64,000 nucleotides of DNA from assembly GCA_050248915.1 (NCBI GenBank), contig JBFWRL010000007.1, positions 6,084 through 70,083 on the forward strand, read 5' to 3'. Within the stretch, counting starts at the first letter, position 1. Every line of letters starts with the position of its first letter. The notes beneath the pieces were generated by a model. That model saw nothing but the letters and a program-made list of their open reading frames with translations, was not told the DNA's origin and searched no databases. Shown here piece by piece: positions 1-64,000 of the stretch. The position numbers were made by a program, and so were the translations under genes. The DNA comes from Candidatus Sericytochromatia bacterium. GTDB taxonomy: Bacteria > Cyanobacteriota > Sericytochromatia > UBA7694.

Positions 1-434
1 CCACCCTCGAAGGGGGCGATGTGCTGCGGGTCGGGACGACCTTTTTTGCGGGTCTCTCCAGCCGCACCAATGCAGCGGGTATTCAGGCCTTGAAGGCCTG
101 GGCTGAGCCCTTGGGGTACCGTGTCGTGCCAGTGGCAACCGAGGCCAGCTTGCACCTGAAATCGGCCTGCACCGCGATTGACGATCAAACCCTGCTGCTC
201 AACCCCGAATGGTTGGATAGCTCGGTCTTTAAAGGACTTAAAATCATCCCAGTCGCCCCGGAAGAACCCGCTGCGGCCAATGTGCTGCGGGTGGAGCAGC
301 ACCTCTGTGTGCAAACGGGCTTTCCACGCACCGCTGAAAAACTGCAAGCGTTGGGAAAATCCGTGGTGTGGATGGATACCTCCGAGTTGAGCAAAGCCGA
401 AGGGGCTTTGACCTGTCTGAGTATTTTATTCTAA
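1..434 (+). CDS. Amidinotransferase-superfamily protein (DDAH / arginine deiminase-like), 5'-truncated at window edge
   Basis: C-terminal ...SELSKAEGALTCLSIL resembles the catalytic Cys region of dimethylarginine dimethylaminohydrolase-type enzymes. The ORF runs in frame to the window start. Confidence 0.6.
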   Translation, partial: TLEGGDVLRVGTTFFAGLSSRTNAAGIQALKAWAEPLGYRVVPVATEASLHLKSACTAIDDQTLLLNPEWLDSSVFKGLKIIPVAPEEPAAANVLRVEQHLCVQTGFPRTAEKLQALGKSVVWMDTSELSKAEGALTCLSILF

Positions 435-441
435 GACACAC

Positions 442-1191
442 TCACTGAAGGCCTTCGTACTGAGGCCAAGTTTCGCCATCTGCCAATTCAGTCCCTGGTG
501 GCAAAACCGACAGGGGTTCAATTCGGCAATTCTGGCCGATCGTCACCAGCGGAGCCAAGCTACAATCCGCCCCAATCCAGGTACCATCGCCAATTTTGAC
601 ATGGGGGCCAACTTGGCAATTGCCGCCCATATTCACATTTTTGCCAATCTGAATCGGCCCCAGATGTAATTTTTCGGTGCTCATAAAATGCCCACTGAGC
701 AATGAGCCAGAGCCAATTAAGCTATCGCTGCCAATTTCAATCAGGGGCAAATCGACAAAGTCAACATCTGCCGAAATTGAGGTCGAAAAGCCGACTTTGC
801 CCCCCAGGGCGCGAAAGGCCAGCCAGCGCAAGGTCGCCGAGTAGAGAATCAGGTTTTTGAGCGGATGCAGCCAAATCAGGCGATTGAGCGTAAAATGCAG
901 GGTCCAGACATAAAAACCAGTGCTGCCTGGCACGGCGTGATAACCGCTTTCGAGGGGGGGCAAAAACAACCTCAAGAGCCTGACCACCAGAAAAAGTCCC
1001 AGCAGATAAACCAGCCCCAAACTGGGCAGCAAAACCCCCAGCAAAACCAGAGGCAGGTGCATCCAGAGCCATTGGCCGAGCAACAAAGCCCCCCCCAGGG
1101 CCAGGCCATGACTGAGGCTAAAAAGCAGCCACAAAACGCCATCATATAAGAGAAAGGGCATCAGCATGAGATTGGTTCTAAAACCTGCCAA
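442..1191 (-). CDS. Membrane-anchored hexapeptide-repeat (left-handed beta-helix) transferase-like protein
   Basis: N-terminal ~100 aa are hydrophobic. C-terminal IGxxxxIG hexapeptide repeats (IGKNVNMGGNCQVGPHVKIGDGTWIGADCSL...). The 5' end overlaps the upstream gene's stop, so the true start is probably an internal Met (aa 9 or 11). Confidence 0.6.
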   Translation of the reverse strand: MAGFRTNLMLMPFLLYDGVLWLLFSLSHGLALGGALLLGQWLWMHLPLVLLGVLLPSLGLVYLLGLFLVVRLLRLFLPPLESGYHAVPGSTGFYVWTLHFTLNRLIWLHPLKNLILYSATLRWLAFRALGGKVGFSTSISADVDFVDLPLIEIGSDSLIGSGSLLSGHFMSTEKLHLGPIQIGKNVNMGGNCQVGPHVKIGDGTWIGADCSLAPLVTIGQNCRIEPLSVLPPGTELADGETWPQYEGLQ

Positions 1192-1958
1192 TGCTGCAAA
1201 TCAAGGGCATGTTTTTGGCTCTGACCTGTAAAAAAGCGACAATCTACACTCAAACGGGTACGTTCAGAGAGATTGGGCGCTGAGGCATGTAAAACCCAGC
1301 GATTGAGCAGCAAGACATCACCCGGCTCAAATTCGGGTCGCAATTGGGGATGGCCCAGATCTGCCACCCCCGACTGCCAGAAGAGCTTGGCCGTATTTGG
1401 GCTGGGAGGTATCAGCGGTTGCTCAGGCAAATCGCCGGTGCCCTCATGGATGACCACCCCCCCACATTGGGCATCAATGGGAACGAGCGGCACCCAAATC
1501 GTGACAAAGTCCAACATATGGCGGTTATAAGAAATGTCTTGGTGGGGAGGCACCCCAGACCAACGGTGACCGGGCAAGACAAAACGGGCTGTGGGAGGCA
1601 TATGCATTTTGACCGTTTGCCCCGGAAAAACAGCCGCCAAAAGGTCTTGTATCCCCGCACTGCGGGGAATGGTCCAAAGCACAGGGTTTAAACGGGTTTC
1701 CAGGCTAAAATGCCCCACCAACATTTGGCGAATGTCTGCTGGCAAGGCCTCAAAACGGGCCGGGTCTTGCTCACAGGCTTCAAGAAAATCGCCCAAAGCC
1801 TGTAGATCAGGCAGATTGAGAATGTTTTGTAATTGCTCTGTGCATTGCAGCAGGGCCAAATTGAGAAACTCAGACAAGCGGGCGATCTCTGCCGGGCTCA
1901 AAACCCCGCGACAGACTTGGTAACCGTGTTGCTGAAAAAAAGTCAAATCCACGCTCAT
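1161..1958 (-). CDS. Phytanoyl-CoA dioxygenase (PhyH) family Fe(II)/2-oxoglutarate oxygenase
   Basis: HxD motif (PPHQDISY), distal His (LHASAPN) and N-terminal LTxxQxxxxGY typical of the PhyH family. The start is moved to the internal ATG at 1958 to avoid a 40-nt overlap with the upstream methyltransferase; the long ORF reaches 2006. Confidence 0.7.
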   Translation of the reverse strand: MSVDLTFFQQHGYQVCRGVLSPAEIARLSEFLNLALLQCTEQLQNILNLPDLQALGDFLEACEQDPARFEALPADIRQMLVGHFSLETRLNPVLWTIPRSAGIQDLLAAVFPGQTVKMHMPPTARFVLPGHRWSGVPPHQDISYNRHMLDFVTIWVPLVPIDAQCGGVVIHEGTGDLPEQPLIPPSPNTAKLFWQSGVADLGHPQLRPEFEPGDVLLLNRWVLHASAPNLSERTRLSVDCRFFTGQSQKHALDLQHWQVLEPISC

Positions 1959-1966
1959 GGTAGCAC

Positions 1967-2743
1967 TCACGGTTTGACCAAATAGCCGGCGGGCACATTG
2001 GTCCAAGGCAGGGTTTTGACTTGCAAAGTGGGTTTGTCGGCCAAAAATTCATCCACGGCTTGGGTCTCTCCGGGCCACTCTTTGATCGCGTATTCATCAA
2101 AGAGCAAAATGCCACCGCGCGAGAGTTTGGGCCAAAAGGCCTCCAGCGCGGCCCGCGTGGGCTGATACAAATCGCAGTCAAAATGCACCAAAGAAAAACG
2201 CACGCCGGGGTTGTCGGCCACAAAGGCCGGAGCTGTGGTCTCAATATTGCCTTCGATCAGTTTGACCCGTGCTTTCCAGGGCACAAAGCGATCGGCATCA
2301 AAGAGTTCAATGGCCGATTGCAATTCGTCATAAAAGGCCTCCGGCGAAAAGCCGCCCACTTCTTTGTGGGTCTGGGCATGATTGGCCCCGTCTGCATCAT
2401 CGATCTGGGTAAACCCACGCCAATTGTCAAAACCATAGACCGTTTTGGTGCGGTCACCGACACAGTGGGCCTCCAATAAGTTGGCCCAGGTCATCAGCCC
2501 CAGGCCGCGAAAGACCCCCAATTCGGCAATATCACCGGGCACTTCCAAGGTCTGCAAAAAGAGTTGGCTGTGGGCCAAAAAACGCTTGAGCCACTGGCGG
2601 CGGGCCAAAACGGGAAAGAGCTGGATCGCCTCCAGGGGCGAAATGCCAAAACGTTCGCAGTGAGCGGCGATGCGCTCTTCGAGTTCGGCATCGGGACCGG
2701 TTTTTTTAAAGCCATCAAAGGGACGTTCAGCCATGGGGCCCAC
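1967..2743 (-). CDS. TylF/MycF-family SAM-dependent O-methyltransferase (macrocin-O-methyltransferase-like)
   Basis: Class I MTase fold with the TylF/NovP signature ...VHFDCDLYQPTRAALEAFWPKLSRGGILLFDEY... Confidence 0.8.
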   Translation of the reverse strand: MGPMAERPFDGFKKTGPDAELEERIAAHCERFGISPLEAIQLFPVLARRQWLKRFLAHSQLFLQTLEVPGDIAELGVFRGLGLMTWANLLEAHCVGDRTKTVYGFDNWRGFTQIDDADGANHAQTHKEVGGFSPEAFYDELQSAIELFDADRFVPWKARVKLIEGNIETTAPAFVADNPGVRFSLVHFDCDLYQPTRAALEAFWPKLSRGGILLFDEYAIKEWPGETQAVDEFLADKPTLQVKTLPWTNVPAGYLVKP

Positions 2744-2955
2744 CTGTGTGAAAATTCAGATGTTTCAGTATAACACCGAGGGGAAGCTGGCATTTCCCCA
2801 AAATTACCGCTTCCCGCTAAAATAGAAACAGCCCAACCCAGAGGAATCCCCCCATTCACACGCCCCCTTTTTGCCAAATACTCCCGCCGCCCCTTTCCCT
2901 GCCTGCCATTCGCGGCTATTTCAGCCTGGGCCTTGCTCCCGCTGATTACACAGCA

Positions 2956-3588
2956 GTGGCACAGGCCCTGCAGGCAGACTTGCACCTGCCCGAAAATTTG
3001 CACAGCGCGGTGCCCAAGCGGCAGGCCCTGTATTTGGCTGGGCGCTACTGTGCCCGCGAAGCACTCAAACAAGCCGGGCTGAACCCACCCCCGGAAGTGG
3101 GTACAGGCCCTGTCGGAGAGCCGATCTGGCCCCCAGGCTGGGTGGGCAGCATCAGCCACAGCTTAACCCATGTTTCAGCTGCGGTCGCCCCCCTCGCAGC
3201 CTGTCGGGGCATCGGGCTCGACAATGAAACGCCGATGTCCGAAAAAACCCTGAAGGCCGTCAAAGACAAGATCAGCACAGCAAATGAACGGATAAGACAG
3301 CCCGATTCGCTCGCTGAGATAGATTATTACACCCTCTTGTTTTCAGCCAAAGAGAGTCTTTACAAGGCCCTGTATCCCACAGTTCAGAAGTTTTTTGACT
3401 TTCAGGCAGCCGAATTGCAACAGACAGCCCCTGACCAGTTTGAAATCACGCTGTTAGAAACCCTGCACCCCGAACTGCCCTCAGACCAATATTTTCGGGT
3501 CTATTTCCGTTTCGCAGCAGCACAAATCTTCACCGCCGTGCTTTGGCAGACAGCCCCACCCCACAAACGAAATTTAATCGAAACTTGA
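2956..3588 (+). CDS. 4'-phosphopantetheinyl transferase, EntD/Sfp type
   Basis: Motifs WPxGWVGSISHS, GIGLD-E and FSAKESLYKA match the PPTase family signatures. GTG start; the real start may lie further upstream. Confidence 0.8.
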   Translation: MAQALQADLHLPENLHSAVPKRQALYLAGRYCAREALKQAGLNPPPEVGTGPVGEPIWPPGWVGSISHSLTHVSAAVAPLAACRGIGLDNETPMSEKTLKAVKDKISTANERIRQPDSLAEIDYYTLLFSAKESLYKALYPTVQKFFDFQAAELQQTAPDQFEITLLETLHPELPSDQYFRVYFRFAAAQIFTAVLWQTAPPHKRNLIET

Positions 3589-3648
3589 ACCAAGTTCCCG
3601 ACAAAAACGGCGATAAAAGAAAAAGAGACTGCTGCCGGGAGGCCAAAC

Positions 3649-4695
3649 ATGACCCATCAACTGGGGGACAGCTTAAAAAATCCCCAATTGCTCTTTTCGC
3701 GTTTTTTTAAAACAGCCCCAACCAGCGGTCCTTCTGCTCCCCCCCTAGCCGTTCCCCCCCCCATTTTGGCCATCCCCCCCAGCGCTCCCCGCAGCGATTT
3801 GATTCAAATGGGTGCCGTCTCGCAATCAACCACGGGCAAAGCCCTGAGTTTGCCCTTTCTCGAAGAGCCACAAACCCAGACCCACATTCAGGCCCAAACG
3901 CAGACCTCAAATGCTGGCCCTTTTCCCAAGATCAGCTTTCAAAAACCCGTGCAATTGCGCGAAGGCGTGCAGATGTATATGCCCCAAAATCCGGTTAAAC
4001 CCGATGGCACAGTCGATTTAATTATCCAATTTCGCGGCGACGTGCCCCAGCGCTATGGCGAAGGCGGCGTCAATGCCGTGGTCGTGAGTGCCGAAACAGC
4101 GGGGTTGTCGGCAGCCATGATGGAAAAATTTGGCCAAAGCAGCTTTGTGCCCCAAATCATGGAAACCGTTTTGGCCAAACTGCGCAAACAATACGGCCCC
4201 CAGGTTCAGCTTGGCCGCTTGGCAATGGGCAGCTTCAGCGCCGGTTACGCCCCTTTGCAGGTCGCCCTCGCCAACCCAGCGGTGGCCGCCCGCACCGATG
4301 CTGTGGTTGTGCTCGATGGCATTCACTACGGCAGTGCAGGCAAACCCAACCCAGCTGCCCACGCGCCTTTTGTCGATTTTGCCAAAGCGGCGAGCCAGGG
4401 CCAAAAACTGATGGTGATCAGCCATTCGGCGATCAAACCGACCTATGCCAGTTCAACAGACGCTGCCGACTATATTCTCAAACAGGCCGGAGCCACCCGC
4501 CAAAGCAGTACAGCCCCCTCTGCGGCCTGGCAGTACACCAATCGCTATGGAGACAAAATTGCCCCCAACACGCGGGCCGATCGGGGCGATTTTCACGTCG
4601 AAGGTTATGCGGGCAATGTGGCCCGCAGCCATGTCGAACAGATCGATCATTTGGGCAATCTCTGGAACGCCTACCTCGCACCGCGCTGGCAATAA
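3649..4695 (+). CDS. Hypothetical protein with Pro-rich N-terminus, possible alpha/beta-hydrolase-like core
   Basis: Long ORF with coding-like composition. Low-complexity PPLAVPPPILAIPPSAP stretch. The GSFSAGY segment is only weakly lipase-like. Confidence 0.4.
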   Translation: MTHQLGDSLKNPQLLFSRFFKTAPTSGPSAPPLAVPPPILAIPPSAPRSDLIQMGAVSQSTTGKALSLPFLEEPQTQTHIQAQTQTSNAGPFPKISFQKPVQLREGVQMYMPQNPVKPDGTVDLIIQFRGDVPQRYGEGGVNAVVVSAETAGLSAAMMEKFGQSSFVPQIMETVLAKLRKQYGPQVQLGRLAMGSFSAGYAPLQVALANPAVAARTDAVVVLDGIHYGSAGKPNPAAHAPFVDFAKAASQGQKLMVISHSAIKPTYASSTDAADYILKQAGATRQSSTAPSAAWQYTNRYGDKIAPNTRADRGDFHVEGYAGNVARSHVEQIDHLGNLWNAYLAPRWQ

Positions 4696-4770
4696 CAGGC
4701 TTTACACTGCCCGCCTGCAAAAAGGTATAGTTAAAGAGCTGAATTTTTTCCCGAGAATGAGAGCCCACTC

Positions 4771-5178
4771 ATGAGTTCGTATAGCAATCTGGTTGAAATG
4801 CGCTCGATGATTCCCAAAGTGATTGATAAAATCACAATGGACAATTGGTTTCGCAATTCGGAATCGCTGGAAGCCTTGCTGGATCAACTGCGACAGCGTT
4901 TTCCCTATGCCGGACAAAAAGTCGATCGCGAAAATTATTTAGAGATTGCCAATTTTGCCCAAGACATGTCGGTTGAGCTGGTCATGAGCCTGAGTTATGG
5001 CGATTTGATCCAATTGCTCTGTGAAAACCCCTGGATGTTAACCACCGAAGCAGAATTGACCCTGATCGATATCTTTGAAGAAAAACTCGGAAAATCCACA
5101 GTGGCCTCGCTGATTGCCGTAGTGCTCTGCGAACATTTTTACGCTGAGCTGATTCTCAATGTGGAATGCTTGTTGTAA
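4771..5178 (+). CDS. Hypothetical acidic protein
   Basis: 135-aa ORF with no recognisable motif. Confidence 0.35.
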   Translation: MSSYSNLVEMRSMIPKVIDKITMDNWFRNSESLEALLDQLRQRFPYAGQKVDRENYLEIANFAQDMSVELVMSLSYGDLIQLLCENPWMLTTEAELTLIDIFEEKLGKSTVASLIAVVLCEHFYAELILNVECLL

Positions 5179-7129
5179 TCGGCTCCAGAGCAGAGGCTGA
5201 AAGAGCTACCGAGAGACCTGTCTGCAATTGGTGGTGGCGATCTTCCAAACCCAAAAGCGCGGGCACACCCATCTCGCGCAAGAGGCTGATGCCGCCGTTG
5301 AGATCGCTGCTTTGCCCCAAGACCACCGACGAGGTCTGTAAAAGCTGCAATAAAACACCGGGGTCCAGGTTTTGGGCCACCAGAATACTGCTCCAGGGTT
5401 TAAACTCTGCTGGCAGGGTCTCTTCGGGCCTTTGCGGGTGCCAAATCTGGCCTTCGCGTTCGTCCAATCCCAGGGCTGCCAGGGGCTTGGTCTGAACAGG
5501 CTGTGCCAAAGCCCCTTCGGCAAGCGGTTGTAAGGCATCAAAATCCCGGCGCCGCGAGGGCAAGGCCAACCCCGCCTGTTTTTGCCAAGCTTGCCGCAAT
5601 TTTTGGGTATATTCAGCCGGGATGCTGCCCCCTTGATCCAGCCATTGCACCTCTTCAAAATTCAAGAGCCAAAAATCGTCAGCCTGCGCCAATTGGCCCG
5701 CCTGAACCGCTTTGTCGATCAGCAACGCCATCTGTTTGCGCACCTGAAAAATCGCCCAGAGGCCATCGGATCTGAAATGTTCACGTTGGTCCAATAGCGC
5801 TGCCAAGAACAGCCAGAAAGGCCGAAAAAAGAGGGTTTTCCAATTCTGTTCAGGTTCCGAACGAAAGACCTGCCAGGGCAAAAACAGGCGTTCCAGAATC
5901 AGGGCGGGCCGATCGGCAAAACGCTGGGCCGCCGGAGAAAGCTCTTGAAAACCACGGTGGCCAAATTGCGACAGGAAAACTTGCCAACTCTGTTTAAAAC
6001 TGGGGTGGTTGGGCAATTTTTCAGGCAGCATATCCGGGGTTTTGACCAAAATAGTCTGGGCCAGATCGCGCAGATTTTGCAGGGCCATCAAAAACCCCGA
6101 AAGGGGATTGAGATGGGATTTTTGCAAGATCTCCAGCACATTTTTACGGGCCAGATAATCGCAGCCCCGCGCCAATAAAAGCGAGGAGCGAAAACTGTGT
6201 TGAAAAAAAGCTGCGTAAAGATCTTCCAATTGACGGCAATAGCCCAAGAGCCCCACATGGGGCACCTGAAAGGTTTCTAAAAAATAGCTGCGTTGGCGCT
6301 CCAAGGCCTTTAATTCCTGACGGCAAATTTGCCACCAACGGGCCCAGGAAAGGTCTTTGACCTGTTGGTTTAAACGTTCGAGCAGCCCCTGATGCACATA
6401 CAAATGCCCCTGAAAAAGATCAAAGGCCCGCTCTGCCACAGGCAAGTCAGGCCAGAAATCTTTGGCCCATTGTTGGGCCACAGTTTCGGAGATACTGCTG
6501 CAGATCAGATTAAACAGGGGCTCAGGCGCCGCCGCCAGCGATTCCTCCAGGGCCAAGAGTTGCCAGTCTCCGGCTTGAAAAAGGATCTCGTCAACCGGGC
6601 AAAGCCCTGTCAGCCAGAGAGTTTCGCCATCATCGATCCATTCGATGCGCAGTTTTTCGGCAAAAACCCGTTGGCGAATCTGCGCAGACAGATGCTGTAA
6701 ACGCGCCCACAGATCTGACTCGCTGGGAAGCTCCCAAAGCGGGCGTTGGTCGAGCAGACTTTCTTGGCGCTCTGTGGGCTCAGCACCGCCCAGCAAGGAG
6801 ACAGACAGCTGATCTTGATTATAATCGGGGTCCAAGCGCAATGTGCCTTGGGCCTGAATCTGGACAGGCCAATGCTGCAATAAAATGCCTGTTTGAGCGG
6901 CTTTATCCGCTTTTTCGCCCAAGCCATACAGCGCTCGCTGCTGCCAGATGCGGTCGGCGGTTTCTGGCAAAGGCAAAGGTGAGGTCGCTGCCTGGTCTGG
7001 GCTTTGACAGACCCAACTTGGCAGCACAGCCAACTCAGCGGCCACAGCCCGAAACAAGAGCAGACACTCCATGCCGGGGCGAAAGTGTGGGTCAAAATTT
7101 AAATCTGAAAAAAGAGATTGCCAATACAT
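5156..7129 (-). CDS. Large hypothetical protein (657 aa) with a degenerate PEP-utilising 'swivel' domain-like C-terminus
   Basis: The C-terminal ...SDLNGGISLLREMGVPALLGL resembles the GGRTSHAAIIARELGIPAVVG mobile domain of PEP-utilising/rifampin-phosphotransferase enzymes, but the catalytic His is missing. The rest is alpha-helical with no match. Confidence 0.45.
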   Translation of the reverse strand: MYWQSLFSDLNFDPHFRPGMECLLLFRAVAAELAVLPSWVCQSPDQAATSPLPLPETADRIWQQRALYGLGEKADKAAQTGILLQHWPVQIQAQGTLRLDPDYNQDQLSVSLLGGAEPTERQESLLDQRPLWELPSESDLWARLQHLSAQIRQRVFAEKLRIEWIDDGETLWLTGLCPVDEILFQAGDWQLLALEESLAAAPEPLFNLICSSISETVAQQWAKDFWPDLPVAERAFDLFQGHLYVHQGLLERLNQQVKDLSWARWWQICRQELKALERQRSYFLETFQVPHVGLLGYCRQLEDLYAAFFQHSFRSSLLLARGCDYLARKNVLEILQKSHLNPLSGFLMALQNLRDLAQTILVKTPDMLPEKLPNHPSFKQSWQVFLSQFGHRGFQELSPAAQRFADRPALILERLFLPWQVFRSEPEQNWKTLFFRPFWLFLAALLDQREHFRSDGLWAIFQVRKQMALLIDKAVQAGQLAQADDFWLLNFEEVQWLDQGGSIPAEYTQKLRQAWQKQAGLALPSRRRDFDALQPLAEGALAQPVQTKPLAALGLDEREGQIWHPQRPEETLPAEFKPWSSILVAQNLDPGVLLQLLQTSSVVLGQSSDLNGGISLLREMGVPALLGLEDRHHQLQTGLSVALSASALEPITTSIPH

Positions 7130-7233
7130 AGAGGCATTTTAACCTTAATTTGAAACCAAGCGTAATAGCGGATGGCATTGCGGGGGTTCTGGAACAGCGG
7201 CTAAACTGAGAGTAGACGCGAAGGATACCTTTT

Positions 7234-8616
7234 ATGAGCACAGCGGCACGCCCGTTTTCTCCCGAAATAGCAGATTTGCAAATGCAACTCAGGGGTTTGA
7301 CCCTGACAAACACTCCGCAATGGGTGCAATTGCAAGTTCCTCTCCAGCACTTTTCAGCCGTGGCTTGGCTGACAAGTCAATCTAGCCCCTTTCGTTTTTT
7401 TTGGCGCAACCGCGATGGCAATGAAACGCGGGCCGGTTGGGGAGAGGCCTGGGAGATACAAACCCAGCACACGGACGAAACAGCGGCCTGCCTGAAGAGC
7501 TTGTCTGCAGAATTGGCTTTGGCTCCCCCTGAAATTCGCGCTTATGGCGGCCTGGCGTTTCCCTCTGAAGCCCCGCGCCATTCAGCCTGGCAGACCTTTG
7601 CTCCCTGCCGTTTCGTGATTCCGCGCTTCGAAATTGTGAATGAAGGCCAGTCCAAACTCTGTTTGAACGCCCGTTTGGCAGATTCTCACGATCTGCACGC
7701 TTTAGAACGGGCCCTGTATGAATTGCAAATCCCATTTCAAGAGCCTGAAGCCCCCCACTTGCCCCGTTTAGAATTTAAACAATGCCAACCCGATCGTCCA
7801 GGCTGGGAAGCGCAAATTACAGCGCTCTTACAGGCCTTTGAACAGAAAGAACTGCAAAAGGCCGTTTTGGCACGCGAAGTGGCTTATCTGGCTCAAACCC
7901 CTTTTTCAGGCCTGGATTTGCTCTTGACTCTCTTAAACCGCGATTGGCCTGGCTATCTCTATTATTTTCAGTGGTCACCCGAGACTTTTTTTGCGGGCCT
8001 CTCCCCTGAGCGCCTCTACCAGCGCACAGGCCGCTCCCTGTCAACCGAAGCCTTGGCTGGCACCCGCCGATCCAGTGCCGAAAAAATCCGGCAAGACCAA
8101 TGGCAACATGAATTATTGACCAACCCCAAAGAACGGCACGAACACAATTTGGTACGGGAGTTTTTAGAGACAGCCATGAAAACACTCTGTGACTCGGGAA
8201 CAGAGACGGCCCCTGTCGAACTGGTCAAAAGCGGCCCCGTTCAACACTTGCGTCAAGCCTTGAAGGGGCATTTAAGCCCCCAGACAACAGATGGCGATAT
8301 TCTGGCCTGTTTGCACCCGACCCCTGCAGTTGGGGGCGCCCCCCGCCAAGCCGCTCTGACCTGGTTGGCAAAGCACCAAAAATGGGATCGCGGCTGGTAC
8401 AGCGGACCTGTTGGCTGGATCAGTCGGGATCAAGCGGAATTTGCCGTGGCCCTGCGCTGTCTCTTGGCCGATCGGCAAATGCTGCGTTTTTTTACAGGGG
8501 TTGGCATTGTCAAAGGCTCGGAAGCCCAATCGGAATGGAACGAACTCAATGCCAAGCTGGAGACGCTTTTGCAATTATTTCACCAATCACCGGAGAGAAT
8601 GTTAGACTGGGAGTAG
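7234..8616 (+). CDS. menF: Isochorismate synthase (MenF/EntC family chorismate-binding enzyme)
   Basis: Chorismate-binding signature ...ILACLHPTPAVGGAPRQAA..., with length and overall layout of MenF/EntC. Confidence 0.8.
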   Translation: MSTAARPFSPEIADLQMQLRGLTLTNTPQWVQLQVPLQHFSAVAWLTSQSSPFRFFWRNRDGNETRAGWGEAWEIQTQHTDETAACLKSLSAELALAPPEIRAYGGLAFPSEAPRHSAWQTFAPCRFVIPRFEIVNEGQSKLCLNARLADSHDLHALERALYELQIPFQEPEAPHLPRLEFKQCQPDRPGWEAQITALLQAFEQKELQKAVLAREVAYLAQTPFSGLDLLLTLLNRDWPGYLYYFQWSPETFFAGLSPERLYQRTGRSLSTEALAGTRRSSAEKIRQDQWQHELLTNPKERHEHNLVREFLETAMKTLCDSGTETAPVELVKSGPVQHLRQALKGHLSPQTTDGDILACLHPTPAVGGAPRQAALTWLAKHQKWDRGWYSGPVGWISRDQAEFAVALRCLLADRQMLRFFTGVGIVKGSEAQSEWNELNAKLETLLQLFHQSPERMLDWE

Positions 8617-8677
8617 GGAAATCCGCATTTTTCAGGTCTGGTGTTTTGAGCATGTTTAAGAAGACTGGGTATTTAAC

Positions 8678-9937
8678 GTGAAGCCGGCTGCTTGGATTTT
8701 ATTGCTATTCGTGCTCTCTGGGGGCATCAGCGCCCTCTTGGGCAATGAACTCGGTCGAAAAATTGGCAAAAAAAAGCTGTCGCTCTTTTCACTCAGACCC
8801 AAACACACCAGCACGTTTATGACGGTTGTCTTGAGTATGGCACTGTCTGCAGGGCTCTTTTCGCTCTTTTTGCTGCTCTCCCCCCATGACCGGCAGGTTC
8901 TGCTCAATCCAGATGAATTGGTCATCTCCCAGATGGAAGTCCAAGAAGAGAAATTGGCCCAGATCAACCAAACGTTTAAACACTGGCAAAAGCGCACCAA
9001 CACGGGCCTTTCCAGCACAAAAGCAACAGCGCCTGCTGCGGAATCTCAAGAAATACCTACAGCAGAGACGCAAGAGACACCCGCTGCGACACAGTCAGCA
9101 GAAACGCCCCCCGTTCAGGTCGTGTTCAGCAACCATCCCGTGCAAAGGCGCAGGGCCGGGTCTGCCCATGATGAGCTGAGTGAAGACAATTGGGACAGTG
9201 ATTTTAAAGAAGCTGACTTCCAGGCGTTGCCCCTTTCTCCGCAAGGCTTTCAGCAAGCGGCTGAGCAACGTGCCATCCCCTTTCAAAAGCGCCCCAGTAC
9301 GGGCCGTTCGGAGCGTCCCCAAGCAGCCCAAACTCAGCCCAGCCAGCGGCAGCAGTGGGTATTGGCCCACGCCCATGAAACCCTGCTCAGGTTCGAAACA
9401 GCACCCAGTCAGTCTGCCCGCCAAGCAGAAGCCACTGTGGCCAAGATTTTGGAGCTCACTGAAGCCTATGCCCAACAAATGGGCTTGCCCCAAAGTGAAG
9501 GCAGTCGGGTTCAGGTTTTGCTGGCAGAGGTGCAGGCCCTCAAGTTGAATTTATTGTCCGGCCAGGATCTCGAAATCGAAGTTGAAACCGCTCAAAATAT
9601 CCACGCCACTCAGCCCTTAATGGTTCACCTGCGCAGCACCCCACAAGCAGCCGTCTCAACAGATTGGGACCCCAGCGAATTGCTTGAAGAAGAACGTCTA
9701 CAGCCCGAAAATGTCAAACAGACCTTGCAGCAAGAAGTCTTGCCCGCCATTCGTTCAGCTTTGGCCCTCAAAACGCCCTTTTACGCAGAGAGCACAGCAC
9801 AAACCATTCGGCCCAGCGCTGAACAGCCTTTTGTCTCAGCGGCCCGACTCGGCCTCAGCGCCCAGCAAAGTGTCAAAATCATGAACACCCTGCTCGATGC
9901 TGAGAGCTTAAAAATCCGTTTGTGGATGCTGCCTTAA
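8678..9937 (+). CDS. Hypothetical membrane-anchored Gln/Ala-rich protein
   Basis: Two N-terminal TM helices followed by a ~350-aa low-complexity Q/A/P-rich region. Confidence 0.4.
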   Translation: MKPAAWILLLFVLSGGISALLGNELGRKIGKKKLSLFSLRPKHTSTFMTVVLSMALSAGLFSLFLLLSPHDRQVLLNPDELVISQMEVQEEKLAQINQTFKHWQKRTNTGLSSTKATAPAAESQEIPTAETQETPAATQSAETPPVQVVFSNHPVQRRRAGSAHDELSEDNWDSDFKEADFQALPLSPQGFQQAAEQRAIPFQKRPSTGRSERPQAAQTQPSQRQQWVLAHAHETLLRFETAPSQSARQAEATVAKILELTEAYAQQMGLPQSEGSRVQVLLAEVQALKLNLLSGQDLEIEVETAQNIHATQPLMVHLRSTPQAAVSTDWDPSELLEEERLQPENVKQTLQQEVLPAIRSALALKTPFYAESTAQTIRPSAEQPFVSAARLGLSAQQSVKIMNTLLDAESLKIRLWMLP

Positions 9938-10028
9938 CCACCCAATCTGCGGTAAGATGAAGTACCTGTGACACAGACAATGCTCTTTTTACTGTCTGTA
10001 TCCCTTGATCTTTGTTTGGAGTAAACCC

Positions 10029-10499
10029 ATGTTTGAAAAAGAAGTTGATAAGAAAAAAGTCACCGAATTGCTCAACCATATCCTCGAAATGGAAATGGCC
10101 GGAATGGTGCGTTATACCCATTATTCCCTGATGGTCTATGGCTATAGTCGGATTCCAATTGTCTCTTGGCTGCGTGAGCAGGCCAACGAATCCATGACCC
10201 ACGCCCTCGAAGCCGGAGAGCTGATCACCAGTCTGGGTGGGCACCCCTCACTGGGCATTGGCCCCCTGCTCGAAACCCACAAACACGATATTGGCGATAT
10301 CATGCGCGAAGCCATGGAACACGAAAAAAATTCAATCAAAGCCTACCGCGACCTGCTGGCCTTGGTCGAAGGCAAATCCATCACCCTCGAAGAATATGCC
10401 CGTCGTTTGATTCATGACGAAGTGGTTCATGCCACCGAAGTGGACAAAATGTTGCGCAAACCGGGTGATCTCAGCAGCTTTGACAGCCACGCCCATTAA
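10029..10499 (+). CDS. Bacterioferritin-like (ferritin-like diiron) protein
   Basis: KVxxLLNxxLxxE...Y..H......G....W...Q..ES..H helix pattern like Bfr. Start taken at ATG 10029; the ORF opens at 10005. Confidence 0.6.
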   Translation: MFEKEVDKKKVTELLNHILEMEMAGMVRYTHYSLMVYGYSRIPIVSWLREQANESMTHALEAGELITSLGGHPSLGIGPLLETHKHDIGDIMREAMEHEKNSIKAYRDLLALVEGKSITLEEYARRLIHDEVVHATEVDKMLRKPGDLSSFDSHAH

Positions 10500-10888
10500 T
10501 GACACTTTCCCCTGCTGCACGCCAGACCCTTTTGATGGCAAGCCTTTGGGGCTTTCTCGGAGTGGGTCTGGGTGCCTTTGGGGCCCATGGGCTTAAATCT
10601 CAGCTCTCACCGGCCCTGCTGCTAATTTTTGAAACGGGCGTAAAATACCAGATGTATCATGCCCTGGCCCTGCTGGGGTTGACCCCTTTCTTTCCCAGAG
10701 AAGGCACAACGCCTCTGCTGCTCTGGGCCAGCCGACTTTTTTCGCTGGGTATTGTGCTGTTTTCGGGCAGCCTCTACCTGCTCAGTTTAACGGGGGTTCG
10801 AACTTGGGGGGCCGTCACGCCCTTGGGGGGACTGGCATTTTTGTCGGCCTGGGCCTGTTTGGCCTATTATGCATGGAAATCCCGCTAA
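10499..10888 (+). CDS. DUF423-family small membrane protein
   Basis: Four predicted TM helices and the GAFGAHGL motif typical of DUF423/YgdD. Confidence 0.7.
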   Translation: MTLSPAARQTLLMASLWGFLGVGLGAFGAHGLKSQLSPALLLIFETGVKYQMYHALALLGLTPFFPREGTTPLLLWASRLFSLGIVLFSGSLYLLSLTGVRTWGAVTPLGGLAFLSAWACLAYYAWKSR

Positions 10889-10983
10889 AGCCCTCCCCAG
10901 AGAGACGACTCACATGGTATTTTAGATTGTAAGTATTTTAGGTTGTAAAATAATTTCACAATCCTGACCATGGAAAACAAACA

Positions 10984-13143
10984 ATGAAACAAAGACTCGC
11001 TGTTTCTCTCATCTTAAGTTCATTTTTATTCGGTCTCAATGCCTGTGACTCCCCTTCAGCCCTGTTGATCAGTCAAAGCGGCAATAGCCAACCCCTCACA
11101 CTCAGAGCCAATTTACAGGCCGCTGCCAGTGCACTTCAAGCAGCCACCTTGACGATCACCGAAGTGGATAAATTGCCAAGCAATTTACGCACAGCGGGGC
11201 TGATTGAAATTATTTATGATACCAGCAAAACACGCATTCCCGGCACCCGCAATTCAGATGGCAGTTTGACCTTTCCCTTTCGCTCCAGCCGCCCGATTTC
11301 GGGCGATGGTTCTTTGTCTGTGATTCTGGTCGGCGATCGGGCGCTGAGCTACCCTGTGCAACTCGAAACAGGCTCAGAATTGGCCCTCAACTCACCAGGC
11401 ATCCTGATCAGCCCCACCAACACGGTGACCGTGGGCAGCAGCCTCCAACTCAAGGCCAATTTTAAACAGGCGGAAAGTGCAGGCAACTACGACTTTACTT
11501 GGTCTTATGCCGCCTCTCAAGCCGGTCCCTGGCAGGCCATCAGCGGCAATACCCCAGAGGTGCGCATGGATGCCACCCGAATTGGCAATTATTATTTACG
11601 CTTGGAAATGCGCAACCGCCAGAGCCAAAGTGTCTCGAGTTATACCACCCCTTCGGCCCTGCTGCGGGTGCAAGACAGCGACCGTCTGGCTTTGACCACC
11701 CCTGCCTCGGGTGTGGTGCTCGAAGGCGAAAGGATTGAACTCGAAGCCAATTTGCCTGAATACGAAAAAAGTGAAAACCTGCGCTACCTCTGGTCTTATT
11801 CAGCCTCTCTGCAAGGCAATTTTGCCCCGATCAGCGAAGAGGGCAAAAAAATTGCCTGGGAAACCCCACGGGCGGGCAGTTATTACCTGCGTTTGCAGGT
11901 CTTAAGTGGCAACGGCAATGCCACGTATACCTCTTCCAAAACACTGGTACAGGTGGCCCAGGCCGATTCGGTGATTCAAACCACGCCCCCCACAGGCTCA
12001 TTGGTGCGCGGCGATGCTGTCACCCTCAAAAGCACCCTGGCAGACTCTCCCGATCTGACTTATACTTGGTTTTATGCTTTCAGCCCCCAGGGCAGTTTTA
12101 CTCCAATTCCGGGCAGCGGCAACAGTGTCAATTGGACCCCCAATCTCACCGGCGATTTTTACCTGCGCCTGCGCACTTTTGATGCCAAAACCAATCAAAG
12201 CCGCACTTATACCTCTTCAAAATCGTTGGTCAGCGTGCGCGACAGCGACAGTGTCTTCAGCACAACCCCCAACCCAGCCAGCTTGCTCAAAGGTGACAGT
12301 GTCCAATTGACCCTCAATCAGAGCAGTTCCGAAAACGTGATCTGGAGTTATGCCAGCACGGCCCAAGGCCCGTTTTTGCCCATTCCCGCCACAGGCAAAA
12401 GTGTGAATTGGAGCCCTGCTTCCCCTGGCAGTTATTATCTCAAAGCCGAAGCCCCCCGCAGCGATGGCAGCCTTGCGACTTGGATTTCAGCGAACTCGAT
12501 GGTCACTGTGGCCGATCGGGGTGACGCGATCAGTACCGAACCCGCGCTGGGACAATTGCAATTGGGCCAAGCCGTGAGCCTGCGCTCCAGTGTGAAAGTG
12601 GCCAATGGCCGTTATAGCTGGTCTTATGCCAGCAATGCCACAGGCCCCTTTACACCGGTGCCCTCGTTGGAATCGCAGTCGCTGTCTACCGTCACCTGGT
12701 ACCCCACCCAGAGTGGGAGCTATTATATCAAACTGGATATCAGTGACCCCCAAAGCCGTTCCAGCGTGAGCTTCACCTCGGAGCAGGCCCTGGTTCAAAT
12801 TCAGGAAGCCCAGCCCTTTTTCACCTCCGATCCCAACACGGGACGCGTCAAGTCTACAGACCATGTGCTTGTCAAGGCCCGTTTTGACTCCGCAGGCAGG
12901 GCCTTTAACTATGGCTGGGCCTATAGCACCGGCGCAGCTGGGCCCTTTACCCCAATGGGAGGCAGCACCCTGCCCGAGTACTTTTGGAATCAACCCCTGA
13001 AGCCCCAAGGCAGTTATTATCTGCGCTTTACCGCCACCCCACCGGGTTCTGACCGCAGCCTGACCTATTACTCTCAGGTGCCGCTGCTCTTTGTCAGCAG
13101 CAGTGATGCAGGTGCGCCTGAATTTGGAACCATTTCGCGCTAA
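10984..13143 (+). CDS. Lipoprotein built of six tandem ~95-aa Ig/PKD-like repeats
   Basis: Lipobox LFGLNAC|D. Six repeats are anchored on Y-x-W-S/F-Y-A-x-S-x-x-G-P-F-x-P-I...G-S-Y-Y-L-R-L...Y-T-S-S-K-x-L-V. Confidence 0.75.
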   Translation: MKQRLAVSLILSSFLFGLNACDSPSALLISQSGNSQPLTLRANLQAAASALQAATLTITEVDKLPSNLRTAGLIEIIYDTSKTRIPGTRNSDGSLTFPFRSSRPISGDGSLSVILVGDRALSYPVQLETGSELALNSPGILISPTNTVTVGSSLQLKANFKQAESAGNYDFTWSYAASQAGPWQAISGNTPEVRMDATRIGNYYLRLEMRNRQSQSVSSYTTPSALLRVQDSDRLALTTPASGVVLEGERIELEANLPEYEKSENLRYLWSYSASLQGNFAPISEEGKKIAWETPRAGSYYLRLQVLSGNGNATYTSSKTLVQVAQADSVIQTTPPTGSLVRGDAVTLKSTLADSPDLTYTWFYAFSPQGSFTPIPGSGNSVNWTPNLTGDFYLRLRTFDAKTNQSRTYTSSKSLVSVRDSDSVFSTTPNPASLLKGDSVQLTLNQSSSENVIWSYASTAQGPFLPIPATGKSVNWSPASPGSYYLKAEAPRSDGSLATWISANSMVTVADRGDAISTEPALGQLQLGQAVSLRSSVKVANGRYSWSYASNATGPFTPVPSLESQSLSTVTWYPTQSGSYYIKLDISDPQSRSSVSFTSEQALVQIQEAQPFFTSDPNTGRVKSTDHVLVKARFDSAGRAFNYGWAYSTGAAGPFTPMGGSTLPEYFWNQPLKPQGSYYLRFTATPPGSDRSLTYYSQVPLLFVSSSDAGAPEFGTISR
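11374..13143 (+). repeat. About 285-bp tandem coding repeats (x6) inside the lipoprotein gene
   Basis: Recurrent W[SF]YA...GPF...GSYYL[RK]L blocks every ~95 aa in the translation. Confidence 0.7.
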
Positions 13144-13153
13144 ATCCCCATGC

Positions 13154-13180
13154 CCCCTCGGCAGATAAACTGCCGAGGGG
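13154..13180 (+). other. Perfect 11-bp stem-loop (cccctcggcag-ataaa-ctgccgagggg) right after the stop codon; no U-tract
   Basis: Inverted repeat read directly from the sequence. Confidence 0.5.
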
Positions 13181-13241
13181 CTAGGAAACGTAGCCAAGAT
13201 CCGCTAAAATACCCTTTAATCTGTCCGGATGTTCGAGAAAG

Positions 13242-14471
13242 GTGTTCTCTATGTTGTCCAAATCCACCCCCTTGCGTCTCTTGGCCCTTTCAATTTTATT
13301 GGCCGCCTGCGCGCCTTTGGCCACCCCTGGCCTGCGCTCGGCCGCACCCGTTGTCCTGCAAAAACAGAGCACGGGCCCAGCCATTGACGACAGTGAATTG
13401 AGCAGTCCTTTAAAAGCCAATCTCTTGCCCCAACTCGAACAAGAGGCCACCCGCCGCGAAGGCAACCAGCTCGTGTTTCGGGCTGTGGCACTCAGCCGCC
13501 AAGGCCAGCGTCCACTCAATTCGAGCCGTTTGGACGTGCAGGGCCAGTTCAATTATTACGATTTGCAGGGCCAATTGCAACCGGCGGCCAATACCACGGT
13601 GGCCCTCTACCAAGGCAGTCGCAAGGTGGGCCAGGTCTTGACCAGCCCCGATGGCCGCTGGAGCATGGTTGCACCGGCACCGGGCAATTATCAGGTGCGT
13701 TATAGCTTTGCCAATCCCCGCTGGAATATCGAGCGCTACAGCTGGGACGGTCCCCAGGTCAGTGTTCAGAGTGCCGTAGATACTGGGGCTTATACCCTTG
13801 AAAAAGGCAGTAAAAATGCCGAAGCGGCTTTTATCCACGATGTGTATAACCGGGCTCTCCATCTGTTTGAACGGGAACAAATGGATCTGAGCTGGTGGTC
13901 ACGCACAATCAAGACAGTCTGGCCAGGTTCTGGTGATTATTACAGCTTTTACACCGTCAATTTGACAGGGGCCCAGCAATGGGACGTCAATGGCCATGAA
14001 ATTGGCCACGCGATTTATGATCAGGCCCTCAATGCCAATTCAACCGGTGGGCAACACAAAATTGACGAATGTTATAACGGCACCCTGGCTTTTTCAGAGG
14101 GCTTTGCGACCTTTTTCTCTGGAGCGGTTCATTTGCAGCGCAATGATGAAGACGCCCGCTTTGGCCCCTATTTGGTGCCGCGCCGCGCGCCGATCCGAAT
14201 GGAAAATACCCCTGCGGATGTCTGTCCCGGCAACCGCAATGAATGGCGAGTCTCTTCCGTGCTCTGGGACGTTTACGATACCCATGTCGATGGTGTGGAT
14301 CAGTTCAGCCTCTCACTCAAAGAGATCTTCTCACTCTTTGCCCAGACCAACAAGCCGGCGATTAACAGCGCCTTGGATGCTTACCAATTGCTGAAAGAAC
14401 GCACCCCCGCAGAAGCGCGCCCGGTTTTGCGCCAAATTTTTGAGCAAAACACCATGGAAGTCAAAGATTGA
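13242..14471 (+). CDS. Putative secreted zinc metalloprotease lipoprotein (HExxH)
   Basis: Lipobox LLAAC. HEIGHAIYD zinc-binding motif in the middle of the protein. Confidence 0.6.
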   Translation: MFSMLSKSTPLRLLALSILLAACAPLATPGLRSAAPVVLQKQSTGPAIDDSELSSPLKANLLPQLEQEATRREGNQLVFRAVALSRQGQRPLNSSRLDVQGQFNYYDLQGQLQPAANTTVALYQGSRKVGQVLTSPDGRWSMVAPAPGNYQVRYSFANPRWNIERYSWDGPQVSVQSAVDTGAYTLEKGSKNAEAAFIHDVYNRALHLFEREQMDLSWWSRTIKTVWPGSGDYYSFYTVNLTGAQQWDVNGHEIGHAIYDQALNANSTGGQHKIDECYNGTLAFSEGFATFFSGAVHLQRNDEDARFGPYLVPRRAPIRMENTPADVCPGNRNEWRVSSVLWDVYDTHVDGVDQFSLSLKEIFSLFAQTNKPAINSALDAYQLLKERTPAEARPVLRQIFEQNTMEVKD

Positions 14472-14850
14472 TACTGGGCCGTTTATCAGTGGTTCAGAGC
14501 AGGGGAGGCCTGGCAGGCATGCGGGCCGCTCATTACGCCCATCCATGGGCTTCATTCGCTAAGAGTCGCAGTGCCGTCGTGTCCTCCTGACACGGCACTG
14601 CTCCTATTGCCCGCATCACCTTGCCAGGCCATTCCCCTGCTCAAGGGCCTCTTGGCTCAAAAGCTGTCCGAATCGATGTTCCAAGCTCAATTCACTTGCC
14701 CGTATTGACTCCATAATAGCTATGTTAACCCGTCCTCTTGCAGCTCTTTGAAACGGGGAGTCAAATACCAGATCTACCTGACTTTAGAGCTGAAGTACAA
14801 CTGCCGTAATCCAGGGAAATGCCCAATTCAACCCGTTCGAGCAGAGTTGC

Positions 14851-14975
14851 GGCCAGGGATGGGCAGAGAAGGCAATAGGAGGCCCGCCGGTCCAGGATGG
14901 ACAAAGGCGGGGTGACTTTTAGCCCGTGAAGCGCACGATGCGTGGAACGGGCGGCCTGAACGCCCATCCCTGGCC
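14851..14975. ncRNA. Candidate structured RNA or miniature inverted-repeat element inside the 700-bp non-coding gap
   Basis: Perfect 14-bp long-range inverted repeat ggccagggatgggc (14851-14864) / gcccatccctggcc (14962-14975) enclosing a 97-nt GC-rich, hairpin-rich core. A second strong hairpin lies at about 14565-14600. Confidence 0.35.
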
Positions 14976-15180
14976 GCCCACTCAGGTACAAAACCCAGTT
15001 TATGAAGCACAACACCTGCTCCCACTGGCCCTCACAGCCAACGACCATTCAGTCCAGCCCCCTGCTCAGCTTAAGCCCCAACGGGAATTGGTGCGTGTGT
15101 TATAATTCAGATCCGGTTGCAGAACCAATCTGTTTTATCTGCAAGCGCTTAGAATTGGTTAAGGAGTTTTCAATCCAATC

Positions 15181-15504
15181 ATGGCCGTAAAAGAAGTCAA
15201 CGATCAAAATTTTGCTGAAGAAGTGCTCAATGCAAGTTCTCCCGTCTTAGTCGATTTTTGGGCACCCTGGTGTGGCCCTTGCCGCCTGGTTTCCCCCGTG
15301 GTGGACGAAATTGCCAAAGAATATGATGGCAAACTCAAAGTTGTCAAAGTCAATACCGATGACAATCCCGAGACTGCCACCAATTACCATATCAGCGGGA
15401 TTCCCTCACTGCTGCTGTTTAAAGAAGGCCAAGTGGCCGATCAAATTGTCGGTGCTGTGCCCAAAGCCAAGCTTTCCAATATGGTCAGCCAGCACGTTTC
15501 TTAA
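15181..15504 (+). CDS. trxA: Thioredoxin
   Basis: WCGPC active site. Typical 107-aa thioredoxin. Confidence 0.95.
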
Positions 15505-15527
15505 ACAGCCCCTTTTCACAGCTCAAA

Positions 15528-15562
15528 ACAAAAGCCCCCTGCGTTTATCAGGGGGCTTTTAG
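15528..15562. terminator. Bidirectional rho-independent terminator
   Basis: aaaagccccctg-cgtttat-cagggggctttt hairpin flanked by A and T runs, between convergent genes. Confidence 0.8.
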
Positions 15563-15580
15563 CTGTCTTTAAACCGCGGA

Positions 15581-16348
15581 TTATTTCATCGCAGGCAATT
15601 GTTTGAGCTCGACTTCGGCCACCAACTCAATGGCATCGTTGAGAAAGTGCATTTCGCGGAAATAGAGTTGCATATCGTCGTTGCTGAGTTTGTTCAGATC
15701 AATCAAGGGATTGACTTCATCGAGCACCGATTGAATCACATCGGGAGAGACCGGGTGATCCATGGTCACAGCATTGGCCGCCGCCAGTTTGATGGTGCGC
15801 TCGGAGCCCAATTTAAACACGCCCCCCACTTCAAAGGGAATTGTAAAAAAGCCACCCATGGTCGTGGCTTTACCACTCAAAACAGCTTTGCCTGCTTGTA
15901 GATCCATGCTCAACATCGAGATATCCGCCCCAAACGAAGAGAGCAATTCTTGGTTTTCCAAAATCTTTTCAAGCATAGCCTGAAAGGTATCCGACTGTAA
16001 AAATTTGTTCAAACCGGCTTCGGTAATGCGAATCCGCACCACACCTTGGGTGGGGGCCCGCAACTGCATCTGATCGGTGTCCATATTCAGACGGTCGACA
16101 CGCAGAGAGACAGAATCCACCGGGAATTCAGAGATCGTAAAGCGCTGGGCATCCAATTCGAGATAGGCCATCTGCCCCCCCAGCAGGGTAAAACTGGGGG
16201 CTTCGGGGTGAACCTTGACCCGCAAATGTTCGGGATGATTCAGGGCCTGATCCACTTTGTCATGTAAGATGCCGTTGGCCACATTGGGAGCCACACCCCC
16301 CAATGTCATAATAAATCCAAGGACGATTGCAAGAATTGTAATAACCAT
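15581..16348 (-). CDS. Hypothetical N-terminally membrane-anchored protein
   Basis: N-terminal TM helix, 255 aa, no diagnostic motif. Confidence 0.5.
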   Translation of the reverse strand: MVITILAIVLGFIMTLGGVAPNVANGILHDKVDQALNHPEHLRVKVHPEAPSFTLLGGQMAYLELDAQRFTISEFPVDSVSLRVDRLNMDTDQMQLRAPTQGVVRIRITEAGLNKFLQSDTFQAMLEKILENQELLSSFGADISMLSMDLQAGKAVLSGKATTMGGFFTIPFEVGGVFKLGSERTIKLAAANAVTMDHPVSPDVIQSVLDEVNPLIDLNKLSNDDMQLYFREMHFLNDAIELVAEVELKQLPAMK

Positions 16349-16611
16349 TAGCGCCGTGCTTCCACCATTAATTTAATTGCTGTCCGCTCTTCTCCGTCGA
16401 TCAATACGTCGACAAAGGCCGGAATAAACACCAGATCGAGACCACTGGGGGCCACATAGCCACGGGCAATGGCAATGGCTTTCACGGCCTGATTGACGGC
16501 ACCTGCGCCAATGGCCTGAATTTCAACATACCCTTTTTCCCGGACGACCCCCGCCAAAGCACCGGCGACAGACGTAGGCTTGGAACGCGATGAAACCTTG
16601 AGAACGTCCAC
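16348..16611 (-). CDS. spoVS: SpoVS-family protein (stage V sporulation protein S homolog)
   Basis: Near-collinear with B. subtilis SpoVS: LKVSSRSKPTSVAGALAGVVREKGYVEIQAIGAGAVNQAVKAIAIARGYVAPSGLDLVFIPAF...DGEERTAIKL. Confidence 0.85.
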   Translation of the reverse strand: MDVLKVSSRSKPTSVAGALAGVVREKGYVEIQAIGAGAVNQAVKAIAIARGYVAPSGLDLVFIPAFVDVLIDGEERTAIKLMVEARR

Positions 16612-16708
16612 TGCTTCATTACTCCTTTAGTGTGGCTGCATTTATGTTGCTATATTGAAGCCTGTTACGATCGATGACTGTGCATTTATTATACCCTTTT
16701 TTGAGGTA

Positions 16709-17542
16709 TCAATCGAGAGGGGAGCCGTTCTGCCCTGCACCGGAGGCCTGGGCTGCACTTCGCAGCACCCATTCTCGCCCCTTTAAACCGGGCCCATAAG
16801 CGGGGTGGGTCAGTCGGATTTCAAGGCTGTAACGGGGCTCAAACATACTCTCAGTCAGCCACGTGCGGTGAAAGAGAAAAGAGTCAAAAACCAGCAGATC
16901 GCCGGGCTCCATCTCGGGTTGCCAAAACTGCTCCCGCGAAGCCTGGGCTTGCAAAGCTGAAACATCACGCTGCTGGTAGAGGGGGGTAAGCGGATCGAGG
17001 TTGAGTTCAAACCAAACCCGCTGTTGGGGCTTCAACCAGAGTTCCAAACCAGGGGCATTGCGCCCGCAAGGATCCAGCGGAATCCAAAAGTTGAGAGCGG
17101 GTCGCCCCCCCAAGAACTCCGCGTCCTGATGAAAGGGAATTTGGCGTTCGGGCCAAAAGGGGTGCTGGCGGCGCGGCTGGCTGTTTTTGTCAATCAAAAA
17201 AAGTGAAGACCCAAAAATAACACTTAAAAAGGGCTGCAAGCTGGGTATACCCAAGAGACAGGTATACAAATCCGCTTCCATGGCCGGGTTCTGCGAGAGA
17301 GGCAAAAGCCCCTCTTCGAAAGGCAAATGGCCATACTGAAAGAGTTTGTGATAAGCCGCTTGTGACATCTCGCCATTTTGCCAAGCCTGATCCGCTTCAA
17401 GATAAAGCGCTTCCAACTCTGCTTTTGCAAGCTGCAAAAGTGGCAGCGGCAAGATCTCCCGCAACAAGAAACAGCCCTGTTGCCGCAAAGACGCAAGCAG
17501 CACCTCTGGCAGCGGAATTGCGCTGAAATCAGGCAATGTCAC
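16709..17542 (-). CDS. Second PhyH-like Fe(II)/2OG dioxygenase family protein
   Basis: HxD (IPFHQDAEF) and distal His (FDSFLFHRT) with the spacing of phytanoyl-CoA dioxygenase-type cupins. Confidence 0.55.
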   Translation of the reverse strand: MTLPDFSAIPLPEVLLASLRQQGCFLLREILPLPLLQLAKAELEALYLEADQAWQNGEMSQAAYHKLFQYGHLPFEEGLLPLSQNPAMEADLYTCLLGIPSLQPFLSVIFGSSLFLIDKNSQPRRQHPFWPERQIPFHQDAEFLGGRPALNFWIPLDPCGRNAPGLELWLKPQQRVWFELNLDPLTPLYQQRDVSALQAQASREQFWQPEMEPGDLLVFDSFLFHRTWLTESMFEPRYSLEIRLTHPAYGPGLKGREWVLRSAAQASGAGQNGSPLD

Positions 17543-17582
17543 ACAACATCCCCGAATTCATTCATGGACATTGGATAAATGC

Positions 17583-20180
17583 CTATAACTTTTGAATAGA
17601 ACGAGCCAAAAAAGGACGATCTGACTGAAAGTTTTGAATACTTTTACGCAAAACTTCATCGACAGTTTCTGTACGCCGCGTATCGAAGCCTGTTAATTGC
17701 TTTAAATGATACTCTGCATTGCGACGGATTTTTTCAACCTGTTGAGCCACCTGTGCTCGCTCCGTCTGGCGGGCATTCTGCTGTTCTGCCAACAATAGGT
17801 TGATTTGCTCCGTGGTTTTGAGAACCTGCTCTAACCACTTTTGGGTCGCTTGCTCAAGTTCTCGATTATCTGGGCGGGGGGATTGGCTCAAAAGGGCCTG
17901 GGCCTCATTGGCCTTGGCAATCAAAGCCTGAAGTTCCTCATCCAATTGCTGTTTCAGGGCTTCATTCAAGCTATCCGAAACAGCAAACAAATCAGCTATC
18001 AGAGACTGTAAATCTTGGGCCTGTTGTAACAAAAATGCGCTCAGTTGGGCCAGTAAATGGCCACGCATTAAACTCTCAGTGGCTTGACTGAGCGTCTCTT
18101 CTGCTTGGGCCAGAAGAGCGGGCAGCCGCTCAAAAATAGCATTGGCTTCACTGCGTAAATCACCAAGCAACTCGATGGGCAAGAGCCCTGCCAGATCCGG
18201 ATTCTGAGATACGTCTTCCAGTTCTGAATTGGCCTTTTTGAGGTCTTTCATTTTATCTTTAACAACAGACACAAGTTCTGCCTGTTCTTTCACACGGGCA
18301 TTTAAAGTCGCCGCTTCTTGATCAGCCTGGATTTGTAAGCGCGTCACCGTGGCCCCACTCGCCGCCAATTTTGCATCGAGTTCTTTTAACTTGGCTGCTT
18401 GGCCTTGTAAAGCGGCCTGAAAATAGTCCCCCAAAAGCTCAGGACCCACCGACTGCCCATTGCGCTTAAAGGTGGGTGAACCACTGCCGAGTTCAAGCGA
18501 AAGACCATATTCAGCCAATAGTTTATTCAGATCAGCCAATTTTTCAGCCGAACCAAATTGCTGTAAAAAGGAGGCATCCCATTGCCCCGATTTGGCTTGT
18601 TGGAGCAAGCTATTGAGCATCCGTTGTTTTTCGGCTTCCGCTTGCGCTTGTGCCGCAGCTTCTTGTTGTTGCTTTTGCGCCGCAGCCAAATCATCCAAGG
18701 TCTGATCATATTTGACCCGCAATTGCTGAATATCTGCATCATTGCGTTTGATTTCTTCTTCGAGCGCTTTTACCTCAGTCAACAAAAGTTGGTTTCTGGC
18801 CATCACCTCAAAGGCCTGGGCCAAACCTTCCACCTGTGTCAGGGTAAATCCTGACGCTCTGGGGTTTTGTATCCGCTGAATCAGTTGGGCAACTTGTTTT
18901 AATTGGCCCAAATCTTTGCTAGAAATCTCTTCTTTATTGGCCAAATTGTAGAGTTTGCCGTCCTGAAAACGCAATCCCAAGGTGCGCAAGAGTGCATTTT
19001 CTTGGTTGGACAGAGTCTGCCCTGGCTGCCCCAATTTATCTAAAATCGTGGCCAGTTGAGCCATTTCGGGCTTGTTGTAATTGCGCATAGCCTGAACCAA
19101 AACATAGCCCATTTTGGATTTAAGATCGAGATCTGCCACCACTCTTTGCTGAGTGTTCCCATCGATCAACACCGTGTTTGAGCCTGGGCCGCGTCCTTCA
19201 ACGATGCCCAAACGTACCTGCTCTTGAAAGAGTTTGGCCAGATCAGAGCCCTGATTGTGGATCAATCCGGTCAAGCCAGCAATATCACCATCTTCAAAAT
19301 TCAGACGCCGCAGCTCATTGTCATTCATTTTGAGCATTTGGTCATAAAATTGATTCCGATCGTTGACCAAAACAGCTTGGGGACTACTTGGCCCCCCCCC
19401 TTTGCTGGCGTTTGCTGGGGTTTTCGCCTGTTGCTCACTCCAAGCCTGATAGCCCCAGGTCACAGGACGCAATTCGGAAATAACCGCCGCTGAAAGCAGA
19501 GCCGGTCGCCGAGCCAAAGCGGGAACCTTTTCAAAAATAGCCTGCAGTTGGGCCTTGCTTGGACGCTCTTGGGTCGCAGTCAAAGTCTGAACCAGTTCAT
19601 TGACCGTGGCTTGGGCCAAAGCTGGGTTTTTCAGGTGTAGGCGCTGCAATTCATGGGTCATTTCACTTCTGAGCAGCTGCACCTGCACATCTTCAATCAG
19701 TTTGGGTTCGGGCACAGTGGCTGACAAGCGCTTTTGTTCTTCTGAATTCAGGGGTTTCTGCTGACGGACTTTTTCCATGATCTCCAAGAGCTGATCCACT
19801 TCTTCTGGCGATTTGCCCTGAATGGCATTGACCGTCTTTTGAATATGGGGCAGCCGGGCCCAATAGCTATCGATCTTAAAACTTTTACCCGCTTCCGCAG
19901 ACAGCGTTGTGTCGGAGCGATCCATTTTGGCCAAAGCCGCTTGGACCACATTTTCAACAGGTTCGCCTTTTTCCAATAAATTGATAGCCGCAACCACATC
20001 GGGATTGTCGAGGTTGGCAATAAAGGTCAGTTCGTCCTGGGTTGGGTTGGGCCCCAATTCCTGCCGCAGTTCATGCAGTTCTTTTGCGGTGACTTTGCCA
20101 TCATTTTTGAGCGCCTGATGGGCTTTTTGCAGCAGTTGAGAAGAAAGGGGGCCTGTGCCTGTGTGCTCAGAACGAATCAT
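17583..20180 (-). CDS. Large coiled-coil protein (865 aa), unknown function
   Basis: Long heptad-like Q/E/K/L-rich segments. No enzymatic motif. Confidence 0.5.
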   Translation of the reverse strand: MIRSEHTGTGPLSSQLLQKAHQALKNDGKVTAKELHELRQELGPNPTQDELTFIANLDNPDVVAAINLLEKGEPVENVVQAALAKMDRSDTTLSAEAGKSFKIDSYWARLPHIQKTVNAIQGKSPEEVDQLLEIMEKVRQQKPLNSEEQKRLSATVPEPKLIEDVQVQLLRSEMTHELQRLHLKNPALAQATVNELVQTLTATQERPSKAQLQAIFEKVPALARRPALLSAAVISELRPVTWGYQAWSEQQAKTPANASKGGGPSSPQAVLVNDRNQFYDQMLKMNDNELRRLNFEDGDIAGLTGLIHNQGSDLAKLFQEQVRLGIVEGRGPGSNTVLIDGNTQQRVVADLDLKSKMGYVLVQAMRNYNKPEMAQLATILDKLGQPGQTLSNQENALLRTLGLRFQDGKLYNLANKEEISSKDLGQLKQVAQLIQRIQNPRASGFTLTQVEGLAQAFEVMARNQLLLTEVKALEEEIKRNDADIQQLRVKYDQTLDDLAAAQKQQQEAAAQAQAEAEKQRMLNSLLQQAKSGQWDASFLQQFGSAEKLADLNKLLAEYGLSLELGSGSPTFKRNGQSVGPELLGDYFQAALQGQAAKLKELDAKLAASGATVTRLQIQADQEAATLNARVKEQAELVSVVKDKMKDLKKANSELEDVSQNPDLAGLLPIELLGDLRSEANAIFERLPALLAQAEETLSQATESLMRGHLLAQLSAFLLQQAQDLQSLIADLFAVSDSLNEALKQQLDEELQALIAKANEAQALLSQSPRPDNRELEQATQKWLEQVLKTTEQINLLLAEQQNARQTERAQVAQQVEKIRRNAEYHLKQLTGFDTRRTETVDEVLRKSIQNFQSDRPFLARSIQKL

Positions 20181-20271
20181 GAAAAATCTCCTTGAAGAAA
20201 AATGGCTTGTTTGAGATGTATACCCTGCCTCCCCAAGAAAAAAACGGGCTTAGTCCATTTTTATAAAAAGC

Positions 20272-21390
20272 TTAATTTTTCATTGGACTCAACAGGGCCA
20301 TCCCCAACTCAGGCCAAACGGCGGTATACAAATCAAATCCCCCTTTTCCGCCGATCCGGTTTGAAGAAAAAAGCATCAGTGGACGCCTTGGCAAATCGGG
20401 GTCGCTCCACAGGGCCGGTCTGAATTCATCGGAAGAGGTATTGATCGGCACGCCCCCCGGAAAACGGGTTTGCAGATTCTGGGGCGTTTGCCATTTGCCG
20501 TTTTGAAAGGTGCTGAGATAGAGGTCATACCCCCCCTGGCCGCCGGGACGGTCAGAGGCAAACACCAGAAGATCCCCCAAGAAAACAGGACAGCTCTCCC
20601 GTTGCGGGGAATTCAACTCTGCCACCGGCTCCACTTCCTGGGCCCGGGCAGGGGCCTGCAGCCAGGTTTTGAGATCTGTGACTTCGTTGGGCACGTTGAG
20701 CCGATAGAGATCCAAAGATCCGCCCCGATCAGAGCTAAAGTACAGGGTTCTGCGGGCAGGATCAAAACTCAGATAAGAATCCTCGGCCTGAGCACTGTTG
20801 AAGCCCAGGGGCAAAACCTTTTGGGCCTCTGAATCCCAGAGAAAGAGATCCCGCTGCCCCTGACGATCGGAGGTAAAACTCAAAATTGCTGGGCCAGACA
20901 GGAACTGCTTTTGCAATTCTGCTTGCCCAGGGGGTTTGCGAAATTCTGCCGAGGGCCAAAGCATAAAAACATCTGCAGGAAGAGATTCAGGGGCCGCTGC
21001 CAGCAATAGCAGGGACGGCCCCCATTCATGCTGCTCGCTGTTGGCTTCTGGCAGAAAGACCCCCAAACCGCGTGAAAGCACATCCGGGGGATCTGGCCGT
21101 GAATAGCCAGAGGGGTAAGACCAGTAAAGAGACATTTCACCCGCATGCAAGTCAAAGTGTTTGCCTTGCGAACTGGCATTGCTGGCATAGAGAAAGCGCT
21201 GGGATGTCTGCAAGGGATCCGGTGGGGCCGTGGCATTGTAGTCATCATAGGCCGTATTCAGTTCGGTCAGGGGAAAGACCCCCGGCTGAATAGACAACTC
21301 TCCATAGCCATAACCCAAGGCGCGCATAAAATCACAGCCACTCAGGCCCAGACTCAGCGCCAGACCCAACCCAATCCACTTGCTTTTCAT
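20272..21390 (-). CDS. TolB-like (PD40/WD40-like beta-propeller repeat) lipoprotein
   Basis: Lipobox LSGC. Repeated F[SA]S[DN]R.GG.GG[YF]DLY blocks typical of TolB/PD40 repeats. Confidence 0.65.
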   Translation of the reverse strand: MKSKWIGLGLALSLGLSGCDFMRALGYGYGELSIQPGVFPLTELNTAYDDYNATAPPDPLQTSQRFLYASNASSQGKHFDLHAGEMSLYWSYPSGYSRPDPPDVLSRGLGVFLPEANSEQHEWGPSLLLLAAAPESLPADVFMLWPSAEFRKPPGQAELQKQFLSGPAILSFTSDRQGQRDLFLWDSEAQKVLPLGFNSAQAEDSYLSFDPARRTLYFSSDRGGSLDLYRLNVPNEVTDLKTWLQAPARAQEVEPVAELNSPQRESCPVFLGDLLVFASDRPGGQGGYDLYLSTFQNGKWQTPQNLQTRFPGGVPINTSSDEFRPALWSDPDLPRRPLMLFSSNRIGGKGGFDLYTAVWPELGMALLSPMKN

Positions 21391-21402
21391 TGCTCGCTTC
21401 TC

Positions 21403-23892
21403 CTATTGGGGAATCCCACGTACTTGTGTCATGCCCTGCCCGCCATTGGCACTGTTTTGTGACCAAGTTGCGGGCTCAGAATCTACCACGGTATATGTGC
21501 CGGCGGGTAAGACTACATTGGGTTCAGTAAACCAATAGGCATTGGGTACCCCGCCCTGACCTGGGCGGGTACTCACAGCCCAGGGGCCGTAGAGTTTGCC
21601 ACTGCTATCTTTTAACCCAATTGTGCCACCGGGAGAACCTTGGGCATTGTTCCAGTGATAGGTCTGTAAAAAGGTGATTTTGCTGGCCTGGGCCAGGTTA
21701 AACTGGGTGGCCGAAGTCGGCAAATTAAACACAGCCAGGATATTGCCATTGTCGTAGAGCATCTGATCCTGTACGGTGGGCGTGGCTGAAGCCGTGGGCT
21801 GCGCATTGCCCAGATTGGGTCCGACCCAGAGCAATTCTTTGCCCTCGTTAACCACCATCAATAGGCGATCTCCAGTCGGACTAAAAGCCAAATAGCCAGG
21901 TTTGGGAACACCTGTGAGATAGGGAACCGGGGCAGAAAAAGTAGGCCCGCCTTTAATCACCTGATTCTGGCTTGGAGAACTCCAGTAAAGGGCCTTGTCA
22001 AACTGGCCACCCCCAGCAGCCAAACCACCAAAATTGGTGTCTTTTGCGGCCTCTGCGATCAATTTGGCTGCTCCATTGGGCTGTATCAGGTACACACCAG
22101 GGGTGCCGCCAAACGGCCAACCACCAGCACTGTTTAAGCCATAGAGTTCGTGGCGAGAATCGAGATAGGCCAGGGAAAACAGTCCAGGTGGAATTTCACT
22201 GTCGAGCAGCCCCACTTCTTGGTTGCTGCCAGCGGGTAAATACCAGACATTGTCATTTTCAAAATCGGCAAAATACCAACCCGCATCAGTGCTGGGGGCA
22301 TCGTTGAGCTGGAGGGGGGTCAGGCCCTTGCCGATCTGAACCAGATATTGACCATCACAGACCACGGTCAAATTGCCGGTTTGGGGATCAAAGCGCAATT
22401 CATTGGGTTTGGGCAGACCTTTGACCACCACCGTGGTGGTGCCATCAGCCGCAATTTTTAAGACATTGCCACTCTGGCGCTCCAGGGTATAGAGCCCGGC
22501 CCCATGTGGGCCTTTGTCGGTATAAGCCAAGCCATCCCAATCTTTGCCTTCGGGGGCCTGGGCATAGAGGCTGGCAATGCCCCCAGAGACCTGGTAAACG
22601 CCCCGTACGCCAGGGCCAGATCCCCACCAAGAGCCGGCTTCAATCCGGTTGAGGAAAAACAAGTTCTGATTGAGACTGTCATAAGCCAAAGAGGCCAGAG
22701 CTCCCGGTATTGGGCCTTTACTGGTATCCAGCATCCCCGTTTCTGCTGCCGTGGCATCGGGCTTAAACCAGACATTGTCGCTTTCAAAATCACTAAAATA
22801 CACGCCACCTTGGGGAGCGGGCAAAATATCGTGCAGACCATCGTGGGACAGGGTGTTTTTCCACTCTGTGACTGAACCATCGGCATTAAACTGGTAAATA
22901 CCCCGGGTTTGCACCCCGGCGGCAGGCGCATAGTCCATGCTCACAACGGGTGTTCCATTCACCACGGCTCCGTGCCGCCAAATCGGGCCCCGCAAGAGGT
23001 CATGGCTGGCATAAACTGAGCTTTTGCCCAGGGTATCCAATTTGATCAAGCTCTGACGATTGAGTGAACTGGTCATGGCATAAAGCGTGCCATCGGGGGC
23101 ATAAAAATGGGTCCCCAAAGGCCCCAGCGTATAATTTGAACGCAAAACCTGCATTTGCATCCCCGCAGGGATCTCAACCCCGGTCAACTCAGCGGGCATA
23201 AATAAATCTGTGCGGGGCATACGGGTAATCTCCTGGGTCCCCGCGTGATCTGCTTTGAGTTTGATCTGGCTGGAAGAGCCATCGGGGAGCAGTTTATAGA
23301 TACCGCCAAAGCTATTCCCGCCATCGGGCCAATAATCGATCGCAGCGATGTAGCCACTTCCGTCTTTTAAGGGCACAGCCCCTTTGCCGTTGATCCCTGC
23401 CAGCAAGTCGCCAGTGACCGCTGTTTTCCAACCACCACAGGCATCGGTACTGGCGATCTCCTTTTTGCTGCGATCAGAAGAAAAAACCTGGGCTTGCCCC
23501 TGATCATCAAAAAAGACATCTCCCACCTTAAAAGGCGTTTCATAGAGTCGCGCCATCATTCCTGCTGGCACATTCAGTCCTGTGGGCAAGGGCAACTCTT
23601 TTAAAACAGCTGTGCTGCCACAAGAGCCCACAGGGGCAGAAGAGGGCTCTAAACTGGGCAAAGGTGCAGGTGTTGCACTCTGGCCGGGTGCGGGTGGAAT
23701 CACTTGCGGGGCAGAAGCTGTCGCCAGGGGGGTTGGCGTGGCCGTCGCTGCGACTGTTGGGCTTGCGACAGGCAAAGCAGAGGGAACTGGGGCAGATGAG
23801 CTGGTTGGATTGGATGTAATGGGTGCAGGTCCGCAAGCTGTCAAACTCAAGGCCAACAGGGCAGATACCCGAAATTGAATGGATGTGTGCAT
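21403..23892 (-). CDS. Large lipoprotein (about 830 aa) with a Pro/Ala/Ser/Thr-rich linker and Gly/aromatic-rich beta-rich body
   Basis: Signal peptide and lipobox (ALSLTAC|G) start at the internal Met. A ~100-aa PAST-rich linker follows, then many G/Y/W-rich segments. The start is trimmed from 23970 to 23892. Confidence 0.55.
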   Translation of the reverse strand: MHTSIQFRVSALLALSLTACGPAPITSNPTSSSAPVPSALPVASPTVAATATPTPLATASAPQVIPPAPGQSATPAPLPSLEPSSAPVGSCGSTAVLKELPLPTGLNVPAGMMARLYETPFKVGDVFFDDQGQAQVFSSDRSKKEIASTDACGGWKTAVTGDLLAGINGKGAVPLKDGSGYIAAIDYWPDGGNSFGGIYKLLPDGSSSQIKLKADHAGTQEITRMPRTDLFMPAELTGVEIPAGMQMQVLRSNYTLGPLGTHFYAPDGTLYAMTSSLNRQSLIKLDTLGKSSVYASHDLLRGPIWRHGAVVNGTPVVSMDYAPAAGVQTRGIYQFNADGSVTEWKNTLSHDGLHDILPAPQGGVYFSDFESDNVWFKPDATAAETGMLDTSKGPIPGALASLAYDSLNQNLFFLNRIEAGSWWGSGPGVRGVYQVSGGIASLYAQAPEGKDWDGLAYTDKGPHGAGLYTLERQSGNVLKIAADGTTTVVVKGLPKPNELRFDPQTGNLTVVCDGQYLVQIGKGLTPLQLNDAPSTDAGWYFADFENDNVWYLPAGSNQEVGLLDSEIPPGLFSLAYLDSRHELYGLNSAGGWPFGGTPGVYLIQPNGAAKLIAEAAKDTNFGGLAAGGGQFDKALYWSSPSQNQVIKGGPTFSAPVPYLTGVPKPGYLAFSPTGDRLLMVVNEGKELLWVGPNLGNAQPTASATPTVQDQMLYDNGNILAVFNLPTSATQFNLAQASKITFLQTYHWNNAQGSPGGTIGLKDSSGKLYGPWAVSTRPGQGGVPNAYWFTEPNVVLPAGTYTVVDSEPATWSQNSANGGQGMTQVRGIPQ

Positions 23893-24063
23893 AAATGTCT
23901 CCCTAAAAATGGTTTCTAGTTCGAGTGTACGTAAAAAGCAGCCTCTGCCAAATGATCGGTATCGCCCCAATTATTGATTCCAATCAAAGATCTGAGAGAG
24001 CCATTCTTCCCTGCAGAGATTTGTTACAATGCTTGCAACACACATAGCAACAGGAAAAAAACC

Positions 24064-25830
24064 ATGCTGAGAAAAGTTTTGATTGCCAACCGGGGTGAAA
24101 TTGCGATTCGCATTCTCAGGGCCTGCCAAGAAATGGGCATTGCCACCGTGGCCGTTTATGCCGAAGACGACCGCCAGAGCAAACATGTGCGTCTGGCTGA
24201 TGAAGCCTTTCTCCTGCCCGGTAGCCAACTCAGCGAAACCTATTTAAATATTCCGGCCCTGATTAACATTGCCCAAAAATCCGGGGCCGAAGGCATTCAT
24301 CCCGGCTATGGATTTTTATCTGAAAATGCCGGATTTTCGTTGGCCTGTCGCGAAAATGGCATTGTCTTTATTGGCCCCAGCCCAGAGGTGATTGAAGCCA
24401 TGGGCAGCAAACTTCTGGCCCGCGAGCGCATGATGGCCGCAGGGGTGCCGATCACCCCTGGCAGTCCCAAGCTCAGCAGTTTGGCTGAGGCCCAAACCTG
24501 GGCGGATAAAATTGGCTATCCGCTGCTGCTCAAAGCCAGTGCTGGGGGTGGGGGCCGTGGCATGAAACGCGTCATGATGGCAGACGAATTGCCCAGTGCC
24601 TATGATGCAGCCCTGCGCGAGAGCAAAAGTTATTTCTCAGACGACACGGTCTATCTGGAAAAACTGGTCACCGCCCCGCGCCACGTCGAGGTGCAAATTT
24701 TGGCAGATACCCACGGCCACGTAATTCACCTGGGGGAACGCGACTGTTCGGTGCAGCGCCGCAACCAAAAGTTGATCGAAGAAACCCCAGCGCCCCACTT
24801 GCCTCCAGATGTGCGTCAAAAGCTGCTCGATGCGGCTGTGGCTGGTGCTCAGGCCATCGGTTATACGGGTGCAGGCACCTTTGAATTTGTGGTGCAAAAC
24901 AATACCGAGCCGTATTTTATGGAAGTGAATACCCGCCTGCAGGTCGAACATCCGATCACCGAAATGGTGACACGGGTCGATTTGGTCAAAGAGCAATTGC
25001 GAATTGCCTCAGGCCTGCCCCTGAGCTACTTGCAAGAGGAGATCCGCTTTGAAGGCCACGCCATTGAATGCCGCATCACCGTGGAAGATGCGTGCCAAAA
25101 CTTCCGACCTGTGCCCGGTTTAATTGGCAAATACGAAGAGCCTGCGGGTTTTGGTGTACGGGTCGACAGTATGCCTTACGCCGGTTATGAAATCCCACGC
25201 AGCTACGACTCACTCTTGGCCAAATTGGTCACCTGGGCACCGACACGGGCCGAGGCCCTGGCGCGCATGCAACGGGCCCTTAAAGAGTACACCATTGAAG
25301 GGGTCACCACCTTGATCCCCTTTTTCCAATGGGCCTTGGATGTGCCCGCGTTTGCCGAGGGCCATTATGACACTGGTTTTGTTGGCAAATACTTTGAACC
25401 CAGTCACTTGGCAACGGCACCCGCTCCCAGCAGAGAAGAAAGCGCTCCCCAACACCGCGAGGTAATTGATGTGGAGGTCAATGGTCGCTATTTTCAAGTC
25501 GCCCTGTATTTGCCCGAAGGTGCACTGCGCCCCGGCACAGGTGCAAACGCAGCAGCAGCTCATGCCCCCAAAGGTCCCGGCACCGGCAAAGGCAATCGCA
25601 AAGACAGCAGCAGCCAAAGTCAGGTGCCCGCGCCCATGGCCGGCACAGTGGTCAAAGTTGCCGTTGAAGCCGGCCAAAGTGTGGAAAGTGGTCAATTGCT
25701 CTGTATTATTGAATCCATGAAAATGGAAAATGATCTGCTCTCCCCCCGCAGCGGCAAACTCAAAACAGTGCCCATCCGGGCCGGTGAAAAAGTGCAAGCT
25801 GGGGCTGTACTCGTGGAGTTTGAGGCCTAA
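24064..25830 (+). CDS. Biotin-dependent acyl-CoA carboxylase alpha subunit (biotin carboxylase fused to biotinyl carrier domain)
   Basis: N-terminal MLRKVLIANRGEIAIRI, ATP-grasp motifs, C-terminal biotinylation motif IIESMKMEN. Start taken at ATG 24064; the ORF opens at 23974. Confidence 0.92.
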   Translation: MLRKVLIANRGEIAIRILRACQEMGIATVAVYAEDDRQSKHVRLADEAFLLPGSQLSETYLNIPALINIAQKSGAEGIHPGYGFLSENAGFSLACRENGIVFIGPSPEVIEAMGSKLLARERMMAAGVPITPGSPKLSSLAEAQTWADKIGYPLLLKASAGGGGRGMKRVMMADELPSAYDAALRESKSYFSDDTVYLEKLVTAPRHVEVQILADTHGHVIHLGERDCSVQRRNQKLIEETPAPHLPPDVRQKLLDAAVAGAQAIGYTGAGTFEFVVQNNTEPYFMEVNTRLQVEHPITEMVTRVDLVKEQLRIASGLPLSYLQEEIRFEGHAIECRITVEDACQNFRPVPGLIGKYEEPAGFGVRVDSMPYAGYEIPRSYDSLLAKLVTWAPTRAEALARMQRALKEYTIEGVTTLIPFFQWALDVPAFAEGHYDTGFVGKYFEPSHLATAPAPSREESAPQHREVIDVEVNGRYFQVALYLPEGALRPGTGANAAAAHAPKGPGTGKGNRKDSSSQSQVPAPMAGTVVKVAVEAGQSVESGQLLCIIESMKMENDLLSPRSGKLKTVPIRAGEKVQAGAVLVEFEA

Positions 25831-26435
25831 GCCAAAAAGGGCTGCAACAATGCCAAACAATCTGGCGGAATGCCCTTGCGCCAGGTATCGTGGCGCAATG
25901 AAGCTGCATGTTTGCCACTGTAAAAAGCGGTGTTTTCGCCGTCCAAACGCCCACAAATTTGGGTGAATTTGTCCTGTTGGGGATGCAGCACCAAATGCGG
26001 AAAGCCCTGCGGCAAGCGCAAAGCTTGCTCAAAAGGCTGGTCAGGCAGGCCACCTTTGGCCAGTTCGGCTTGCAAAGTCTGGGGTGAGACCCCATGGCAT
26101 TGTCCCAAATAAAAGAGCAAATCCATGGGCCGTTTGACAGGTGAGTCCAGTACCAGCCGCTCAATCAAGGGGTGCACCCCACTCAAGAGCACAGCCGAAA
26201 TACAGGCATAAGAGGCGGCCATCAGGGTCAGGCCTGGGCATTGCCAATACTGGGCGAGATATTCAAGCAAATACCAGAGCAATTGGGTCTCCAACACCCC
26301 TCCCCCCAAAAGGCGCTGGCCCTGGGGGTTGTGCCCACCCAAATAGGCAATCAAAAAACGGCCTTCGAGCCCACCGGCTTGCAAAGCGGCCAGCAAAGGC
26401 AACGCCGCTTCAGGTTTAGCGCGAAAACCTGGCAA
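25827..26435 (-). CDS. Hypothetical protein (202 aa)
   Basis: ORF tightly spaced (3 nt) with the upstream kinase-like gene. No motif. Confidence 0.4.
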   Translation of the reverse strand: MPGFRAKPEAALPLLAALQAGGLEGRFLIAYLGGHNPQGQRLLGGGVLETQLLWYLLEYLAQYWQCPGLTLMAASYACISAVLLSGVHPLIERLVLDSPVKRPMDLLFYLGQCHGVSPQTLQAELAKGGLPDQPFEQALRLPQGFPHLVLHPQQDKFTQICGRLDGENTAFYSGKHAASLRHDTWRKGIPPDCLALLQPFLA

Positions 26436-26438
26436 ATG

Positions 26439-27749
26439 CTAAATTGTGCGCTCAGCGTGACCAACCGAAACCACCAACAACTCCAAAAAAGCCCGTTCGG
26501 GCCAAGGCGAGAGCGAAAGTCGAAAGTGCGGCACCTGGCTGAGATAGGTCTCAGCAAAATGCAGGTCCAAGGGCAGGGGATCGTGGCAATAAATATCCGT
26601 GGGACGGTGCCCCCCTTCCGGCTGGGCCAGATCAGACCAATGGCGATAGGGCAAAACCTGCAAGCGAGCCGAAATTTGCAGAGGCTCGGCAGCATCAGAC
26701 TGCCAAGCAGCATTTAAACCTTGCTTGAGTCCATTTTGCAGGCAATCTTGTAAGGCCAAAGGACTGCTGCCTGCAGGCCAAACCTCAGGCAAAAGCAGGC
26801 CAGATGTTTGTTTTGTGACTTGCTGGGCCAAAGCCCTCAGAAGCGGATTTTGCCCGCGCAGGGGACGGGTATAATCCGCAGCGGTTTCGAGCTCTAAGCT
26901 GGCCCCAGCAGGGCTTGATTCAATGCGAAAAAGCAGATCGGCCTGAGGCCCCTCCAGGGTCTGGGCAAAAAAAGGCAGGGGTTCAGCATCAACGGGCAGC
27001 CAGGTCAAAAGTGGTTCCAAAAAAACCTGGTGCAAAACCTGCAGGCTGGGTTCGGGTAAGTTCAACGACAAAACCGAAGGCCTGGATTCAGTTTGTTTCA
27101 GTTTGGGACTGAAATAAGCCAGATATTGCTGCCAATCGGGCTTTAACAATAATTCAGCATAGGGGCTGGGCTGAATTTTGGGGCCTGTATCCAAGAGACA
27201 AAAATGGGTCTGCTGCCAAAGCAAATTTTTGGGTGAGAGATCGAGCAGATAGCCCTTGCTGTAATAAAAATCTGCCGCTTGGCCGAGCATCTTCTCAACC
27301 GCGGCAGTCATCACAGGCGTAGCTGCCTCTGTCATCAAAAGGGCTTGCAGCGTCGGGCCAGCCTCCCAGCTTTTGAGCAGGGCTGTTTCTGACTGGGCCA
27401 CAACAGCAGCAACAGCCCACCCCGCCTGCTGTAAAAGGCGTGTCACTTCGGCCTCTGTGGCCAAGAGTTGGCGCAAAAACGCCACCGAAGCCCGAATTTG
27501 TTTGAGGGCATAATTTTGCTCCCCGTCTAAAGCCTGCACACGATAGACCGAGCCAATCAATCCGGCGCCAGCAAATGCCAGCACACGATAGAGCTGCTCA
27601 GCGACAGGCAAACATGTGCCCACAGGCAATACAACCGATGCCGCCAATAATTGTTGCTTGAGCCGGGGGCTCTTGACCACGGCACTGAGCAGCCCCAATT
27701 GTTCGCTTGAAAGTGTTAAAAAAGCCTTTTGCACAGAGCAAGCTCCCAA
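26439..27749 (-). CDS. Protein-kinase-fold (eukaryotic-like kinase) domain protein with an unknown ~230-aa C-terminal domain
   Basis: Ordered motifs: Gly-loop AFAGAGLIGSVYRV, VAIK-like YALKQI, catalytic-loop-like LLDLSPKNLLW, DFG-like LLDTGP. Spacings match the protein kinase fold. Confidence 0.55.
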   Translation of the reverse strand: MGACSVQKAFLTLSSEQLGLLSAVVKSPRLKQQLLAASVVLPVGTCLPVAEQLYRVLAFAGAGLIGSVYRVQALDGEQNYALKQIRASVAFLRQLLATEAEVTRLLQQAGWAVAAVVAQSETALLKSWEAGPTLQALLMTEAATPVMTAAVEKMLGQAADFYYSKGYLLDLSPKNLLWQQTHFCLLDTGPKIQPSPYAELLLKPDWQQYLAYFSPKLKQTESRPSVLSLNLPEPSLQVLHQVFLEPLLTWLPVDAEPLPFFAQTLEGPQADLLFRIESSPAGASLELETAADYTRPLRGQNPLLRALAQQVTKQTSGLLLPEVWPAGSSPLALQDCLQNGLKQGLNAAWQSDAAEPLQISARLQVLPYRHWSDLAQPEGGHRPTDIYCHDPLPLDLHFAETYLSQVPHFRLSLSPWPERAFLELLVVSVGHAERTI

Positions 27750-27764
27750 AGGAGCATCGGCAAC

Positions 27765-28214
27765 TTAGAGCAGGGCTTTGCGCAGGCGTTTAACGGCATG
27801 TTCCATCTCGACCAGGGCTTCGATGGACTTGACCACAGAAGCATCTACAGCGAGAATCTGGGCCATTTTTTGCACCGCATCTTTTTCTGCTTGGGCATAG
27901 TGGCCATCAGCCCGACTGATTTCAATGGCATCACGAATCAGCATCCGGGCACGTTTGCCCCCTTTGGTAAAGTCGGGCAAAAGGGCTTCCAATGTGGTCG
28001 AAGCGGGATCAAACTCGGTGATGGCCTGAACAGCATCTGCCGAGGCGCCTACCCGTTTCATGCCTTTGAGCAGCGCTTGCCACTCGCTTTCAGCAATTTC
28101 ACCATCAGCGGCAATCACACATTTGAGGGCCTTGAGATAGTTCAAAGCCTGTTCATAGGACTTGGGCTGTTTGCCATAGCGCTGTTCTACGGCTTGGGCA
28201 TTGTACTGACTCAT
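27765..28214 (-). CDS. TerB-like (tellurite-resistance TerB / DUF533-type) domain protein
   Basis: Helical 149-aa protein with the DGxxxxxE...DG pattern (AADGEIAESEW; RADGHYAQAEKDAV) of the TerB family. Confidence 0.5.
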   Translation of the reverse strand: MSQYNAQAVEQRYGKQPKSYEQALNYLKALKCVIAADGEIAESEWQALLKGMKRVGASADAVQAITEFDPASTTLEALLPDFTKGGKRARMLIRDAIEISRADGHYAQAEKDAVQKMAQILAVDASVVKSIEALVEMEHAVKRLRKALL

Positions 28215-28346
28215 CTTAAATATCCACCTTTAATTCTGCTTCATTTTTAATGGTAGTATACGCCTGAAAGTGCTTCAGAGGCAGATTCAATGATTAAAAC
28301 TCGGTAAAGCCAGGCAGACTTTGGGTCGATCAGGGCTATAATCGTT

Positions 28347-30944
28347 ATGAAGCCAAAACACACGAGGAGACAGACAGCCACTATGGGAGATATTAAGCGC
28401 CTGGGAAGCGGTTTTGCCCTCTCTTCCTCTTCGCCCATTTTCCGCGGCTCACTCTCCATGCCCAAGATGACAGTGGGTCAGATCGACATGCCGTCGATCT
28501 CACAGAAACATGTTTTAGAAAATATCGACAGCCAACAAAGAGCGGTGGCCCAGGCCATTGATCAATCGGTCAAAAGTGTCAGTCAGGCCTTTCAGAGCAG
28601 TAGCCAATTTTCAATCAAAACAGCAGATGGCCGCAGTGTTCCTGCTGCCCGCTTTCTCTCTCCCGATGAACTCAAACAATTGGAACGTTTGCCGCCCCAC
28701 TTGCAACGTCAGATCTTGGATGTCAGCTCTGTGCGTGGCAGCAATAATTCCCAGATTCAAGCCCAACTCAGCAAAAATATCAAAGCCGTGATCACAGGTA
28801 TTGCCGAAGTCCAGGAATTAAAATTCAGCGGCAAAGACGGCAGAGATTGGACTGTTCGCAATTTGCTTGATCTGGCCAATGCCGTCAATCAAATGCCGAT
28901 CAGCCACCGCCAGCAATTGGAGGGAGTCAACTTTATCCGAGATGATGAACCCGATCTGGGCTACAAGGATCACACTCCCGACCTGCTCGAAAAAATGGCC
29001 AATAAAATGGTGGCCGGGCATTATGATTTAAGCTCTCGTTCTGTGATTCTCTATGATCGTGGCATACAAGATAGTTTTCCTGTTTTAGACGCCGATTTGC
29101 AGCAAAATTTACGCGCCATTTCAGCCCACGCCTGTGACTCCTGCAGTGCTCCCAAATTAGATGCAGAGGTACAACAGGGCTTGAAGGCCTTACAAGGCAA
29201 AGCAAGCCCCAAAGATGTGGCCAGCTTACAAAAATTACTCAATCCCTTTTTGGCCCAGCTCAACCGACCGATGATTCATGAAAATGGCCAGTGGGGCCCG
29301 CCGACCGAAACAGCCGTGCGCACCGTTCAGGCCCATTTGCTGGACAAATACCTACAAAACAATTTTCGCTTAAACCCCGCTCAAAAACAGGAATTGCAGC
29401 AACTCCAACAATTGGCCAGCTCTCCCCAATTTGGCATGATTACCCGTGTAGTGAGTTTAAAAGACAAAATGCAAAATCTCAGTCAGATACCCGATCCACA
29501 GGTTCAAAAATTGCTGGCAGAATTGGCCAATAGTGAATTTGGCAATGTCTCCACCCAATTTTTGCTCAGGGATATTTCCGATGCCTCCCGCTCCAATCGA
29601 CATGTGACCCGCACCGAAGAAGTGATGATCCATGAAATGGGTCACCATATCCAAATGGGTCTCTCAAATGAAAATGAGTATATTGCCGAATTCAGCAAAC
29701 TTTCAGGCTGGGTCAAGCGCGAGAGTGGTGAAGTCGCTGATGGCTATGTCAACGGCATGATGAGCTCCGAAAACGTGGCAGATGTCTATAACCAACTCGC
29801 TTCAAACGGCCAGATCGACGAAGGGCTTTATACAGCCAAACTCAGCCCCCAAGAGCGCAACCAGGTCTTTGTCACCAGTTATGCCGCCACAGATCCTATG
29901 GAAGACTTTGCCGAATCGTATAAAACATTTGTGCTCGATCCTGTCAGTTTGATTGAAGCCTCGCCTGAGAAATTCTTTTTTATTAACTCCCTGCCCACCC
30001 TGCAAAATCACAAGGTGGGGGGCGGCATCAAACAAAGGGTTCACTATACCGAAGAGCAAATTCGCCCCTTTGTCACAGCCGCTTTGCGCAATCAATACCG
30101 CTTTGAACCCAGCAAGATCAATGTCGATACTTTTATCCGTGAACATTTTGAAAATATCGTGGGTGCGGGCAATTCGCGTCGCCCCTTGCACCTCTCTTCG
30201 GATACCATCCTGGCTGTTTTGGATACCCATGAGGGCCTGCTCAAGTCTTTAAATTTGGAACATTTGAGCCCCCCCCAACGCGCAGGGGCCCGAGATCCCG
30301 ATTTTGCCGTCTTGCAAGAAATCCATCGAAAAACACAGAGTTTGATTGTCTCCAAAGGCAGTGCACGTGAGGCCCAGGCGTTTTTCCGTTCGTTTACCAA
30401 TGCCAATGAAATTGAAACGCGTTTTCCCAAGGCCTCAGCCGATTTAAAAGCCAATCTCAAAGACCAAAACTTTGCGGCAATGATGTTGGCGATGGGCAAA
30501 ATTAGCGGATATGCCGCGATGCTCAATCAGGCCAAAAACGTCGATTTTCAAGATAATCAGACCTACAAAGACGCCAAAGATTATTTTTCGACCGCTTTCA
30601 AACAGCCCTCAGCCCTGCTCAGCCGTCAGGTATTGACCCAGGGCTATAACCTGCTGCGTGGGGTGAGCAGCAATTGGGTCAATCCAGAAGATCGCAAGAT
30701 TGATCCCGCCCGCGCATTTTTTCAGACCCTTGAGGCAGATCCTGCAGAGGCCTTTCCCGAAGGCTGGTACCTCTTTCCCGATGAATTTAAAGAGATGTTG
30801 CAAAACAAACGTTTTCTTCAAGCTATCTCGGGCGATTCCGGTCGCTACCAACCCTCCCCCGAGGTGATTCACCAAACCCTCGAAAAAATTGTGGAGATGA
30901 TTGAATTTAAACGCGGCCTGGATGAAATGCTCAACGGCGGTTAA
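28347..30944 (+). CDS. Large zincin-like metallopeptidase-domain protein (865 aa), effector-like
   Basis: HEMGHH (HExxH) at aa 429-433. An acidic EDFAESY segment lies ~90 aa downstream. Long non-catalytic N- and C-terminal regions. A GAGGAG Shine-Dalgarno before the ATG at 28383 suggests the true start is there. Confidence 0.6.
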   Translation: MKPKHTRRQTATMGDIKRLGSGFALSSSSPIFRGSLSMPKMTVGQIDMPSISQKHVLENIDSQQRAVAQAIDQSVKSVSQAFQSSSQFSIKTADGRSVPAARFLSPDELKQLERLPPHLQRQILDVSSVRGSNNSQIQAQLSKNIKAVITGIAEVQELKFSGKDGRDWTVRNLLDLANAVNQMPISHRQQLEGVNFIRDDEPDLGYKDHTPDLLEKMANKMVAGHYDLSSRSVILYDRGIQDSFPVLDADLQQNLRAISAHACDSCSAPKLDAEVQQGLKALQGKASPKDVASLQKLLNPFLAQLNRPMIHENGQWGPPTETAVRTVQAHLLDKYLQNNFRLNPAQKQELQQLQQLASSPQFGMITRVVSLKDKMQNLSQIPDPQVQKLLAELANSEFGNVSTQFLLRDISDASRSNRHVTRTEEVMIHEMGHHIQMGLSNENEYIAEFSKLSGWVKRESGEVADGYVNGMMSSENVADVYNQLASNGQIDEGLYTAKLSPQERNQVFVTSYAATDPMEDFAESYKTFVLDPVSLIEASPEKFFFINSLPTLQNHKVGGGIKQRVHYTEEQIRPFVTAALRNQYRFEPSKINVDTFIREHFENIVGAGNSRRPLHLSSDTILAVLDTHEGLLKSLNLEHLSPPQRAGARDPDFAVLQEIHRKTQSLIVSKGSAREAQAFFRSFTNANEIETRFPKASADLKANLKDQNFAAMMLAMGKISGYAAMLNQAKNVDFQDNQTYKDAKDYFSTAFKQPSALLSRQVLTQGYNLLRGVSSNWVNPEDRKIDPARAFFQTLEADPAEAFPEGWYLFPDEFKEMLQNKRFLQAISGDSGRYQPSPEVIHQTLEKIVEMIEFKRGLDEMLNGG

Positions 30945-30961
30945 ATTGAGAAGTTGAGCAG

Positions 30962-31189
30962 CTAATTTCTGAGACTCAGGGCAGGGGCCACTTCGGGCTC
31001 GGCCCGCAGTGGAATTTGGCGACGCGCCAGCAGACACTGCAGTTGAAAAGGGCTCAGCCCCGTCATGGCCATGATTTGGCGCAAATTCAAGCGCTTCTGT
31101 TCGTAGAGCATCAGGGTGATTTCAAGACTCAGCTCTTCTTCAGTCATTCCCAGGGTCTTGAGTGTGGCATCTGAGATATGTAGACTCAT
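30962..31189 (-). CDS. UPF0175-family small protein (antitoxin-like)
   Basis: 75 aa, with ...LNLRQIMAMTGLSPFQLQCLLARRQIPL helix-turn-helix-like C-terminus typical of UPF0175. Confidence 0.5.
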   Translation of the reverse strand: MSLHISDATLKTLGMTEEELSLEITLMLYEQKRLNLRQIMAMTGLSPFQLQCLLARRQIPLRAEPEVAPALSLRN

Positions 31190-31262
31190 GGCAAGATTCC
31201 TTCTCTGTCATCGTATAGGTCTCTATTCCCGATTATTAAGAAATGTAAACCTGCTTGTACTT

Positions 31263-33704
31263 TTATAACATGCTATAGGGGTCAATATCTACGACCAAAC
31301 GCTGAACCTCTGATGCGTACTGGCGACTGAGCTTGTGCAAGAGCGCACGCAAGGCCTGTAATTCAGGAATTTTTAAGAGCAATTGCACCAAAAACAAACT
31401 CCGAATCCGCTCAATCGGTGCAGGACTCGGCCCCAAAATTTGTAAATCGGCCGGCCCACGCTGGCGCAAATCTGTTGCAAAGGCCTGGGCCACCTGCAGC
31501 GCCAATTCCTGACGGGGATGAACAAAGATCAGGCGTACGAGCGAGCCAAAAGGCGGGTAGTGTAAGTCCTGGCGGTGCAATAATTCGTCTTGGGCAAAAG
31601 CCGCATAATCATGGTTGATCGCATGGCGAATGGCCATATGTTCGGGCGCATAGGTCTGCAAATAGACACGAGCCGGCAAATCCCCCCGGCCCCCCCGCCC
31701 GGCGGCCTGGGTTAAGAGCTGAAAGGTGCGCTCAGCAGCCCGAAAATCGGGCAGATTTAAGGCCAAATCTGCCACCATCAGGCCGACCACCGTCACTTTG
31801 GGGAAATCCAGCCCCTTGGCCACCATCTGGGTGCCGATCATAATATTGGCCCGGCCAGAGCCAAATTCATCCAAGAGCGCCAAATGCGCGTGTTTGGCAC
31901 TGGTGGTATCGCGATCCAAACGCACTGTGCGTGCGCCAGGAAAGAGCTTGTGGGTGAGCTCTTCGAGTTTTTGGGTGCCCAGGCCAAAACTGCGAATGGC
32001 ATCACTTTGGCAGTGGGGACATTTTTTCGGTGGTGGGCAGTGATAATCACAATAATGGCATTTGAGCCGCTCATCGCTGCGGTGATAAGTCAAACTCACC
32101 GCACAGAGCGGGCAATGCAAGGTCTCGCCACAGCTGCGACAGAGCACGGTGGCAGCGTAGCCCCGGCGATTGAGCAGCAGAATGATCTGTTCTTCACGTT
32201 TGAGTGCCTCTTCGATGGCCAGCTTGAGCGGCGGGCTAAAAGCGGTGGCCTTGCCCTCGTAATTGCGCATATCCACCACACTGACCGGTGGCAGAGGCTG
32301 CGAATGAACGCGGTTGGGCATTTGCAAATAGGGATAATCGCCCTGAATCGCGCGGTAATAGCTCTCCAGCCGGGGTGTGGCGCTGCCGAGCAAAACCAGC
32401 CCCTTGTTCAGCCAGGCCCGGCCCAAGGCCAAGGTCCGGGCATCATAGCGCAGGCCGTTGTCCTGTTTAAAGCTGGATTCATGCTCTTCGTCGATCACGA
32501 TCAGACGCAGATTTTTGACCGGCGCAAAAATCGCCGAACGGGCCCCCACCACAATCGGCGCCTCGCCATCGCGGATCCGCTCCCATTCGTCGAGATACTC
32601 CCCTTCGCCCAGACCACTGTGTAAAATGGCCACCTGCTCGCCAAAGAAGCCACGCAGGCGCATCAGCATCATCGGCGTCAGCGATATTTCGGGCAGCAAA
32701 AATATACAGCCCCCATCTTGCTCCACGACCCGCGCCATGGTGTGCATATAGACTTCGGTTTTGCCGGAACCTGTCACCCCATGTAAAAGTGCCACGGGCT
32801 CGGGCTGGGGTGGGTTTTCCAATGCGGCAAGCAATTGCTCTAAAACGGCCTCTTGATCGGCAGTCAGGGTCGGGCGCTTTTGCGGTTCACTCGACAGCGA
32901 TGACAGGGGAATGCGGCGCAGCCGGGCATTGGAGATATCCACAGCGCCTTTTTCTTCGAGTTTGTTGATCGTGACGGTATTGGTCTCGGCCTGCTCACAG
33001 AGCTCGGTGAGGGTCAAATAGCCCCCGGCCTGACGCAAGGTGCGCAAGACCCCTGATTGTCGAGGCGTGAGGCCTGTGGGCTCTTTGAGATAACTGACAA
33101 AGAGCTGGGTGCGGGGCTGGACCTTGGGGCGCATTTCGTCGTAAATTTCAATCAATTGCTGCTGACGCAGGGTGTCGAGCCAGCCCTGTAAACGGTTGCC
33201 AAATTTGCGTTTGCAGCCCGTAAAGGTCTTCCAACTGGGGGCCGAGGCGATCAGGTATTTGCCAAAATCCACCAAATCGGGCTGCAAGACAAACTCACTT
33301 TCCAAGCGGGCCACAAATTCAGCCACAGGCAAAGTCGGGGCGATCAGACGGCGAATTGAGCCGGTCAATTGTCGGGGCAGGGCCGTGGCCAAAACCTGGC
33401 TAAGCGAACAGAGGTAATACTGGGCAATCCAGTGCAGCCATTTGAGAAATTTGGGCTCTAATAATTGCTGCTGAGAGAGACTCTGCAAGGGGCGGGCCCG
33501 CATCGCAGGTGGGCTTTGATGCAAGCGCACAACAAACCCCATGCGCAGCCGTGAACCAAAAGGCACGGTGGCCTGCTGCCCCAAACCAATTTGTTTGCGC
33601 AGGCTCTCAGGCACACTATAGGTATAAACTTCCCGTTCCACGTGGGCGGGCAGATCTTCGATCAAGACATCGGCAAAGAGGGGAGACGAAACTAAAGCAT
33701 GCAT
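31263..33704 (-). CDS. priA: Primosomal protein N' (PriA) replication restart helicase
   Basis: Walker A LLHGVTGSGKTEVY, DEEH box, Cys4-Cys4 zinc-binding insertion (CRSCGETLHCPLC...CHYCDYHCPPPKKCPHCQS), 813 aa. Confidence 0.93.
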   Translation of the reverse strand: MHALVSSPLFADVLIEDLPAHVEREVYTYSVPESLRKQIGLGQQATVPFGSRLRMGFVVRLHQSPPAMRARPLQSLSQQQLLEPKFLKWLHWIAQYYLCSLSQVLATALPRQLTGSIRRLIAPTLPVAEFVARLESEFVLQPDLVDFGKYLIASAPSWKTFTGCKRKFGNRLQGWLDTLRQQQLIEIYDEMRPKVQPRTQLFVSYLKEPTGLTPRQSGVLRTLRQAGGYLTLTELCEQAETNTVTINKLEEKGAVDISNARLRRIPLSSLSSEPQKRPTLTADQEAVLEQLLAALENPPQPEPVALLHGVTGSGKTEVYMHTMARVVEQDGGCIFLLPEISLTPMMLMRLRGFFGEQVAILHSGLGEGEYLDEWERIRDGEAPIVVGARSAIFAPVKNLRLIVIDEEHESSFKQDNGLRYDARTLALGRAWLNKGLVLLGSATPRLESYYRAIQGDYPYLQMPNRVHSQPLPPVSVVDMRNYEGKATAFSPPLKLAIEEALKREEQIILLLNRRGYAATVLCRSCGETLHCPLCAVSLTYHRSDERLKCHYCDYHCPPPKKCPHCQSDAIRSFGLGTQKLEELTHKLFPGARTVRLDRDTTSAKHAHLALLDEFGSGRANIMIGTQMVAKGLDFPKVTVVGLMVADLALNLPDFRAAERTFQLLTQAAGRGGRGDLPARVYLQTYAPEHMAIRHAINHDYAAFAQDELLHRQDLHYPPFGSLVRLIFVHPRQELALQVAQAFATDLRQRGPADLQILGPSPAPIERIRSLFLVQLLLKIPELQALRALLHKLSRQYASEVQRLVVDIDPYSML

Positions 33705-33945
33705 ATTTTAAGTTTACCAGTGGGCACCGGCCCCAGGATCAAGTCCCCAGGTTAAAATCTGGAACCCCCAGAAAGCAAAGGAAAAAGAGCCTTATTAAGC
33801 GAGAAGAACGCCGTGGAGCCAAAATAAGAATTAACCATTTATTAAACTTCGCTTACCTCAAATATAAGAATGTTTTTATTCGCTCTTTGCGATATGATAG
33901 ACATAAGCTCCAAGTGTTAAAAAAAGCGTAAAGAGGAATTCAAAG

Positions 33946-35163
33946 ATGACCGGAAGTGTACAATTCTCCAACCAACAGTGGCTCGTTCGTTCTCTGGATA
34001 AAAATAACAATAACGTGATGGATGAACTCAAACTTGATCCCCGCGTCAAAGACAAAGTTGACACAGATAAAAATGGCGAAGTCAGCCGCAATGAATTGAC
34101 CTCCGCCCTGCAGTCCGACGCCGTGGAAATTAACCAAGGCGTGATCACCGAAAGCAAAGGCATTCAGATCTACACCAAAGGTCTCGAAACTCTGAAAAAC
34201 GTTCACACCACCGCCAGCAATTCTTGGGGCCACGTCTTCACCCCCAGCTTCTTTCAAGATGATACCCTGGGTGAGCGCTACAACAAACTCGTCGACAGCA
34301 ACCGCGCTTATACCTCCGCCATCGATCGCCAAGAATCTGCGCTGCGCTCCATTCGCGATATGACCGCCAATGCCCCTGATGCCACCTCCCGCGCTCTGCA
34401 TATTCAAGCCGATACCACCCTGCGCAGCGCCAGCTGGCGGACCTGGACAGGCACTTTCCAGAATCTGCTCGCCATGGGCAATAGCTCCGATGAGCACACC
34501 GTGCGTCAGATGGAAATGGCCAATACCAATTTCCAAGCCGCTTTTGAAACCCTCAACAACACCATGCGCTCGATCGCCGACCAGACCAAAAATCTGCCCG
34601 ACGTGCAGGCCGCTTTAAAAGCCACCGACAATTCCATTTCCAAAGCCTTTAGCAATATCACCCAGATTGAAAACGCCAGCATTTCTGCTCAAGATGTGGG
34701 CAGCAAACTCGACAAATTGGCCGACGAAACCCAGGCCAAAGCTACTGGCCGTACGACTCCCTTTGCTTTGACCGGTGCTGGGATTGGCGCGGTTGCTGGT
34801 GCAGCCATCGGCTTCTTCGCTGGTGGTAAAACTATCAAAGCCGCTGGCTTTGGGGCTGGGATTGGCTTGGCCGCCTCTGCAGGCATCGGCGCTATGATTG
34901 GCAGCAGCATCGACAGCAAGTACAAAGGGGCTGCCGACGACCTGCGCAACCTCTCCAGCGAAGTGCGCAGCTACAACCCTGCTGCCGAAAAAGGCAAGCT
35001 GCTGGATGAAACCCAGAAAACCTACGGCGCCATGCTCGAAGCCCGTGAGCACCACGATCTGGACAATGCCCAGGTCAGCGCCAATAATTTCCGCAGCATC
35101 CAGAGCCGCGTGGCTCCTGTTGAAAAACAATCCGAGCGCATTCTCGGAGCGTACAAAAAGTAA
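33946..35163 (+). CDS. Hypothetical protein with an EF-hand-like Ca-binding loop and a C-terminal glycine-zipper membrane segment
   Basis: DTDKNGEVSRNEL fits the EF-hand loop DxDxNGxISxxE. C-terminal TGAGIGAVAGAAIGFFAGG...GFGAGIGLAASAGIGAMIG is a glycine zipper. Confidence 0.5.
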   Translation: MTGSVQFSNQQWLVRSLDKNNNNVMDELKLDPRVKDKVDTDKNGEVSRNELTSALQSDAVEINQGVITESKGIQIYTKGLETLKNVHTTASNSWGHVFTPSFFQDDTLGERYNKLVDSNRAYTSAIDRQESALRSIRDMTANAPDATSRALHIQADTTLRSASWRTWTGTFQNLLAMGNSSDEHTVRQMEMANTNFQAAFETLNNTMRSIADQTKNLPDVQAALKATDNSISKAFSNITQIENASISAQDVGSKLDKLADETQAKATGRTTPFALTGAGIGAVAGAAIGFFAGGKTIKAAGFGAGIGLAASAGIGAMIGSSIDSKYKGAADDLRNLSSEVRSYNPAAEKGKLLDETQKTYGAMLEAREHHDLDNAQVSANNFRSIQSRVAPVEKQSERILGAYKK

Positions 35164-35198
35164 GAATTTTTTCCCTCCCTCTTTATTAACACTTGAGT

Positions 35199-35229
35199 TG
35201 GCCAGTTACGAAACTGGCCATTTTTTTTT
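35199..35229 (+). terminator. Rho-independent terminator
   Basis: tggccagtt-acgaa-aactggcca followed by T9. Confidence 0.8.
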
Positions 35230-35300
35230 AGGCGGGCAAAACAAGCTTGCTTGTTCCCAGGCTACAATAGATAAATCCAGCGTTTTCCAGGAGTTGTTTC

Positions 35301-36422
35301 ATGCAAGTATCCAACGGCCCCAACCCCCTCTTGAGTATTTTGGCTTCGACTAACGCTCAGCCAACATCAACTAACGCTCAGCCAACATCAACTAACGCTC
35401 AGCCGACGGCTAAGCCGGATGTGCATGTCGCCAACCCCGTGATCAAAGGGCAGATTCCTGCCAAACTGGATTTTCAGGCCCTGCCGAGCCAACCGGCTTA
35501 TGAACAGGCCGTGAAACAATTGGAAAGCCGCGTTGATGCTGATGTTGCTTTGCAAAACACCAACAAAAAACAACCGCTGTATTTGCGTCAAAACTACCAA
35601 TCGCGGCTCTTAACCCAGCCCCAACCCACGGGCAAAGGCACGGTGGTGCTCTTTCATGGCTATACAGCTGGGCCCTGGCAATTTAAAGAGGCCGAAGAGC
35701 TGTTTTTTAAAGCCGGTTACAACGTCTATGTGCCGCGCATTCCCGGCCACGGTTTTATGAAACCCAATGGCACACCCACGGGCGAAAAAATGGTCGACAC
35801 CTGGGAAGTCAAAACCTACGACGATTTTGTCGCTCAGGTTCATGCTGATGTGAGTGCGTTGGGTGGCCCGGTGCAGGCCATTGGTCTGTCTGGGGGCGCC
35901 AATTTGGCTCTGCGCATGGGTGAGCGCTTCAGCGATCTCAAATCTGTGACCGCCATGGCCCCGTATATTGGCCCCGACGACAAACTCAAACCCACCGATG
36001 GCCTCTTACATCTGGTTGATCGCTATACACCGATCAAGCTCAGCTATTTGCTCGACATGAAAAACTACAACAAAAACACCTGGGTCTCTGCTGACAATCC
36101 CATGCCCCATACCCAAGGCACCCTCAACAATGCCTACGCCATGTTCAGTGTCGGTAGCCGCGTCGAAAAGGTGCAGGTGCCAATGCAGGTCTTTACCACC
36201 GAAGGCGACGTGCTGGCAGGCGAAAAACCCGTCGAGAAGCTGCTGCAACGCTCAGGTGGCTTGCAAAAACATGGTTGGTACCATTTTGAGGCCCCCGACA
36301 AGGTGCCCCACGCCATGGCCAGCCCGATGCAAAACACCCAACCGGGCCAGGCTGTGGCCCTCTGGCAAATGGTCTTTGACACCATTGATCAGGGCCAACT
36401 CCATACCCGCCTGCCCCAATAA
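35301..36422 (+). CDS. Alpha/beta-hydrolase fold protein (esterase/lipase-like) with an N-terminal TNAQPTS x3 repeat
   Basis: VVLFHGYTAGP oxyanion-region-like, GLSGG nucleophile elbow (GxSxG), late Asp/His candidates. Confidence 0.65.
   Translation: MQVSNGPNPLLSILASTNAQPTSTNAQPTSTNAQPTAKPDVHVANPVIKGQIPAKLDFQALPSQPAYEQAVKQLESRVDADVALQNTNKKQPLYLRQNYQSRLLTQPQPTGKGTVVLFHGYTAGPWQFKEAEELFFKAGYNVYVPRIPGHGFMKPNGTPTGEKMVDTWEVKTYDDFVAQVHADVSALGGPVQAIGLSGGANLALRMGERFSDLKSVTAMAPYIGPDDKLKPTDGLLHLVDRYTPIKLSYLLDMKNYNKNTWVSADNPMPHTQGTLNNAYAMFSVGSRVEKVQVPMQVFTTEGDVLAGEKPVEKLLQRSGGLQKHGWYHFEAPDKVPHAMASPMQNTQPGQAVALWQMVFDTIDQGQLHTRLPQ
35348..35403 (+). repeat. 21-bp tandem repeat (actaacgctcagccaacatca, about 2.7 copies)
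   Basis: Perfect direct repeats read from the sequence. They encode TNAQPTS repeats. Confidence 0.85.
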
Positions 36423-36437
36423 GCCCACTTAAACAGA

Positions 36438-37553
36438 TTGAAACAAATGCACAAGCCCATCCCCTATGTCGATTTAGCCGCCCAACATGCCCCGCTCAAA
36501 GCTGAATTGCTTTCAGCCGTAGCAGAGGTGCTCGATTCGGGCCAATTTGTGCTTGGGCCCGCCGTGGCGGAATTTGAAAAGGCCCTGGCGGAGCTGTGCC
36601 AAACCCCCCATGCGATTGGCGTCAATTCGGGTACCGACGCGCTGGTTCTGGCTTTGCAGGCCATGGGCATCGGCCCCGGGGATGAGGTGATTACCCCCAC
36701 CAATTCGTTTGTGGCCTCGGCCAGTGCGATTGCCCTGGTGGGTGCCCGGCCTGTGCTGGCTGACGTCGGCGACGATTACCAACTGAGCCCCCAGGCTTTC
36801 GAAGCGGCGATCAGCCCCCACACCAAAGCGGTGATCCCCGTGCATCTAACCGGCCACCCTGCGCCCATGGGGGAGATTCTAGAAATCGCCAAGGCCCATC
36901 AATTGTGGGTACTCGAAGACGCCGCCCAGGCCATTCGCGCCGAATACCAAGGCCAACGGGTGGGCAGCTTGGGCCACGCGGGCGCCTTTAGTTTGCACCC
37001 GCTCAAAACCCTCAATGCCTGTGGCGACGGCGGTGCCCTCACCCTCAGCAACCCCGAATGGCTTGATGCAATTCTGCTGCGCCGCAACCTCGGCCTGCGC
37101 AGCCGCAACGACTGTGAGGTCTGGAGCAGCAATTCCCGGCTCGACAGTTTGCAAGCGGCCATGTTGCAAGTCAAACTGCGCCACCTCGAAAGCTGGACCC
37201 TCAAACGCCGTGCCAATGCCGCCCTCTACCGCACATGTTTGGCAGACATTCCCCAAGTTAAATGCCCCATCGAAACCCCTCTCGCTTTTGCGGTCTACCA
37301 CACCTTTGTGATTCGGGCCCAGCAGCGCGACAAACTGCAGGCTTTTTTAAGCGAAAAAGGCATCGGCACCGCGATTCACTACCCTGTACCGATTCATTTG
37401 CAGACGGTGGGCAAAGCCCTGGGCTACCAATACGGTGACTTTCCTCAGGCCGAGCAACAGGCAAAAGAGATCTTGAGTCTGCCAATTTACCCCGAATTGA
37501 ATTCAGAGCAGATTTTGAGGGTATCTGAAGCCATTGGGCAGTTTTATCACTAA
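36438..37553 (+). CDS. DegT/DnrJ/EryC1/StrS-family PLP-dependent (sugar) aminotransferase
   Basis: N-terminal IPYVDLAAQHAPLKAEL...LDSGQFVLGP, GTDAL, and overall DegT-family collinearity. Confidence 0.88.
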   Translation: MKQMHKPIPYVDLAAQHAPLKAELLSAVAEVLDSGQFVLGPAVAEFEKALAELCQTPHAIGVNSGTDALVLALQAMGIGPGDEVITPTNSFVASASAIALVGARPVLADVGDDYQLSPQAFEAAISPHTKAVIPVHLTGHPAPMGEILEIAKAHQLWVLEDAAQAIRAEYQGQRVGSLGHAGAFSLHPLKTLNACGDGGALTLSNPEWLDAILLRRNLGLRSRNDCEVWSSNSRLDSLQAAMLQVKLRHLESWTLKRRANAALYRTCLADIPQVKCPIETPLAFAVYHTFVIRAQQRDKLQAFLSEKGIGTAIHYPVPIHLQTVGKALGYQYGDFPQAEQQAKEILSLPIYPELNSEQILRVSEAIGQFYH

Positions 37554-37613
37554 ACAGATTGTATTCAGAAAAGCCAATATTGTACAGTAAACTGTACAGG
37601 AGGTGATTCAATC

Positions 37614-37865
37614 ATGAAAGCCATCAGTTATACAACCGTTCGCCAAAATTTTGCCCAAACCATGGATGAAGTTTGCCAGGATCATGCCCCTGTGATTGTC
37701 ACGCGTAAACAAAATGAATCTGTGGTGATTATTTCTCTGGCCGATTACCATGCCATGGAAGAAACGGCCTATTTGCTGCGCTCGCCCAAAAATGCCCGCC
37801 GTTTGCTGAATGCCGCCTTGGAACTTGAAAATCAGCAAGGACAAGAACGGACCCTGTTGGAGTGA
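37614..37865 (+). CDS. yefM: YefM/Phd-family antitoxin
   Basis: MKAISYTTVRQNFAQTMDEV...PVIVTRKQNESVVIISLADYHAMEETAYLLRSPKNARRLL is a canonical YefM. Confidence 0.85.
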   Translation: MKAISYTTVRQNFAQTMDEVCQDHAPVIVTRKQNESVVIISLADYHAMEETAYLLRSPKNARRLLNAALELENQQGQERTLLE

Positions 37866-38116
37866 AGCTCATTTTTTCTGAGGGCGCTTGGGAAGACACT
37901 CTCTTTTGGCAAAAAACAGACAAAAAAATCCTCTTCCGAATCAATCTGCTGATCAAAGAAATTTGTCGCACCCCTTATGAGGGGATTGGCAAACCCGAGT
38001 CCCTCAAACATGCCCTGGCAGGCTATTGGTCTCGGCGCATCAATGATGAACACCGAATTGTCTATAAAGTCGAAGGGGAATCGCTATTAATAGCACAATT
38101 GCGCTACCACTATTGA
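37862..38116 (+). CDS. yoeB: YoeB/Txe-family toxin (mRNA interferase)
   Basis: KLIFSEGAWEDTLFWQKTDKKILFRINLLIKEICRTPYEGIGKPESLKHALAGYWSRRINDEHRIVYKV. GTG start overlaps the yefM stop (GTGA). Confidence 0.85.
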   Translation: MKLIFSEGAWEDTLFWQKTDKKILFRINLLIKEICRTPYEGIGKPESLKHALAGYWSRRINDEHRIVYKVEGESLLIAQLRYHY

Positions 38117-38169
38117 GAGAATGAAAAAAGAAGAAGATTAAACAATCTCATTGAATAGGGAGAACATCT

Positions 38170-39315
38170 TTGCGCTCATCTTTGTTTTTTCTAAAGGGAC
38201 GGCTTCGATTCTTTCTCCTTTTTGTTTTGCTGAGTAGTTGTAGACAACCTCATTCTACTAACACAGGCGACATTGGCCTATTATCTTTGGCCTGGGATCA
38301 GGGCCAAGTTCCACATTTGCTGTTCAAATACAATTATCTTTCAGGCACTCCAGATAACGCTATCAGTGAGACGCGGTATTATCAGCTCAATGTCCTTCAG
38401 CCAGAAGCCCCTGTTTTAACAGAAATCGACCAAAATACAATGCGGGCTAAAATTCCACCTTCCAACATGTCGGGACGGGAGTTGTTGGCCAAAAATCATA
38501 AAAAACTCAGGCCTTTTCCCGATGACACAATCGCCCGGATTCTGGACTACAATATCGAGGCTTGCAGCTTGGATCCCAGCCAGCAGTGGCTTTTGGTCGC
38601 CCACCGTCAAAGTCAACCTTTCCCTAAAACCTCCGAGCTGGTTTACAGCCTGTATCAAATCGAGGATAAGACCTATCGCAATATCAAAGGATTGGCGTCT
38701 ATACCCGGCTCCAGCGATCCTCAACGCGAAGTGATACTCAGTTGGACCGGTTTTGGCTACGATGTTTTGGTGGAATATGAAGAAAAAGACCGGATCTACC
38801 ACGCTCGCAGCCAGATTGATCTGAATACAGCCGAGTTAAAGCCACTGACCGTGTTTAAAACTTATCTGAAAAGAGAGAGTACCGAAAAGCGTTGGAAAGC
38901 CAGCTTTACTCCTCTCAGTCGCCAGTTTAGACCCCGTCAAGACAATGAGAACGATGTCAAAGTTCTGGTTTGGGAAAGTGCCGATAAGGTACTTTTTCTT
39001 GAAAAAAAGGCCAATGACAAGGAAATCTATCTGATCAAGTATGACTTTAAAACCCAGACAGAGTCAGAAATGGCAAAGATGGAGCGGGAGCTGAGTTATT
39101 ATGACTCTTTATTCATCCGCGAGCAAATCTCTCTTGCTCACAAAAAAGTAGTCTACCTGATTCCTAAAGTGAAAGAAGGCACGGATGAACTCTGGTTAAG
39201 TAATTTCGAAGGAACAGAGCGAAAGATGGTTCTCAACCGAATTCGGGATTTGCCCGTGGGTCTGTCCGAATATGTAAATGCAACAAGGATTATATTGCCT
39301 GAAATCGAGCCTTGA
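38170..39315 (+). CDS. Hypothetical lipoprotein encoded in an AT-rich island
   Basis: Signal peptide and lipobox LLSSC. Local GC is visibly lower than the flanks. No known motif. Confidence 0.45.
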   Translation: MRSSLFFLKGRLRFFLLFVLLSSCRQPHSTNTGDIGLLSLAWDQGQVPHLLFKYNYLSGTPDNAISETRYYQLNVLQPEAPVLTEIDQNTMRAKIPPSNMSGRELLAKNHKKLRPFPDDTIARILDYNIEACSLDPSQQWLLVAHRQSQPFPKTSELVYSLYQIEDKTYRNIKGLASIPGSSDPQREVILSWTGFGYDVLVEYEEKDRIYHARSQIDLNTAELKPLTVFKTYLKRESTEKRWKASFTPLSRQFRPRQDNENDVKVLVWESADKVLFLEKKANDKEIYLIKYDFKTQTESEMAKMERELSYYDSLFIREQISLAHKKVVYLIPKVKEGTDELWLSNFEGTERKMVLNRIRDLPVGLSEYVNATRIILPEIEP

Positions 39316-39364
39316 GCTTTTCTGATTGGCTCCCGTTTTTTGCCTAAAACCCAACACCTAAAAC

Positions 39365-40564
39365 CTATTGTTTATAAAAACGCGTCCCAGGCAGAACCAA
39401 CTCATCGCCCCGGTGTTTGATCTCGATCTCACCGCTGGATTTAAAGACATAGAGGCCCTCGTCTTTGCCGACCGAAGAAAAGCGCTCGTATTCGCTGTCT
39501 CCGTCGCGGTAGGTTTCCATCAGCAAAAAGGAGTTCTGGTCGAGACCCACACTCATGCTGTGATTAAAGCGGGCCGCGGTATAGGCGATGGTATCGGGGT
39601 CTTCCATGAAGATATAGTCTTTGCAATGGGGGAAGAGCTGCACCTTGGTCACCAGGCCAAAGCCCTGATCAAAGAGTTCAAAGTCGTACATGCGCGAAGA
39701 GCCTGTCCACTCATTGGAATTGTCGTCAAAGACCACCAGATAATCACAGAGGCAGAGCGATCCAGCTGAAACCGTATAAAAATTGGCCCCGCGCGCCAAA
39801 GCCGTTTGAAAGGCCTCTTTGAGTTTGAAAAAGTTCAAGCGGTTCCAAAGTACGGCAATATGGCCGCCAAAGATAAAAATCGAATTGGAGGTCAAAATCC
39901 GCTCTTCGAGTTGGCGTTTGAGGGTTTGGTAGAGGGGATCTTGGGCCACTTGAGAGGTGGTAAAAAAATACTCGTCGATCTCGTGGCAGACCTTGAGCAT
40001 CTGCGCGTCATTCTCGCGAATCTTGTCCATGCTGGCCTGAATATCCTGGCAGGCATAGTGGTAGAGCAATTCAATCGGCTTGAGTGAATGCAGGCGTGTT
40101 TGCCCCTGCACCACATCATAACCCAGCGCCCGCGCCAAACTCATGCCTTTAAAACTCTCTTTGAGCAGGGTCAATTGGCTCTGCAAAATGCGAATCAGAC
40201 CGGCATTTTTTTCGCGGTAAAAGAGCTTGACCTGTTGAATTACCTGCTGTTTGCTGTGGTAAAGCCAGTACAGCCCCGCCTCTTTTTTGCGGAAGAAATT
40301 GAAGTCGTGGTAAATCGAGAGGTTTTGAATATTCTGATCATACCCCCCGTCAAACTGGGGCTGAATCCCAATTCCATACAGCGCCCGCTTAATATGCGCC
40401 TCTTGAAACTCACGCTTTTGCCAAGCAGCGGTGATCAGCAAAACCTTGCGGCTCTGGCGCACAGCCGGGTCTTCGTGCTTGGAGTCGAGAATTTGGCTTT
40501 TAAAGGCCTCAATAAAATCTGTTTCGAGCTGAATATTGCCGTTAAAGACGATACTGCCCTTCAT
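39365..40564 (-). CDS. Two-domain protein: unknown N-domain plus C-terminal peptidase S51 (PepE/cyanophycinase-like, class I glutamine amidotransferase-like) domain
   Basis: IFIFGGHIAVL and FYTVSAGSLCLCDY parallel PepE's IVGGGNTF and YIGWSAGAN (Ser nucleophile). Confidence 0.45.
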   Translation of the reverse strand: MKGSIVFNGNIQLETDFIEAFKSQILDSKHEDPAVRQSRKVLLITAAWQKREFQEAHIKRALYGIGIQPQFDGGYDQNIQNLSIYHDFNFFRKKEAGLYWLYHSKQQVIQQVKLFYREKNAGLIRILQSQLTLLKESFKGMSLARALGYDVVQGQTRLHSLKPIELLYHYACQDIQASMDKIRENDAQMLKVCHEIDEYFFTTSQVAQDPLYQTLKRQLEERILTSNSIFIFGGHIAVLWNRLNFFKLKEAFQTALARGANFYTVSAGSLCLCDYLVVFDDNSNEWTGSSRMYDFELFDQGFGLVTKVQLFPHCKDYIFMEDPDTIAYTAARFNHSMSVGLDQNSFLLMETYRDGDSEYERFSSVGKDEGLYVFKSSGEIEIKHRGDELVLPGTRFYKQ

Positions 40565-41382
40565 AACCGAGGGGCCTCCTGGGCTTCTGGCAGCGGCGTG
40601 ACACTCTCGCGGTCCAACTCAAAGACAATTTGGCAAAACAAGAGCGTGAAATAGGTTTTGACCACCAGATCCAAGCCCATCGCCAGGATTTGCAAAACCG
40701 CTTGGCCGCTGAGCATAAAAAACTGCAAAATCACCGTCGGGACCAGCCATAAAAAGCCCAAATAGGTGATCTTGCCCGGAAATTTAAAGATCAGATTTTT
40801 GCTGCGCTTCCAGGCCTGCCACCAAGTCAATTGCCCCAACACGCAGTACTGCTGCCAAAAACTGGTCAACACACCGACAATCGCCAAAAGGGTAAAGGCC
40901 CCAATCAAGACCTGGGCCCATTGCAAAAAGACCAATACCTTGGCTGCCTCTGTTTGCATCAGGGCCTGCAGTTTTTCGAGATTGCCATTTTGGACCAGCG
41001 GCAGGGCCTTTTCAACCAAGGCCTGATCCAAAGGCCCAAACCAGGCCTCACTGAGCAAACTGCCCAGCATAAACAGCAACATAAAGAGCAGAAAGAAGAC
41101 CGAGGCACCATTGAGCATCGGCCAAAAATAGCGGGCCAGCCCCTCAAAGAAATCATCCAAAGAGGTTTTGGGCTCGCGCTGCAAAAGCACAATTTTCATC
41201 TGGTAGAGCCAGCCCCCCAAAAGCGCCTGATGCAAAAAGAAGAGGGCCAAAATTGACATGGCATTGCCGCCCCCCATACCGCCCGCAAAGACCAACATGA
41301 TCAACGTCTCGATCAGCACAGGACCGAGTAAAATCCAGTTCTGGCTGAGTAATTGCCAGGTCCGGACGAGAATTTCGTTCAT
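40561..41382 (-). CDS. Hypothetical polytopic membrane protein
   Basis: About 6 predicted TM helices. The 4-bp overlap (ATGA) with the downstream S51-like gene suggests translational coupling. Start moved to the internal Met (MNEILV) to remove a 100-nt overlap with the SBP gene. Confidence 0.5.
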   Translation of the reverse strand: MNEILVRTWQLLSQNWILLGPVLIETLIMLVFAGGMGGGNAMSILALFFLHQALLGGWLYQMKIVLLQREPKTSLDDFFEGLARYFWPMLNGASVFFLLFMLLFMLGSLLSEAWFGPLDQALVEKALPLVQNGNLEKLQALMQTEAAKVLVFLQWAQVLIGAFTLLAIVGVLTSFWQQYCVLGQLTWWQAWKRSKNLIFKFPGKITYLGFLWLVPTVILQFFMLSGQAVLQILAMGLDLVVKTYFTLLFCQIVFELDRESVTPLPEAQEAPRL

Positions 41383-43127
41383 GGAGCCAAAGCAGTCTGG
41401 GAATTGAGCGAATAGACTTGGTAGGGAAAGGGCAACATCGGATGCACCAAATAGTGGTTCACCTGGGGCTGTACCAGCCAATAATCAACAGGGTGGTACA
41501 GAAACAGCCAAGGGGCATCTTCGAGAATCAGGCGTGCGGCCTCGGCATAGTGCTCATAGCGTTTGGGCTCAGAATAGAGGTCCTCGGCCATACCCACCAA
41601 TTGGTCGACACGTGGGTTGCTGTAACGGGCCGTATTAGAGCCCGGCCAACCGGCCTGAGAAGAGTGAAAGGTGGGATAAAAGAGCTGGCTGGGGTCGACC
41701 AGATCAGGACTCCAAATCGTGTGGTAAAAGATCGGCGGCGTGCGGTAGGCTCCAGTACCCAAAGTGGCCTGAGAAACCAATTTAATTTTCACACCCGCAG
41801 CAGCCAGATTTTCTTGAACTTTGCGACAGATGGCATACGATTGATCGTTGTTTTGGTAATAGAGCGTTAACTCCAAATGGGGGTTTTGCCAGGGTTCAAC
41901 AAAACCATCTCCGTCTTTGTCGCGCCAACCGGCTTCAAAGAGCAGATTTTTGGCTTTGTCGGTATCCTGACGAAAGAGCGGCTCTTTGAGACGGCCACCG
42001 GGAAATTCAGGCGGGAAAACACCCGTCACAGGGCGAGCATAGGTCTGCAAAATATGGTCAGTGATCGCCTGTTTATCCACGGCAAAATTAAAGGCCTTGC
42101 GCACCTTGGGCTCATTAAAGGGGAAGCTCTGGTTGTCCATGTTCAGATAATGGGTCGACCAGCGGGGAATTTTGAGCACTTTGGATTGCTGCAAATTGCT
42201 TTGGCTATTGGCTTTAACCATTTTTTCTTGGCCCAAGGGGTTCCAGACGGGATCTTCGAGCACGCGCTCAAAATATTGGCCGGGCACCGGGGCATGGTCA
42301 ACCTGCTTTTTGACAAAGGCCTGGAAGCGATCATTGGTCTCGGGCATGATCTGAAAGCGCAACCCGCTGATCTGAGCGGTCTGCGGGTCGTAAAAGCCAT
42401 CAAAGCGCTGCAGCGAAATCGTCTGATCGGCATCGACCTCTTGCAATTGGTAAGGGCCGGCTCCCACAGGGGCTTTGCGGAAATCTTTCCACCAGCGCTC
42501 GACATCTTCGGCGGGCACAATCGAAAAATAGGGCAGGGTGAGCAAATCGAGTGCCATCGGGATCGCGTTTTCAAGATGAATCTGAACCAAGTGGTGATCG
42601 ATCACCTCGACGCCGAGCAAATGGGGCTCACGCACCCCGGCCCGGCGGGCGGCTTGGTAGCGTTTGAGGCCGCGAATATTCAGGCGGTTAATGGCCCAGG
42701 CACCGGGAGAGTTCAAATTGGGATTGCAGGCCCGTTCCAGCGAATATTTGACATCGGCAGCGGTGATCAGGCGACCATTGTGAAAACGGGCCTCCGGGCG
42801 CAGCTTAAAAATATACGATTTTTTGTCGGGGGCCACTTCCCAGGATTCGGCCAAAGCAGGCACAACCTGGTTATACGCCCCGGCACGGGGAGGACGAATG
42901 GTGGGTGAATAAGCCACCAAGCCCTGGTGAATCAGGGAGCTGATCTCCTGGCTTTCGGGCGTGGACATATACAATGGGTCAAAATTGCCTACCGCTTTGT
43001 CTAAATAGGTGCGGAACGTCGTTTGGGCCTCTGCGGCAGGCATCTGGGTGCCCAGCAGACCCAAATTCACCCCCAGGGCCAAACTGAACGCCAGCATTTT
43101 CGTCATTTTCATCTTTCCCCTCCTCAA
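41379..43127 (-). CDS. ABC transporter substrate-binding protein, family 5 (peptide/nickel/opine type)
   Basis: Signal peptide, about 570 aa, SBP_bac_5-like collinearity. The 4-bp overlap with lysS upstream suggests translational coupling. Confidence 0.75.
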   Translation of the reverse strand: MRRGKMKMTKMLAFSLALGVNLGLLGTQMPAAEAQTTFRTYLDKAVGNFDPLYMSTPESQEISSLIHQGLVAYSPTIRPPRAGAYNQVVPALAESWEVAPDKKSYIFKLRPEARFHNGRLITAADVKYSLERACNPNLNSPGAWAINRLNIRGLKRYQAARRAGVREPHLLGVEVIDHHLVQIHLENAIPMALDLLTLPYFSIVPAEDVERWWKDFRKAPVGAGPYQLQEVDADQTISLQRFDGFYDPQTAQISGLRFQIMPETNDRFQAFVKKQVDHAPVPGQYFERVLEDPVWNPLGQEKMVKANSQSNLQQSKVLKIPRWSTHYLNMDNQSFPFNEPKVRKAFNFAVDKQAITDHILQTYARPVTGVFPPEFPGGRLKEPLFRQDTDKAKNLLFEAGWRDKDGDGFVEPWQNPHLELTLYYQNNDQSYAICRKVQENLAAAGVKIKLVSQATLGTGAYRTPPIFYHTIWSPDLVDPSQLFYPTFHSSQAGWPGSNTARYSNPRVDQLVGMAEDLYSEPKRYEHYAEAARLILEDAPWLFLYHPVDYWLVQPQVNHYLVHPMLPFPYQVYSLNSQTALAP

Positions 43128-44596
43128 GCTTGCGGGCGCATATGGGGAAACAGCAACACGTCGCGAATCGAAGCAGAATCGGTCAAAAGCATGATCAGGC
43201 GATCAATACCAATGCCCAAGCCTCCGGTTGGCGGCATGCCATGTTCCAGCGCCAGAATGTATTCATGGTCCATTGCGTGTGCCTCTTCGTCGCCCGAATC
43301 TTTGGCTTCGAGCTGCTTTTCAAAGCGGGCACGTTGATCAATCGGATCATTGAGCTCTGAAAAGGCATTGGCCATTTCCCGACCGGTGATAAAGAGCTCA
43401 AAACGCTCAGTCAGTTCGGGATTGGACCTGTGTTCTTTGGCCAAAGGAGAGATCTCCTTGGGGTAGTCGATAATAAAAGTGGGCTGAATCAGGCGGGAAT
43501 CCACACTTTCGAAGATCTCGTTAATAATTTTGCCCAGACCAAAACTGGGTTCAATGGCAATATTGTACTTGGCGGCAGCCGCAGCGGCTGTGTCGCGCGA
43601 GACAAAATCTGCGGGGGTCAATTCGAGAAATTGGCAAATGGCCTCGACCATGGTCATGCGCGCCCAGGGGCGGGCAAAGTCCACTTCGGTCTCTTGGTAG
43701 GTAATTTTGAGGCTACCGTGAATCTCTTGTACGAGATGGCAAATCAGCTCTTCGGTCAGGTTCATCATGTCTTGGTAATCGGCATAAGCCTGATACAGCT
43801 CCAACATGGTGAACTCGGGGTTGTGGCGCGTGGACATGCCCTCGTTGCGGAAATTGCGGTTGAGTTCAAAGACCCGGTCAAAGCCGCCGACGATCAAGCG
43901 CTTGAGATAGAGTTCGGGGGCAATTCGCAGGAACAATTCCATGTCCAAGGCGTTGTGGTGGGTTTTAAAGGGGCGCGCCGCTGCTCCACCGGGAATCGGG
44001 TGCAGCATCGGGGTTTCGACTTCGAGGAATTCGCGCACGGTCAAAAATTGGCGAATCAAACTGAGGGCCCGGCTGCGGGCCACAAAGGTCTCGCGCACCT
44101 CGGGATTGACGATCAGATCGAGGTAGCGCTGGCGGTAGCGCAGGTCTACGTCGGTCAGACCGTGGTATTTTTCGGGCAGGGGGCGCAGGGATTTGGCCAA
44201 GAGCGTGAGTTCTTCGGCCTGCACACTCAGTTCACCTGTATTTGTGCGGGCCACCAGGCCTTTGAGGCCGACCATATCGCCAATATCCAGCATTTTCAGT
44301 TGCTGGTAGGCCTCTTCGCCAATTTTGTTCAACATGATCATGCCCTGCAGACGTTCGCCGCCGTCGCGCAGGTCCAAAAATGTCAGCTTGCCTTTGCCCC
44401 GCCAGCCGGTAATCCGTCCGGCAATGGTGACCACTTCTTCCGACTTCTCCCCATTGGCCAATTTTTCGGCATAGGCTTCGCGAATTTGGGCAAAGGTATG
44501 GGTGCGGTCAAAATGATAAGGGTAGGGAGAAATACCCGCTTCACGCAGCTGATCCAGCTTGTGGCGGCGCATTTCAAGCTCACTGAGATGTTCCAT
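43124..44596 (-). CDS. lysS: Lysine--tRNA ligase (class II)
   Basis: N-terminal anticodon-binding OB region and class II motifs 1-3 (…[21 protein letters not shown]…, …[16 protein letters not shown]…). Confidence 0.95.
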
Positions 44597-44686
44597 GATA
44601 ATTTCCTGTAGTTTGGTGCATAGGCGTAGTTCAAATGATCTTCATTGTACCCGAAGCGGGGGCCTCTGCGCAAAAACTGGCTTTAG

Positions 44687-47600
44687 CTAAAACAGGGGTC
44701 GCAGGGAGCCCGGCGCCCCCTGATTGACAAAGAGCCGGATGCGATCCAGCCGGGCCTGTAAGAGAGTGCGCTGGACAGGATTCTGTTCTTGCAGGGCCTG
44801 GGTATTCAGGGTCTGAATTTCAGCATCGATCTCGGCCCGTGTAACCGGAAAACCATTCAAACGGGGCGTTACCACTTGAATTTGAATGCCGTCTCTTCCC
44901 ACAAACAAGGGGGCAGATACGGCAGCTTTGCCGGGTATTTGCAGCGAAATTTCAGGTTCTTCGGGCGTTGGCGACGGTGGTTGGGAGACTTCAATTCTGC
45001 CTGTCTTCAGAGCTTCTGGGCTGATTATCACTGGACCTGGGCCCGCTGGCAGCACAATTTCAAGCGAAAGATCGCCCGCTGGCAGACTAATTTCAGGCTG
45101 AGTCTCTTGCTCTCTTGCCGGTTTTGGAGCAGGACCAGCCTTTTCTTCGTCCACCAGAATCAAGGGAATGGGTGCTGGCGGGAATGAAACATCTTCTAAA
45201 CCAACATGTACCCGACCGCCCAGTGTTTGGGGAATGCCCGCCAAGCTGGTTGGCGGATCTTGGGCCAGGGCCTGGGTCAAGATCAGGGCCTCGGCCCGCG
45301 TAATTTTGCCAGAAGCCAAATCCTGCTCAATCTGGATCTGAATGGCCTGGTTCTGCTCCAGAGTGGGAGCCACTTTGCCATCGGGCCCGGGCAAATAGGC
45401 ATTGCGCCGCAAGAGCAGGGCTTCACTCTGGCTGATCCGCCCTGTTCTGAGATCTGTGTCAAGGGCCTGGGCAATCAGGTTTTTAAAACCGGCCTCGCCC
45501 TGACTCTGCACAATGGCCCGTCCCGTGCCACTTTGCCCTGTGCGCAGCAAAAACTCAGCCTGACCAATCACCCCATTTTGATTCAAACTGTTGAGAAAAT
45601 TGTCTGCCGCCAATTGCCCCTCGTTGGTGCCCAGACCCGTTTTGACCCGTTCCTGGATGGCCTCTTTTAAGCCTGTGCCTTCGTTGAGCAGGGTGCCAAT
45701 ACCAATACCAATGCTGTAGCTGTCCAAAACCAGAGACAGGCTCTGGGTGGCAGGAGAAAAAGCCGCCACATCACTGACCACGCTGACCAAATCGTTAAAA
45801 GTGGTGAAATCGTCTTTTCCCGCATTTAAATCCGAGATCAATGTGCCAATATCTTTGGCCAAAAAACCGGCATTGGCTAAAAAACCCAGTACAGGAATCC
45901 GACTTTCAGCTTTGAGTGCAACCTGGGAAGGCCCACTGGCAGCCTGGGCGGCCTCTGCTATTTTCTCAGGGCCTAGGGCCACAATTTTGGGCAACAACTC
46001 TTGCAGACCTTTGTTAAGTTTGTCCAGCCCAATAACATTGCCTACCGAGCTGCCAAATCCCACCAGTTTTTTTAAAAGTTCTGGTCGCTGGTTCAGGGCG
46101 GCAATAAATTGGTCCCCCACACCGGGCGAGAGGGCATTAAAGGTCTTTTGCAGGGAATTGACAAATTCTCCCACCTGCTCGGCCAATTTGGCATCTTTCA
46201 CCAGAGTCGAAATGGCACCTTTGAGCAGCTTGGCCTCGTCCCGCACAAACTTGGCGGCTTTTTCTGCGGCCTTGGCAATCAATGGAGAGGCTTTCGCTAA
46301 ATTCTGAGCACCTTCAAGAATATCCGCTGTCTTGGTGACAATTTCAAAGCCTTTCAAGGCTTTGTCTTTAAAAGAGAGCTCCAAGCGCAATACTCCTTTG
46401 GCCAGAGTCGATGGCGGGTCCAGAATCACCGTATTTTGGGCGCTGTCGACCGAAGCGACTTTAAAGGACTTCTCGCCAATGCGAACAGTGTCCCCAGCAC
46501 TGAGCAGATTGGCTTTGCCTGCAGGCAGTTGCAGGGCATTGCTGCCCGCAGGAATTTCAAAGGCAATCGGGTCAGCCCCCTGAAACAGGGTCTGAAAATT
46601 GCGCGAGATATCGCGTAAATTGCCCGGCGTTCCCAAGAGAGCGCCGATCCCATCCAGGCCTTTGACAAAATCTTCGGCGGACTTGCCTGGCCCCAAGAAC
46701 CCTTGCAGGAGTTTTTGTTTAACATCGGGCTCAGCCACAGCGTCAAAGCGCTCCAAAAATCCTTTGTAGGCCTGAACCAAGGTACCTGCCGCGCTGAGTT
46801 TGTCGAAATTGGAGGCATTGGGATCGGCCAGGGTTTTGAGGCTTTCGTTGATCTTTTGCGGTGTGGCATCCTCCCGAGCCAAACCTTCTCCCGCCAAGAA
46901 CTCTGTCCCGACGATCTTTTGGGGAGTTTCTAGACCTTCTTTGAGATTGGCAAAAGCCACCCCGGCTGTGGAGATAAAATCTGCACTCAACTGAGCTGGA
47001 GAGAGAGCAGCTTCGGTTGCAGCTGTGACAAAAGCGGCTTTTTTCTCGGGAGTGTCTAGCACAAAGCGGCTTTGTTCGGGATTGGCCTGCAATTGCTGAC
47101 GTAGAAAACTGGCAAAGGTCTGGGGATTCACGCCCAGCTCTGCTGCTGCCTGGGCCAAAACCTGGACATAATTGTCTTTGTTCAGATCCTGGCCACGCAC
47201 AATCAGGGGCTTGCCTTGGGCATCCTGCCCCAAATCCAATTCCACCTTGCCCAGGAAGAGCAGCCCTGAGGCATCTTTAAACGGCTGGATCTGCCTCTGC
47301 AGATCTGCCACGCGGGAAATTTCAGCAATGCCTGTCTCCTGAAGCAAAAATGCAGCAATTTGAGGATTGGAGGGCGTTGCCCCCGCCACCACAGCCAAAT
47401 TTTGCGCATTTTGGCTTTCGAGAAAATTAGCAAAGGCCCGATTCAATTCCTGCCCCAATTTTTCGCTGCCTGTGCGCCCAGCCCCTTGCAGACCCGCCGT
47501 GATTTGACGACTGGCATTGGCAAAGCGCGCCAACAGCGCCGGGTTCTCGTTGAGGGTGCGCCGTCCCAAGGCGCTCAGACCCTGAATTTTTTCGCGCAGC

Positions 47601-48190
47601 GCGGGGGAGATGCGTTCACTTTCCAAGCTTTGACGGACCTGGGGTGAGAGCGGATCTTGTTCTTTTGCTGCCGCAGCCTGAGACGCGGCACTGCGGGTCT
47701 CCAAACGACTCAAATCGCCATCTAAACGGGTGTAGAGCCGCTCCTCCTGCTGGAACACCGACAGCTCCAGGGCCAGCACTTCGCGCATGTTTGGAGACAG
47801 GCTTGGCTCTTTCAGGGCGGATTCAAAGCGCGAAATGCTCTGGCGCAAATTGCTCTGAAGGGTGTTTAACTCGCTGCGCAGGCTGTCTTGATCGGCTTTG
47901 GTCAAGGGCTGTTCGTTGCCGAGACGCTCCTGCAAACGGGCCACAAAGCCCAGAGAGGCCTGGGCCTGTTCCAGTTCGGGATTGCGGGCCTGGCTGGGCA
48001 CTTTGGGCTGATCGGTGCTGCCCGTTTTGGCGGCAGACGAAATCTGCAGCCGATCCAAAATCTGTATTTCTTTGCGTTCGACATTGCCATCACTCAAAAT
48101 TTGCTGCTTGGCCTCAGCCAGGGCGCGCCGGGCATTGGGAGCCGCTGTGGAAAAAGGTGAAAAGCTGCTGGGTTGAGAAGAGATTTGCAT
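44687..48190 (-). CDS. Giant hypothetical protein (1167 aa), Q/L/A-rich, no known domain
   Basis: Long uninterrupted ORF with coding-like composition. No signal peptide and no catalytic motif recognised. Confidence 0.5.
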   Translation of the reverse strand: MQISSQPSSFSPFSTAAPNARRALAEAKQQILSDGNVERKEIQILDRLQISSAAKTGSTDQPKVPSQARNPELEQAQASLGFVARLQERLGNEQPLTKADQDSLRSELNTLQSNLRQSISRFESALKEPSLSPNMREVLALELSVFQQEERLYTRLDGDLSRLETRSAASQAAAAKEQDPLSPQVRQSLESERISPALREKIQGLSALGRRTLNENPALLARFANASRQITAGLQGAGRTGSEKLGQELNRAFANFLESQNAQNLAVVAGATPSNPQIAAFLLQETGIAEISRVADLQRQIQPFKDASGLLFLGKVELDLGQDAQGKPLIVRGQDLNKDNYVQVLAQAAAELGVNPQTFASFLRQQLQANPEQSRFVLDTPEKKAAFVTAATEAALSPAQLSADFISTAGVAFANLKEGLETPQKIVGTEFLAGEGLAREDATPQKINESLKTLADPNASNFDKLSAAGTLVQAYKGFLERFDAVAEPDVKQKLLQGFLGPGKSAEDFVKGLDGIGALLGTPGNLRDISRNFQTLFQGADPIAFEIPAGSNALQLPAGKANLLSAGDTVRIGEKSFKVASVDSAQNTVILDPPSTLAKGVLRLELSFKDKALKGFEIVTKTADILEGAQNLAKASPLIAKAAEKAAKFVRDEAKLLKGAISTLVKDAKLAEQVGEFVNSLQKTFNALSPGVGDQFIAALNQRPELLKKLVGFGSSVGNVIGLDKLNKGLQELLPKIVALGPEKIAEAAQAASGPSQVALKAESRIPVLGFLANAGFLAKDIGTLISDLNAGKDDFTTFNDLVSVVSDVAAFSPATQSLSLVLDSYSIGIGIGTLLNEGTGLKEAIQERVKTGLGTNEGQLAADNFLNSLNQNGVIGQAEFLLRTGQSGTGRAIVQSQGEAGFKNLIAQALDTDLRTGRISQSEALLLRRNAYLPGPDGKVAPTLEQNQAIQIQIEQDLASGKITRAEALILTQALAQDPPTSLAGIPQTLGGRVHVGLEDVSFPPAPIPLILVDEEKAGPAPKPAREQETQPEISLPAGDLSLEIVLPAGPGPVIISPEALKTGRIEVSQPPSPTPEEPEISLQIPGKAAVSAPLFVGRDGIQIQVVTPRLNGFPVTRAEIDAEIQTLNTQALQEQNPVQRTLLQARLDRIRLFVNQGAPGSLRPLF

Positions 48191-48201
48191 GGGTTTTCTC
48201 C

Positions 48202-49719
48202 TTAAAACTGTGCTGAGGCCGAGGTAGTGGCCGAGGCTGGAAATGCCAGCGGGCGCCCCAGTTTGAGCAATTGCCCCATCTGGTTCAGGGCCTTTTCCCA
48301 GCTTTGCACCTCAAGCAACGCTGAATCCCAGTTATTTTCAATTTTTTCCAGGGCAGCCTGTCTGGACAGGGCACGGGTGCGGCGCTGGGCCAGAGCCAGG
48401 GCGGACCGCAGCGCCAAAAATGACTGACTCAGGCTCTGCAGGCTCTGCAAAAGCTGGGCCAAGCTCTCTCTCTCGGCACTTTCGGGCCAGCTCTCAGGCA
48501 GTTGAAAATCAGCCTGTTCGCGGGAACTCAAGGCGGGAGCTTCCTGCAGGGCCTGAAAATAGCCCAGGCGTTTTTCTACCAAAAGCAGGCCTGCCCGCAG
48601 GGGGGGCCATGCTGTACCGAGGGCTGTATTCTGCCTCAACTCGCTCAGACAGCGGTTTTTCAAGAGCAGGGCATCCCGGTGCAATTGGCGACACAGGGAT
48701 TCGTGGGTCACCCCGGCCAGATCAGCGTGGATCTCTATAAGGCGCTTGCACATCTGATCCAGGCTGCGCTGCAGGCGAACAGCGGCATCTAAGTGCAAGG
48801 CCTGGGCCTGGTCATTTTGCTGTCTGAACAGGCTCTGCAATTGGGCCTGCAGGGAGGCCTTTTCGGCATCTGAACAGCGCTGTAATTGGCTGCGTAGCGC
48901 AAAGATCCGGCTTTCCAATTGCTCTGGTTCCAGATCTTCAGGCAAATCCGGCAATTGCTGTGCCACACTTTTTGGCGCTGACACCGGCGTATCTGCAGGA
49001 TCTTCTGGGGGAGCGGTCTTTTCCCAGAGCTGCTGGACAACACGGGTCAGACTTTCTGCGAGGCTGAACAAAGCCGCTTTTTCCAAAGCAGGCAGGGGAT
49101 TGGGGGCGCGCAATTTCTCCAAAATTCGGGCCTCAGCGGCCAGAACAGCGGCCATCATGTCCATTTTATTCAGCCGCAGGCACTCCAATTTCTGGCTTTG
49201 GCGCTGCAGAAAAGGCCGCAAGAGGGCCATACCCTCCTGCTCTGAGAGAGCCGTTTTACCCGTATAAGGCAAGCTGAGTTGGGACTGCAACCCAAGCAGT
49301 TGGGTTTTAACCGCAGCCCAATGGCGAGAAGTATCTGAGACCGGTTCCTGTCCCAAGCGCTGCAAAAGCTGCTGCAAAAGATATTGAAAATCTTTGAGTT
49401 TTTCCAAGCGGTAACTGGCTTTTTTCTGACGCAGTTGCTCGGCCAAAACGGCAGAATCGGGAGCAACTTGTTTGACCTCGGAAGATGGAGATGCAGTGGA
49501 TTTTGTTTTCTCAAGCAATGGCGGCAAAGGAGCCAGCAGAACTTCACTTTCAGCCAAACCCTGCGCTTGGTTTTCCAAGCTGGGGGGCAAAAACAGGTTT
49601 TCTTCTTCTGGGCGCAAATCGCGGAGACGTGTTACCTTGCGCTGAAAACCCGCAGCGGCTTTGAGAGCTTCAAAATCCACCCCTGCAGGATGGCCTGCAG
49701 ACATTTTAAATAAACTCAT
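48202..49719 (-). CDS. Hypothetical coiled-coil protein (505 aa)
   Basis: Leu/Gln/Arg-rich heptad-like segments. 11-nt spacing to the downstream gene. Confidence 0.45.
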   Translation of the reverse strand: MSLFKMSAGHPAGVDFEALKAAAGFQRKVTRLRDLRPEEENLFLPPSLENQAQGLAESEVLLAPLPPLLEKTKSTASPSSEVKQVAPDSAVLAEQLRQKKASYRLEKLKDFQYLLQQLLQRLGQEPVSDTSRHWAAVKTQLLGLQSQLSLPYTGKTALSEQEGMALLRPFLQRQSQKLECLRLNKMDMMAAVLAAEARILEKLRAPNPLPALEKAALFSLAESLTRVVQQLWEKTAPPEDPADTPVSAPKSVAQQLPDLPEDLEPEQLESRIFALRSQLQRCSDAEKASLQAQLQSLFRQQNDQAQALHLDAAVRLQRSLDQMCKRLIEIHADLAGVTHESLCRQLHRDALLLKNRCLSELRQNTALGTAWPPLRAGLLLVEKRLGYFQALQEAPALSSREQADFQLPESWPESAERESLAQLLQSLQSLSQSFLALRSALALAQRRTRALSRQAALEKIENNWDSALLEVQSWEKALNQMGQLLKLGRPLAFPASATTSASAQF

Positions 49720-51536
49720 GCTTGGCCTCCGGCAAAACGCAAAGTATAAAAGGGCCAGTTTTGTCCGTCAGGCAAGGCAATGCTTTGTTCTGTCACCCCC
49801 GCGCGCACACGGTAGAGAAACCACTGTAAATCCGCATCGGCAAAGATTTCAGCTGAGATCACCACCTCCGCTTGAGCGGCCAATTCTAGCTGAAATTCAG
49901 CCATTTCCACGGCCAGCCCCTGGTAATTTAAGCTGGCAGAGTCTGCTTGGGTTTCACAGGGGCCCTCCGCCAAAGCCGCCCGAAAATACAGCGTTTGATC
50001 CGGCGGACGGCCACTGTTGAGCAGATTTAAATTCACATGCAGAGACCAGAGCGCCCGCAGACCGTCCAGCGGGTCTTGAAAAACCACCCTCGCGCCTGCT
50101 TGATCTTGGTTCAACACAACCCCTGCCCGGCTCTGCAGCAGTGGTGAGAGCAGTTCCTGCCGCTCGGCAGGGCTGTTTGCACCTTCCCAGCGCAGCTCCA
50201 AAAAACTGAGCCGGGACACAGGCAGCGCCTCTGCCGGGGCCTCACTGGCAAAAAGTTCACGAAATTCGGGCAGAGAACTCACCAAAGCACCAGAACAGAC
50301 CTGGGGGTCCCAGTCCTGTTTTTCAATCTGCAAAGTGCAAAAATAGGGACGGGAATTGTAAAGGGTCAAGCTGGCTCCTGGTGCCAATTCCAAGGGCTGG
50401 TCAGCCAGATTTTCCAGCGAAAGCTGGCCGGAGGCGGCCCCCTGTTCGGAGACCATCAACAGGCCTTCTTGCTGCAGGGACAGTGAGCGCAAAACATAAT
50501 TGCCCAGAGGCAATTGCAGTTCCCAGTCCCGTTTTTCTTCGGGCCAAAGGTTGAACTGTCCGGCCAGATGGGGTGTATTGGCCGGGCTGCCTGCACAAAA
50601 ATGGTCTTCTTGCAAAGCGCGAAGGGCCGTGTCTGGGAAAAAGCTCAGCTCCAGGTTCTGATCAAACCCCACCTGGTAGCCCGCCGCACAACTGGGGCAA
50701 TAGGCCTGGTGAGAGACCTCCTGTAGGTGCAGGTTGTTTTCCTTGGGGCCCTTGCAACCAGGACAGCGCAAGTCCCAGCGCAAATGCAAATCTCCCGCCC
50801 AGGTGACCCGCAGGCAAAAACGCAGGGTATCGAGGGGATTGAAGCCATAGAGACTGGCCAACTCAAAGGGGCGCAAGCGCCCAGCATAACGTTCTGGGGC
50901 CAAAAGTACGTAGCGGGCCAGTTGAGCGGGAATCGGGGATTGGGGTTGAAGTTCTTGCCAGCGCTCACTCAAATGGCTCAGGGCCGCTTGACTCTGGGGG
51001 CTGAGGACATTAAAAAAGACCTCCACCCCTTTTGCACCAGCCGTTAAAGCCTGATCCAGGTTTTGCCAGAACAGGGCCATTTTCTGTAAATTGTCTTTGA
51101 GGGCAGTGGCTATCAGCAGATCTGGCACAGCAGGCACATAGTCGATGCGCCCCGTGAGCAGACAGCCCTCGCCCTCGATAACAGTGTGGATAGAAAAGCG
51201 CAGATATTTGAACAGCCCTTGGCTGTAAATCCGCTCCACAGATAGAGCATGGCCTTCTTGCCATTCAAAGGGCAATTCCTGGTAGACCTGATTCAGGCCT
51301 GCGGCTTTGGTCTCGACCTCTAGCAAGCTGCCGCCCTGGCTCAGGGGAGAAAAGGCATTTTGGGTTGCACTCAAGCCTACTTTCTGATTGAGCAGGTCGG
51401 TATTGCAAATCAAGGGCCAGAGGGTGAGGGGACTGTTTTTGAGTTGCAGTGATTTTTCCTGCGTTTTGGCCTGATTGCGTAAAACTTCAATAGGTGTGAG
51501 CTTTTCCAAGATATTCAGACTGGCATTCATGCACAT
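49716..51536 (-). CDS. Hypothetical protein (606 aa) with a CxxC...CxxC cluster
   Basis: WDLRCPGCKG...AYCPSCAAGY zinc-ribbon-like cluster. 4-bp overlap with the downstream gene suggests translational coupling. Confidence 0.45.
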   Translation of the reverse strand: MCMNASLNILEKLTPIEVLRNQAKTQEKSLQLKNSPLTLWPLICNTDLLNQKVGLSATQNAFSPLSQGGSLLEVETKAAGLNQVYQELPFEWQEGHALSVERIYSQGLFKYLRFSIHTVIEGEGCLLTGRIDYVPAVPDLLIATALKDNLQKMALFWQNLDQALTAGAKGVEVFFNVLSPQSQAALSHLSERWQELQPQSPIPAQLARYVLLAPERYAGRLRPFELASLYGFNPLDTLRFCLRVTWAGDLHLRWDLRCPGCKGPKENNLHLQEVSHQAYCPSCAAGYQVGFDQNLELSFFPDTALRALQEDHFCAGSPANTPHLAGQFNLWPEEKRDWELQLPLGNYVLRSLSLQQEGLLMVSEQGAASGQLSLENLADQPLELAPGASLTLYNSRPYFCTLQIEKQDWDPQVCSGALVSSLPEFRELFASEAPAEALPVSRLSFLELRWEGANSPAERQELLSPLLQSRAGVVLNQDQAGARVVFQDPLDGLRALWSLHVNLNLLNSGRPPDQTLYFRAALAEGPCETQADSASLNYQGLAVEMAEFQLELAAQAEVVISAEIFADADLQWFLYRVRAGVTEQSIALPDGQNWPFYTLRFAGGQA

Positions 51537-51573
51537 CCATTACTCCGCTGCTTGTTTTCATCACTTTTGATGA

Positions 51574-52419
51574 TTATAAGTTAAAAAAAAGACTTTCACA
51601 AGCAGGCAAATAATGCCCCCCAATTGCCCCATTCAAGGTCACCAAAGCCTGGGGTGAAGCTTGGCAGCGCACGGCATAAGGCATGGTCGGGTGGGGCCGA
51701 AATACATAGACCTTGCCCCGCTCGCTCTCAGGCAAGGTGTGAAAGGGCTCGTTCTGGGCATGGTGCTGATGCTCAGCCCAGGCATCGACCAAAAAATGCA
51801 CCTCGCGCCCAGCCTGCACCGCCCGCTCGGCAAAGTCCAAGTCCTCGCCCCCCCAGCCCAGAAAATCTTCGTCGAAGCCGCCCAAACGGCGATAGGTTTC
51901 GCGGTAAATCGCAAAATTCCCGGCCCAGGCAAATTCATAAGCCGAGTGAAAGAGCTTGGGGTCGGGTAACAAACGGCCCTCTTGCCAGAGGTAGCGGGTG
52001 TCCCACCAATTGACAGGGGTCTCAGGAGCCCAGAGCGAAGGGGCCAAACGGGTTTTGTCGTAGCCGACATAGCCGTAGAGCAGGTCTTGTTGGCGAAAGC
52101 CCAAATAGGCGGCATAGGCCGACAGGCCTTCGGGATTGAGCAAGACATCGGCATCGAGAAAGACCAGAATCTCGCCCTGCGCGTTGGCGGCTCCGAGATT
52201 GCGCGAACGGCTCACACAGCGATCGTTTTCGCGCCAAAAATAGCGCAATGGGAGCGCAGGCACAAATTCCGCTGCGCAGGCCCGACCATTTTCGGAGCCA
52301 TCGTCGACCACCAGCACCTCAAACAGCACATGGCTTTGGGCCTGCAATTGGCGCAGACAGTGGGCCAAGGGGCCCTCGCGCCCCGGTGACATGCAGACCA
52401 CAACGCTGAGAAAAATCAC
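51574..52419 (-). CDS. Family 2 glycosyltransferase
   Basis: VVVCMSPGREG...VLVVDDGSENG...FLDADVLL (DxD) GT-A signature. Confidence 0.75.
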   Translation of the reverse strand: MIFLSVVVCMSPGREGPLAHCLRQLQAQSHVLFEVLVVDDGSENGRACAAEFVPALPLRYFWRENDRCVSRSRNLGAANAQGEILVFLDADVLLNPEGLSAYAAYLGFRQQDLLYGYVGYDKTRLAPSLWAPETPVNWWDTRYLWQEGRLLPDPKLFHSAYEFAWAGNFAIYRETYRRLGGFDEDFLGWGGEDLDFAERAVQAGREVHFLVDAWAEHQHHAQNEPFHTLPESERGKVYVFRPHPTMPYAVRCQASPQALVTLNGAIGGHYLPACESLFFNL

Positions 52420-52444
52420 GGCCGCACCCTGCCATTACCCGCCT

Positions 52445-52996
52445 TTAAGCCGGATTAAACAGCTTGAGCAGGGCAAAGATCAAAACACCTGTGACCGAGA
52501 CATAGAGCCAAATTGGATAGGTCCACTTGGCAATTTTGCGGTGAATTTCGCTTTTGCGGGTCAGGGCGAAATAAAAGGTCAGCAGCACCAGCGGCAGGGC
52601 CACGATGGAGAGGCCAATATGGCTAATCAAGGTAAAGAAATACACCGGGCGAATCAGGCCCAGGGCCAGAAATTTGGTATCGCCGTGCAGGCTGTGGTAG
52701 ACGATATAACTGATCAGAAAGAGGCTTGAAGAGGCAAAGGCCCCCAGCATCAAGCGCATATGCACCAGCGGTTGTTTGCGTTTGATCGCTACCAACCCCA
52801 ACAAGATCAAGGTTGCGCTGCTGCCATTTAAAAAGGCATTCAGCGCGGGCAAAGCACTCACCCAGCCACTCTGGCTGGGGGTATTCTGGCGGAAATAAAT
52901 CAGCCAAAACAAAAATAAAATGGCCAGCAAACTGACGCCCAGAATACCAGGCAGGGCCACTTTGCGGTCAAAACGAGAGTCCAAGGTTGTTTGCAT
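52445..52996 (-). CDS. DUF420-family membrane protein
   Basis: About 4 TM helices and an N-terminal motif set typical of DUF420. Confidence 0.6.
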   Translation of the reverse strand: MQTTLDSRFDRKVALPGILGVSLLAILFLFWLIYFRQNTPSQSGWVSALPALNAFLNGSSATLILLGLVAIKRKQPLVHMRLMLGAFASSSLFLISYIVYHSLHGDTKFLALGLIRPVYFFTLISHIGLSIVALPLVLLTFYFALTRKSEIHRKIAKWTYPIWLYVSVTGVLIFALLKLFNPA

Positions 52997-53037
52997 AAAA
53001 GTATCCTAGCAAAAGACAGGGGCTGGGGGAATCAGTA

Positions 53038-53781
53038 TCAGCGCGCAGGAGCTGTAACAGGGCCTGTAAACTGTTTTAAGACCCCAGTTGATCTAAATTT
53101 GAGCCATTGTCCGTAATAAAATGTCAATTCTTCGTAGAGCTTCACCATACCCACATCGGGGGCATACCAATAGTTGAGAAAGTCCTCTTTGCCATTGTCA
53201 TAGCGCAGGTGGTGTTCCATTTTTAGGGCCTGAAAGGTGCCAGCGGGCACCGTTACAGTTTCAAAACCCACCACACGGATGGTTTCAGAACCACCTTGAA
53301 AGAGACGGCCTTCCCAGGCTTTGCCACTTTCAAAGGGCAATTGCAGGGCAATGATAAAATTTTTGCCCCGCAGGACAGGCTCTTGCAGCGCAAAGCTCTC
53401 ACGCAGCACCTGTTCGTGGTAGCGTGAGAGTTCGACCCGATCAGCAAAGCGTTTGGCCAAGGTGGGGGTGGGTTTGATATCCGAATCGGGATACGAGCGG
53501 CGCAAAACCGCAGTTTGGGCCTCGCCTTCGGTGCCATTGGACTCCACACGCATGACCATGGTCTTAAATTTGGTATTGGGCTGGTCATTCTGACTCTGTT
53601 CCAGCAAATAGGTCCAGGAGCGGCCCATCTCCAGTGGATAATAGCGCTGCATTTGGGTGGCATTGACGGGTGCCTTTTGGGCCAAAAGGGGAGCGTTGGC
53701 ACTTTGGGGCGCACGCGCAGGCAAAACAGCAGATTGACAGGCACTCAAAAGCAAGAACAGGGCGAGGGGCAGCTTGCGCAT
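53038..53781 (-). CDS. Hypothetical lipoprotein
   Basis: Signal peptide and lipobox LLSAC. 247 aa. Confidence 0.5.
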   Translation of the reverse strand: MRKLPLALFLLLSACQSAVLPARAPQSANAPLLAQKAPVNATQMQRYYPLEMGRSWTYLLEQSQNDQPNTKFKTMVMRVESNGTEGEAQTAVLRRSYPDSDIKPTPTLAKRFADRVELSRYHEQVLRESFALQEPVLRGKNFIIALQLPFESGKAWEGRLFQGGSETIRVVGFETVTVPAGTFQALKMEHHLRYDNGKEDFLNYWYAPDVGMVKLYEELTFYYGQWLKFRSTGVLKQFTGPVTAPAR

Positions 53782-53993
53782 GGAAAAACCTCAAAATGAT
53801 TTCCACCCATTATACCACCTCCTTCGACTCCGCTCAGGCATCCACTTCGACTCCGCTCAATAGCCCTCTATTCGAGCATCTGCACACCCGATCGGTTCCT
53901 GAGCGGAGTCGAAGGACCGATCCCTTACAACCTGTTATATACTGTAAAAGTAAACTTCCCAATAACCAGCCAAAATTATTACCCGGAGGCCCT

Positions 53994-55139
53994 ATGACAA
54001 CCCCACTCACCACCCTTTCCGAAGACGAAACCCTGTTTAAACAGATGGTCAGCGAATTTGCCCAAGAAAAAATTAAACCCCTGCGTTCGCAAATGGACCA
54101 CGATGCCCAATTTGACAAAGGCCTGATCAAAGCCTTCTTTGACCTGGATATCATGGGCATCGAAATCCCCGAAGCCCATGGCGGCGTGGGTGCCAATTTC
54201 TTTATGTCGATTCTGGCCGTAGAAGCCCTGTCCGAAGTGGATGCCTCCGCGGGGGTCTTGGTCGATGTGCAAAATACCTTGGTCAACAACGCCCTGATCC
54301 GCTGGGGCAACGACGATCAAAAAGCGCGCTATTTGCCCAAAATGGCCAGTGAGTGGATTGGGGCGTATGCCCTTTCCGAAGCAGGCTCTGGCTCTGATGC
54401 CTTTGCGCTGCAAACCCAGGCCCAAGACCAAGGCGATCACTTTGTGCTCAATGGCAATAAACTCTGGATCACCAATGCCGGAGAGGCCAATTTGTTTATT
54501 ATTTTTGCCACCACCGACAAGGGCCTGGGCTATAAAGGCATCACTGCTTTTATTGTCGAGCGCGGCTTTGAGGGTTTTACCATCGGCAAAAAAGAAGACA
54601 AACTCGGCATTCGCGCCAGCAGCACTTGCGAATTGCAGCTCAATAATTGCCGTGTGCCCAAAGCCAACGTGCTCGGTGAAGTTGGCAAAGGCTATAAAGT
54701 GGCAATTGAAACCCTCAACGAAGGCCGAATTGGCATCGGTGCACAAATGATTGGCCTGGCCCAAGGCGCTTTAAATTGTGGCCTGCAATACATCAAAGAG
54801 CGGGAGCAATTTGGCAAATCGATTGCCTCATTCCAGGGTGTGCAGTTTCAGATCGCTGAACTGGCCACCCAGATCGAAGCGGCCCGTCTGCTGGTTTACA
54901 ATGCCGCCCGCTTAAAAGATGCAGGATTGCCCTTTTTGAAAGAGGCGGCCATGGCCAAACTCTTCTCTTCTCAAGTGGCTGAAAAAGTGGCATCTCAAGT
55001 GGTGGAACTGCACGGCGGCTATGGCTATACCAAAGAATACCCTGCTGAAAAATACTTCCGCGATTGCAAAATTGGCAAGATCTACGAAGGCACTTCCAAT
55101 ATGCAATTGCAGACCATCGCCAAGATTATCCTGGGTTAG
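53994..55139 (+). CDS. Acyl-CoA dehydrogenase (short/branched-chain type)
   Basis: Full ACAD collinearity (…YALSEAGSGSDAF…, …GGYGYTKEYPAEKYFRDCKIGKIYEGTSNMQ…). GGAGG RBS at 53986. The ORF track starts at 53670; the ATG at 53994 is the plausible start. Confidence 0.92.
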   Translation: MTTPLTTLSEDETLFKQMVSEFAQEKIKPLRSQMDHDAQFDKGLIKAFFDLDIMGIEIPEAHGGVGANFFMSILAVEALSEVDASAGVLVDVQNTLVNNALIRWGNDDQKARYLPKMASEWIGAYALSEAGSGSDAFALQTQAQDQGDHFVLNGNKLWITNAGEANLFIIFATTDKGLGYKGITAFIVERGFEGFTIGKKEDKLGIRASSTCELQLNNCRVPKANVLGEVGKGYKVAIETLNEGRIGIGAQMIGLAQGALNCGLQYIKEREQFGKSIASFQGVQFQIAELATQIEAARLLVYNAARLKDAGLPFLKEAAMAKLFSSQVAEKVASQVVELHGGYGYTKEYPAEKYFRDCKIGKIYEGTSNMQLQTIAKIILG

Positions 55140-55154
55140 ATCTGCAGCAAAACA

Positions 55155-55184
55155 AAAGCGCTCCGGAATTCTGGGGCGCTTTTA
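55155..55184. terminator. Bidirectional rho-independent terminator
   Basis: aaaagcgctccgg-aattc-tggggcgctttt hairpin with flanking A and T runs between convergent genes. Confidence 0.7.
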
Positions 55185-55649
55185 GTTGTTTGTCATAATG
55201 AGGGGAATGCCTTTGACACTGATGCGCGAAGCACTTTGATCATAGCCGTAAATGGCATAGGCGCCCAAGGCAAATTGTTCATAAGTTAAAAGCCCTTTGG
55301 TTTTGGGCTGAGATTCGTCATCAAAGGCATTGCCCTTGCCCTGCAGGCCAGTATAGGGATTCTGCAATTCTTTGAACAATTGGCTGTTCCGCATTTCTGG
55401 CTCAGCACTCAAAGCCGTAACATCAGCGGGATAAATCCCCCCATACAGCGCACTGTAAATTTCAACCATGGTTCTAAATGCCGACATATTGGCTTTGGTA
55501 CTGGCATCTTTGGCCCTGGACTGGGCCGCATTAAACTGGGGCAGCGCAATGGCCACCAAAATACCAATAATCACAATCACAACCATCAACTCTATCAAGG
55601 TGAACCCGCGTTGCTGGGTTCTGAGCTTCAGCTTCCATTCACGTAACAT
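55182..55649 (-). CDS. Prepilin-type N-terminal cleavage/methylation domain protein (type IV pilin / pseudopilin-like)
   Basis: QRG|FTLIELMVVIVIIGILVAIALP class III signal sequence. Start taken at the internal Met (MLREW). Confidence 0.75.
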   Translation of the reverse strand: MLREWKLKLRTQQRGFTLIELMVVIVIIGILVAIALPQFNAAQSRAKDASTKANMSAFRTMVEIYSALYGGIYPADVTALSAEPEMRNSQLFKELQNPYTGLQGKGNAFDDESQPKTKGLLTYEQFALGAYAIYGYDQSASRISVKGIPLIMTNN

Positions 55650-55795
55650 TAAAATACCCCTTATACCTGAAAAACACTGATTTTGCCGATCGTCAAAACT
55701 CAAATTTCAGAAAAAATCAAAATCTCAAAAAATGTCAATTAAATGATATTAAATTCTATTCCCAAAATCTAAAAATCACAAACCCCTGATAAAAA

Positions 55796-56800
55796 TCAAT
55801 CTTTAAAACGGTGGGTAAAAATACGCGCAAAATCTGTACGAAAGCGGGTAGCTGTCCAAATTGGGGGATTGGTGGCGAAAAGCGTCAAAAGTGCCTGGGT
55901 TGCATCCAACTTAAAAGCATCTGCCGAAAACCAACGAAAGCCGATTCCGATCGAATGGGTCAGATTCGAGACATGGTGCCACCACGAAGGGGGATTAAAC
56001 AAAATATCCCCCGGCTGGAGAATACACTCATAGCGGTCGAGGTATTGCATCGCGGGATAAGTCTCAAAATCAGGGGCCTCGGGATTAAACTCACTGTGAA
56101 AATAGGGCGTACCTGTGACCGGTGGCGTCAGCACACAATCATATCCGGGAGGGTAGAGAATCCAGTGTTTTTCGCCATAAACTTGCACAAAAAGATTGTG
56201 TTCGCTCGCGCTGTGCAAATGGGTTTTGCTGCCCTTGCCACCAATAAACACCTGAAACGTGCGGCCAGAACAAAAAGTATTGCGGTGGCTCAAAAGCCAA
56301 TTCAGATCCAAATCCGATTGCAGTTCGGGATGGGTATGCAAAATCCGATTGAAGCGGCTGTATTTTTTGAGCGCATCGCTGTCCATGTGGGCAATGACAT
56401 CAGCCAAAGTGGTCACTTCGGGCTTGCGACTGATCTCCTGTAAATTGGCGGGCGAGGCGTCAATCAACATAATTTGATCTTGCCCATATTGTTCAGCTAA
56501 AAATTCAGGGCTCCATTTTCCCACCGCAGGCCAATCTTTGGCTGCCCCTTGCAAGACAACCGGAATGCCTTTGCCCAAATAGACCCGCTTATACTCTGCC
56601 AAGGAGAGATGTTTCCGGCGTTCAACCGGCAGAACGCGCCCAGGAGAGCGTTTGATCTGCTGCAAAATACGTGTATCTATCTGCTTGCGCTGCTCTGTGG
56701 ACCAGGTTTTAATTTTCTGACCGAGTGCATGCTCCAAAAGCCAGAGTCGCCCATATTCCTGACGATCTTTTTCAGTTCCAGGCAGTGTGGGCAATTCCAT
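55796..56800 (-). CDS. JmjC/cupin-8 domain protein (putative 2OG-dependent oxygenase)
   Basis: Cupin core with THLHSASEH (HxD/E-like) and WWHHV distal His region, as in JmjC-domain hydroxylases. Confidence 0.6.
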   Translation of the reverse strand: MELPTLPGTEKDRQEYGRLWLLEHALGQKIKTWSTEQRKQIDTRILQQIKRSPGRVLPVERRKHLSLAEYKRVYLGKGIPVVLQGAAKDWPAVGKWSPEFLAEQYGQDQIMLIDASPANLQEISRKPEVTTLADVIAHMDSDALKKYSRFNRILHTHPELQSDLDLNWLLSHRNTFCSGRTFQVFIGGKGSKTHLHSASEHNLFVQVYGEKHWILYPPGYDCVLTPPVTGTPYFHSEFNPEAPDFETYPAMQYLDRYECILQPGDILFNPPSWWHHVSNLTHSIGIGFRWFSADAFKLDATQALLTLFATNPPIWTATRFRTDFARIFTHRFKD

Positions 56801-56899
56801 AATTATTATCCTTTGGCACAGACTGCATGTATTTTAGAGTCTTGGCTTGACGCTGTATAGCAGAATCTGAAAAACAAAATTTAAGTTATCTCCTGAAGA

Positions 56900-56930
56900 A
56901 CCCGATAGGCTGAAAAGAGGTAAATCATGC
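56900..56930 (+). promoter_or_regulatory. Candidate sigma-28 (FliA)-type promoter upstream of fliK
   Basis: TTAAGTTA-N12-CCGATAG against consensus TAAAGTTT-N11-GCCGATAA. Ends immediately before the fliK ATG. Confidence 0.35.
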
Positions 56931-58465
56931 AAACGCTTTTTAGCCCCCTTTCACAAACCGCCGAAGTGGGGCCTTCAAAACCAAACCAACCGGCCCAATC
57001 GGTGGTCCCAGCAGAGGGCTCCGAAAGTTTTGCCATGGTCTTTGACGAAACCCAAAAGCAGCATTTAGAAACACCCGCCGAAAGTCCAACTCCCTCAGTG
57101 CCAGAGCCACTGCCGACCAATGCTGAAGCCCCCCCAGCGGCCCTCTTTATTCAAGCCTCGATCCAAAGCCTTTTGCTCAATTTAGGCCCTGTAACCGACC
57201 CTGTGGGGCCCACAAGCGAAGCAGTAGCAGACAGTCAAATGGCCCCCATTACAGAGAGCCCAAGTGATGCCGCAGAAACCCCAGCTCTGCCAGATGGCCA
57301 AATACCTGTGCCCAGTTCCGCAGAAGCGTTTCCCAAACCAGCCGAAACGACAAACACACCCCAGGCAGCACAAGCGGCAGACAGCCCCGCTCCCTTACAG
57401 GTCGCGGAACAGCCCCCCTTCCCCGCCAGCAGCGAAACCACACAGACGGCCCCAGAGCAGTCAAGTGAACAGCCAAATGAGCAGTCAAGTGAGCAGTCAA
57501 GTGCGCCAACCGGGCCAGGCGCCCCCCCAGCAGTCCAGACGCAGACAGCCCCACAAGGAGCGGTTTCAACCGAATCACCCTTACCTGTTCTGGAGCCAAA
57601 TAAGCCAATTCAGGCAGAACAAAGCCAATCAGAATCCCCTTCTGAAACCGAAGCTGAAACAGAGGCTGAAACAGAAAATGAGCCCAAAACACAGGTATTT
57701 TGGGGCCCGCCCCGTCCCAAACAGGCCCCCATCGCTTTGGCCCAGACCAAAGAAACACATTCCGCCATTTCACCCATGCCAACGCCTCAGCTTGTCAGAG
57801 AAACAGACCTCTCTCCGGATTTGAATGCATTGACAGACCAAGATCCATTACAGTCCCCACTCCCCCATTCGGGCTTGGAAAACCTTCAACCCAGTCATGT
57901 GCCTGCAACCCCCACAACAGAATCAGCAGCAGTGCAAATGCCGCTCTTGCAAATGTCTGCCCCCGCCGAAAGTACCCAGGTCTCCAAAGAGCTAACAGCC
58001 CCGGCAGAAACATCACCGAAGCCCACCACAGAAGCAGAAAATCTGCGTTTTGCCCCATTGGGTGAACGCATCCGCCTGTTGCGTCAAACGGGTCAAAACC
58101 AAATGCGTTTGAATTTACAGCCCGCAGAGTTGGGCCGGGTTTCGCTGCAAATTGTGCAAAAGGAACAGGAATTACATTTGCATATTTTCACAGACACGGT
58201 TTTGGCCAAAGAGCTTTTGGAAAGCCAAATCGGCCAGCTCAAGCAGGCCCTGTCGCAGCAGGGTTTAAATTTGCAGCAATGCCAAATAGAGGTCAATCCT
58301 GAGCAAAGTGGTCAGGATTTCTCCCAGGAACGCCCCTCACAACACCCCACCCAGCAATCAGCGAAAACAGGGCAAAGTGACTGGGACGATGCCGAATTTG
58401 AACTGAATTTGAGTGATCTTCAACATCCCCAACCAGACGCCAACCGCGTCAATTATTTGGCTTAA
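56927..58465 (+). CDS. fliK: Flagellar hook-length control protein FliK
   Basis: Pro/Ala/Gln/Ser-rich N-terminal region. C-terminal LQPAELGRVSLQIV...LHLHIFTD...A.ELLESQIGQLKQAL matches the FliK C-terminal domain. Position just before flgD-flgE. Confidence 0.65.
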   Translation: MQTLFSPLSQTAEVGPSKPNQPAQSVVPAEGSESFAMVFDETQKQHLETPAESPTPSVPEPLPTNAEAPPAALFIQASIQSLLLNLGPVTDPVGPTSEAVADSQMAPITESPSDAAETPALPDGQIPVPSSAEAFPKPAETTNTPQAAQAADSPAPLQVAEQPPFPASSETTQTAPEQSSEQPNEQSSEQSSAPTGPGAPPAVQTQTAPQGAVSTESPLPVLEPNKPIQAEQSQSESPSETEAETEAETENEPKTQVFWGPPRPKQAPIALAQTKETHSAISPMPTPQLVRETDLSPDLNALTDQDPLQSPLPHSGLENLQPSHVPATPTTESAAVQMPLLQMSAPAESTQVSKELTAPAETSPKPTTEAENLRFAPLGERIRLLRQTGQNQMRLNLQPAELGRVSLQIVQKEQELHLHIFTDTVLAKELLESQIGQLKQALSQQGLNLQQCQIEVNPEQSGQDFSQERPSQHPTQQSAKTGQSDWDDAEFELNLSDLQHPQPDANRVNYLA

Positions 58466-58476
58466 AGGAGTTTTAA

Positions 58477-58902
58477 ATGCCCATCCTCGATCCCCTGATC
58501 TTTAACACCCCGCAGAAAGCGGCCGATGCCCTACCCAGCCAACAGATGGGGAAAAATGACTTTCTCAATTTGCTGATGGTGCAATTGCGCAATCAGGATC
58601 CCCTGAATGTGCAAGATGATCGCGAGTTTATCGCCCAAATGGCCCAATTCAGCTCGTTGGAGCAAACCACCAATTTGGCGCTGGCGCTTGAGAATTTGGT
58701 GGGTTTTCAGCAGTTGACCCAGGGCAGCTCGCTCTTGGGAAAAGAAGTGGAGGCCCTGTATACCTCTGAAGACGGTGAAAATGCCGAAAGTTTGCAAGGC
58801 GTTGTCACTGAAACCCGCATGATCAGTGGTGAAGCCTTTGTGGTGGTCGATGACAAAGTCATCCCCATGAAAAATATCACCCGTGTGAGCGAAAAGAAAT
58901 AG
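58477..58902 (+). CDS. flgD: Flagellar hook capping/assembly protein FlgD
   Basis: GKNDFLNLLMVQLRNQDPLNVQDDREFIAQMAQFSSLEQ is the FlgD N-terminal signature. Confidence 0.8.
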   Translation: MPILDPLIFNTPQKAADALPSQQMGKNDFLNLLMVQLRNQDPLNVQDDREFIAQMAQFSSLEQTTNLALALENLVGFQQLTQGSSLLGKEVEALYTSEDGENAESLQGVVTETRMISGEAFVVVDDKVIPMKNITRVSEKK

Positions 58903-58961
58903 AGATTTTAAACCATGAAACAGTTTATTTTAAGCAATGACCACTCAGGGAGGCAGATATC

Positions 58962-61127
58962 ATGTATCGCGCATTTAGTACGGCAGTAACCGGCCTGCAG
59001 GCCAATCAAACCCGCATGGAAGTGATTGGCAATAATATAGCCAATGTCAACACCACCGCTTTTAAAGCCAATCGCGCCACCTTCGAAGAGCTCTTTGCCC
59101 AAACCCTGAGAGGCGCGGGCGAGCCGACCGGCAACCGTGGCGGCACCAACCCCATGCAAATTGGTCTGGGAACCCATGTGACTTCCATCGATACCATTCA
59201 CTCCCAAGGCGCTCTGCTCACAACTGGCAAAAATACCGATGTGGCCATTCAGGGCAAGGGATTTTTGGTCATGCGCGATTCACAGGGAGCAAAACTTTAC
59301 AGTCGCGATGGCAATCTCGGCCTGGACGCAGATCGCCGCTTGGTCAATGCCACGGGCCTGCTGGTACAAGGTTATTCTGCTGACAAACAGGGAATCATTC
59401 GCGAAAATGGCCCCATCTCAGATATTGTGATTGAAGCCAATCGCACCTTCCCTCCCAAATCCACCACCAAAGTCAATGTGGCTGGCAATATTTACCGCCC
59501 TTCGGTGCTGACTTCCAGCGAGGCCTACGCTCACGCTCAGCAAGGTCGCATCACATCCGGTGTGGCTGTGACAGGCTTTGGCGGCGCGGGCGGCCAGTTG
59601 CAGCTCGGAGCAGCCAATCCCAATACCCTGGATGCGGGTGAGTTGACCATCAACAATGTCTCGATTGTGGGTGGGATTCCCCTTGTCAATCCCGGTGATA
59701 CCACCACCACGGTAATGCAAAAAATAGCCGACTTGATCAATTTCCACAAAGACAAAACCAATGTGGTCGCCACAGTCAAACAAGCAGCCAGCACGGGAGC
59801 TGGCCAAGATCAAATTGTTTTGACCCAACTCCAACCGGGCCCCGACAAACAAATTGTGGTTGCAGGCACAGGTCTGGCAGGCATCAGCCTGAACGGCACC
59901 CAACTGTTTACAGCCGGCACCACCACCATTGAAACCACTTCCAGCAATACCACCGGTCAAGTCACAGCGGCCTCAATCAGCTTGGTCAGTGGAGACATAC
60001 TGGTTAATGGCGTGGATATTGGTTCTTTGGCGGCCACACCGGCCACCAGCACCTCTGAGCAAAACGCCCAAGCGATTATCTCGTTGATCAACGCCAAAAC
60101 AGATATCACCGGCGTGACCGCCTTTTCAGACGGCAATGGACGCATTTCGATGCGCGCCACGGCCCGAGATATTATTCTCAGTGGTCAAACGGTCGCGGCA
60201 GGAGCCATCCCCACTGCCGCTACACCCGGCGGGGGAGCCAATGTTTCGGGCCTGTTTACAGGTCTCAATCGGGCCAAGACAGCGTCTGTCATTGCCGGAA
60301 CCAGCACCGATGTCTTTGATGCCTTGGGTGCAAAACATACCGTTGGCCTGGATTTTGTCTCAGATTATGACGTGGTCACCGATGCGGCTGGCATTGTTCA
60401 AGGCACCCGTGATGCGGGGATTTGGAATTGGGCAGCCAGCTCTGGCGAACCCAATGTGGCCGTCTTGAGCAGTGATGGCAATGCCGCTGGTAGCAATGTG
60501 CCGCTGCGCTCGGTGCGTTTTAACGACAAAGGCATTCTGAGCAATTTTTCGGGCCGCTTTACCCTGAACTTTTTAAACAGCGACGCGATTACCTCAACCT
60601 CGATTTTCTCCTTTAATACCAATCTGAGCCCCAATGTGGCCCAACCCCAGCCCATGACGGTGGATGTGGGTACCGTCGGGGATACCAATGGCCTGACCCA
60701 GTTCAGCGCCCCCCGCACCTTGACAGTGGCAACCCAGGATGGCTATTCAGCTGGGGATCTCAATTCGTTTACCATCGCACCCGATGGCACCATCCGCGGC
60801 TTGTTTTCCAACGGTCAATTATTGGCCTTGGGCAAATTGGCGATTGCCAGTTTTGTCAACGAAGGCGGTTTGATTCGCGGCCATCAAAGTTCCAGCCAGG
60901 GAGGCAACGTCTATCAGGAGACCCCCAACTCCGGCAATGCCCGGATTGGAGCAGCCCAAACAGCAGGAAACGGAACCATCGTGGGAGGAACCTTAGAGGG
61001 TTCAAACGTGGACCTGGCCGAACAATTCACAGATATGATTGTGACCCAACGCGCTTTCCAGGCAAATTCCCGCACGATCACCACCGCCGATGAAATGCTT
61101 CAGGAAGTGCTATCCTTGAGAAGGTAA
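58962..61127 (+). CDS. flgE: Flagellar hook protein FlgE (long form, 721 aa)
   Basis: N-terminal MYRAFSTAVTGLQANQTRMEVIGNNIANVNT. C-terminal LEGSNVDLAEQFTDMIVTQRAFQANSR..TADEMLQEV. Confidence 0.9.
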   Translation: MYRAFSTAVTGLQANQTRMEVIGNNIANVNTTAFKANRATFEELFAQTLRGAGEPTGNRGGTNPMQIGLGTHVTSIDTIHSQGALLTTGKNTDVAIQGKGFLVMRDSQGAKLYSRDGNLGLDADRRLVNATGLLVQGYSADKQGIIRENGPISDIVIEANRTFPPKSTTKVNVAGNIYRPSVLTSSEAYAHAQQGRITSGVAVTGFGGAGGQLQLGAANPNTLDAGELTINNVSIVGGIPLVNPGDTTTTVMQKIADLINFHKDKTNVVATVKQAASTGAGQDQIVLTQLQPGPDKQIVVAGTGLAGISLNGTQLFTAGTTTIETTSSNTTGQVTAASISLVSGDILVNGVDIGSLAATPATSTSEQNAQAIISLINAKTDITGVTAFSDGNGRISMRATARDIILSGQTVAAGAIPTAATPGGGANVSGLFTGLNRAKTASVIAGTSTDVFDALGAKHTVGLDFVSDYDVVTDAAGIVQGTRDAGIWNWAASSGEPNVAVLSSDGNAAGSNVPLRSVRFNDKGILSNFSGRFTLNFLNSDAITSTSIFSFNTNLSPNVAQPQPMTVDVGTVGDTNGLTQFSAPRTLTVATQDGYSAGDLNSFTIAPDGTIRGLFSNGQLLALGKLAIASFVNEGGLIRGHQSSSQGGNVYQETPNSGNARIGAAQTAGNGTIVGGTLEGSNVDLAEQFTDMIVTQRAFQANSRTITTADEMLQEVLSLRR

Positions 61128-61132
61128 GCTAA

Positions 61133-61357
61133 ATGATTAAACTGACCCGCCTCAATGGCCAAGCCATTGTGGTCAACGCAGATCTGATTAAATTTCTAGA
61201 GGCCACGCCAGACACGCTTTTAACTCTGTCTAATGGTGAAAAGTTAATGGTCAAGGAGTCGATTGAAACCGTGATAGACAGCTTTATCCTGTTTCGTCGC
61301 CAAACCTTGGAACCCGTGGTAAGGCCCCTGGAAATCGAAGCCGAAGCAGGTCTGTGA
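61133..61357 (+). CDS. flbD: Flagellar protein FlbD
   Basis: MIKLTRLNGQAIVVNADLIKFLEATPDTLLTLSNGEKLMVKES is collinear with the small FlbD of Borrelia/Bacillus-type operons. Confidence 0.8.
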   Translation: MIKLTRLNGQAIVVNADLIKFLEATPDTLLTLSNGEKLMVKESIETVIDSFILFRRQTLEPVVRPLEIEAEAGL

Positions 61358-61383
61358 TACAATATGTTGGGATTTTGTAAAAC

Positions 61384-62181
61384 ATGGATTTAACCGCACC
61401 CATTGGACTATTAATTGCCCTGATTGGGATTATTGGGGGCCGCGTCTTAGAAGGCGGCAGCCCGCTTTTTCTCTTGCAGCACACGGCCTTTGTGATCGTT
61501 GCCGGGGGTACAATTGGGGCCATGATCTACAGCTCACGCAGCCTGGATATTTTGGCCTTTCCCAATCATTTGCGCAAAACATTTGTCAAAAGTGAAACCC
61601 GTGCTGAAGAGATCATCCCCCAATTGGTGCGTTTTGCCGAAAAAGCCCGCCGTGAAGGCCTGCTCTCATTGGAGCGGGAAGTGCCCAATGTCGAAGATGA
61701 ATTTCTCAAACAGGGCTTGCAATTGGTGGCCGATGGGACCGATCCCGAGATCGTGAAATCAATTCTGACCATTCAATTGGAACAGCAAGAAGTTCGCCAC
61801 GAGCGGGTGGTCAAAATGTATGAGTCGGGCGGTGGATACGCCCCCACGATTGGGATCATTGGGGCTGTTTTGGGTCTGATTTCGGTCATGGAACATCTGC
61901 ATGAAGGCATTGAAAAAGTCGGGCCGGGCATTGCGGTGGCGTTTGTGGCCACGATTTATGGTCTGGTACTCGCCAATATTCTGCTCTTTCCCATGGCGGC
62001 AAAACTCCGCATCAACAGTCAATCCGAGCTATTGGTGCGCGAACTGATTCTGGAGGGCATCTTGTCAATTCAGGCCGGAGATAATCCCCGCATCATTGAA
62101 GAGCGTCTCAAGGCCTTTTTGTCTGCCACCGAACGCAAAACCTATGAAGCCAATCGGGAAAGCCGAAAGGGCAATGCGTGA
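61384..62181 (+). CDS. motA: Flagellar motor stator protein MotA
   Basis: Four TM helices and the conserved plug/cytoplasmic loop (…YESGGGYAPTIGIIGAVLGLI…AFVATIYGL…). Confidence 0.88.
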   Translation: MDLTAPIGLLIALIGIIGGRVLEGGSPLFLLQHTAFVIVAGGTIGAMIYSSRSLDILAFPNHLRKTFVKSETRAEEIIPQLVRFAEKARREGLLSLEREVPNVEDEFLKQGLQLVADGTDPEIVKSILTIQLEQQEVRHERVVKMYESGGGYAPTIGIIGAVLGLISVMEHLHEGIEKVGPGIAVAFVATIYGLVLANILLFPMAAKLRINSQSELLVRELILEGILSIQAGDNPRIIEERLKAFLSATERKTYEANRESRKGNA

Positions 62182-63008
62182 GTCGACGTCGCAAAGTTGC
62201 CGTCTCCCATGTCAATCATGAGCGCTGGATGGTCTCATTTGCTGATTTCATGACCCTGCTCTTTGCCCTGTTTGTGGTGCTCTTCGCGGTCTCTTCCGTC
62301 GATCAACAAAAATACCAGCAAATGACCGAGTCTGTCGAGAAGGCCTTTGGGGTGATTCCCCAACAGGGAGACGGACTGCTCGAAAGCCGACCGGGCACCC
62401 CCAGTCAGGTCAGTATTGTGCCGCCTGTGGTGCAATACCCGCCCATGAATCCAGTCAAGAGCAGCCCAGACAAAACCACCGAGCAAATGCAAAACCTGCT
62501 CAAACAAGCACCCGAATTGGCCAAGATGATGAGTTTACGCCAAGAAGAGCGGGGACTGGTCTTGCAATTACAAGAAAGTCTGTTCTTCGACAGTGGCAGT
62601 GCCCAACTCAAACCAAATGCCTTACCACCCTTAAAAAAGCTCGTCGCAGCACTTGAAAAAATGCCTCTTTCGCTGCGGGTCGAGGGCCATACCGACAATA
62701 TTCCCGTCAAAGGGAGTTTTGGTTCAAATTGGGCCCTGTCTGCAGCCAGAGCAACGCAAGTCTTGCAGTTCTTGCTACAACATAGCAAAATACAGCCCCA
62801 ACGTCTCTCGATGGCAGGGTATGGGGAATACCATCCCATTGCCTCCAACAGTGATGAAAGTGGCCGGCGCAAAAACCGCCGCGTAGATATTGTGCTTTTG
62901 AGTCCGCGCGCAGATCTTCAAGAACCCCAGAATCAGGGGTATACTACCCAAGCACCTGACAGTCTCAATCAGGAACTTGAATCCAAACTTTCGACCAGGA
63001 GGAATTGA
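62178..63008 (+). CDS. motB: Flagellar motor stator protein MotB (OmpA-like C-terminal domain)
   Basis: N-terminal WMVSFADFMTLLFALFVVLFA with the conserved Asp. C-terminal OmpA motif VEGHTDN...SNWALSAARA...NRRVDIVLL. 4-bp overlap with motA. Confidence 0.9.
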   Translation: MSRRRKVAVSHVNHERWMVSFADFMTLLFALFVVLFAVSSVDQQKYQQMTESVEKAFGVIPQQGDGLLESRPGTPSQVSIVPPVVQYPPMNPVKSSPDKTTEQMQNLLKQAPELAKMMSLRQEERGLVLQLQESLFFDSGSAQLKPNALPPLKKLVAALEKMPLSLRVEGHTDNIPVKGSFGSNWALSAARATQVLQFLLQHSKIQPQRLSMAGYGEYHPIASNSDESGRRKNRRVDIVLLSPRADLQEPQNQGYTTQAPDSLNQELESKLSTRRN

Positions 63009-63011
63009 GGA

Positions 63012-63602
63012 ATGGCAGCACGATTGAGTGGTCGTCCCACTCCACGACGAAAGGGCCAGGAAAACCCTGAAGAGGCCACACCGCCGATTGCAGCCAAACA
63101 GCCCAGGCAAAATCTGCTTTTGATCATTGCTTTGACAACCGCCCTTTTGATTGCAGGGCTTTCAACAGGTGCCTTGGTCTGGATGACCCTCAATCCAGGG
63201 GGATTAAAAAGCAGCAATAGCAGCGAAAGCAGTGCTGAATTTGCGGCGGGCCCCATGATTGAATTGGGCCAATTTACGGTCAATCTGGGGGATATCAACC
63301 AACGGCGATTTTTGAGAACCTCCCTGACTTTGGCCTTTACCACCTCCGATCAGGCCTTCCTGACAGGCAATGCCCAACGCAAAGAGGCCTGGCTGAGTGA
63401 ACTCAAAAATCAGATGAAAGATAAACGCCCGATCTTTCAGGATATCGTGGTCACCACCCTGAGTGCAAAATCGGCCCAGGCTCTGGGCAGCCCCCAAGGC
63501 AAAACAGAGTTAAAAGCGGAACTCACCACCCGCCTGAATCAATACCTCAGCAAAGAGACCCATATCCAAGATGTGTTTTTAACCGAGTTTATCATTCAAT
63601 AA
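63012..63602 (+). CDS. fliL: Flagellar basal-body-associated protein FliL
   Basis: Single TM helix then ...IELGQFTVNLGDINQRRFLRTSLTLAF... typical of FliL. Position after motB. Confidence 0.75.
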   Translation: MAARLSGRPTPRRKGQENPEEATPPIAAKQPRQNLLLIIALTTALLIAGLSTGALVWMTLNPGGLKSSNSSESSAEFAAGPMIELGQFTVNLGDINQRRFLRTSLTLAFTTSDQAFLTGNAQRKEAWLSELKNQMKDKRPIFQDIVVTTLSAKSAQALGSPQGKTELKAELTTRLNQYLSKETHIQDVFLTEFIIQ

Positions 63603-64000
63603 TTGCGCCACTTGTCCCTTTTGGGTGTGGACGTGGGTTTTCAGAGCCGTTATAATACAAGTCATGGTAAATATTGCTAATTGCAACAAAATATTGCTTT
63701 CTGTAAAGGCCCTGCTGTGTTTTCAGCTGCTCTGGCCACTTTCAGCTTACTCCCAAGCCAACCACGTCAACCGCATTTACGCGCCCCCGCAAATTTCAGC
63801 GGCGATTTACCAAGAATTTCAGGTCTTGATGGGCCAGCATTCGCTCTTAAAAACCCCTTTGCCAACAGACAGCTATTATGTTCTACGGCTGTTAAATTAT
63901 CAACGCAAACCCGCTGAACATGGCTATTGGGCCCAACTGCATCTCGATGAACAACAGGAAATTTTAAGTCTTCAGGTGCGGCTCGAAATCTGGAATAAAG

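Follow-up and report, generated by a model that had tools for sequence, protein, structure and literature searches.

The locus at positions 25827-28214 of the window (the whole 64,000-nt stretch of DNA analysed, from Candidatus Sericytochromatia bacterium, GCA_050248915.1 JBFWRL010000007.1:6084-70083) is, judged from sequence comparison, very probably a two-gene operon encoding a small TerB-family protein followed by one large kinase-like/serine-hydrolase enzyme, the second gene being split in this genome by a single stop codon. On balance, we favor the fuller explanation that this operon encodes a TerB-controlled bifunctional kinase/esterase, interrupted here by a TAG. The first-pass annotation had proposed an operon of three genes. 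However, the third open reading frame corresponds to the C-terminal alpha/beta-hydrolase domain of the kinase gene, severed by an in-frame stop confined to this genome; because this one stop cuts the enzyme gene, a single gene resembles two, giving three in all at the locus, laid out as follows:

27765-28214, minus strand: TerB-family gene, 149 aa, ATG start, upstream partner of the fusion gene, assigned from Pfam, PDB and synteny
25827..27734, minus strand: kinase-like/alpha-beta-hydrolase fusion gene, ~635 aa on read-through, interrupted by an in-frame TAG
26439-27749, minus strand: 436-aa open reading frame with the kinase motifs
25827-26435, minus strand: 202-aa open reading frame, TTG start, C-terminal part of the kinase-hydrolase gene
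26439..26441, minus strand: in-frame TAG replacing TTG (Leu) in hydrolase strand beta3, two residues before the PGFRA motif

The 436-aa and 202-aa frames are in a common frame, with only the TAG and a CAT codon between them, and more than 30 related loci encode a single protein of 610-673 aa that spans the TAG-CAT junction. Homologues P0002-P0024 are likewise undivided proteins of 610-673 aa, and positions 2-436 of the family HMM map to the first open reading frame and positions 439-640 to the second. Given the shared frame and the continuity of all homologues, the 202-aa unknown previously placed 3 nt after the kinase gene is not a gene of its own. Its TTG, when the sequence was read directly, had no good ribosome-binding site ahead of it. 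The ATG of the TerB gene has the ribosome-binding site AAAGGTGG 5' of the start, and for the fusion gene the likeliest start is GTG 27734, which is preceded by a Shine-Dalgarno sequence (GGGAG) and yields the 431-aa product called by NCBI as MGE3724438.1.

We aligned the DNA of the stop region with that of related loci L007, L001, L009, and L010. The window reads ATT TAG CAT where L007 reads TTT TTG CTT, amounting to three T-to-A differences within 8 nt; the stop position is hydrophobic in every other locus, and the adjoining change replaces a leucine with a histidine in a buried beta-strand. At other places in the window, TAG functions as a normal stop. Given that dN/dS relative to L007 was 0.126 for the part preceding the stop and 0.132 for the part following it, and that no other stop or frameshift was found in the fusion gene beyond the TAG, any inactivation would be very recent or an assembly artefact. 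Our search turned up no second, independent assembly for this strain, and we attribute the TAG either to a nonsense mutation of very recent date or to faulty assembly of the MAG. Taken at face value, the genome would encode a hydrolase that is crippled and a kinase unit that is intact and similar to the stand-alone forms found in nature.

It is possible, although we hold it somewhat doubtful, that the locus in this genome is a decaying pseudogene, currently without function, and the operon a relic. The TAG and the neighboring Leu-to-His change, the TTG lacking a good ribosome-binding site, and the fact that the window copy alone is interrupted among more than 30 copies are consistent with such decay, but the equal dN/dS of 0.13 on both sides, the lack of further stops or frameshifts, the intact kinase unit and TerB gene, and the existence of kinase-only forms in nature argue against it.

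Returning to the two-gene reading, the fusion protein comprises an N-terminal helical extension, a kinase-like core, a family-specific extension, and a C-terminal alpha/beta hydrolase. The AF2 model of the fusion chain (pLDDT of 88, pTM of 0.90) predicts a single compact unit made up of kinase and hydrolase. The chain as far as residue ~356 contains the following features:

27090..27632, minus strand: protein-kinase-like catalytic core, residues ~35-215, from motifs and from profile and structure matches
27543-27569, minus strand: G-loop GAGLIGSVY, residues 56-64
within 27495-27512, minus strand: beta3 Lys in YALKQI, residues 75-80
within 27444-27458, minus strand: alphaC Glu
27225-27242, minus strand: catalytic loop DLSPKN, residues 165-170
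27177-27191, minus strand: DTGPK, the DFG-equivalent motif (DTG, residues 182-184)
26667..27089, minus strand: family-specific extension and variable linker, residues ~216-356
27066-27086, minus strand: invariant SRPSVLS in the extension
26988-27002, minus strand: invariant WLPVD in the extension

As the first-pass annotation had noticed, GAGLIGSVY, YALKQI, DLSPKN, and DTG occur in the 436-aa open reading frame in kinase-canonical order and spacing. Residues G56, G58, K78, E94, D165, K169, N170, and D182 do not vary among 23 family members that share only 28-50% identity, so these motifs are not due to chance. In searches of the PDB, the family profile matched CaMK1G (E=1.7e-7) with the kinase motifs aligned to each other, and GAGLIG, K78, and E94 aligned with their counterparts in CaMK1G and twitchin, while Foldseek retrieved PknI (E=3.3e-7), Rv3910, TTK, and GAK with a probability of 1.0 and TM(target) of 0.4-0.5; viral kinases also matched in a structure search with a better model. 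Among 1.84e9 proteins, the profile recovered generic Ser/Thr kinases from E=4.5e-16. Pfam Pkinase matched 6 of the 23 members at E<=0.01 (best E=2.7e-7), yet neither the window protein (12.6 bits) nor P0002 (19.3 bits) reached the PF00069 gathering score of 31.7 bits, so that the HMM search proposed earlier gave sub-threshold matches. These Pfam matches, the profile matches to the PDB, and Foldseek agree on a kinase fold, and structure prediction recovered the protein-kinase fold rather than an unrelated one.

The core departs from canonical kinases in several respects. The catalytic loop reads LLDLSPKN vs HRDLKPEN, with HRD changed to LLD and the catalytic-loop Lys displaced to D+4, and D[TA]G stands in place of DFG. 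D182 and the invariant W201 are separated by just 17 residues, leaving almost no activation segment; neither an APE motif, an activation segment, nor the canonical alphaF-alphaI substrate lobe (subdomains VIII-XI) was recognisable in the core, and profile alignments to kinases end at about position 185. A build with a very short activation segment is shared by RIO-type, Bud32-type, and small-molecule kinases. Based on its sequence, we interpret the core as an atypical kinase-like domain that retains all ATP-binding and phosphotransfer residues.

We consider it unlikely that this core is a conventional Hanks-type Ser/Thr protein kinase that switches hydrolase output by phosphorylating proteins, perhaps TerB or the hydrolase fused to it. 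Its nearest sequence and fold relatives are PknI, Rv3910, CaMK, and DAPK, its catalytic residue set is complete, one homologue is named serine/threonine protein kinase by NCBI, and the compact body predicted for kinase and hydrolase (pTM 0.90) would suit such switching. As in Hanks-type kinases such as M. tuberculosis PknI and the Rv3910 kinase-homology domain, the fold is bilobal (Foldseek E about 3e-7) and the Gly-rich loop, beta3 Lys, alphaC Glu, catalytic Asp/Asn, and DFG-like Asp are invariant. However, the activation segment, APE motif, and alphaF-alphaI lobe that could not be recognised, the end of alignments near position 185, the LLD in place of HRD, the Lys at D+4, and a Pkinase score of 12.6 vs 31.7 bits all speak against this assignment, and, unlike Hanks-type kinases, the window family has an extension replacing recognisable C-lobe helices and is fused to an alpha/beta hydrolase.

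The window family also resembles RIO/Bud32 kinases in lacking an activation loop and has weak matches to Pfam RIO1 (PF01163; E 0.008-0.015). The RIO catalytic loop, D-L-S-E-Y-N, resembles the D-L-S-x-x-N of the window family. Membership in this group was not supported, given that the matches are sub-threshold and weaker than those to Pkinase, and that the N-terminal winged helix and a ribosome-biogenesis context are both lacking.

The ~230-aa domain of unknown function that had been placed after the kinase turned out to be the family-specific extension, the linker, and the first third of the alpha/beta hydrolase. The extension and linker had no Pfam or PDB match. Beta-strands at 233-271 were predicted with good confidence when 23 sequences were used, and the extension to about position 310 accompanies the kinase core in natural stand-alone forms of ~330 aa. 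The remainder of the atypical kinase-hydrolase chain has these features:

25830..26666, minus strand: alpha/beta-hydrolase domain, residues ~357-635, from triad, model, and Pfam; cut by the stop
26418-26432, minus strand: PGFRA, invariant oxyanion-region motif
26205-26219, minus strand: nucleophile elbow AASYA
25965-25979, minus strand: acid Asp in QQDKF
25899-25916, minus strand: His in GKHAAS
25887-25895, minus strand: RHD

The triad S513, D593, and H614 (P0002 numbering) is invariant in the family alignment, and its members follow beta5, beta7, and beta8 (model strands 507-512, 585-590, and 607-610), a placement taken from the order of secondary structure and not from coordinates. The nucleophile elbow consensus AAS(Y/H)(A/G) fits Sm-x-Ser-x-Sm, the domain has the eight-stranded alpha/beta fold, and Pfam Abhydrolase_1 matched 5 of 23 members; in the window copy, the domain is interrupted by the TAG in strand beta3. 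Structurally, the domain comes closest to esterases, monoacylglycerol lipases, and a phospholipase A1 toxin domain. From sequence and model, we predict an esterase/lipase-type alpha/beta hydrolase with a Ser-Asp-His triad. Identity to P. furiosus Pf2001 esterase, monoacylglycerol lipases, and Vibrio MARTX ABH is only 10-16%, below Pfam threshold, and, unlike in esterase/lipase hydrolases, the PGFRA of the window family is unusual, an invariant R-H-D follows the catalytic His, and the domain is joined to a kinase.

The upstream protein carries the family's two characteristic motifs:

28083-28106, minus strand: first D-G-x5-E motif of TerB
27885-27908, minus strand: second D-G-x5-E motif of TerB

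Its TerB-like character, recognised at first sight, was borne out by Pfam PF05099 (E=6.4e-9, 36.6 bits vs a cutoff of 24.4) and by PDB matches to 2OU3 (COG3793 TerB, E=1.4e-13) and KP-TerB 2JXU (E=3.1e-4), and it is a full-length domain as in the TerB family (PF05099/COG3793). It is 49-59% identical to the corresponding TerB proteins of Myxococcota, and is thus conserved more than the partner enzyme (about 33% identity). In about 20 distinct loci of Sericytochromatia, Myxococcota, and Acidobacteriota, three phyla in which contexts are otherwise unrelated, the gene immediately upstream of the kinase-hydrolase gene encodes TerB, and it adjoins the enzyme gene on the same strand in 19/19 loci of the first set and in L020, L024, L032, L033, and L037. 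The suspected pairing is therefore co-conserved across phyla; besides TerB, there was no other conserved neighbor. The TerB subfamily contains about 90 clusters, mostly tied to the kinase-hydrolase gene, but the tie is not exclusive for TerB proteins of this type, since a paralogue (47% identical) exists where there is no kinase gene. In one nested monophyletic clade, which sits among the TerB-linked genes, a K+ channel (TTIGYGD/TrkA_N, RCK-type) replaces TerB, 3-30 nt upstream. The kinase-hydrolase family is rare, with 12 loci in 185,579 species genomes. This alternative partner, the hydrolase domain, and the stop codon were all absent from the first-pass annotation.

The pairing had been thought undescribed, and we found no account of a TerB/kinase-hydrolase module in the literature searched; the module appears to be new, although, as far as its sequence indicates, made of known kinds of domain. 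Among the genes lying up to about 8 kb away, neither the window nor L001-L007 contained TerA/C/D/Z families; unlike in the tellurite-resistance ter operon, terZ/A/C/D/E/F genes are not nearby and the TerB subfamily is distinct. The TerY-P triad reportedly consists of vWA TerY, a PP2C phosphatase, and a Ser/Thr kinase. We set this system aside since no vWA or PP2C Pfam families occurred in any annotated context. As in Bunzi, Shango, and Dionysus, in which TerB has been proposed as a membrane-surveillance sensor, the TerB-domain protein is encoded beside enzymatic or effector partners. The window locus differs in lacking the helicase/ATPase partner of Shango, the transmembrane/lipid-binding BnzA architecture, and the pore-forming DinC. 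The known TerB defence systems were rejected as a match given that the partner is a kinase-hydrolase, PADLOC matches are at domain level only, and neighbors are without defence models.

Least probable, and in our view improbable, is an anti-phage, abortive-infection-type system in which TerB monitors the membrane or detects infection, the kinase transduces the signal, and the hydrolase is the effector, killing in the manner of a phospholipase: three validated defence systems contain TerB domains, the window TerB has weak domain-level PADLOC matches (PDC-S48, E=1.2e-4; BnzA, E=8.9e-4) as does the kinase (PD-T4-6, E=0.015), the hydrolase resembles the MARTX ABH phospholipase domain, the distribution is patchy across phyla with varied contexts and a swapped partner, and the truncation of a copy would be in keeping with how often costly defence genes decay, but there was no system-level PADLOC match, ten immediate neighbors in five contexts yielded no defence model save one weak domain match, mobile-element signatures and full-length viral relatives were absent, purifying selection is strong, and the Sericytochromatia copies keep a stable synteny, with PriA on one side and biotin carboxylase on the other, in genomes 75-93% identical. 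For the same reasons of synteny, PADLOC results, and neighbors free of defence genes, the earlier idea of a stress or phage-response cassette was not upheld, nor did the immediate neighbors examined have the defence-island context for which a check had been suggested.

For the TerB/kinase-hydrolase operon we instead propose, tentatively, a mechanism in which the small, cytosolic TerB protein would act as a sensory or regulatory subunit for ionic or membrane state and control the kinase-hydrolase, which would act on a lipid or small molecule and not on protein substrates. Metal-ion binding has been proposed for TerB domains, and TerB has been described as amphitropic, moving between cytoplasm and membrane, and as a candidate for membrane surveillance. 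The coupling to ionic or membrane state is suggested by the RCK-gated K+ channel that replaced TerB in the same operon position in one clade. A more specific version, in which TerB is a cytosolic Ca2+/metal or membrane-state sensor and the allosteric gate of an unrecognised bifunctional kinase/lipase class, interchangeable with the RCK-gated K+ channel, is speculative and probably incorrect in some part. If true, a TerB-gated kinase/lipase would constitute an ion-coupled module of a new sort, serving membrane remodelling or abortive defence, and the TerB domain, long an enigma, would acquire a definite biochemical function.

Several observations touch on the substrate. The short activation segment without APE, as in minimal kinases, favors a lipid or small molecule, and the esterases, lipases, and phospholipase A1 among the structural matches of the hydrolase favor a lipid; that the core is closest in sequence and structure to protein Ser/Thr kinases counts against a lipid kinase. 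One kinase-only relative is encoded within a cluster for lipid synthesis that also contains CdsA-like, CDP-alcohol phosphatidyltransferase, and FAAL-aminotransferase genes, a context seen at this single locus.

The operon lies on the reverse strand of the window and contains three open reading frames (ORFs):

27765-28214, minus strand, ORF of 149 aa, the TerB-family gene
26439-27749, minus strand, ORF of 436 aa counted from the first TTG, containing the kinase-like motifs
25827-26435, minus strand, ORF of 202 aa, in the same frame as the 436-aa ORF

The first-pass annotation had read these as a three-gene operon. That gene count does not hold, since the 436-aa and 202-aa ORFs form one gene in one reading frame, with just a TAG (26439-26441) and one CAT codon between them, and the homologues are all single proteins. 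The seven homologues of the first search (7 of 7) are 630-673 aa long and cover both ORFs, the closest being 93% identical, and a single uninterrupted protein was also present in all further loci, among them 12 from species genomes and another 12 from metagenomes; no other locus examined was split at the same point. A naturally split two-gene version was rejected, as the gene following a kinase-only gene in locus L020 encodes an unrelated secreted AXE1-type esterase and not the missing domain. The middle ORF likely starts at the GTG at 27734, which is preceded by a GGGAG Shine-Dalgarno sequence, for a predicted product of 431 aa. This product is NCBI MGE3724438.1, annotated 'hypothetical protein' in a Candidatus Sericytochromatia MAG, and should be merged with the next ORF and marked as one interrupted gene.

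Across the junction, the sequence is ACA ATT TAG CAT TTG (T-I-stop-H-L) in the window and ACA TTT TTG CTT TTG (T-F-L-L-L) in its 93%-identical relative, with three T-to-A differences within 8 nt, while all other members have four hydrophobic residues followed by an invariant PGFRA. Because TAG terminates other genes in the window and the kinase-hydrolase gene itself, stop-codon reassignment or readthrough was excluded. Either the gene was interrupted very recently or the stop is an assembly error; no record was found of a second, independent assembly from this strain by which to judge the TAG. The TAG lies within the hydrolase's strand beta3; the 431-aa product would retain the whole kinase unit and lack a functional hydrolase. 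In this genome only, the locus is possibly, although somewhat doubtfully, a freshly dead pseudogene, a reading compatible with the others considered below. Against it, dN/dS relative to the 93%-identical sequence was alike upstream (0.126) and downstream (0.132) of the stop, and therefore the 3' part is not drifting. Separately, the last 11 codons of the gene (25827-25870) encode DCLALLQPFLA, compared to DCLDALLQFLA in close relatives, a codon-level shift in which one codon was lost and one gained with the frame kept.

The kinase-hydrolase family is rare, with 12 loci in 185,579 species genomes. When the family profile was run exhaustively against 1.84 billion representative proteins, only approximately 24 relatives were full-length (E<1e-140) and about ten more were shorter; the matches that followed were generic Ser/Thr kinases, from E=4.5e-16, aligning to positions ~49-185 only. 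A word-indexed profile search brought no new relatives, and the exhaustive search was needed. A TerB gene was directly upstream on the same strand, at 10-90 nt, in the window and in all 19 loci that made up the first two sets, as well as in L020, L024, L032, L033, and L037. These TerB-linked loci belong to Sericytochromatia/Blackallbacteria, Myxococcota (Archangium, Sorangium, Polyangiaceae), an Acidobacteriota MAG, and unassigned metagenome contigs, and their surroundings are otherwise unrelated. All-against-all clustering of neighbouring ORFs revealed no third conserved gene, as beyond TerB and kinase-hydrolase it returned just antisense shadow ORFs. These results show that the locus is a two-gene operon with a dedicated, highly conserved TerB partner, and we hold its anatomy, that is, two genes of which one encodes a kinase-like and hydrolase enzyme, with high confidence.

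Six metagenomic full-length genes without TerB formed a clade nested among TerB-linked genes in a rough neighbor-joining tree. In place of TerB, these genes have upstream on the same strand, across a gap of 3-30 nt, a conserved K+ channel gene (L030, 4819-5928; L031, 4886-5935; also L025, L026, L027/L028, and L029), whose product has a TTIGYGD filter (Ion_trans_2) and a TrkA_N/RCK domain. A complete kinase-only relative of 333 aa without TerB (L021, 1-6002; the same in L022) lies directly behind a gene for a CDP-alcohol phosphatidyltransferase-like membrane protein, in a cluster that also encodes a CdsA-like CTP transferase, a 3beta-HSD/epimerase, and a FAAL-PP-aminotransferase; this context is lipid biosynthesis.

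The 149-aa protein, described as TerB-like in the first reading, is a genuine TerB-family member: it matched Pfam PF05099 above the gathering score (E=6.4e-9), and a profile of this protein and its orthologues matched the TerB-like structure 2OU3 (E=1.4e-13) and Klebsiella TerB 2JXU (E=3e-4). Between phyla, TerB was 49-59% identical, compared to ~33% for the enzyme. A TerB paralogue with 47% identity in another Sericytochromatia MAG (L036, 5001-5453) had no kinase-hydrolase within 5 kb, and therefore the TerB subfamily, which comprises ~90 clusters, may hold an unlinked sub-branch. In a Polyangiaceae long-read MAG (L019, 5350-5909), the TerB gene is apparently frameshifted, likely due to an assembly indel: the kinase-hydrolase ORF shares its frame with the N-terminal half of TerB but not with the C-terminal half.

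The kinase-like motifs quoted in the first-pass annotation were all found, in canonical order and spacing; they and the TerB neighbour are the parts of that annotation that stand:

residues 56-64, GAGLIGSVY
residues 75-80, YALKQI
residues 165-170, DLSPKN
residues 182-184, DTG

When 23 full-length members, 28-50% identical, were aligned, G56, G58, K78, E94, D165, K169, N170, and D182 were invariant, representing a complete kinase catalytic set. The family profile matched kinases of known structure (CaMK1G, E=1.7e-7, as well as twitchin and DAPKs) with G-loop, Lys, Glu, catalytic loop, and DFG all aligned. The protein thus has the catalytic features of a protein-kinase-like fold, but Pfam Pkinase matched 6 of 23 members, all below threshold (best E=2.7e-7), and the usual substrate-binding lobe is not recognisable. 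Four features are atypical: LLD replaces HRD, the catalytic-loop Lys is at D+4, the next conserved helix comes only 17 residues after the DFG-like Asp, with no APE motif between them, and alignments to kinases stop at approximately position 185. The stretch of residues ~216-310, in which S-x-P-S and W-x-P-x-D are invariant, is without known relatives; it accompanies the kinase core in complete stand-alone genes of ~330 aa, and we treat it as a family-specific replacement of that lobe.

In the C-terminal part (numbered as in the homologous protein P0002), S513, D535, D593, H614, and R619-H620-D621 were invariant in the same alignment, and 5 of 23 members had below-threshold matches to Pfam Abhydrolase_1. 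An AlphaFold2 (AF2) model built on the 23 sequences, used instead of an earlier 7-sequence model that was poor in residues 215-361, places S513 after strand 507-512 at a helix start, as a nucleophile elbow, D593 after strand 585-590, and H614 after strand 607-610. This modelled Ser-Asp-His placement is the canonical triad topology, and by fold and triad the domain belongs to the alpha/beta hydrolases. By sequence, the kinase-hydrolase gene encodes a putative bifunctional enzyme, with both predicted active sites strictly conserved. This fusion of a kinase and a serine hydrolase is rare, is covered by no Pfam family, and adds an unusual architecture to the repertoire of bacterial eukaryote-like kinases.

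The literature treats TerB as an amphitropic protein and a candidate sensor of membranes or metals, and here it could act as a sensory or regulatory subunit of the kinase-hydrolase. The input, or what is regulated, may be an ionic or membrane state, as an RCK-gated K+ channel replaces TerB in one clade. The substrate would be a lipid or small molecule rather than proteins, given that the kinase lacks an activation segment, that the hydrolase resembles esterases and lipases, and that one locus lies in a lipid cluster; this tilt is slight, because the nearest kinase relatives are protein kinases. Taken as a whole, we propose this TerB-regulated mechanism on lipids or small molecules tentatively. 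A conventional protein-kinase switch controlling the hydrolase, to which those nearest relatives would point, seems to us unlikely.

The TerB domain is widespread, and tellurite resistance, stress, and several phage-defence systems have all been associated with it. The first-pass annotation suggested a stress or phage-response cassette, which found no contextual support: PADLOC returned weak domain-level matches only for the three ORFs and nothing significant for ten flanking proteins from five contexts. We consider a defence or abortive-infection system quite improbable. No full-length viral relative was found in BFVD, where matches were domain-level only, and a phage origin was rejected. The locus is neither a ter operon nor a TerY-P triad, which reportedly consists of vWA, PP2C, and kinase, and it is none of Bunzi, Shango, and Dionysus, whose partners differ. 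No description of the TerB/kinase-hydrolase pairing or of the kinase-hydrolase fusion was found in the searchable literature; the parts come from known superfamilies, and the module is rare, conserved, and uncharacterised. It represents the simplest setting for TerB, a stand-alone 150-aa protein with one enzymatic partner in at least three phyla. The main reason for interest is that in such a clean two-protein system, the ligand and output of TerB could be tested directly.

The operon is flanked on one side by a divergent gene for an ~860-aa HExxH protein with PriA beyond, and on the other by a convergent biotin-carboxylase/BCCP gene; its synteny is kept in the window and close relatives at 75-93% identity. 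Rfam gave nothing at E<=1 for riboswitches or other RNAs in the region including the leader, and a promoter/terminator scan performed no better than shuffles. The neighbours are as follows:

28347-30944, plus strand, 865-aa protein divergent from the TerB gene, with a HEMGH zinc-metallopeptidase motif
30962-31189, minus strand, 75-aa UPF0175 (antitoxin-like) protein, with PriA on one side and the 865-aa gene on the other
31263-33704, minus strand, PriA
23974-25830, plus strand, biotin carboxylase fused to a biotinyl/lipoyl carrier domain, converging on the kinase-hydrolase gene

The HEMGH protein had weak Peptidase_Mx/Mx1 matches below threshold and is syntenic in the close relatives L001 and L007 and absent from other lineages. 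The stop codons of the biotin carboxylase and kinase-hydrolase genes overlap by 4 nt (25827-25830), with no convincing terminator between them. ODP-type (PF19583) di-iron proteins and PF00756 esterases recur no more than a few kb from the module in loci whose contexts are unrelated (L002, 4539-5714; L004, 10062-10784 and 3958-4983; L003, 2562-3839), which may be chance. Large ORFs of 865, 855, and 405 aa in the window (17583-20180, 21403-23970, and 33946-35163) have no Pfam family or faint EF-hand/coiled-coil signals, and are conserved in related Sericytochromatia contigs.

Follow-up and report, generated by a model that had tools for sequence, protein, structure and literature searches.

The zincin gene and its chromosomal context

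The window analyzed here, a 64-kb stretch of a Candidatus Sericytochromatia genome, carries on its forward (+) strand an open reading frame at 28347..30944 that is 865 aa long when counted from its first ATG. The coding sequence proper occupies 28383..30944, with the stop codon at 30942-30944, and its translation is an 853-aa zincin; all features of the protein described below lie on the same strand. The initial annotation had proposed a start at 28383 behind a Shine-Dalgarno sequence. We take ATG 28383 to be the real start because a Shine-Dalgarno-like GAGGAG (28364..28369) lies 13 nt upstream of it, the product is identical to AB7I41_02745, an 853-aa NCBI protein of a Candidatus Sericytochromatia MAG, and the N termini of close orthologs begin with the same methionine (MGDI...). 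Residues are therefore numbered in the 853-aa frame; the 865-aa numbering used initially is higher by 12. A TATAAT at 28337-28342 would put the transcript start past ATG 28347. It was not called in a scan for promoters and terminators, whose overall score was at chance level.

The gene is a solitary one: its upstream neighbor is a divergent TerB-domain gene, and downstream lie a convergent UPF0175 ORF and then priA. The order of biotin carboxylase, this gene, UPF0175, PriA, and a 405-aa ORF is kept in an ortholog with 61% identity and in three orthologs with ∼90% identity, and this retention indicates vertical inheritance. In the ∼90% genome pairs, PriA is 98% identical and the zincin 88 to 90%; the zincin thus evolves faster than its housekeeping neighbors, yet it is constrained. 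Local GC content dips to 0.483, compared to about 0.54. Flagellar genes are found in the window 26 kb away (FliK, 56927-58465; FlgE, 58962-61127). The zincin had no PADLOC match, and none of the contexts examined linked it to a secretion system. Within the window's own clade the gene has vertical synteny only and no conserved operon partner.

A partner is found in a sister clade. At all six loci of ∼40%-identical orthologs, the next gene on the same strand is a 557- to 616-aa ORF. The gap before it ranges from −4 to +4 bp at L011 to L014 and is wider, 67 and 120 bp, at L008 and L009. These ORFs encode HEAT-repeat proteins (HEAT_2, E values of 1e−42 to 1e−70) with 40 to 50% identity to one another, and about 26 orthologous HEAT clusters were recovered. 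For 13 of the 21 sister-clade zincins, the zincin and a HEAT ortholog probably share one contig, the longest contigs being equal in size. The window's clade lacks this HEAT partner, as do the 64-kb window in its entirety and all paralog loci. The partner is the only clue from conserved neighbors and is compatible with two readings, a cytoplasmic regulator or adaptor on the one hand and an immunity protein or chaperone on the other.

A word-indexed search returned about 10 and then about 30 full-length relatives with 36 to 100% identity, and all those with a name come from Candidatus Sericytochromatia. When 1.84 billion representative proteins were searched with a profile, 349 matched at an E value of ≤1e−3, only about 15 of them over the full length; most cover just positions 385 to 511, the segment from the HExxH motif to EDFAE. 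In a scan of GTDB genomes, orthologs were confined to Sericytochromatia, Blackallbacteria included, and more distant domain matches were found in Bdellovibrionota/Bacteriovorax, Chloroflexota, and CPR phyla. Single genomes can contain several paralog loci (five in mt_P12, four in MAG_89); no second zincin paralog was found within the window. Paralogy with the window's other 865-aa ORF (17583-20180) was considered and ruled out, the two having no similarity. Compared to the three ∼90%-identical orthologs, overall dN/dS was 0.069 to 0.077, and in two of the three close pairs it was lowest in residues 401 to 545 (0.035 and 0.045). The low dN/dS and the invariant motif block described below indicate that the gene is real and that purifying selection on it is strong. 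We conclude that this chromosomal gene has been inherited vertically, is lineage specific, and belongs to a multiparalog family, and that it is not a mobile effector.

Catalytic signature and the split catalytic domain

The ORF encodes a single HExxH, as first reported: the HEMGHH at 29631..29648, aa 429-434 of the 865-aa frame. About 0.03 such motifs would be expected by chance in a protein of this length, as estimated from typical residue frequencies. Its invariance in homologs settles that the motif is real. All 10 aligned orthologs keep HEMGHH unchanged, as do the distant relatives in alignments of 31 and 70 sequences, and the full-length Sericytochromatia relatives share the whole block TDPMEDFAESYKT without variation. 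The motif contains the predicted zinc ligands His417 and His421 and the predicted general base Glu418. Farther along, the E-D-F-A-E at 29901..29915 contains Glu507, the predicted third zinc ligand, and Glu511, predicted to belong to the second shell. The segment YAATDPMEDFAESY (29880-29921) holds both Glu507 and Tyr500 (29880..29882), a predicted oxyanion-hole tyrosine that precedes the zinc-binding glutamate by seven residues.

The initial annotation had pointed to EDFAESY, ∼90 aa downstream of the HExxH, as the candidate third ligand, and the first Glu of EDFAE is indeed exactly 90 residues past the first His of HEMGHH. Its description of this distance as atypically far was not upheld, because the spacing from HExxH to E-x-F-A-E in 128 relatives ranges from 32 to 124 with a median of 76. 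The 31-sequence alignment of residues 75 to 560, which includes distant relatives, shows no variation at H417, E418, H421, D508, A510, and E511 and a conservation of at least 90% at Y500 and E507; Y500 is invariant in orthologs. The EDFAE segment aligns with SEDIAE of a solved Mx-type protein, 4l7a.

The same set of residues is found in characterized enzymes. Zinc in the Pro-Pro endopeptidase (PPEP) PPEP-3 is held by His153, His157, and Glu197, with Glu154 as the base and Tyr190 in the oxyanion hole, and PPEP-1 has Tyr178 and Glu185 (PMC12828418). Anthrax lethal factor (LF) uses His686, His690, and Glu735 as ligands and Glu687 as the base (PMC5668564). The spacing from Tyr to Glu is seven in the query (Y500/E507), PPEP-3 (Tyr190/Glu197), and PPEP-1 (Tyr178/Glu185). 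The query reads S-Y-A-A-T-D-P-M-E-D-F-A-E across this stretch, in parallel with the LF sequence, S-Y728-G-R-T-N-E-A-E735-F-F-A-E. By homology, H417, H421, and E507 are the probable zinc ligands, E418 the probable base, and Y500 the probable oxyanion residue.

Curated models place the query close to several families. When 70 distant relatives were searched against Pfam, 15 matched Peptidase_Mx1, 11 Peptidase_Mx, 4 M90 (MtfA), and 2 ATLF (anthrax lethal factor; best E value, 6e−8), and most matched none. The query itself narrowly missed Peptidase_Mx (PF15887; 22.4 bits, cutoff of 27) and Mx1 (PF15890; 21.3 bits, cutoff of 25.6), for one or the other of which some orthologs have precomputed matches. 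It scored 15.2 bits against M90 (PF06167; cutoff of 26.2, E value of 0.016, residues 502 to 541 only) and 16.7 bits against TIGR04549 (cutoff of 75). ATLF (PF07737) gave no match to the query even at an E value of ≤10. Of the families proposed as candidates at the outset, the M34 type (LF/PPEP) is matched in residue signature and two-lobed fold, and thermolysin-like M4 and the effector families M27, M85, and M91 showed neither sequence nor fold match to the query.

A full-length AF2 model built from 10 sequences had a pLDDT of 57.6 overall and <50 over residues 416 to 508, and it was not used for fold search. Because that model was poor, residues 75 to 560 were aligned with distant relatives in 31 sequences. 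The resulting domain model has a pLDDT of 89.0, a pTM of 0.89, and no segment below 50. It comprises an N-terminal alpha/beta lobe (residues 75 to 235, 28605..29087, pLDDT of 84 to 98), a long helical insert of ∼165 residues (236 to 400, 29088..29582), and a C-terminal helical lobe (401 to 545, 29583..30017) that contains the active-site helix with HExxH and the ligand helix with EDFAE. The first description of the protein as mostly helical is correct for the protein overall, but residues 75 to 225 include a true beta-sheet in the model. Strands of the N-lobe lie at model residues 73-76, 109-112, 138-141, and 146-149, and SVILYD at about residues 220 to 224 is the probable substrate-binding edge strand; G212, Y214, L223, and D225 are the invariant residues of this lobe in the ortholog alignment. 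An N-lobe with an edge strand and a helical C-lobe are the two parts of the LF/PPEP-type fold, and the model also appears similar in fold to MtfA (PDB 3dl1). Foldseek returned no significant hit in PDB (best E value, 0.14) or BFVD (0.055), and a PDB search with the query as a single sequence gave nothing relevant.

Shorter relatives show how the domain is built. Many relatives of 600 to 660 aa match the query profile as two pieces, ∼77-198 and 385-512, with the N-lobe segment only about 90 residues ahead of HExxH and with profile matches that skip the insert. The two pieces are about 90 residues apart in these relatives and about 190 apart in the query. This indicates one catalytic domain that is interrupted by an insert.

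The query differs from each of the known systems it resembles. PPEP-1, -2, and -3 (MEROPS M34; PDB 9g0j, 6fpc) are single-domain enzymes of ∼200 residues secreted by signal peptides, whereas the query has 853 aa and no signal peptide, and a stretch of 165 inserted residues separates its edge strand from its active-site helix. The HExxH-to-Glu spacing is 90 in the query and about 44 in the PPEPs, and identity is only 17 to 20%, a likeness from which Pro-Pro specificity cannot be inferred. The query departs from LF (M34; PDB 1yqy, 1j7n) in having neither a protective-antigen-binding domain nor the context of a toxin operon, plasmid, or secretion system. MtfA, from Proteobacteria, is ∼265 residues long, and the query lacks its Mlc/PTS context. 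The Mx/Mx1/TIGR04549 [quoted passage not shown] (PDB 4l7a, 9urd) are Bacteroidota lipoproteins of ∼260 to 330 residues linked to SusC/D-type importers, whereas the query has neither a lipobox nor TonB-dependent or SusCD-type importer neighbors. The assignment of the catalytic domain to the anthrax-lethal-factor/Pro-Pro-endopeptidase/MtfA gluzincin group, in a new split architecture, is well supported, and a thermolysin-like reading is not. The catalytic chemistry and fold are already known; the split architecture is new. No description of the combination of split domain, PG_binding_1-like insert, and orphan C-terminal domain was found in the material searched, and a literature search for Sericytochromatia peptidases found nothing.

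Insert, C-terminal domain, and N-terminal tail

The insert is all helical in the domain model. Residues 250 to 272 (nt 29130-29198) include a Cys-rich stretch, AHACDSCSAP, found only in the closest orthologs, and 29211..29336 encodes a three-helix bundle (KDVASLQKLLNPF...ENGQWGPPTETAVRTVQAH) that resembles PG_binding_1. All scores of PG_binding_1 (PF01471) against the insert were below the Pfam cutoff; the fold appears PG_binding_1-like, and peptidoglycan binding is putative. The PG_binding_1 fold is also that of the prodomain of matrix metalloproteases. In one relative, P0037, the PG_binding_1-like module is repeated five times in tandem.

The orphan C-terminal helical domain (residues 546 to 853, 30018..30941) is conserved in all orthologs, among which it has 15 invariant columns, and some distant relatives also contain a portion of it (profile ∼740-810). 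It had no match among PDB sequences at an E value of ≤10 and only subthreshold noise in Pfam. T3SS_needle_F, matched by 3 of 19 members with a best E value of 0.003, far under the cutoff, was rejected as a chance match to a helical hairpin.

The N-terminal tail (residues 1 to 74, 28383..28604) is polar and predicted to be disordered (pLDDT of 24 to 37 in the full-length model), and it has no Sec or Tat signal. Its dN/dS of 0.04 to 0.07 indicates constraint equal to that of the catalytic core. Hydropathy bears out the earlier statement that the protein has no signal peptide, and it revealed no transmembrane segment and no lipobox or lipoprotein signal either (maximum Kyte-Doolittle value of 1.09 in the first 50 aa with a 10-residue window and of 1.12 anywhere with a 19-residue window). 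A hydrophobic N-terminal or transmembrane segment was found in none of 30 orthologs, whereas 33 of 118 distant relatives do carry one. Homologous proteases of other phyla often have ordinary Sec signal peptides instead: Sec-like N termini were counted in 21 of 36 relatives from other phyla versus 0 of 37 from Sericytochromatia. The missing Sec signal is not an artifact, because the exported proteins of the window (SBP_bac_5, PKD, and PD40) show ordinary Sec or lipoprotein signals.

The Sericytochromatia relatives often have in its place a motif, [ST]-x-P-[LIF], typically G-T-G-P-L, within the first 45 residues. It occurs in 35% of relatives that lack signal peptides versus 1.4% of other 45-residue windows, in 5% of shuffled N termini, and in 0 of 30 relatives with Sec-like signals. 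The query has a weaker form, SSPI, at residues 16 to 19 (nt 28428-28439). The same motif opens the unrelated orphan ORF at 17583-20180 (MIRSEHTGTGPLSS), which had no similarity to any protein or ORF in the study, and a 191-aa ORF that follows the L060 paralog (MGNVNNKTGPLSS). These are 2 of about 214 non-zincin ORFs by a rough count, compared to a background of about 0.3% per window, which is suggestive and not significant; the motif count covered about 245 ORFs. We offer as a tentative and rather doubtful idea that Sericytochromatia have a non-Sec N-terminal signal of their own, a polar disordered tail with a [GS]-T-G-P-L-type motif in the first ∼35 residues, that would export the protease family and orphans such as ORF 17583-20180. 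Two other readings of the N terminus were rejected. The frequent "MG" start does not fit N-myristoylation, since the residues at positions 2 and 5 are off the general consensus, and a flagellar export-gate F-x-x-x-hydrophobic motif (FRGSL, residues 20 to 24) is too short, is not conserved in distant orthologs, and is speculation.

Proposed function

As a whole, we consider it probable that the protein is a competent zinc endopeptidase of the LF/PPEP/MtfA group, split by an insert and vertically inherited, with a weak leaning toward the envelope. From the catalytic signature and the fold we infer how it may act. By homology, His417, His421, and Glu507 would hold the zinc, Glu418 would activate water, and Tyr500 would stabilize the oxyanion, with the substrate bound as an extended strand along the edge strand around residues 220 to 224. 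The position of the insert, with the edge strand before it and the active-site helix after it, suggests that it may gate the cleft or recognize the substrate. The disordered tail and the 308-residue C-terminal domain most likely serve targeting or partner binding. Three features lead us to lean weakly toward action at the cell envelope, beyond the cytoplasm, following non-Sec export signaled by the tail: the insert is PG_binding_1-like, homologs elsewhere bear Sec signals, and the tail is constrained and has a motif that is mutually exclusive with Sec.

A cytoplasmic MtfA-like role is almost as likely as action at the envelope. The protein would then be a partner-regulated peptidase, kept inactive or directed through its insert, its C-terminal domain, and the HEAT protein of the sister clade, that processes specific cytoplasmic proteins or peptides. 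This possible, if less probable, account agrees with the lack of an export signal and with the sister-clade HEAT partner, but that partner is missing from the window and its clade, the PG_binding_1-like insert and the Sec-bearing relatives point outside, and the constrained disordered tail with its Sec-exclusive motif is left unexplained. The initial annotation compared the architecture to secreted toxins and effectors, and a toxin delivered into prey, a competitor, or a host by a dedicated system, with the HEAT protein as immunity protein or chaperone, would accord with the fold shared with anthrax lethal factor, the repertoire-like set of paralogs per genome, the occurrence of distant relatives among predators (Bdellovibrionota/Bacteriovorax) and episymbionts (CPR bacteria), the toxin-immunity-like layout of the tightly coupled sister-clade gene, the GC dip, and the faster divergence compared to PriA. 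We found no specific support for it and think it unlikely: no secretion-system, VgrG/PAAR, Rhs, CDI, or phage genes adjoin the gene in any context examined, the window's clade has no immunity-like gene, there were no PADLOC or polymorphic-toxin-type domain matches, and a single-copy syntenic ortholog with a dN/dS of about 0.07 shows no sign of diversifying selection.

Close to P0010, the most distant ortholog, are genes for a polysaccharide deacetylase and an SLT lytic transglycosylase, along with a flagellar-hook-like gene. That context, the PG_binding_1-like module with its five tandem copies in one relative, and the FliK and FlgE genes of a flagellated organism could be read as signs of a cell wall peptidase, anchored by the module to the cell's own peptidoglycan and trimming stem peptides or wall proteins during growth, flagellar assembly, or separation. 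Such an enzyme is quite improbable here, as every PG_binding_1 score is under the cutoff, the closest structural relatives cleave proteins and not peptidoglycan, no export signal is present, the P0010 context is a single instance, and the flagellar genes are distant. The idea of a catalytically dead scaffold that retains the zincin fold is hardly credible. Nothing specific favors it, except that the insert might occlude the cleft, and against it stand the conservation of H417, E418, H421, Y500, and E507 across hundreds of relatives and the minimum of dN/dS in the catalytic segment in two of the three close pairs.

A competent, insert-split zinc endopeptidase of the LF/PPEP/MtfA group is thus the best explanation of the evidence as a whole. 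Sericytochromatia are a nonphotosynthetic sister lineage of the Cyanobacteria, poorly understood and known almost only from metagenomes. The family described here, a branch of the lethal-factor/PPEP/MtfA zincins that had not been annotated before, has a split catalytic domain and is confined to and expanded in this lineage. About 30 "hypothetical proteins" and several hundred domain relatives thereby gain an enzymatic assignment that can be tested and that names the catalytic residues. The occurrence of Sec signals in other phyla versus a T-G-P-L-type tail in Sericytochromatia offers a handle on protein export in uncultured bacteria.

Neighbors of the predicted zincin gene

In all six loci of the sister clade, whose orthologs are ~40% identical to the query, the zincin gene is followed on the same strand by a gene for a HEAT-repeat protein of 557 to 616 aa (L008, 8309-10159; L009, 3634-5454; L011, 8284-10104; L012, 8207-9913; L013, 5257-6930; L014, 8207-9934), and in four of these loci the intergenic distance is −4 to +4 bp. 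This partner is missing from the window's own clade and from the 64-kb window as a whole.

Convergent with the zincin gene in the window is a 75-aa ORF (30962-31189, − strand), whose counterpart in ortholog locus L001 is assigned to the antitoxin-like family UPF0175. The ORF is 74 to 97% identical across related genomes, with priA adjoining in every case; no gene for a cognate toxin was seen alongside.

The window also contains genes for the flagellar hook-length control protein FliK (Flg_hook domain; 56927-58465, + strand) and the hook protein FlgE (58962-61127, + strand), and we therefore conclude that this Sericytochromatia organism is flagellated. A flagellar-hook-like gene adjoins the most distant ortholog, P0010, with SLT and polysaccharide-deacetylase genes nearby.

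Large ORFs and base composition

Like the zincin ORF, the ORF at 17583-20180 (− strand) is exactly 865 aa long; its product is all-helical and coiled-coil-like. It has no Pfam match, is unrelated to the zincin by sequence comparison, and resembled none of the proteins or ORFs collected in the analysis. Five conserved ORFs were likewise unmatched in Pfam (E ≤ 1e−3): those of 855 aa (21403-23970, − strand), with a lipoprotein-like N terminus following an internal Met; 1,167 aa (44687-48190, − strand); 505 aa (48202-49719, − strand); 405 aa (33946-35163, + strand), 96 to 98% identical among related genomes; and 436 aa (26439-27749, − strand).

GC content dips locally at 18001-20000 (0.492), 28001-30000 (0.483), 38001-40000 (0.461), and 54001-56000 (0.480), compared to ~0.54 elsewhere in the window. 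Two of these four dips overlap the two 865-aa orphan-type ORFs, the zincin gene and 17583-20180.

Sequence motifs in the zincin and its relatives

Immediately preceding the PG_binding_1-like three-helix bundle in the helical insert is a stretch with a C-x-x-C motif, AISAHACDSCSAPKLD (residues 250 to 272; window 29130-29198), modeled with low confidence. Among the ortholog clusters, only the five closest contain it, and the others carry a deletion in the alignment. The stretch could conceivably have a metal-binding or "cysteine-switch"-type latency role.

Among zincin relatives lacking signal peptides, 35% carry the motif [ST]-x-P-[LIF], typically GTGPL, in their 45 N-terminal residues, against a background of 1.4% of other 45-residue windows and 5% of shuffles; relatives with Sec-like signals lack it entirely (0 of 30). 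Broken down by taxonomy, it is found in 15 of 37 Sericytochromatia relatives and 1 of 36 from other taxa. The query carries it in the weaker form SSPI at residues 16 to 19 (window 28428-28439). The ORF at 17583-20180 starts with MIRSEHTGTGPLSS, the G-T-G-P-L form enriched in Sericytochromatia relatives, and a motif of this type opens a 191-aa ORF (L060, 7821-8393) directly after the zincin paralog of that locus. The motif may serve in sorting or processing as a signal particular to this lineage.

What the first reader, a model, noticed from the sequence alone, without database searches (positions are those of the whole stretch)
44687..51536. Three-gene operon of giant uncharacterised proteins (1167, 505 and 606 aa): candidate undescribed system
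Nearly 7 kb of coding sequence is devoted to three proteins with no recognisable catalytic, secretion or nucleic-acid-binding motifs. The first gene (606 aa) has a CxxC...CxxC zinc-ribbon-like cluster and a C-terminal region faintly reminiscent of a degenerate nucleotidyl cyclase. The second is coiled-coil. The third (1167 aa) is Q/L/A-rich with internal ...[IS]x[RQ][AS]EAL[IL]L... repeats near the C-terminus. Spacing is tight (a 4-bp overlap, then an 11-bp gap). The operon sits between a GT2 glycosyltransferase and lysS. It could be a lineage-specific cytoskeletal or effector complex.
Basis: inference. Interest (0 to 1): 0.6.

Follow-up and report, generated by a model that had tools for sequence, protein, structure and literature searches.

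The report
Dead cyclase, partner, giant protein
The three genes are real and belong to an uncultured, non-photosynthetic relative of cyanobacteria: a sensor-like enzyme relic that has lost its catalytic residues, a helical partner gene that always follows it, and a giant protein with the amino-acid make-up of exported proteins, whose shared function is still unknown.

Summary
The three minus-strand ORFs, their spacing and their neighbours are as described. The window comes from a Candidatus Sericytochromatia MAG.

- **Gene A (606 aa)** is not featureless. It has an SRPBCC/START fold, then a DUF5939 region with an invariant four-cysteine zinc ribbon, then a class III cyclase fold. All catalytic residues of that fold are replaced, so it is a pseudo-cyclase.
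- **The dead-cyclase clade** forms one branch in a midpoint-rooted NJ tree, and all its located members are Sericytochromatia or Blackallbacteria MAGs. Every one of 16 distinct loci with sequence downstream carries a B-family gene that overlaps or abuts it. None of 11 catalytically intact relatives does.
- **Gene B (505 aa)** is a fast-evolving, probably helical orphan.
- **Gene C (1167 aa)** has only five to six relatives at cluster level and no Cys or Trp. Its C-terminal half also occurs away from A-B.
- **In other lineages** A-B sits next to different giant Cys-free proteins, in three gene orders. These share an N-terminal module, and C matches that module weakly.

The best reading is a conserved pseudo-cyclase/partner pair coupled to a variable giant protein that is probably exported. 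The mechanism is inferred, not shown.

The parts
49716..51536 (-). Gene A, 606 aa: SRPBCC + DUF5939 (zinc ribbon) + catalytically dead class III cyclase domain (a pseudo-cyclase)
51042..51497 (-). A residues 14-165: SRPBCC/START (helix-grip) domain, a putative pocket for a small hydrophobic ligand
50688..50765 (-). A residues 258-283: zinc ribbon with four cysteines (CPGC...CPSC)
   Evidence: C258, C261, C280 and C283 are invariant in 36 sequences. The CxxC pairs sit at the turns of two beta-hairpins in the model. The motifs were located.
49737..50222 (-). A residues 439-600: cyclase-homology domain that has lost its catalytic residues (R449, N476, A480, A542, E544, F548) and has a deletion of about 13 residues after the first strand
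48202..49719 (-). Gene B, 505 aa: obligate partner of the pseudo-cyclase, probably helical, with no known family
   Evidence: The ATGA overlap with A is. A B-family gene follows every dead-cyclase A that has sequence downstream. There are no Pfam, NCBIfam, PADLOC, PHROG or PDB hits.
44687..48190 (-). Gene C, 1167 aa: giant protein with 0 Cys, 0 Trp, 1 His, 2 Met and 5 Tyr, and no signal peptide or transmembrane segment
   Evidence: The ORF is and the composition. An exhaustive search of 1.84 billion representatives returned only 4 hits. The AF2 model is mostly helical but poor, with pLDDT 50.5.
47696..48190 (-). C residues 1-165: N-terminal module (start peptide M-Q-I-S-S-Q and the helices at 83-161) with weak similarity to the N-termini of the giant proteins next to A-B in other lineages
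   Evidence: hhalign gives E = 0.0015, score 30.5, over 77 columns, against a maximum of 21.6 in 100 column shuffles and 12-20 for 11 natural helical controls. The best non-self HMM hit among 1405 ORFs is the L011 giant, but at E = 0.44.
45251..46693 (-). C residues 500-980: the conserved core shared with the distant relatives P0047 and P0048. It holds a small beta domain (542-603), an IPVLG hydrophobic hairpin (about 764-835) and two G[RK]I[ST]xxEAL helices (917-971).
   Evidence: See the phmmer result, alignment A4, the secondary structure and the repeats.
44840..45250 (-). C residues 981-1117: proline-rich linker predicted to be disordered, found only in the window/Blackallbacteria clade
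   Evidence: pLDDT is below 50 with no secondary structure. The segment is absent from P0047 and P0048.
44687..44839 (-). C residues 1118-1167 plus the stop codon: conserved C-terminal helices with the motif NPVxRxLL...QGAPG
   Evidence: The motif is conserved in all six family members, including P0047 and P0048.
51573..51601 (-). Promoter-like site TTGTGA-17-TATAAT just upstream of A, inside the 3' end of the GT2 gene
   Evidence: This is the best match in 43000-54500, at 10 of 12 positions. It is a consensus match only.
48191..48201 (-). B-C junction: an AAGGAG ribosome-binding site overlaps the B stop codon, 11 bp before the C start
   Evidence: The sequence is.

Best explanation
The locus encodes a module specific to Sericytochromatia.

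**Shown**
- A is a pseudo-enzyme. It arose by duplication of an SRPBCC-DUF5939-cyclase (a class III adenylate-type cyclase with a hydrophobic-ligand-binding domain).
- A keeps the N-terminal SRPBCC domain, the zinc ribbon and the cyclase fold, but has lost every residue needed for catalysis.
- In the same clade that lost catalysis, A is always followed by a translationally coupled gene, B. The two have stayed together in every locus examined.
- In most lineages the A-B pair lies next to a giant protein that almost lacks Cys, His and Trp. These giants differ in their bodies. At least outside the window clade, they share an N-terminal module.

**Inferred**
- A and B are cytoplasmic and form a complex. 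The dead cyclase domain serves as a dimerisation or binding surface, and the SRPBCC domain still senses a small hydrophobic ligand.
- The A-B complex recognises the N-terminal module of the giant protein (C in this window) and controls its handling. The most likely role is holding or releasing it for Sec-independent export or extracellular assembly.
- The middle segment of B is found only in lineages with an adjacent giant. It is the candidate contact site.
For: **A's architecture and loss of catalysis**
- The AF2 model has pLDDT 92.5.
- The catalytic positions read Asp1 to R449, Lys to N476, Asp2 to A480, Asn to E544 and Arg to F548. None of the 29 clade members keeps Asp1, Lys, Asn or Arg. 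Five keep an Asp at the second metal site. All 7 active relatives keep all five.
- The invariant residues of the N-terminal domains are shared by dead and active members.

**Single origin and linkage to B**
- In the NJ tree the dead clade forms one branch.
- All 16 distinct dead-cyclase loci with downstream sequence have an overlapping or abutting ORF of 380-530 aa on the same strand. None of 11 intact-motif loci does.
- Those downstream ORFs form one family.
- Five MAGs carry both a dead and an active paralogue.

**Operon**
- Coupling is shown by the ATGA overlap and the ribosome-binding site over the B stop codon.
- The triad is intact in three different flanking contexts.

**The giant partner**
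- An N-terminal HMM built from the giants beside A-B in L014, L020, L009 and L010 also finds adjacent giants in L012 (E = 1e-28) and L011 (E = 6e-15).
- The gene order varies: co-directional, convergent or divergent.
- All have 0-1 Cys, 0-5 His and 1-5 Trp, whereas A and B have ordinary composition.
- C's N-terminus matches this module at hhalign E = 0.0015, well above the shuffles and the natural controls.
- Loci with a short B (L001, L005, L007) lack the middle B segment and have no giant nearby.
Against: - No physical interaction, ligand, localisation or export was tested.
- The similarity between C and the other giants is weak (hhalign probability 17%), and the hmmsearch match is not significant on its own (E = 0.44).
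- C's C-terminal half occurs in two metagenomic contigs without A or B, so C does not strictly depend on the pair.
- The A-B pairs of the L001/L005/L007 clade have no giant within 10 kb, so the pair can exist without one nearby.
- C has no recognisable secretion signal. The link from Cys/Trp/His-poor composition to export rests on general knowledge, not on a test.
- B's structure was never modelled.
- All sequences come from MAGs and metagenomes, so statements such as 'same genome' depend on binning.
Confidence: 0.4

Rival explanations
1. A-B is a self-contained cytoplasmic signalling pair. The dead cyclase domain heterodimerises with the active DUF5939 cyclase paralogue, or otherwise modulates it, and so tunes cAMP output. 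B is its regulator. C and the other giants are neighbours with no mechanistic link.
For: Class III cyclases work as dimers, and pseudo-symmetric pairs with one degenerate site are well established (general knowledge). Five MAGs hold both the dead and the active paralogue. The fold and the N-terminal sensor residues are conserved in both. A-B occurs without a nearby giant in L001, L005 and L007. C's core occurs without A-B.
Against: Giants sharing an N-terminal module lie directly next to A-B in three different gene orders and several subclades. C is translationally coupled to B, and the triad moves as a unit. Whether the window's own genome has the active paralogue is unknown.
Confidence: 0.25
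2. The three proteins form an intracellular structural or cytoskeletal complex of helical proteins.
For: B and C are helix-rich, with some heptad-like stretches. There are no enzymatic motifs in B or C. No signal peptide or transmembrane segment was found.
Against: C has 0 Cys, 0 Trp and 1 His in 1167 residues. The averages for the window's ORFs of 250 aa or more are 0.8%, 1.4% and 2.3%, so C's composition is atypical for a cytoplasmic protein here. Only about 15% of B and 10% of C score as heptad-like, and for C this is within the range of shuffled sequences. A sensor-type pseudo-enzyme is not expected as a filament subunit.
Confidence: 0.1
3. It is a polymorphic toxin or effector system, or an anti-phage defence system: a conserved N-terminal delivery module on a variable giant payload, with A-B as adaptor or sensor.
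Against: PADLOC gives nothing significant. No toxin, nuclease, protease or other effector domain appears in any giant. No conserved small immunity-like gene was seen. The cyclase is dead, so there is no nucleotide signal. The locus sits among housekeeping genes such as lysS.
Confidence: 0.1
4. There is no system. The three are unrelated, fast-evolving lineage-specific genes that happen to lie next to each other.
For: B and C have very few homologues, and C is not co-conserved with A-B at depth.
Against: The association of B with dead-cyclase A is perfect: 16 of 16 distinct loci, against 0 of 11 for active relatives. The genes are translationally coupled. The triad is conserved in three flanking contexts.
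Confidence: 0.05

Closest known systems
DUF5939-containing class III adenylate/guanylate cyclases (Pfam PF19363 + PF00211), including the active paralogues in the same Sericytochromatia MAGs
   Same: They share the same three-part architecture and length (about 600 aa). They share the invariant residues of the SRPBCC domain, the four-cysteine zinc ribbon and the FCAGSPANTPH motif, and they have the same cyclase fold.
   Different: Window A has lost both metal-binding Asp residues, the substrate Lys, and the transition-state Asn and Arg, and it has a deletion of about 13 residues. It always carries a coupled B gene, which the active enzymes never do. The family itself is uncharacterised: no paper in the searched library mentions DUF5939.
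Class III adenylyl cyclase-like ATP-binding protein of Pseudomonas aeruginosa (PDB 6yii) and other non-catalytic cyclase-homology domains
   Different: The PDB entry describes 6yii as an ATP-binding cyclase-like protein and names the molecule a transcriptional regulator. Here the neighbouring domains are SRPBCC and a zinc ribbon, the phosphate- and metal-binding region is deleted or replaced, and the output appears to be a separate partner protein.
Pseudo-symmetric cyclase dimers with one degenerate site (mammalian adenylyl cyclase C1/C2, soluble guanylyl cyclase alpha/beta); from general knowledge
   Same: A catalytically incompetent cyclase-homology domain can still work as a dimer partner. 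Dead and active paralogues co-occur in five MAGs.
   Different: In those enzymes each subunit contributes half of one working site. Window A lacks residues from both halves, so a heterodimer would gain no catalytic residue from it.
Secretion substrates with dedicated cytoplasmic chaperones or adaptors (flagellar and injectisome type III substrates; LXG toxins with helical Lap partners in type VII secretion); a functional analogy only, from general knowledge
   Same: Each has a conserved N-terminal region on otherwise variable large proteins. The cargo is poor in Cys, Trp and His and lacks a Sec signal. The handler genes are cytoplasmic and adjacent. Flagellar export genes lie 5.4 kb away in the window.
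   Different: There is no sequence or fold similarity to any known chaperone or adaptor. A and B (606 and 505 aa) are far larger than type III chaperones. No secretion-system gene is part of the conserved neighbourhood. Export itself is untested.

Membership tests
Class III nucleotidyl cyclase (Pfam PF00211, cyclase-homology domain) | Cyclase-homology fold | tested here: met
Class III nucleotidyl cyclase (Pfam PF00211, cyclase-homology domain) | Two metal-binding aspartates | tested here: not met
   These positions are R449 and A480 in the window protein. Asp1 is absent from all 29 clade members and present in all 7 active relatives. Five clade members keep an Asp at the second site.
Class III nucleotidyl cyclase (Pfam PF00211, cyclase-homology domain) | Substrate-specifying Lys (or Glu) and its partner residue | tested here: not met
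   These positions are N476 and A542. Lys is absent from all 29 clade members.
Class III nucleotidyl cyclase (Pfam PF00211, cyclase-homology domain) | Transition-state Asn and Arg (NxxxR) | tested here: not met
   These positions are E544 and F548. Neither Asn nor Arg is kept in any clade member.
Class III nucleotidyl cyclase (Pfam PF00211, cyclase-homology domain) | Pfam model match in the window protein itself | tested here: not met
   There is no PF00211 hit at E up to 0.1. Only relatives at 24-34% identity carry it.
DUF5939 (Pfam PF19363) | Match above the curated gathering score | tested here: met
   The score is 35.9 bits against a cut-off of 22.5, E = 6e-9, for residues 201-306. The match is partial, covering profile positions 18-124 of 281. 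All 35 homologue clusters carry PF19363.
SRPBCC / START / Bet v 1 superfamily | Helix-grip fold | tested here: met
SRPBCC / START / Bet v 1 superfamily | Binds a hydrophobic ligand in the pocket | not testable with these tools
   No ligand docking or experiment was available.
Zinc ribbon | Two CxxC knuckles at beta-hairpin turns, with conserved cysteines | tested here: met
   C258, C261, C280 and C283 are invariant. The hairpins E250-257/E264-268 and E277-280/E285-288 flank them. Metal binding itself is untested.
Cyclase-based anti-phage systems (Pycsar, CBASS-like) and other PADLOC systems | An active cyclase plus a recognised effector, or a match to a defence-protein model | tested here: not met
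   The cyclase is dead. PADLOC gives no hit for A or B, and only E = 0.035 for C.
Coiled-coil cytoskeletal proteins (B and C) | Long continuous heptad repeats | tested here: inconclusive
   A crude heptad count of my own found 77 of 505 residues in B (shuffles: mean 9, sd 18, maximum 96) and 119 of 1167 in C (shuffles: mean 27, sd 29, maximum 130). No dedicated coiled-coil predictor was available, and there is no model of B.
Polymorphic toxin / effector proteins | A recognisable toxin or enzymatic payload domain and an adjacent immunity gene | tested here: not met
   There are no significant Pfam or PHROG hits in C, L014g, L020g or L009g. No conserved small downstream gene was seen.
Sec-independent secretion substrate with a cytoplasmic handler (type III-like analogy) | No Sec signal, composition poor in Cys/Trp/His, and a conserved N-terminal region | tested here: met
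   No signal peptide or transmembrane segment was found. C has 0 Cys, 0 Trp and 1 His. This composition resembles that of FlgD and FlgE in the same window.
Sec-independent secretion substrate with a cytoplasmic handler (type III-like analogy) | Demonstrated export and binding to the handler | not testable with these tools
   This needs secretome data or interaction assays.

The most novel reading that the evidence does not exclude
Sericytochromatia have a previously undescribed three-component apparatus. A ligand-sensing pseudo-cyclase and its helical partner act as a dedicated cytoplasmic gate or adaptor for a family of polymorphic giant proteins. These giants share an N-terminal recognition module and are poor in oxidation-prone residues. 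They are exported by a Sec-independent route, possibly the flagellar-type export apparatus, to build or modify an extracellular structure in response to a small hydrophobic signal.
Probability: 0.2. Interest if true: 0.75.

Novelty: new variant of a known kind. Interest (0 to 1): 0.5.

Why it matters
It is a clean natural case of an enzyme becoming a pseudo-enzyme. One duplication of a sensor-cyclase was followed by complete loss of catalysis, and the same clade always carries a partner gene after it. That makes the question of what a dead cyclase domain does directly testable, using A alone, A with B, and the active paralogue.

It also picks out a family of giant orphan proteins of odd composition, and their likely handlers, in the non-photosynthetic sister lineage of cyanobacteria, whose cell biology is almost unknown. 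If the pair gates the export or assembly of these giants, it would be a new way of coupling small-molecule sensing to the deployment of surface proteins.

If not, the practical result is still a better annotation. A should be called an 'SRPBCC-DUF5939 pseudo-cyclase', not an 'adenylate cyclase'.

Tried and rejected
**Searches that found nothing**
- Pfam, NCBIfam, PADLOC and PHROGs on B and C gave nothing significant. The only hits were PBAN E = 0.034, dephospho-CoA kinase E = 0.007, Ppl E = 0.035 and Goodbye E = 0.054, which I treat as noise.
- PDB sequence and profile searches for B and C gave nothing. The hits were de novo helical bundles at E = 0.03 or worse and spidroin at E = 0.03.
- The single-sequence PDB search with A hit only affinity-tag sequences (AviTag-like GLNDIFEAQKIEWHE), which is a chance match.
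- 'DUF5939' appears in 0 papers, and the searches for cyclase pseudo-enzymes returned nothing relevant.
- Rfam and tRNA scans of the window found nothing.

**Structure work on C**
- AF2 of C from a 4-sequence alignment gave pLDDT 50.5 and pTM 0.26.
- Foldseek against the PDB gave no hit below E = 0.3, so no fold is assigned.

**Homology tests among the giants**
- The full-length comparison of C with the third genes of L014 and L020 found no homology (BLAST; hhalign probability 0.15%). Only the N-terminal module shows a weak signal.
- ORF 17583-20180 (865 aa, Cys-free) was checked as a possible paralogue of C and rejected.

**Readings rejected**
- C as a flagellar axial protein: no flagellar Pfam domains.
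- A as a Pycsar or CBASS cyclase: it is dead, and there is no PADLOC hit.

**Run that failed**

Full report
**1. Observation**

The window carries three consecutive minus-strand ORFs: A (49716-51536, 606 aa), B (48202-49719, 505 aa) and C (44687-48190, 1167 aa).
- A and B overlap by ATGA, with GGAGG upstream.
- B and C are 11 bp apart, and an AAGGAG site overlaps the B stop codon.
- The best sigma-70-like match in the region (TTGTGA-17-TATAAT, 51601-51573) lies just upstream of A. This is a consensus match only.
- A GT2 glycosyltransferase, a DUF420 protein and a DUF3108-like protein lie upstream. lysS, a family-5 solute-binding protein and an S51 peptidase lie downstream.
- The CxxC pairs (258, 280) and the two EAL[IL]L repeats (919, 963) are present.
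- B is 100% identical to an NCBI protein from a Candidatus Sericytochromatia MAG. All close relatives are Sericytochromatia or Blackallbacteria.

**2. Gene A is a pseudo-cyclase with a sensor-type N-terminus**

- Pfam finds DUF5939 above threshold. The 35 homologue clusters are all about 600 aa long and all carry DUF5939. The most distant ones also carry PF00211.
- A family profile hits solved class III cyclases (Ma1120, E = 1e-14).
- AlphaFold2 with 36 sequences gives a confident model (pLDDT 92.5, pTM 0.89).
- Between these domains lie a helical segment and a beta region. The four invariant cysteines there sit at two hairpin turns, which is the zinc-ribbon arrangement.
- In the alignment, relatives at 24-34% identity keep the canonical motifs F[TS]D, KT[IM]GD and [VI]NxAAR. 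Window A has R449, N476, A480, E544 and F548 at those positions, and a deletion of about 13 residues.
- None of the 29 members of this clade keeps the first Asp, the Lys, the Asn or the Arg. Five keep an Asp at the second metal site. By the established mechanism of class III cyclases, A cannot be a cyclase.
- The invariant residues of the N-terminal domains are shared by dead and active members. The sensing part therefore looks intact.

**3. A and B are an obligate pair**

- Loci came from a scan of one genome per species, a scan of metagenomes, and look-ups of individual proteins.
- Every A homologue with dead motifs that had sequence downstream is followed by an overlapping or abutting same-strand ORF of 380-530 aa. 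That is 16 distinct loci: the window, L001, L003 (the same place as L031), L004, L005, L007-L012, L014, L019, L020, L022 and L032.
- None of the 11 homologues with intact motifs has such an ORF.
- The downstream ORFs form one family by transitive BLAST (alignment A2). Only a few residues are invariant (F25, R104, P169, L171, K177, E213, L220).
- A neighbour-joining tree places all dead-cyclase/B-linked proteins on one branch, apart from the active ones.
- Five MAGs hold both a dead and an active paralogue.
- The simplest history is one duplication within Sericytochromatia, followed in one copy by loss of catalysis and gain of B.
- B has no hit in Pfam, NCBIfam, PADLOC, PHROGs or PDB.
- B's composition suggests a helical protein. 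Only two short stretches look heptad-like in a crude test of my own.

**4. Gene C**

- C is a near-orphan. The word-indexed search found 3 clusters, and the exhaustive search of 1.84 billion representatives found 4.
- Two of these are distant: P0047 (619 aa) and P0048 (1317 aa). They match only C residues of about 500-980 plus the C-terminal motif, and they lie in contigs without A or B.
- The full A-B-C triad is found in three flanking contexts:
  - the window and L004;
  - L003/L031;
  - L032.
- L031 and L032 come from one metagenome, and their B proteins carry the same MAG locus-tag prefix. They may be two copies in one genome.
- Relatives at 42-46% A identity (L001, L005, L007) have A-B but no C.
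- C has 0 Cys, 0 Trp, 1 His, 2 Met and 5 Tyr in 1167 residues. A and B have ordinary composition.
- C has no transmembrane segment or Sec-type N-terminus.
- The AF2 model of C is poor (pLDDT 50.5). It shows mostly helices, a small beta domain (542-603) and a disordered proline-rich linker (981-1117). No fold match was obtained.

**5. A recurring giant partner**

- In other A-B loci the adjacent gene is again a giant ORF with no Pfam hit and almost no Cys:
  - co-directional in L014 and L020 (943 and 930 aa);
  - convergent in L009 and L010 (about 1954-1967 aa after trimming to the likely start codon).
- An HMM of the N-terminal 260 residues of these four also finds giants lying divergently next to A in L012 (1073 aa, E = 1e-28) and L011 (1155 aa, E = 6e-15).
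- These giants share an N-terminal peptide (M-x-S-[IV]-S/Q-[ST]) and a helix-loop-helix region of about 80 residues. Their bodies are related only in subsets.
- The C family matches this module weakly but above every control. hhalign gives E = 0.0015 and score 30.5 over 77 co-located columns. The maximum was 21.6 in 100 column shuffles, and 11 natural helical controls scored 12-20.
- The best non-self hit of the C N-terminal HMM among 1405 ORFs is the L011 giant, although at E = 0.44.
- I put the chance that C is a diverged member of this partner class at about 0.6.
- Loci with a short B lack the middle segment of B and have no giant within 10 kb. That points to the middle segment of B as a possible contact site. 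This is inference.

**6. Mechanism**

Shown: the pseudo-cyclase architecture, its single origin, the strict A-B linkage, the translational coupling, the recurrent adjacency to giant Cys-poor proteins, and the contrast in composition.

Inferred:
- A and B are cytoplasmic and form a complex that uses the dead cyclase domain as a binding surface.
- The SRPBCC domain still senses a hydrophobic ligand.
- The complex handles the giant protein through its N-terminal module, probably for Sec-independent export or extracellular assembly.

A flagellar gene cluster lies 5.4 kb away in the window (fliK, flgD, flgE, motA, motB, fliL). It shows that a type III-type export apparatus exists in this organism. 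FlgD and FlgE have a similar composition. No direct link was shown.

The main rival is a purely cytoplasmic signalling role, for example modulation of the active paralogue, with the giants as bystanders.

**7. Comparison and verdict**

- A is a member of Pfam DUF5939. By fold it belongs to the SRPBCC and class III cyclase superfamilies, but it fails every catalytic criterion of a cyclase.
- B and C belong to no described family.
- No defence, toxin or secretion-system model matches.
It is better framed as a conserved two-gene pseudo-cyclase module with a variable giant partner than as a fixed three-gene system.
- Interest is moderate. The evolutionary pattern is clean and testable. The function remains inferred, and the organisms are uncultured.

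Noticed in passing
window 56927-63602 (+): A flagellar gene cluster: fliK (56927-58465), flgD (58477-58902), flgE (58962-61127), motA (61384-62181), motB (62178-63008) and fliL (63012-63602). This Sericytochromatia MAG therefore encodes a flagellum and its type III-type export apparatus.
   Followed up: partly
window 17583-20180 (-): An 865-aa ORF with no Pfam hit and 0 Cys. Its N-terminal 'ALKNDGKVTAKELHEL' resembles C's 'ILSDGNVERKEIQIL' (an EF-hand-like half motif). No significant similarity to C, B or the other giants was found.
   Followed up: partly
window 5156-7129 (-), 21403-23970 (-), 26439-27749 (-), 28347-30944 (+): Four more large ORFs (657, 855, 436 and 865 aa) have no Pfam family at E up to 1e-5. 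The window is rich in orphan proteins.
   Followed up: no
L009+L016, L010+L017, L008+L018, L012+L013, L022+L015: Five Sericytochromatia/Blackallbacteria MAGs each carry both a catalytically dead, B-linked DUF5939 protein and a paralogue with intact motifs.
   Followed up: yes
L031 (438-kb contig) and L032 (31-kb contig): Two complete A-B-C triads come from one metagenome. They are 73%, 61% and 79% identical to each other for A, B and C. Their B proteins carry the same MAG locus-tag prefix (COW36_06970 and COW36_06500). This may be a duplication of the whole triad, or two strains binned together.
   Followed up: partly
L023, L025, L026, L027, L028: DUF5939 proteins also occur outside Sericytochromatia, in Beggiatoa, Planctomycetota and Actinomycetota MAGs, with intact or nearly intact cyclase motifs and no B gene. 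L028 (an Enterobacterales MAG, 877 aa) matches only residues 40-440 and has none of the cyclase motifs. It may be a different fusion.
   Followed up: no
L003 1-7238 / L031 226-7244: Upstream of the Blackallbacteria triad lie a NERD-protein kinase (1430 aa), a MAD7-family protein and a 1773-aa FtsK/SpoIIIE-domain protein. This looks like a separate conflict or defence-type cluster.
   Followed up: no
L012 9772-15108 (-): A second very large ORF (at least 1778 aa, cut off by the end of the locus) converges on B in L012. It has ordinary Cys/Trp/His content and only a weak PG_binding_1 hit, so it is not a member of the giant-partner class.
   Followed up: partly
window A residues 74-109 (window 51210-51317, -): The sequence GLNQVYQELPFEWQEGH resembles the AviTag biotin-acceptor peptide. 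It produced spurious PDB hits to tagged constructs. This is chance similarity.
   Followed up: yes
window 55182-55703 (-) and 55796-56800 (-): A protein with a prepilin-type N-terminal methylation motif and a cupin/JmjC-domain protein lie between the operon's neighbourhood and the flagellar cluster.
   Followed up: no
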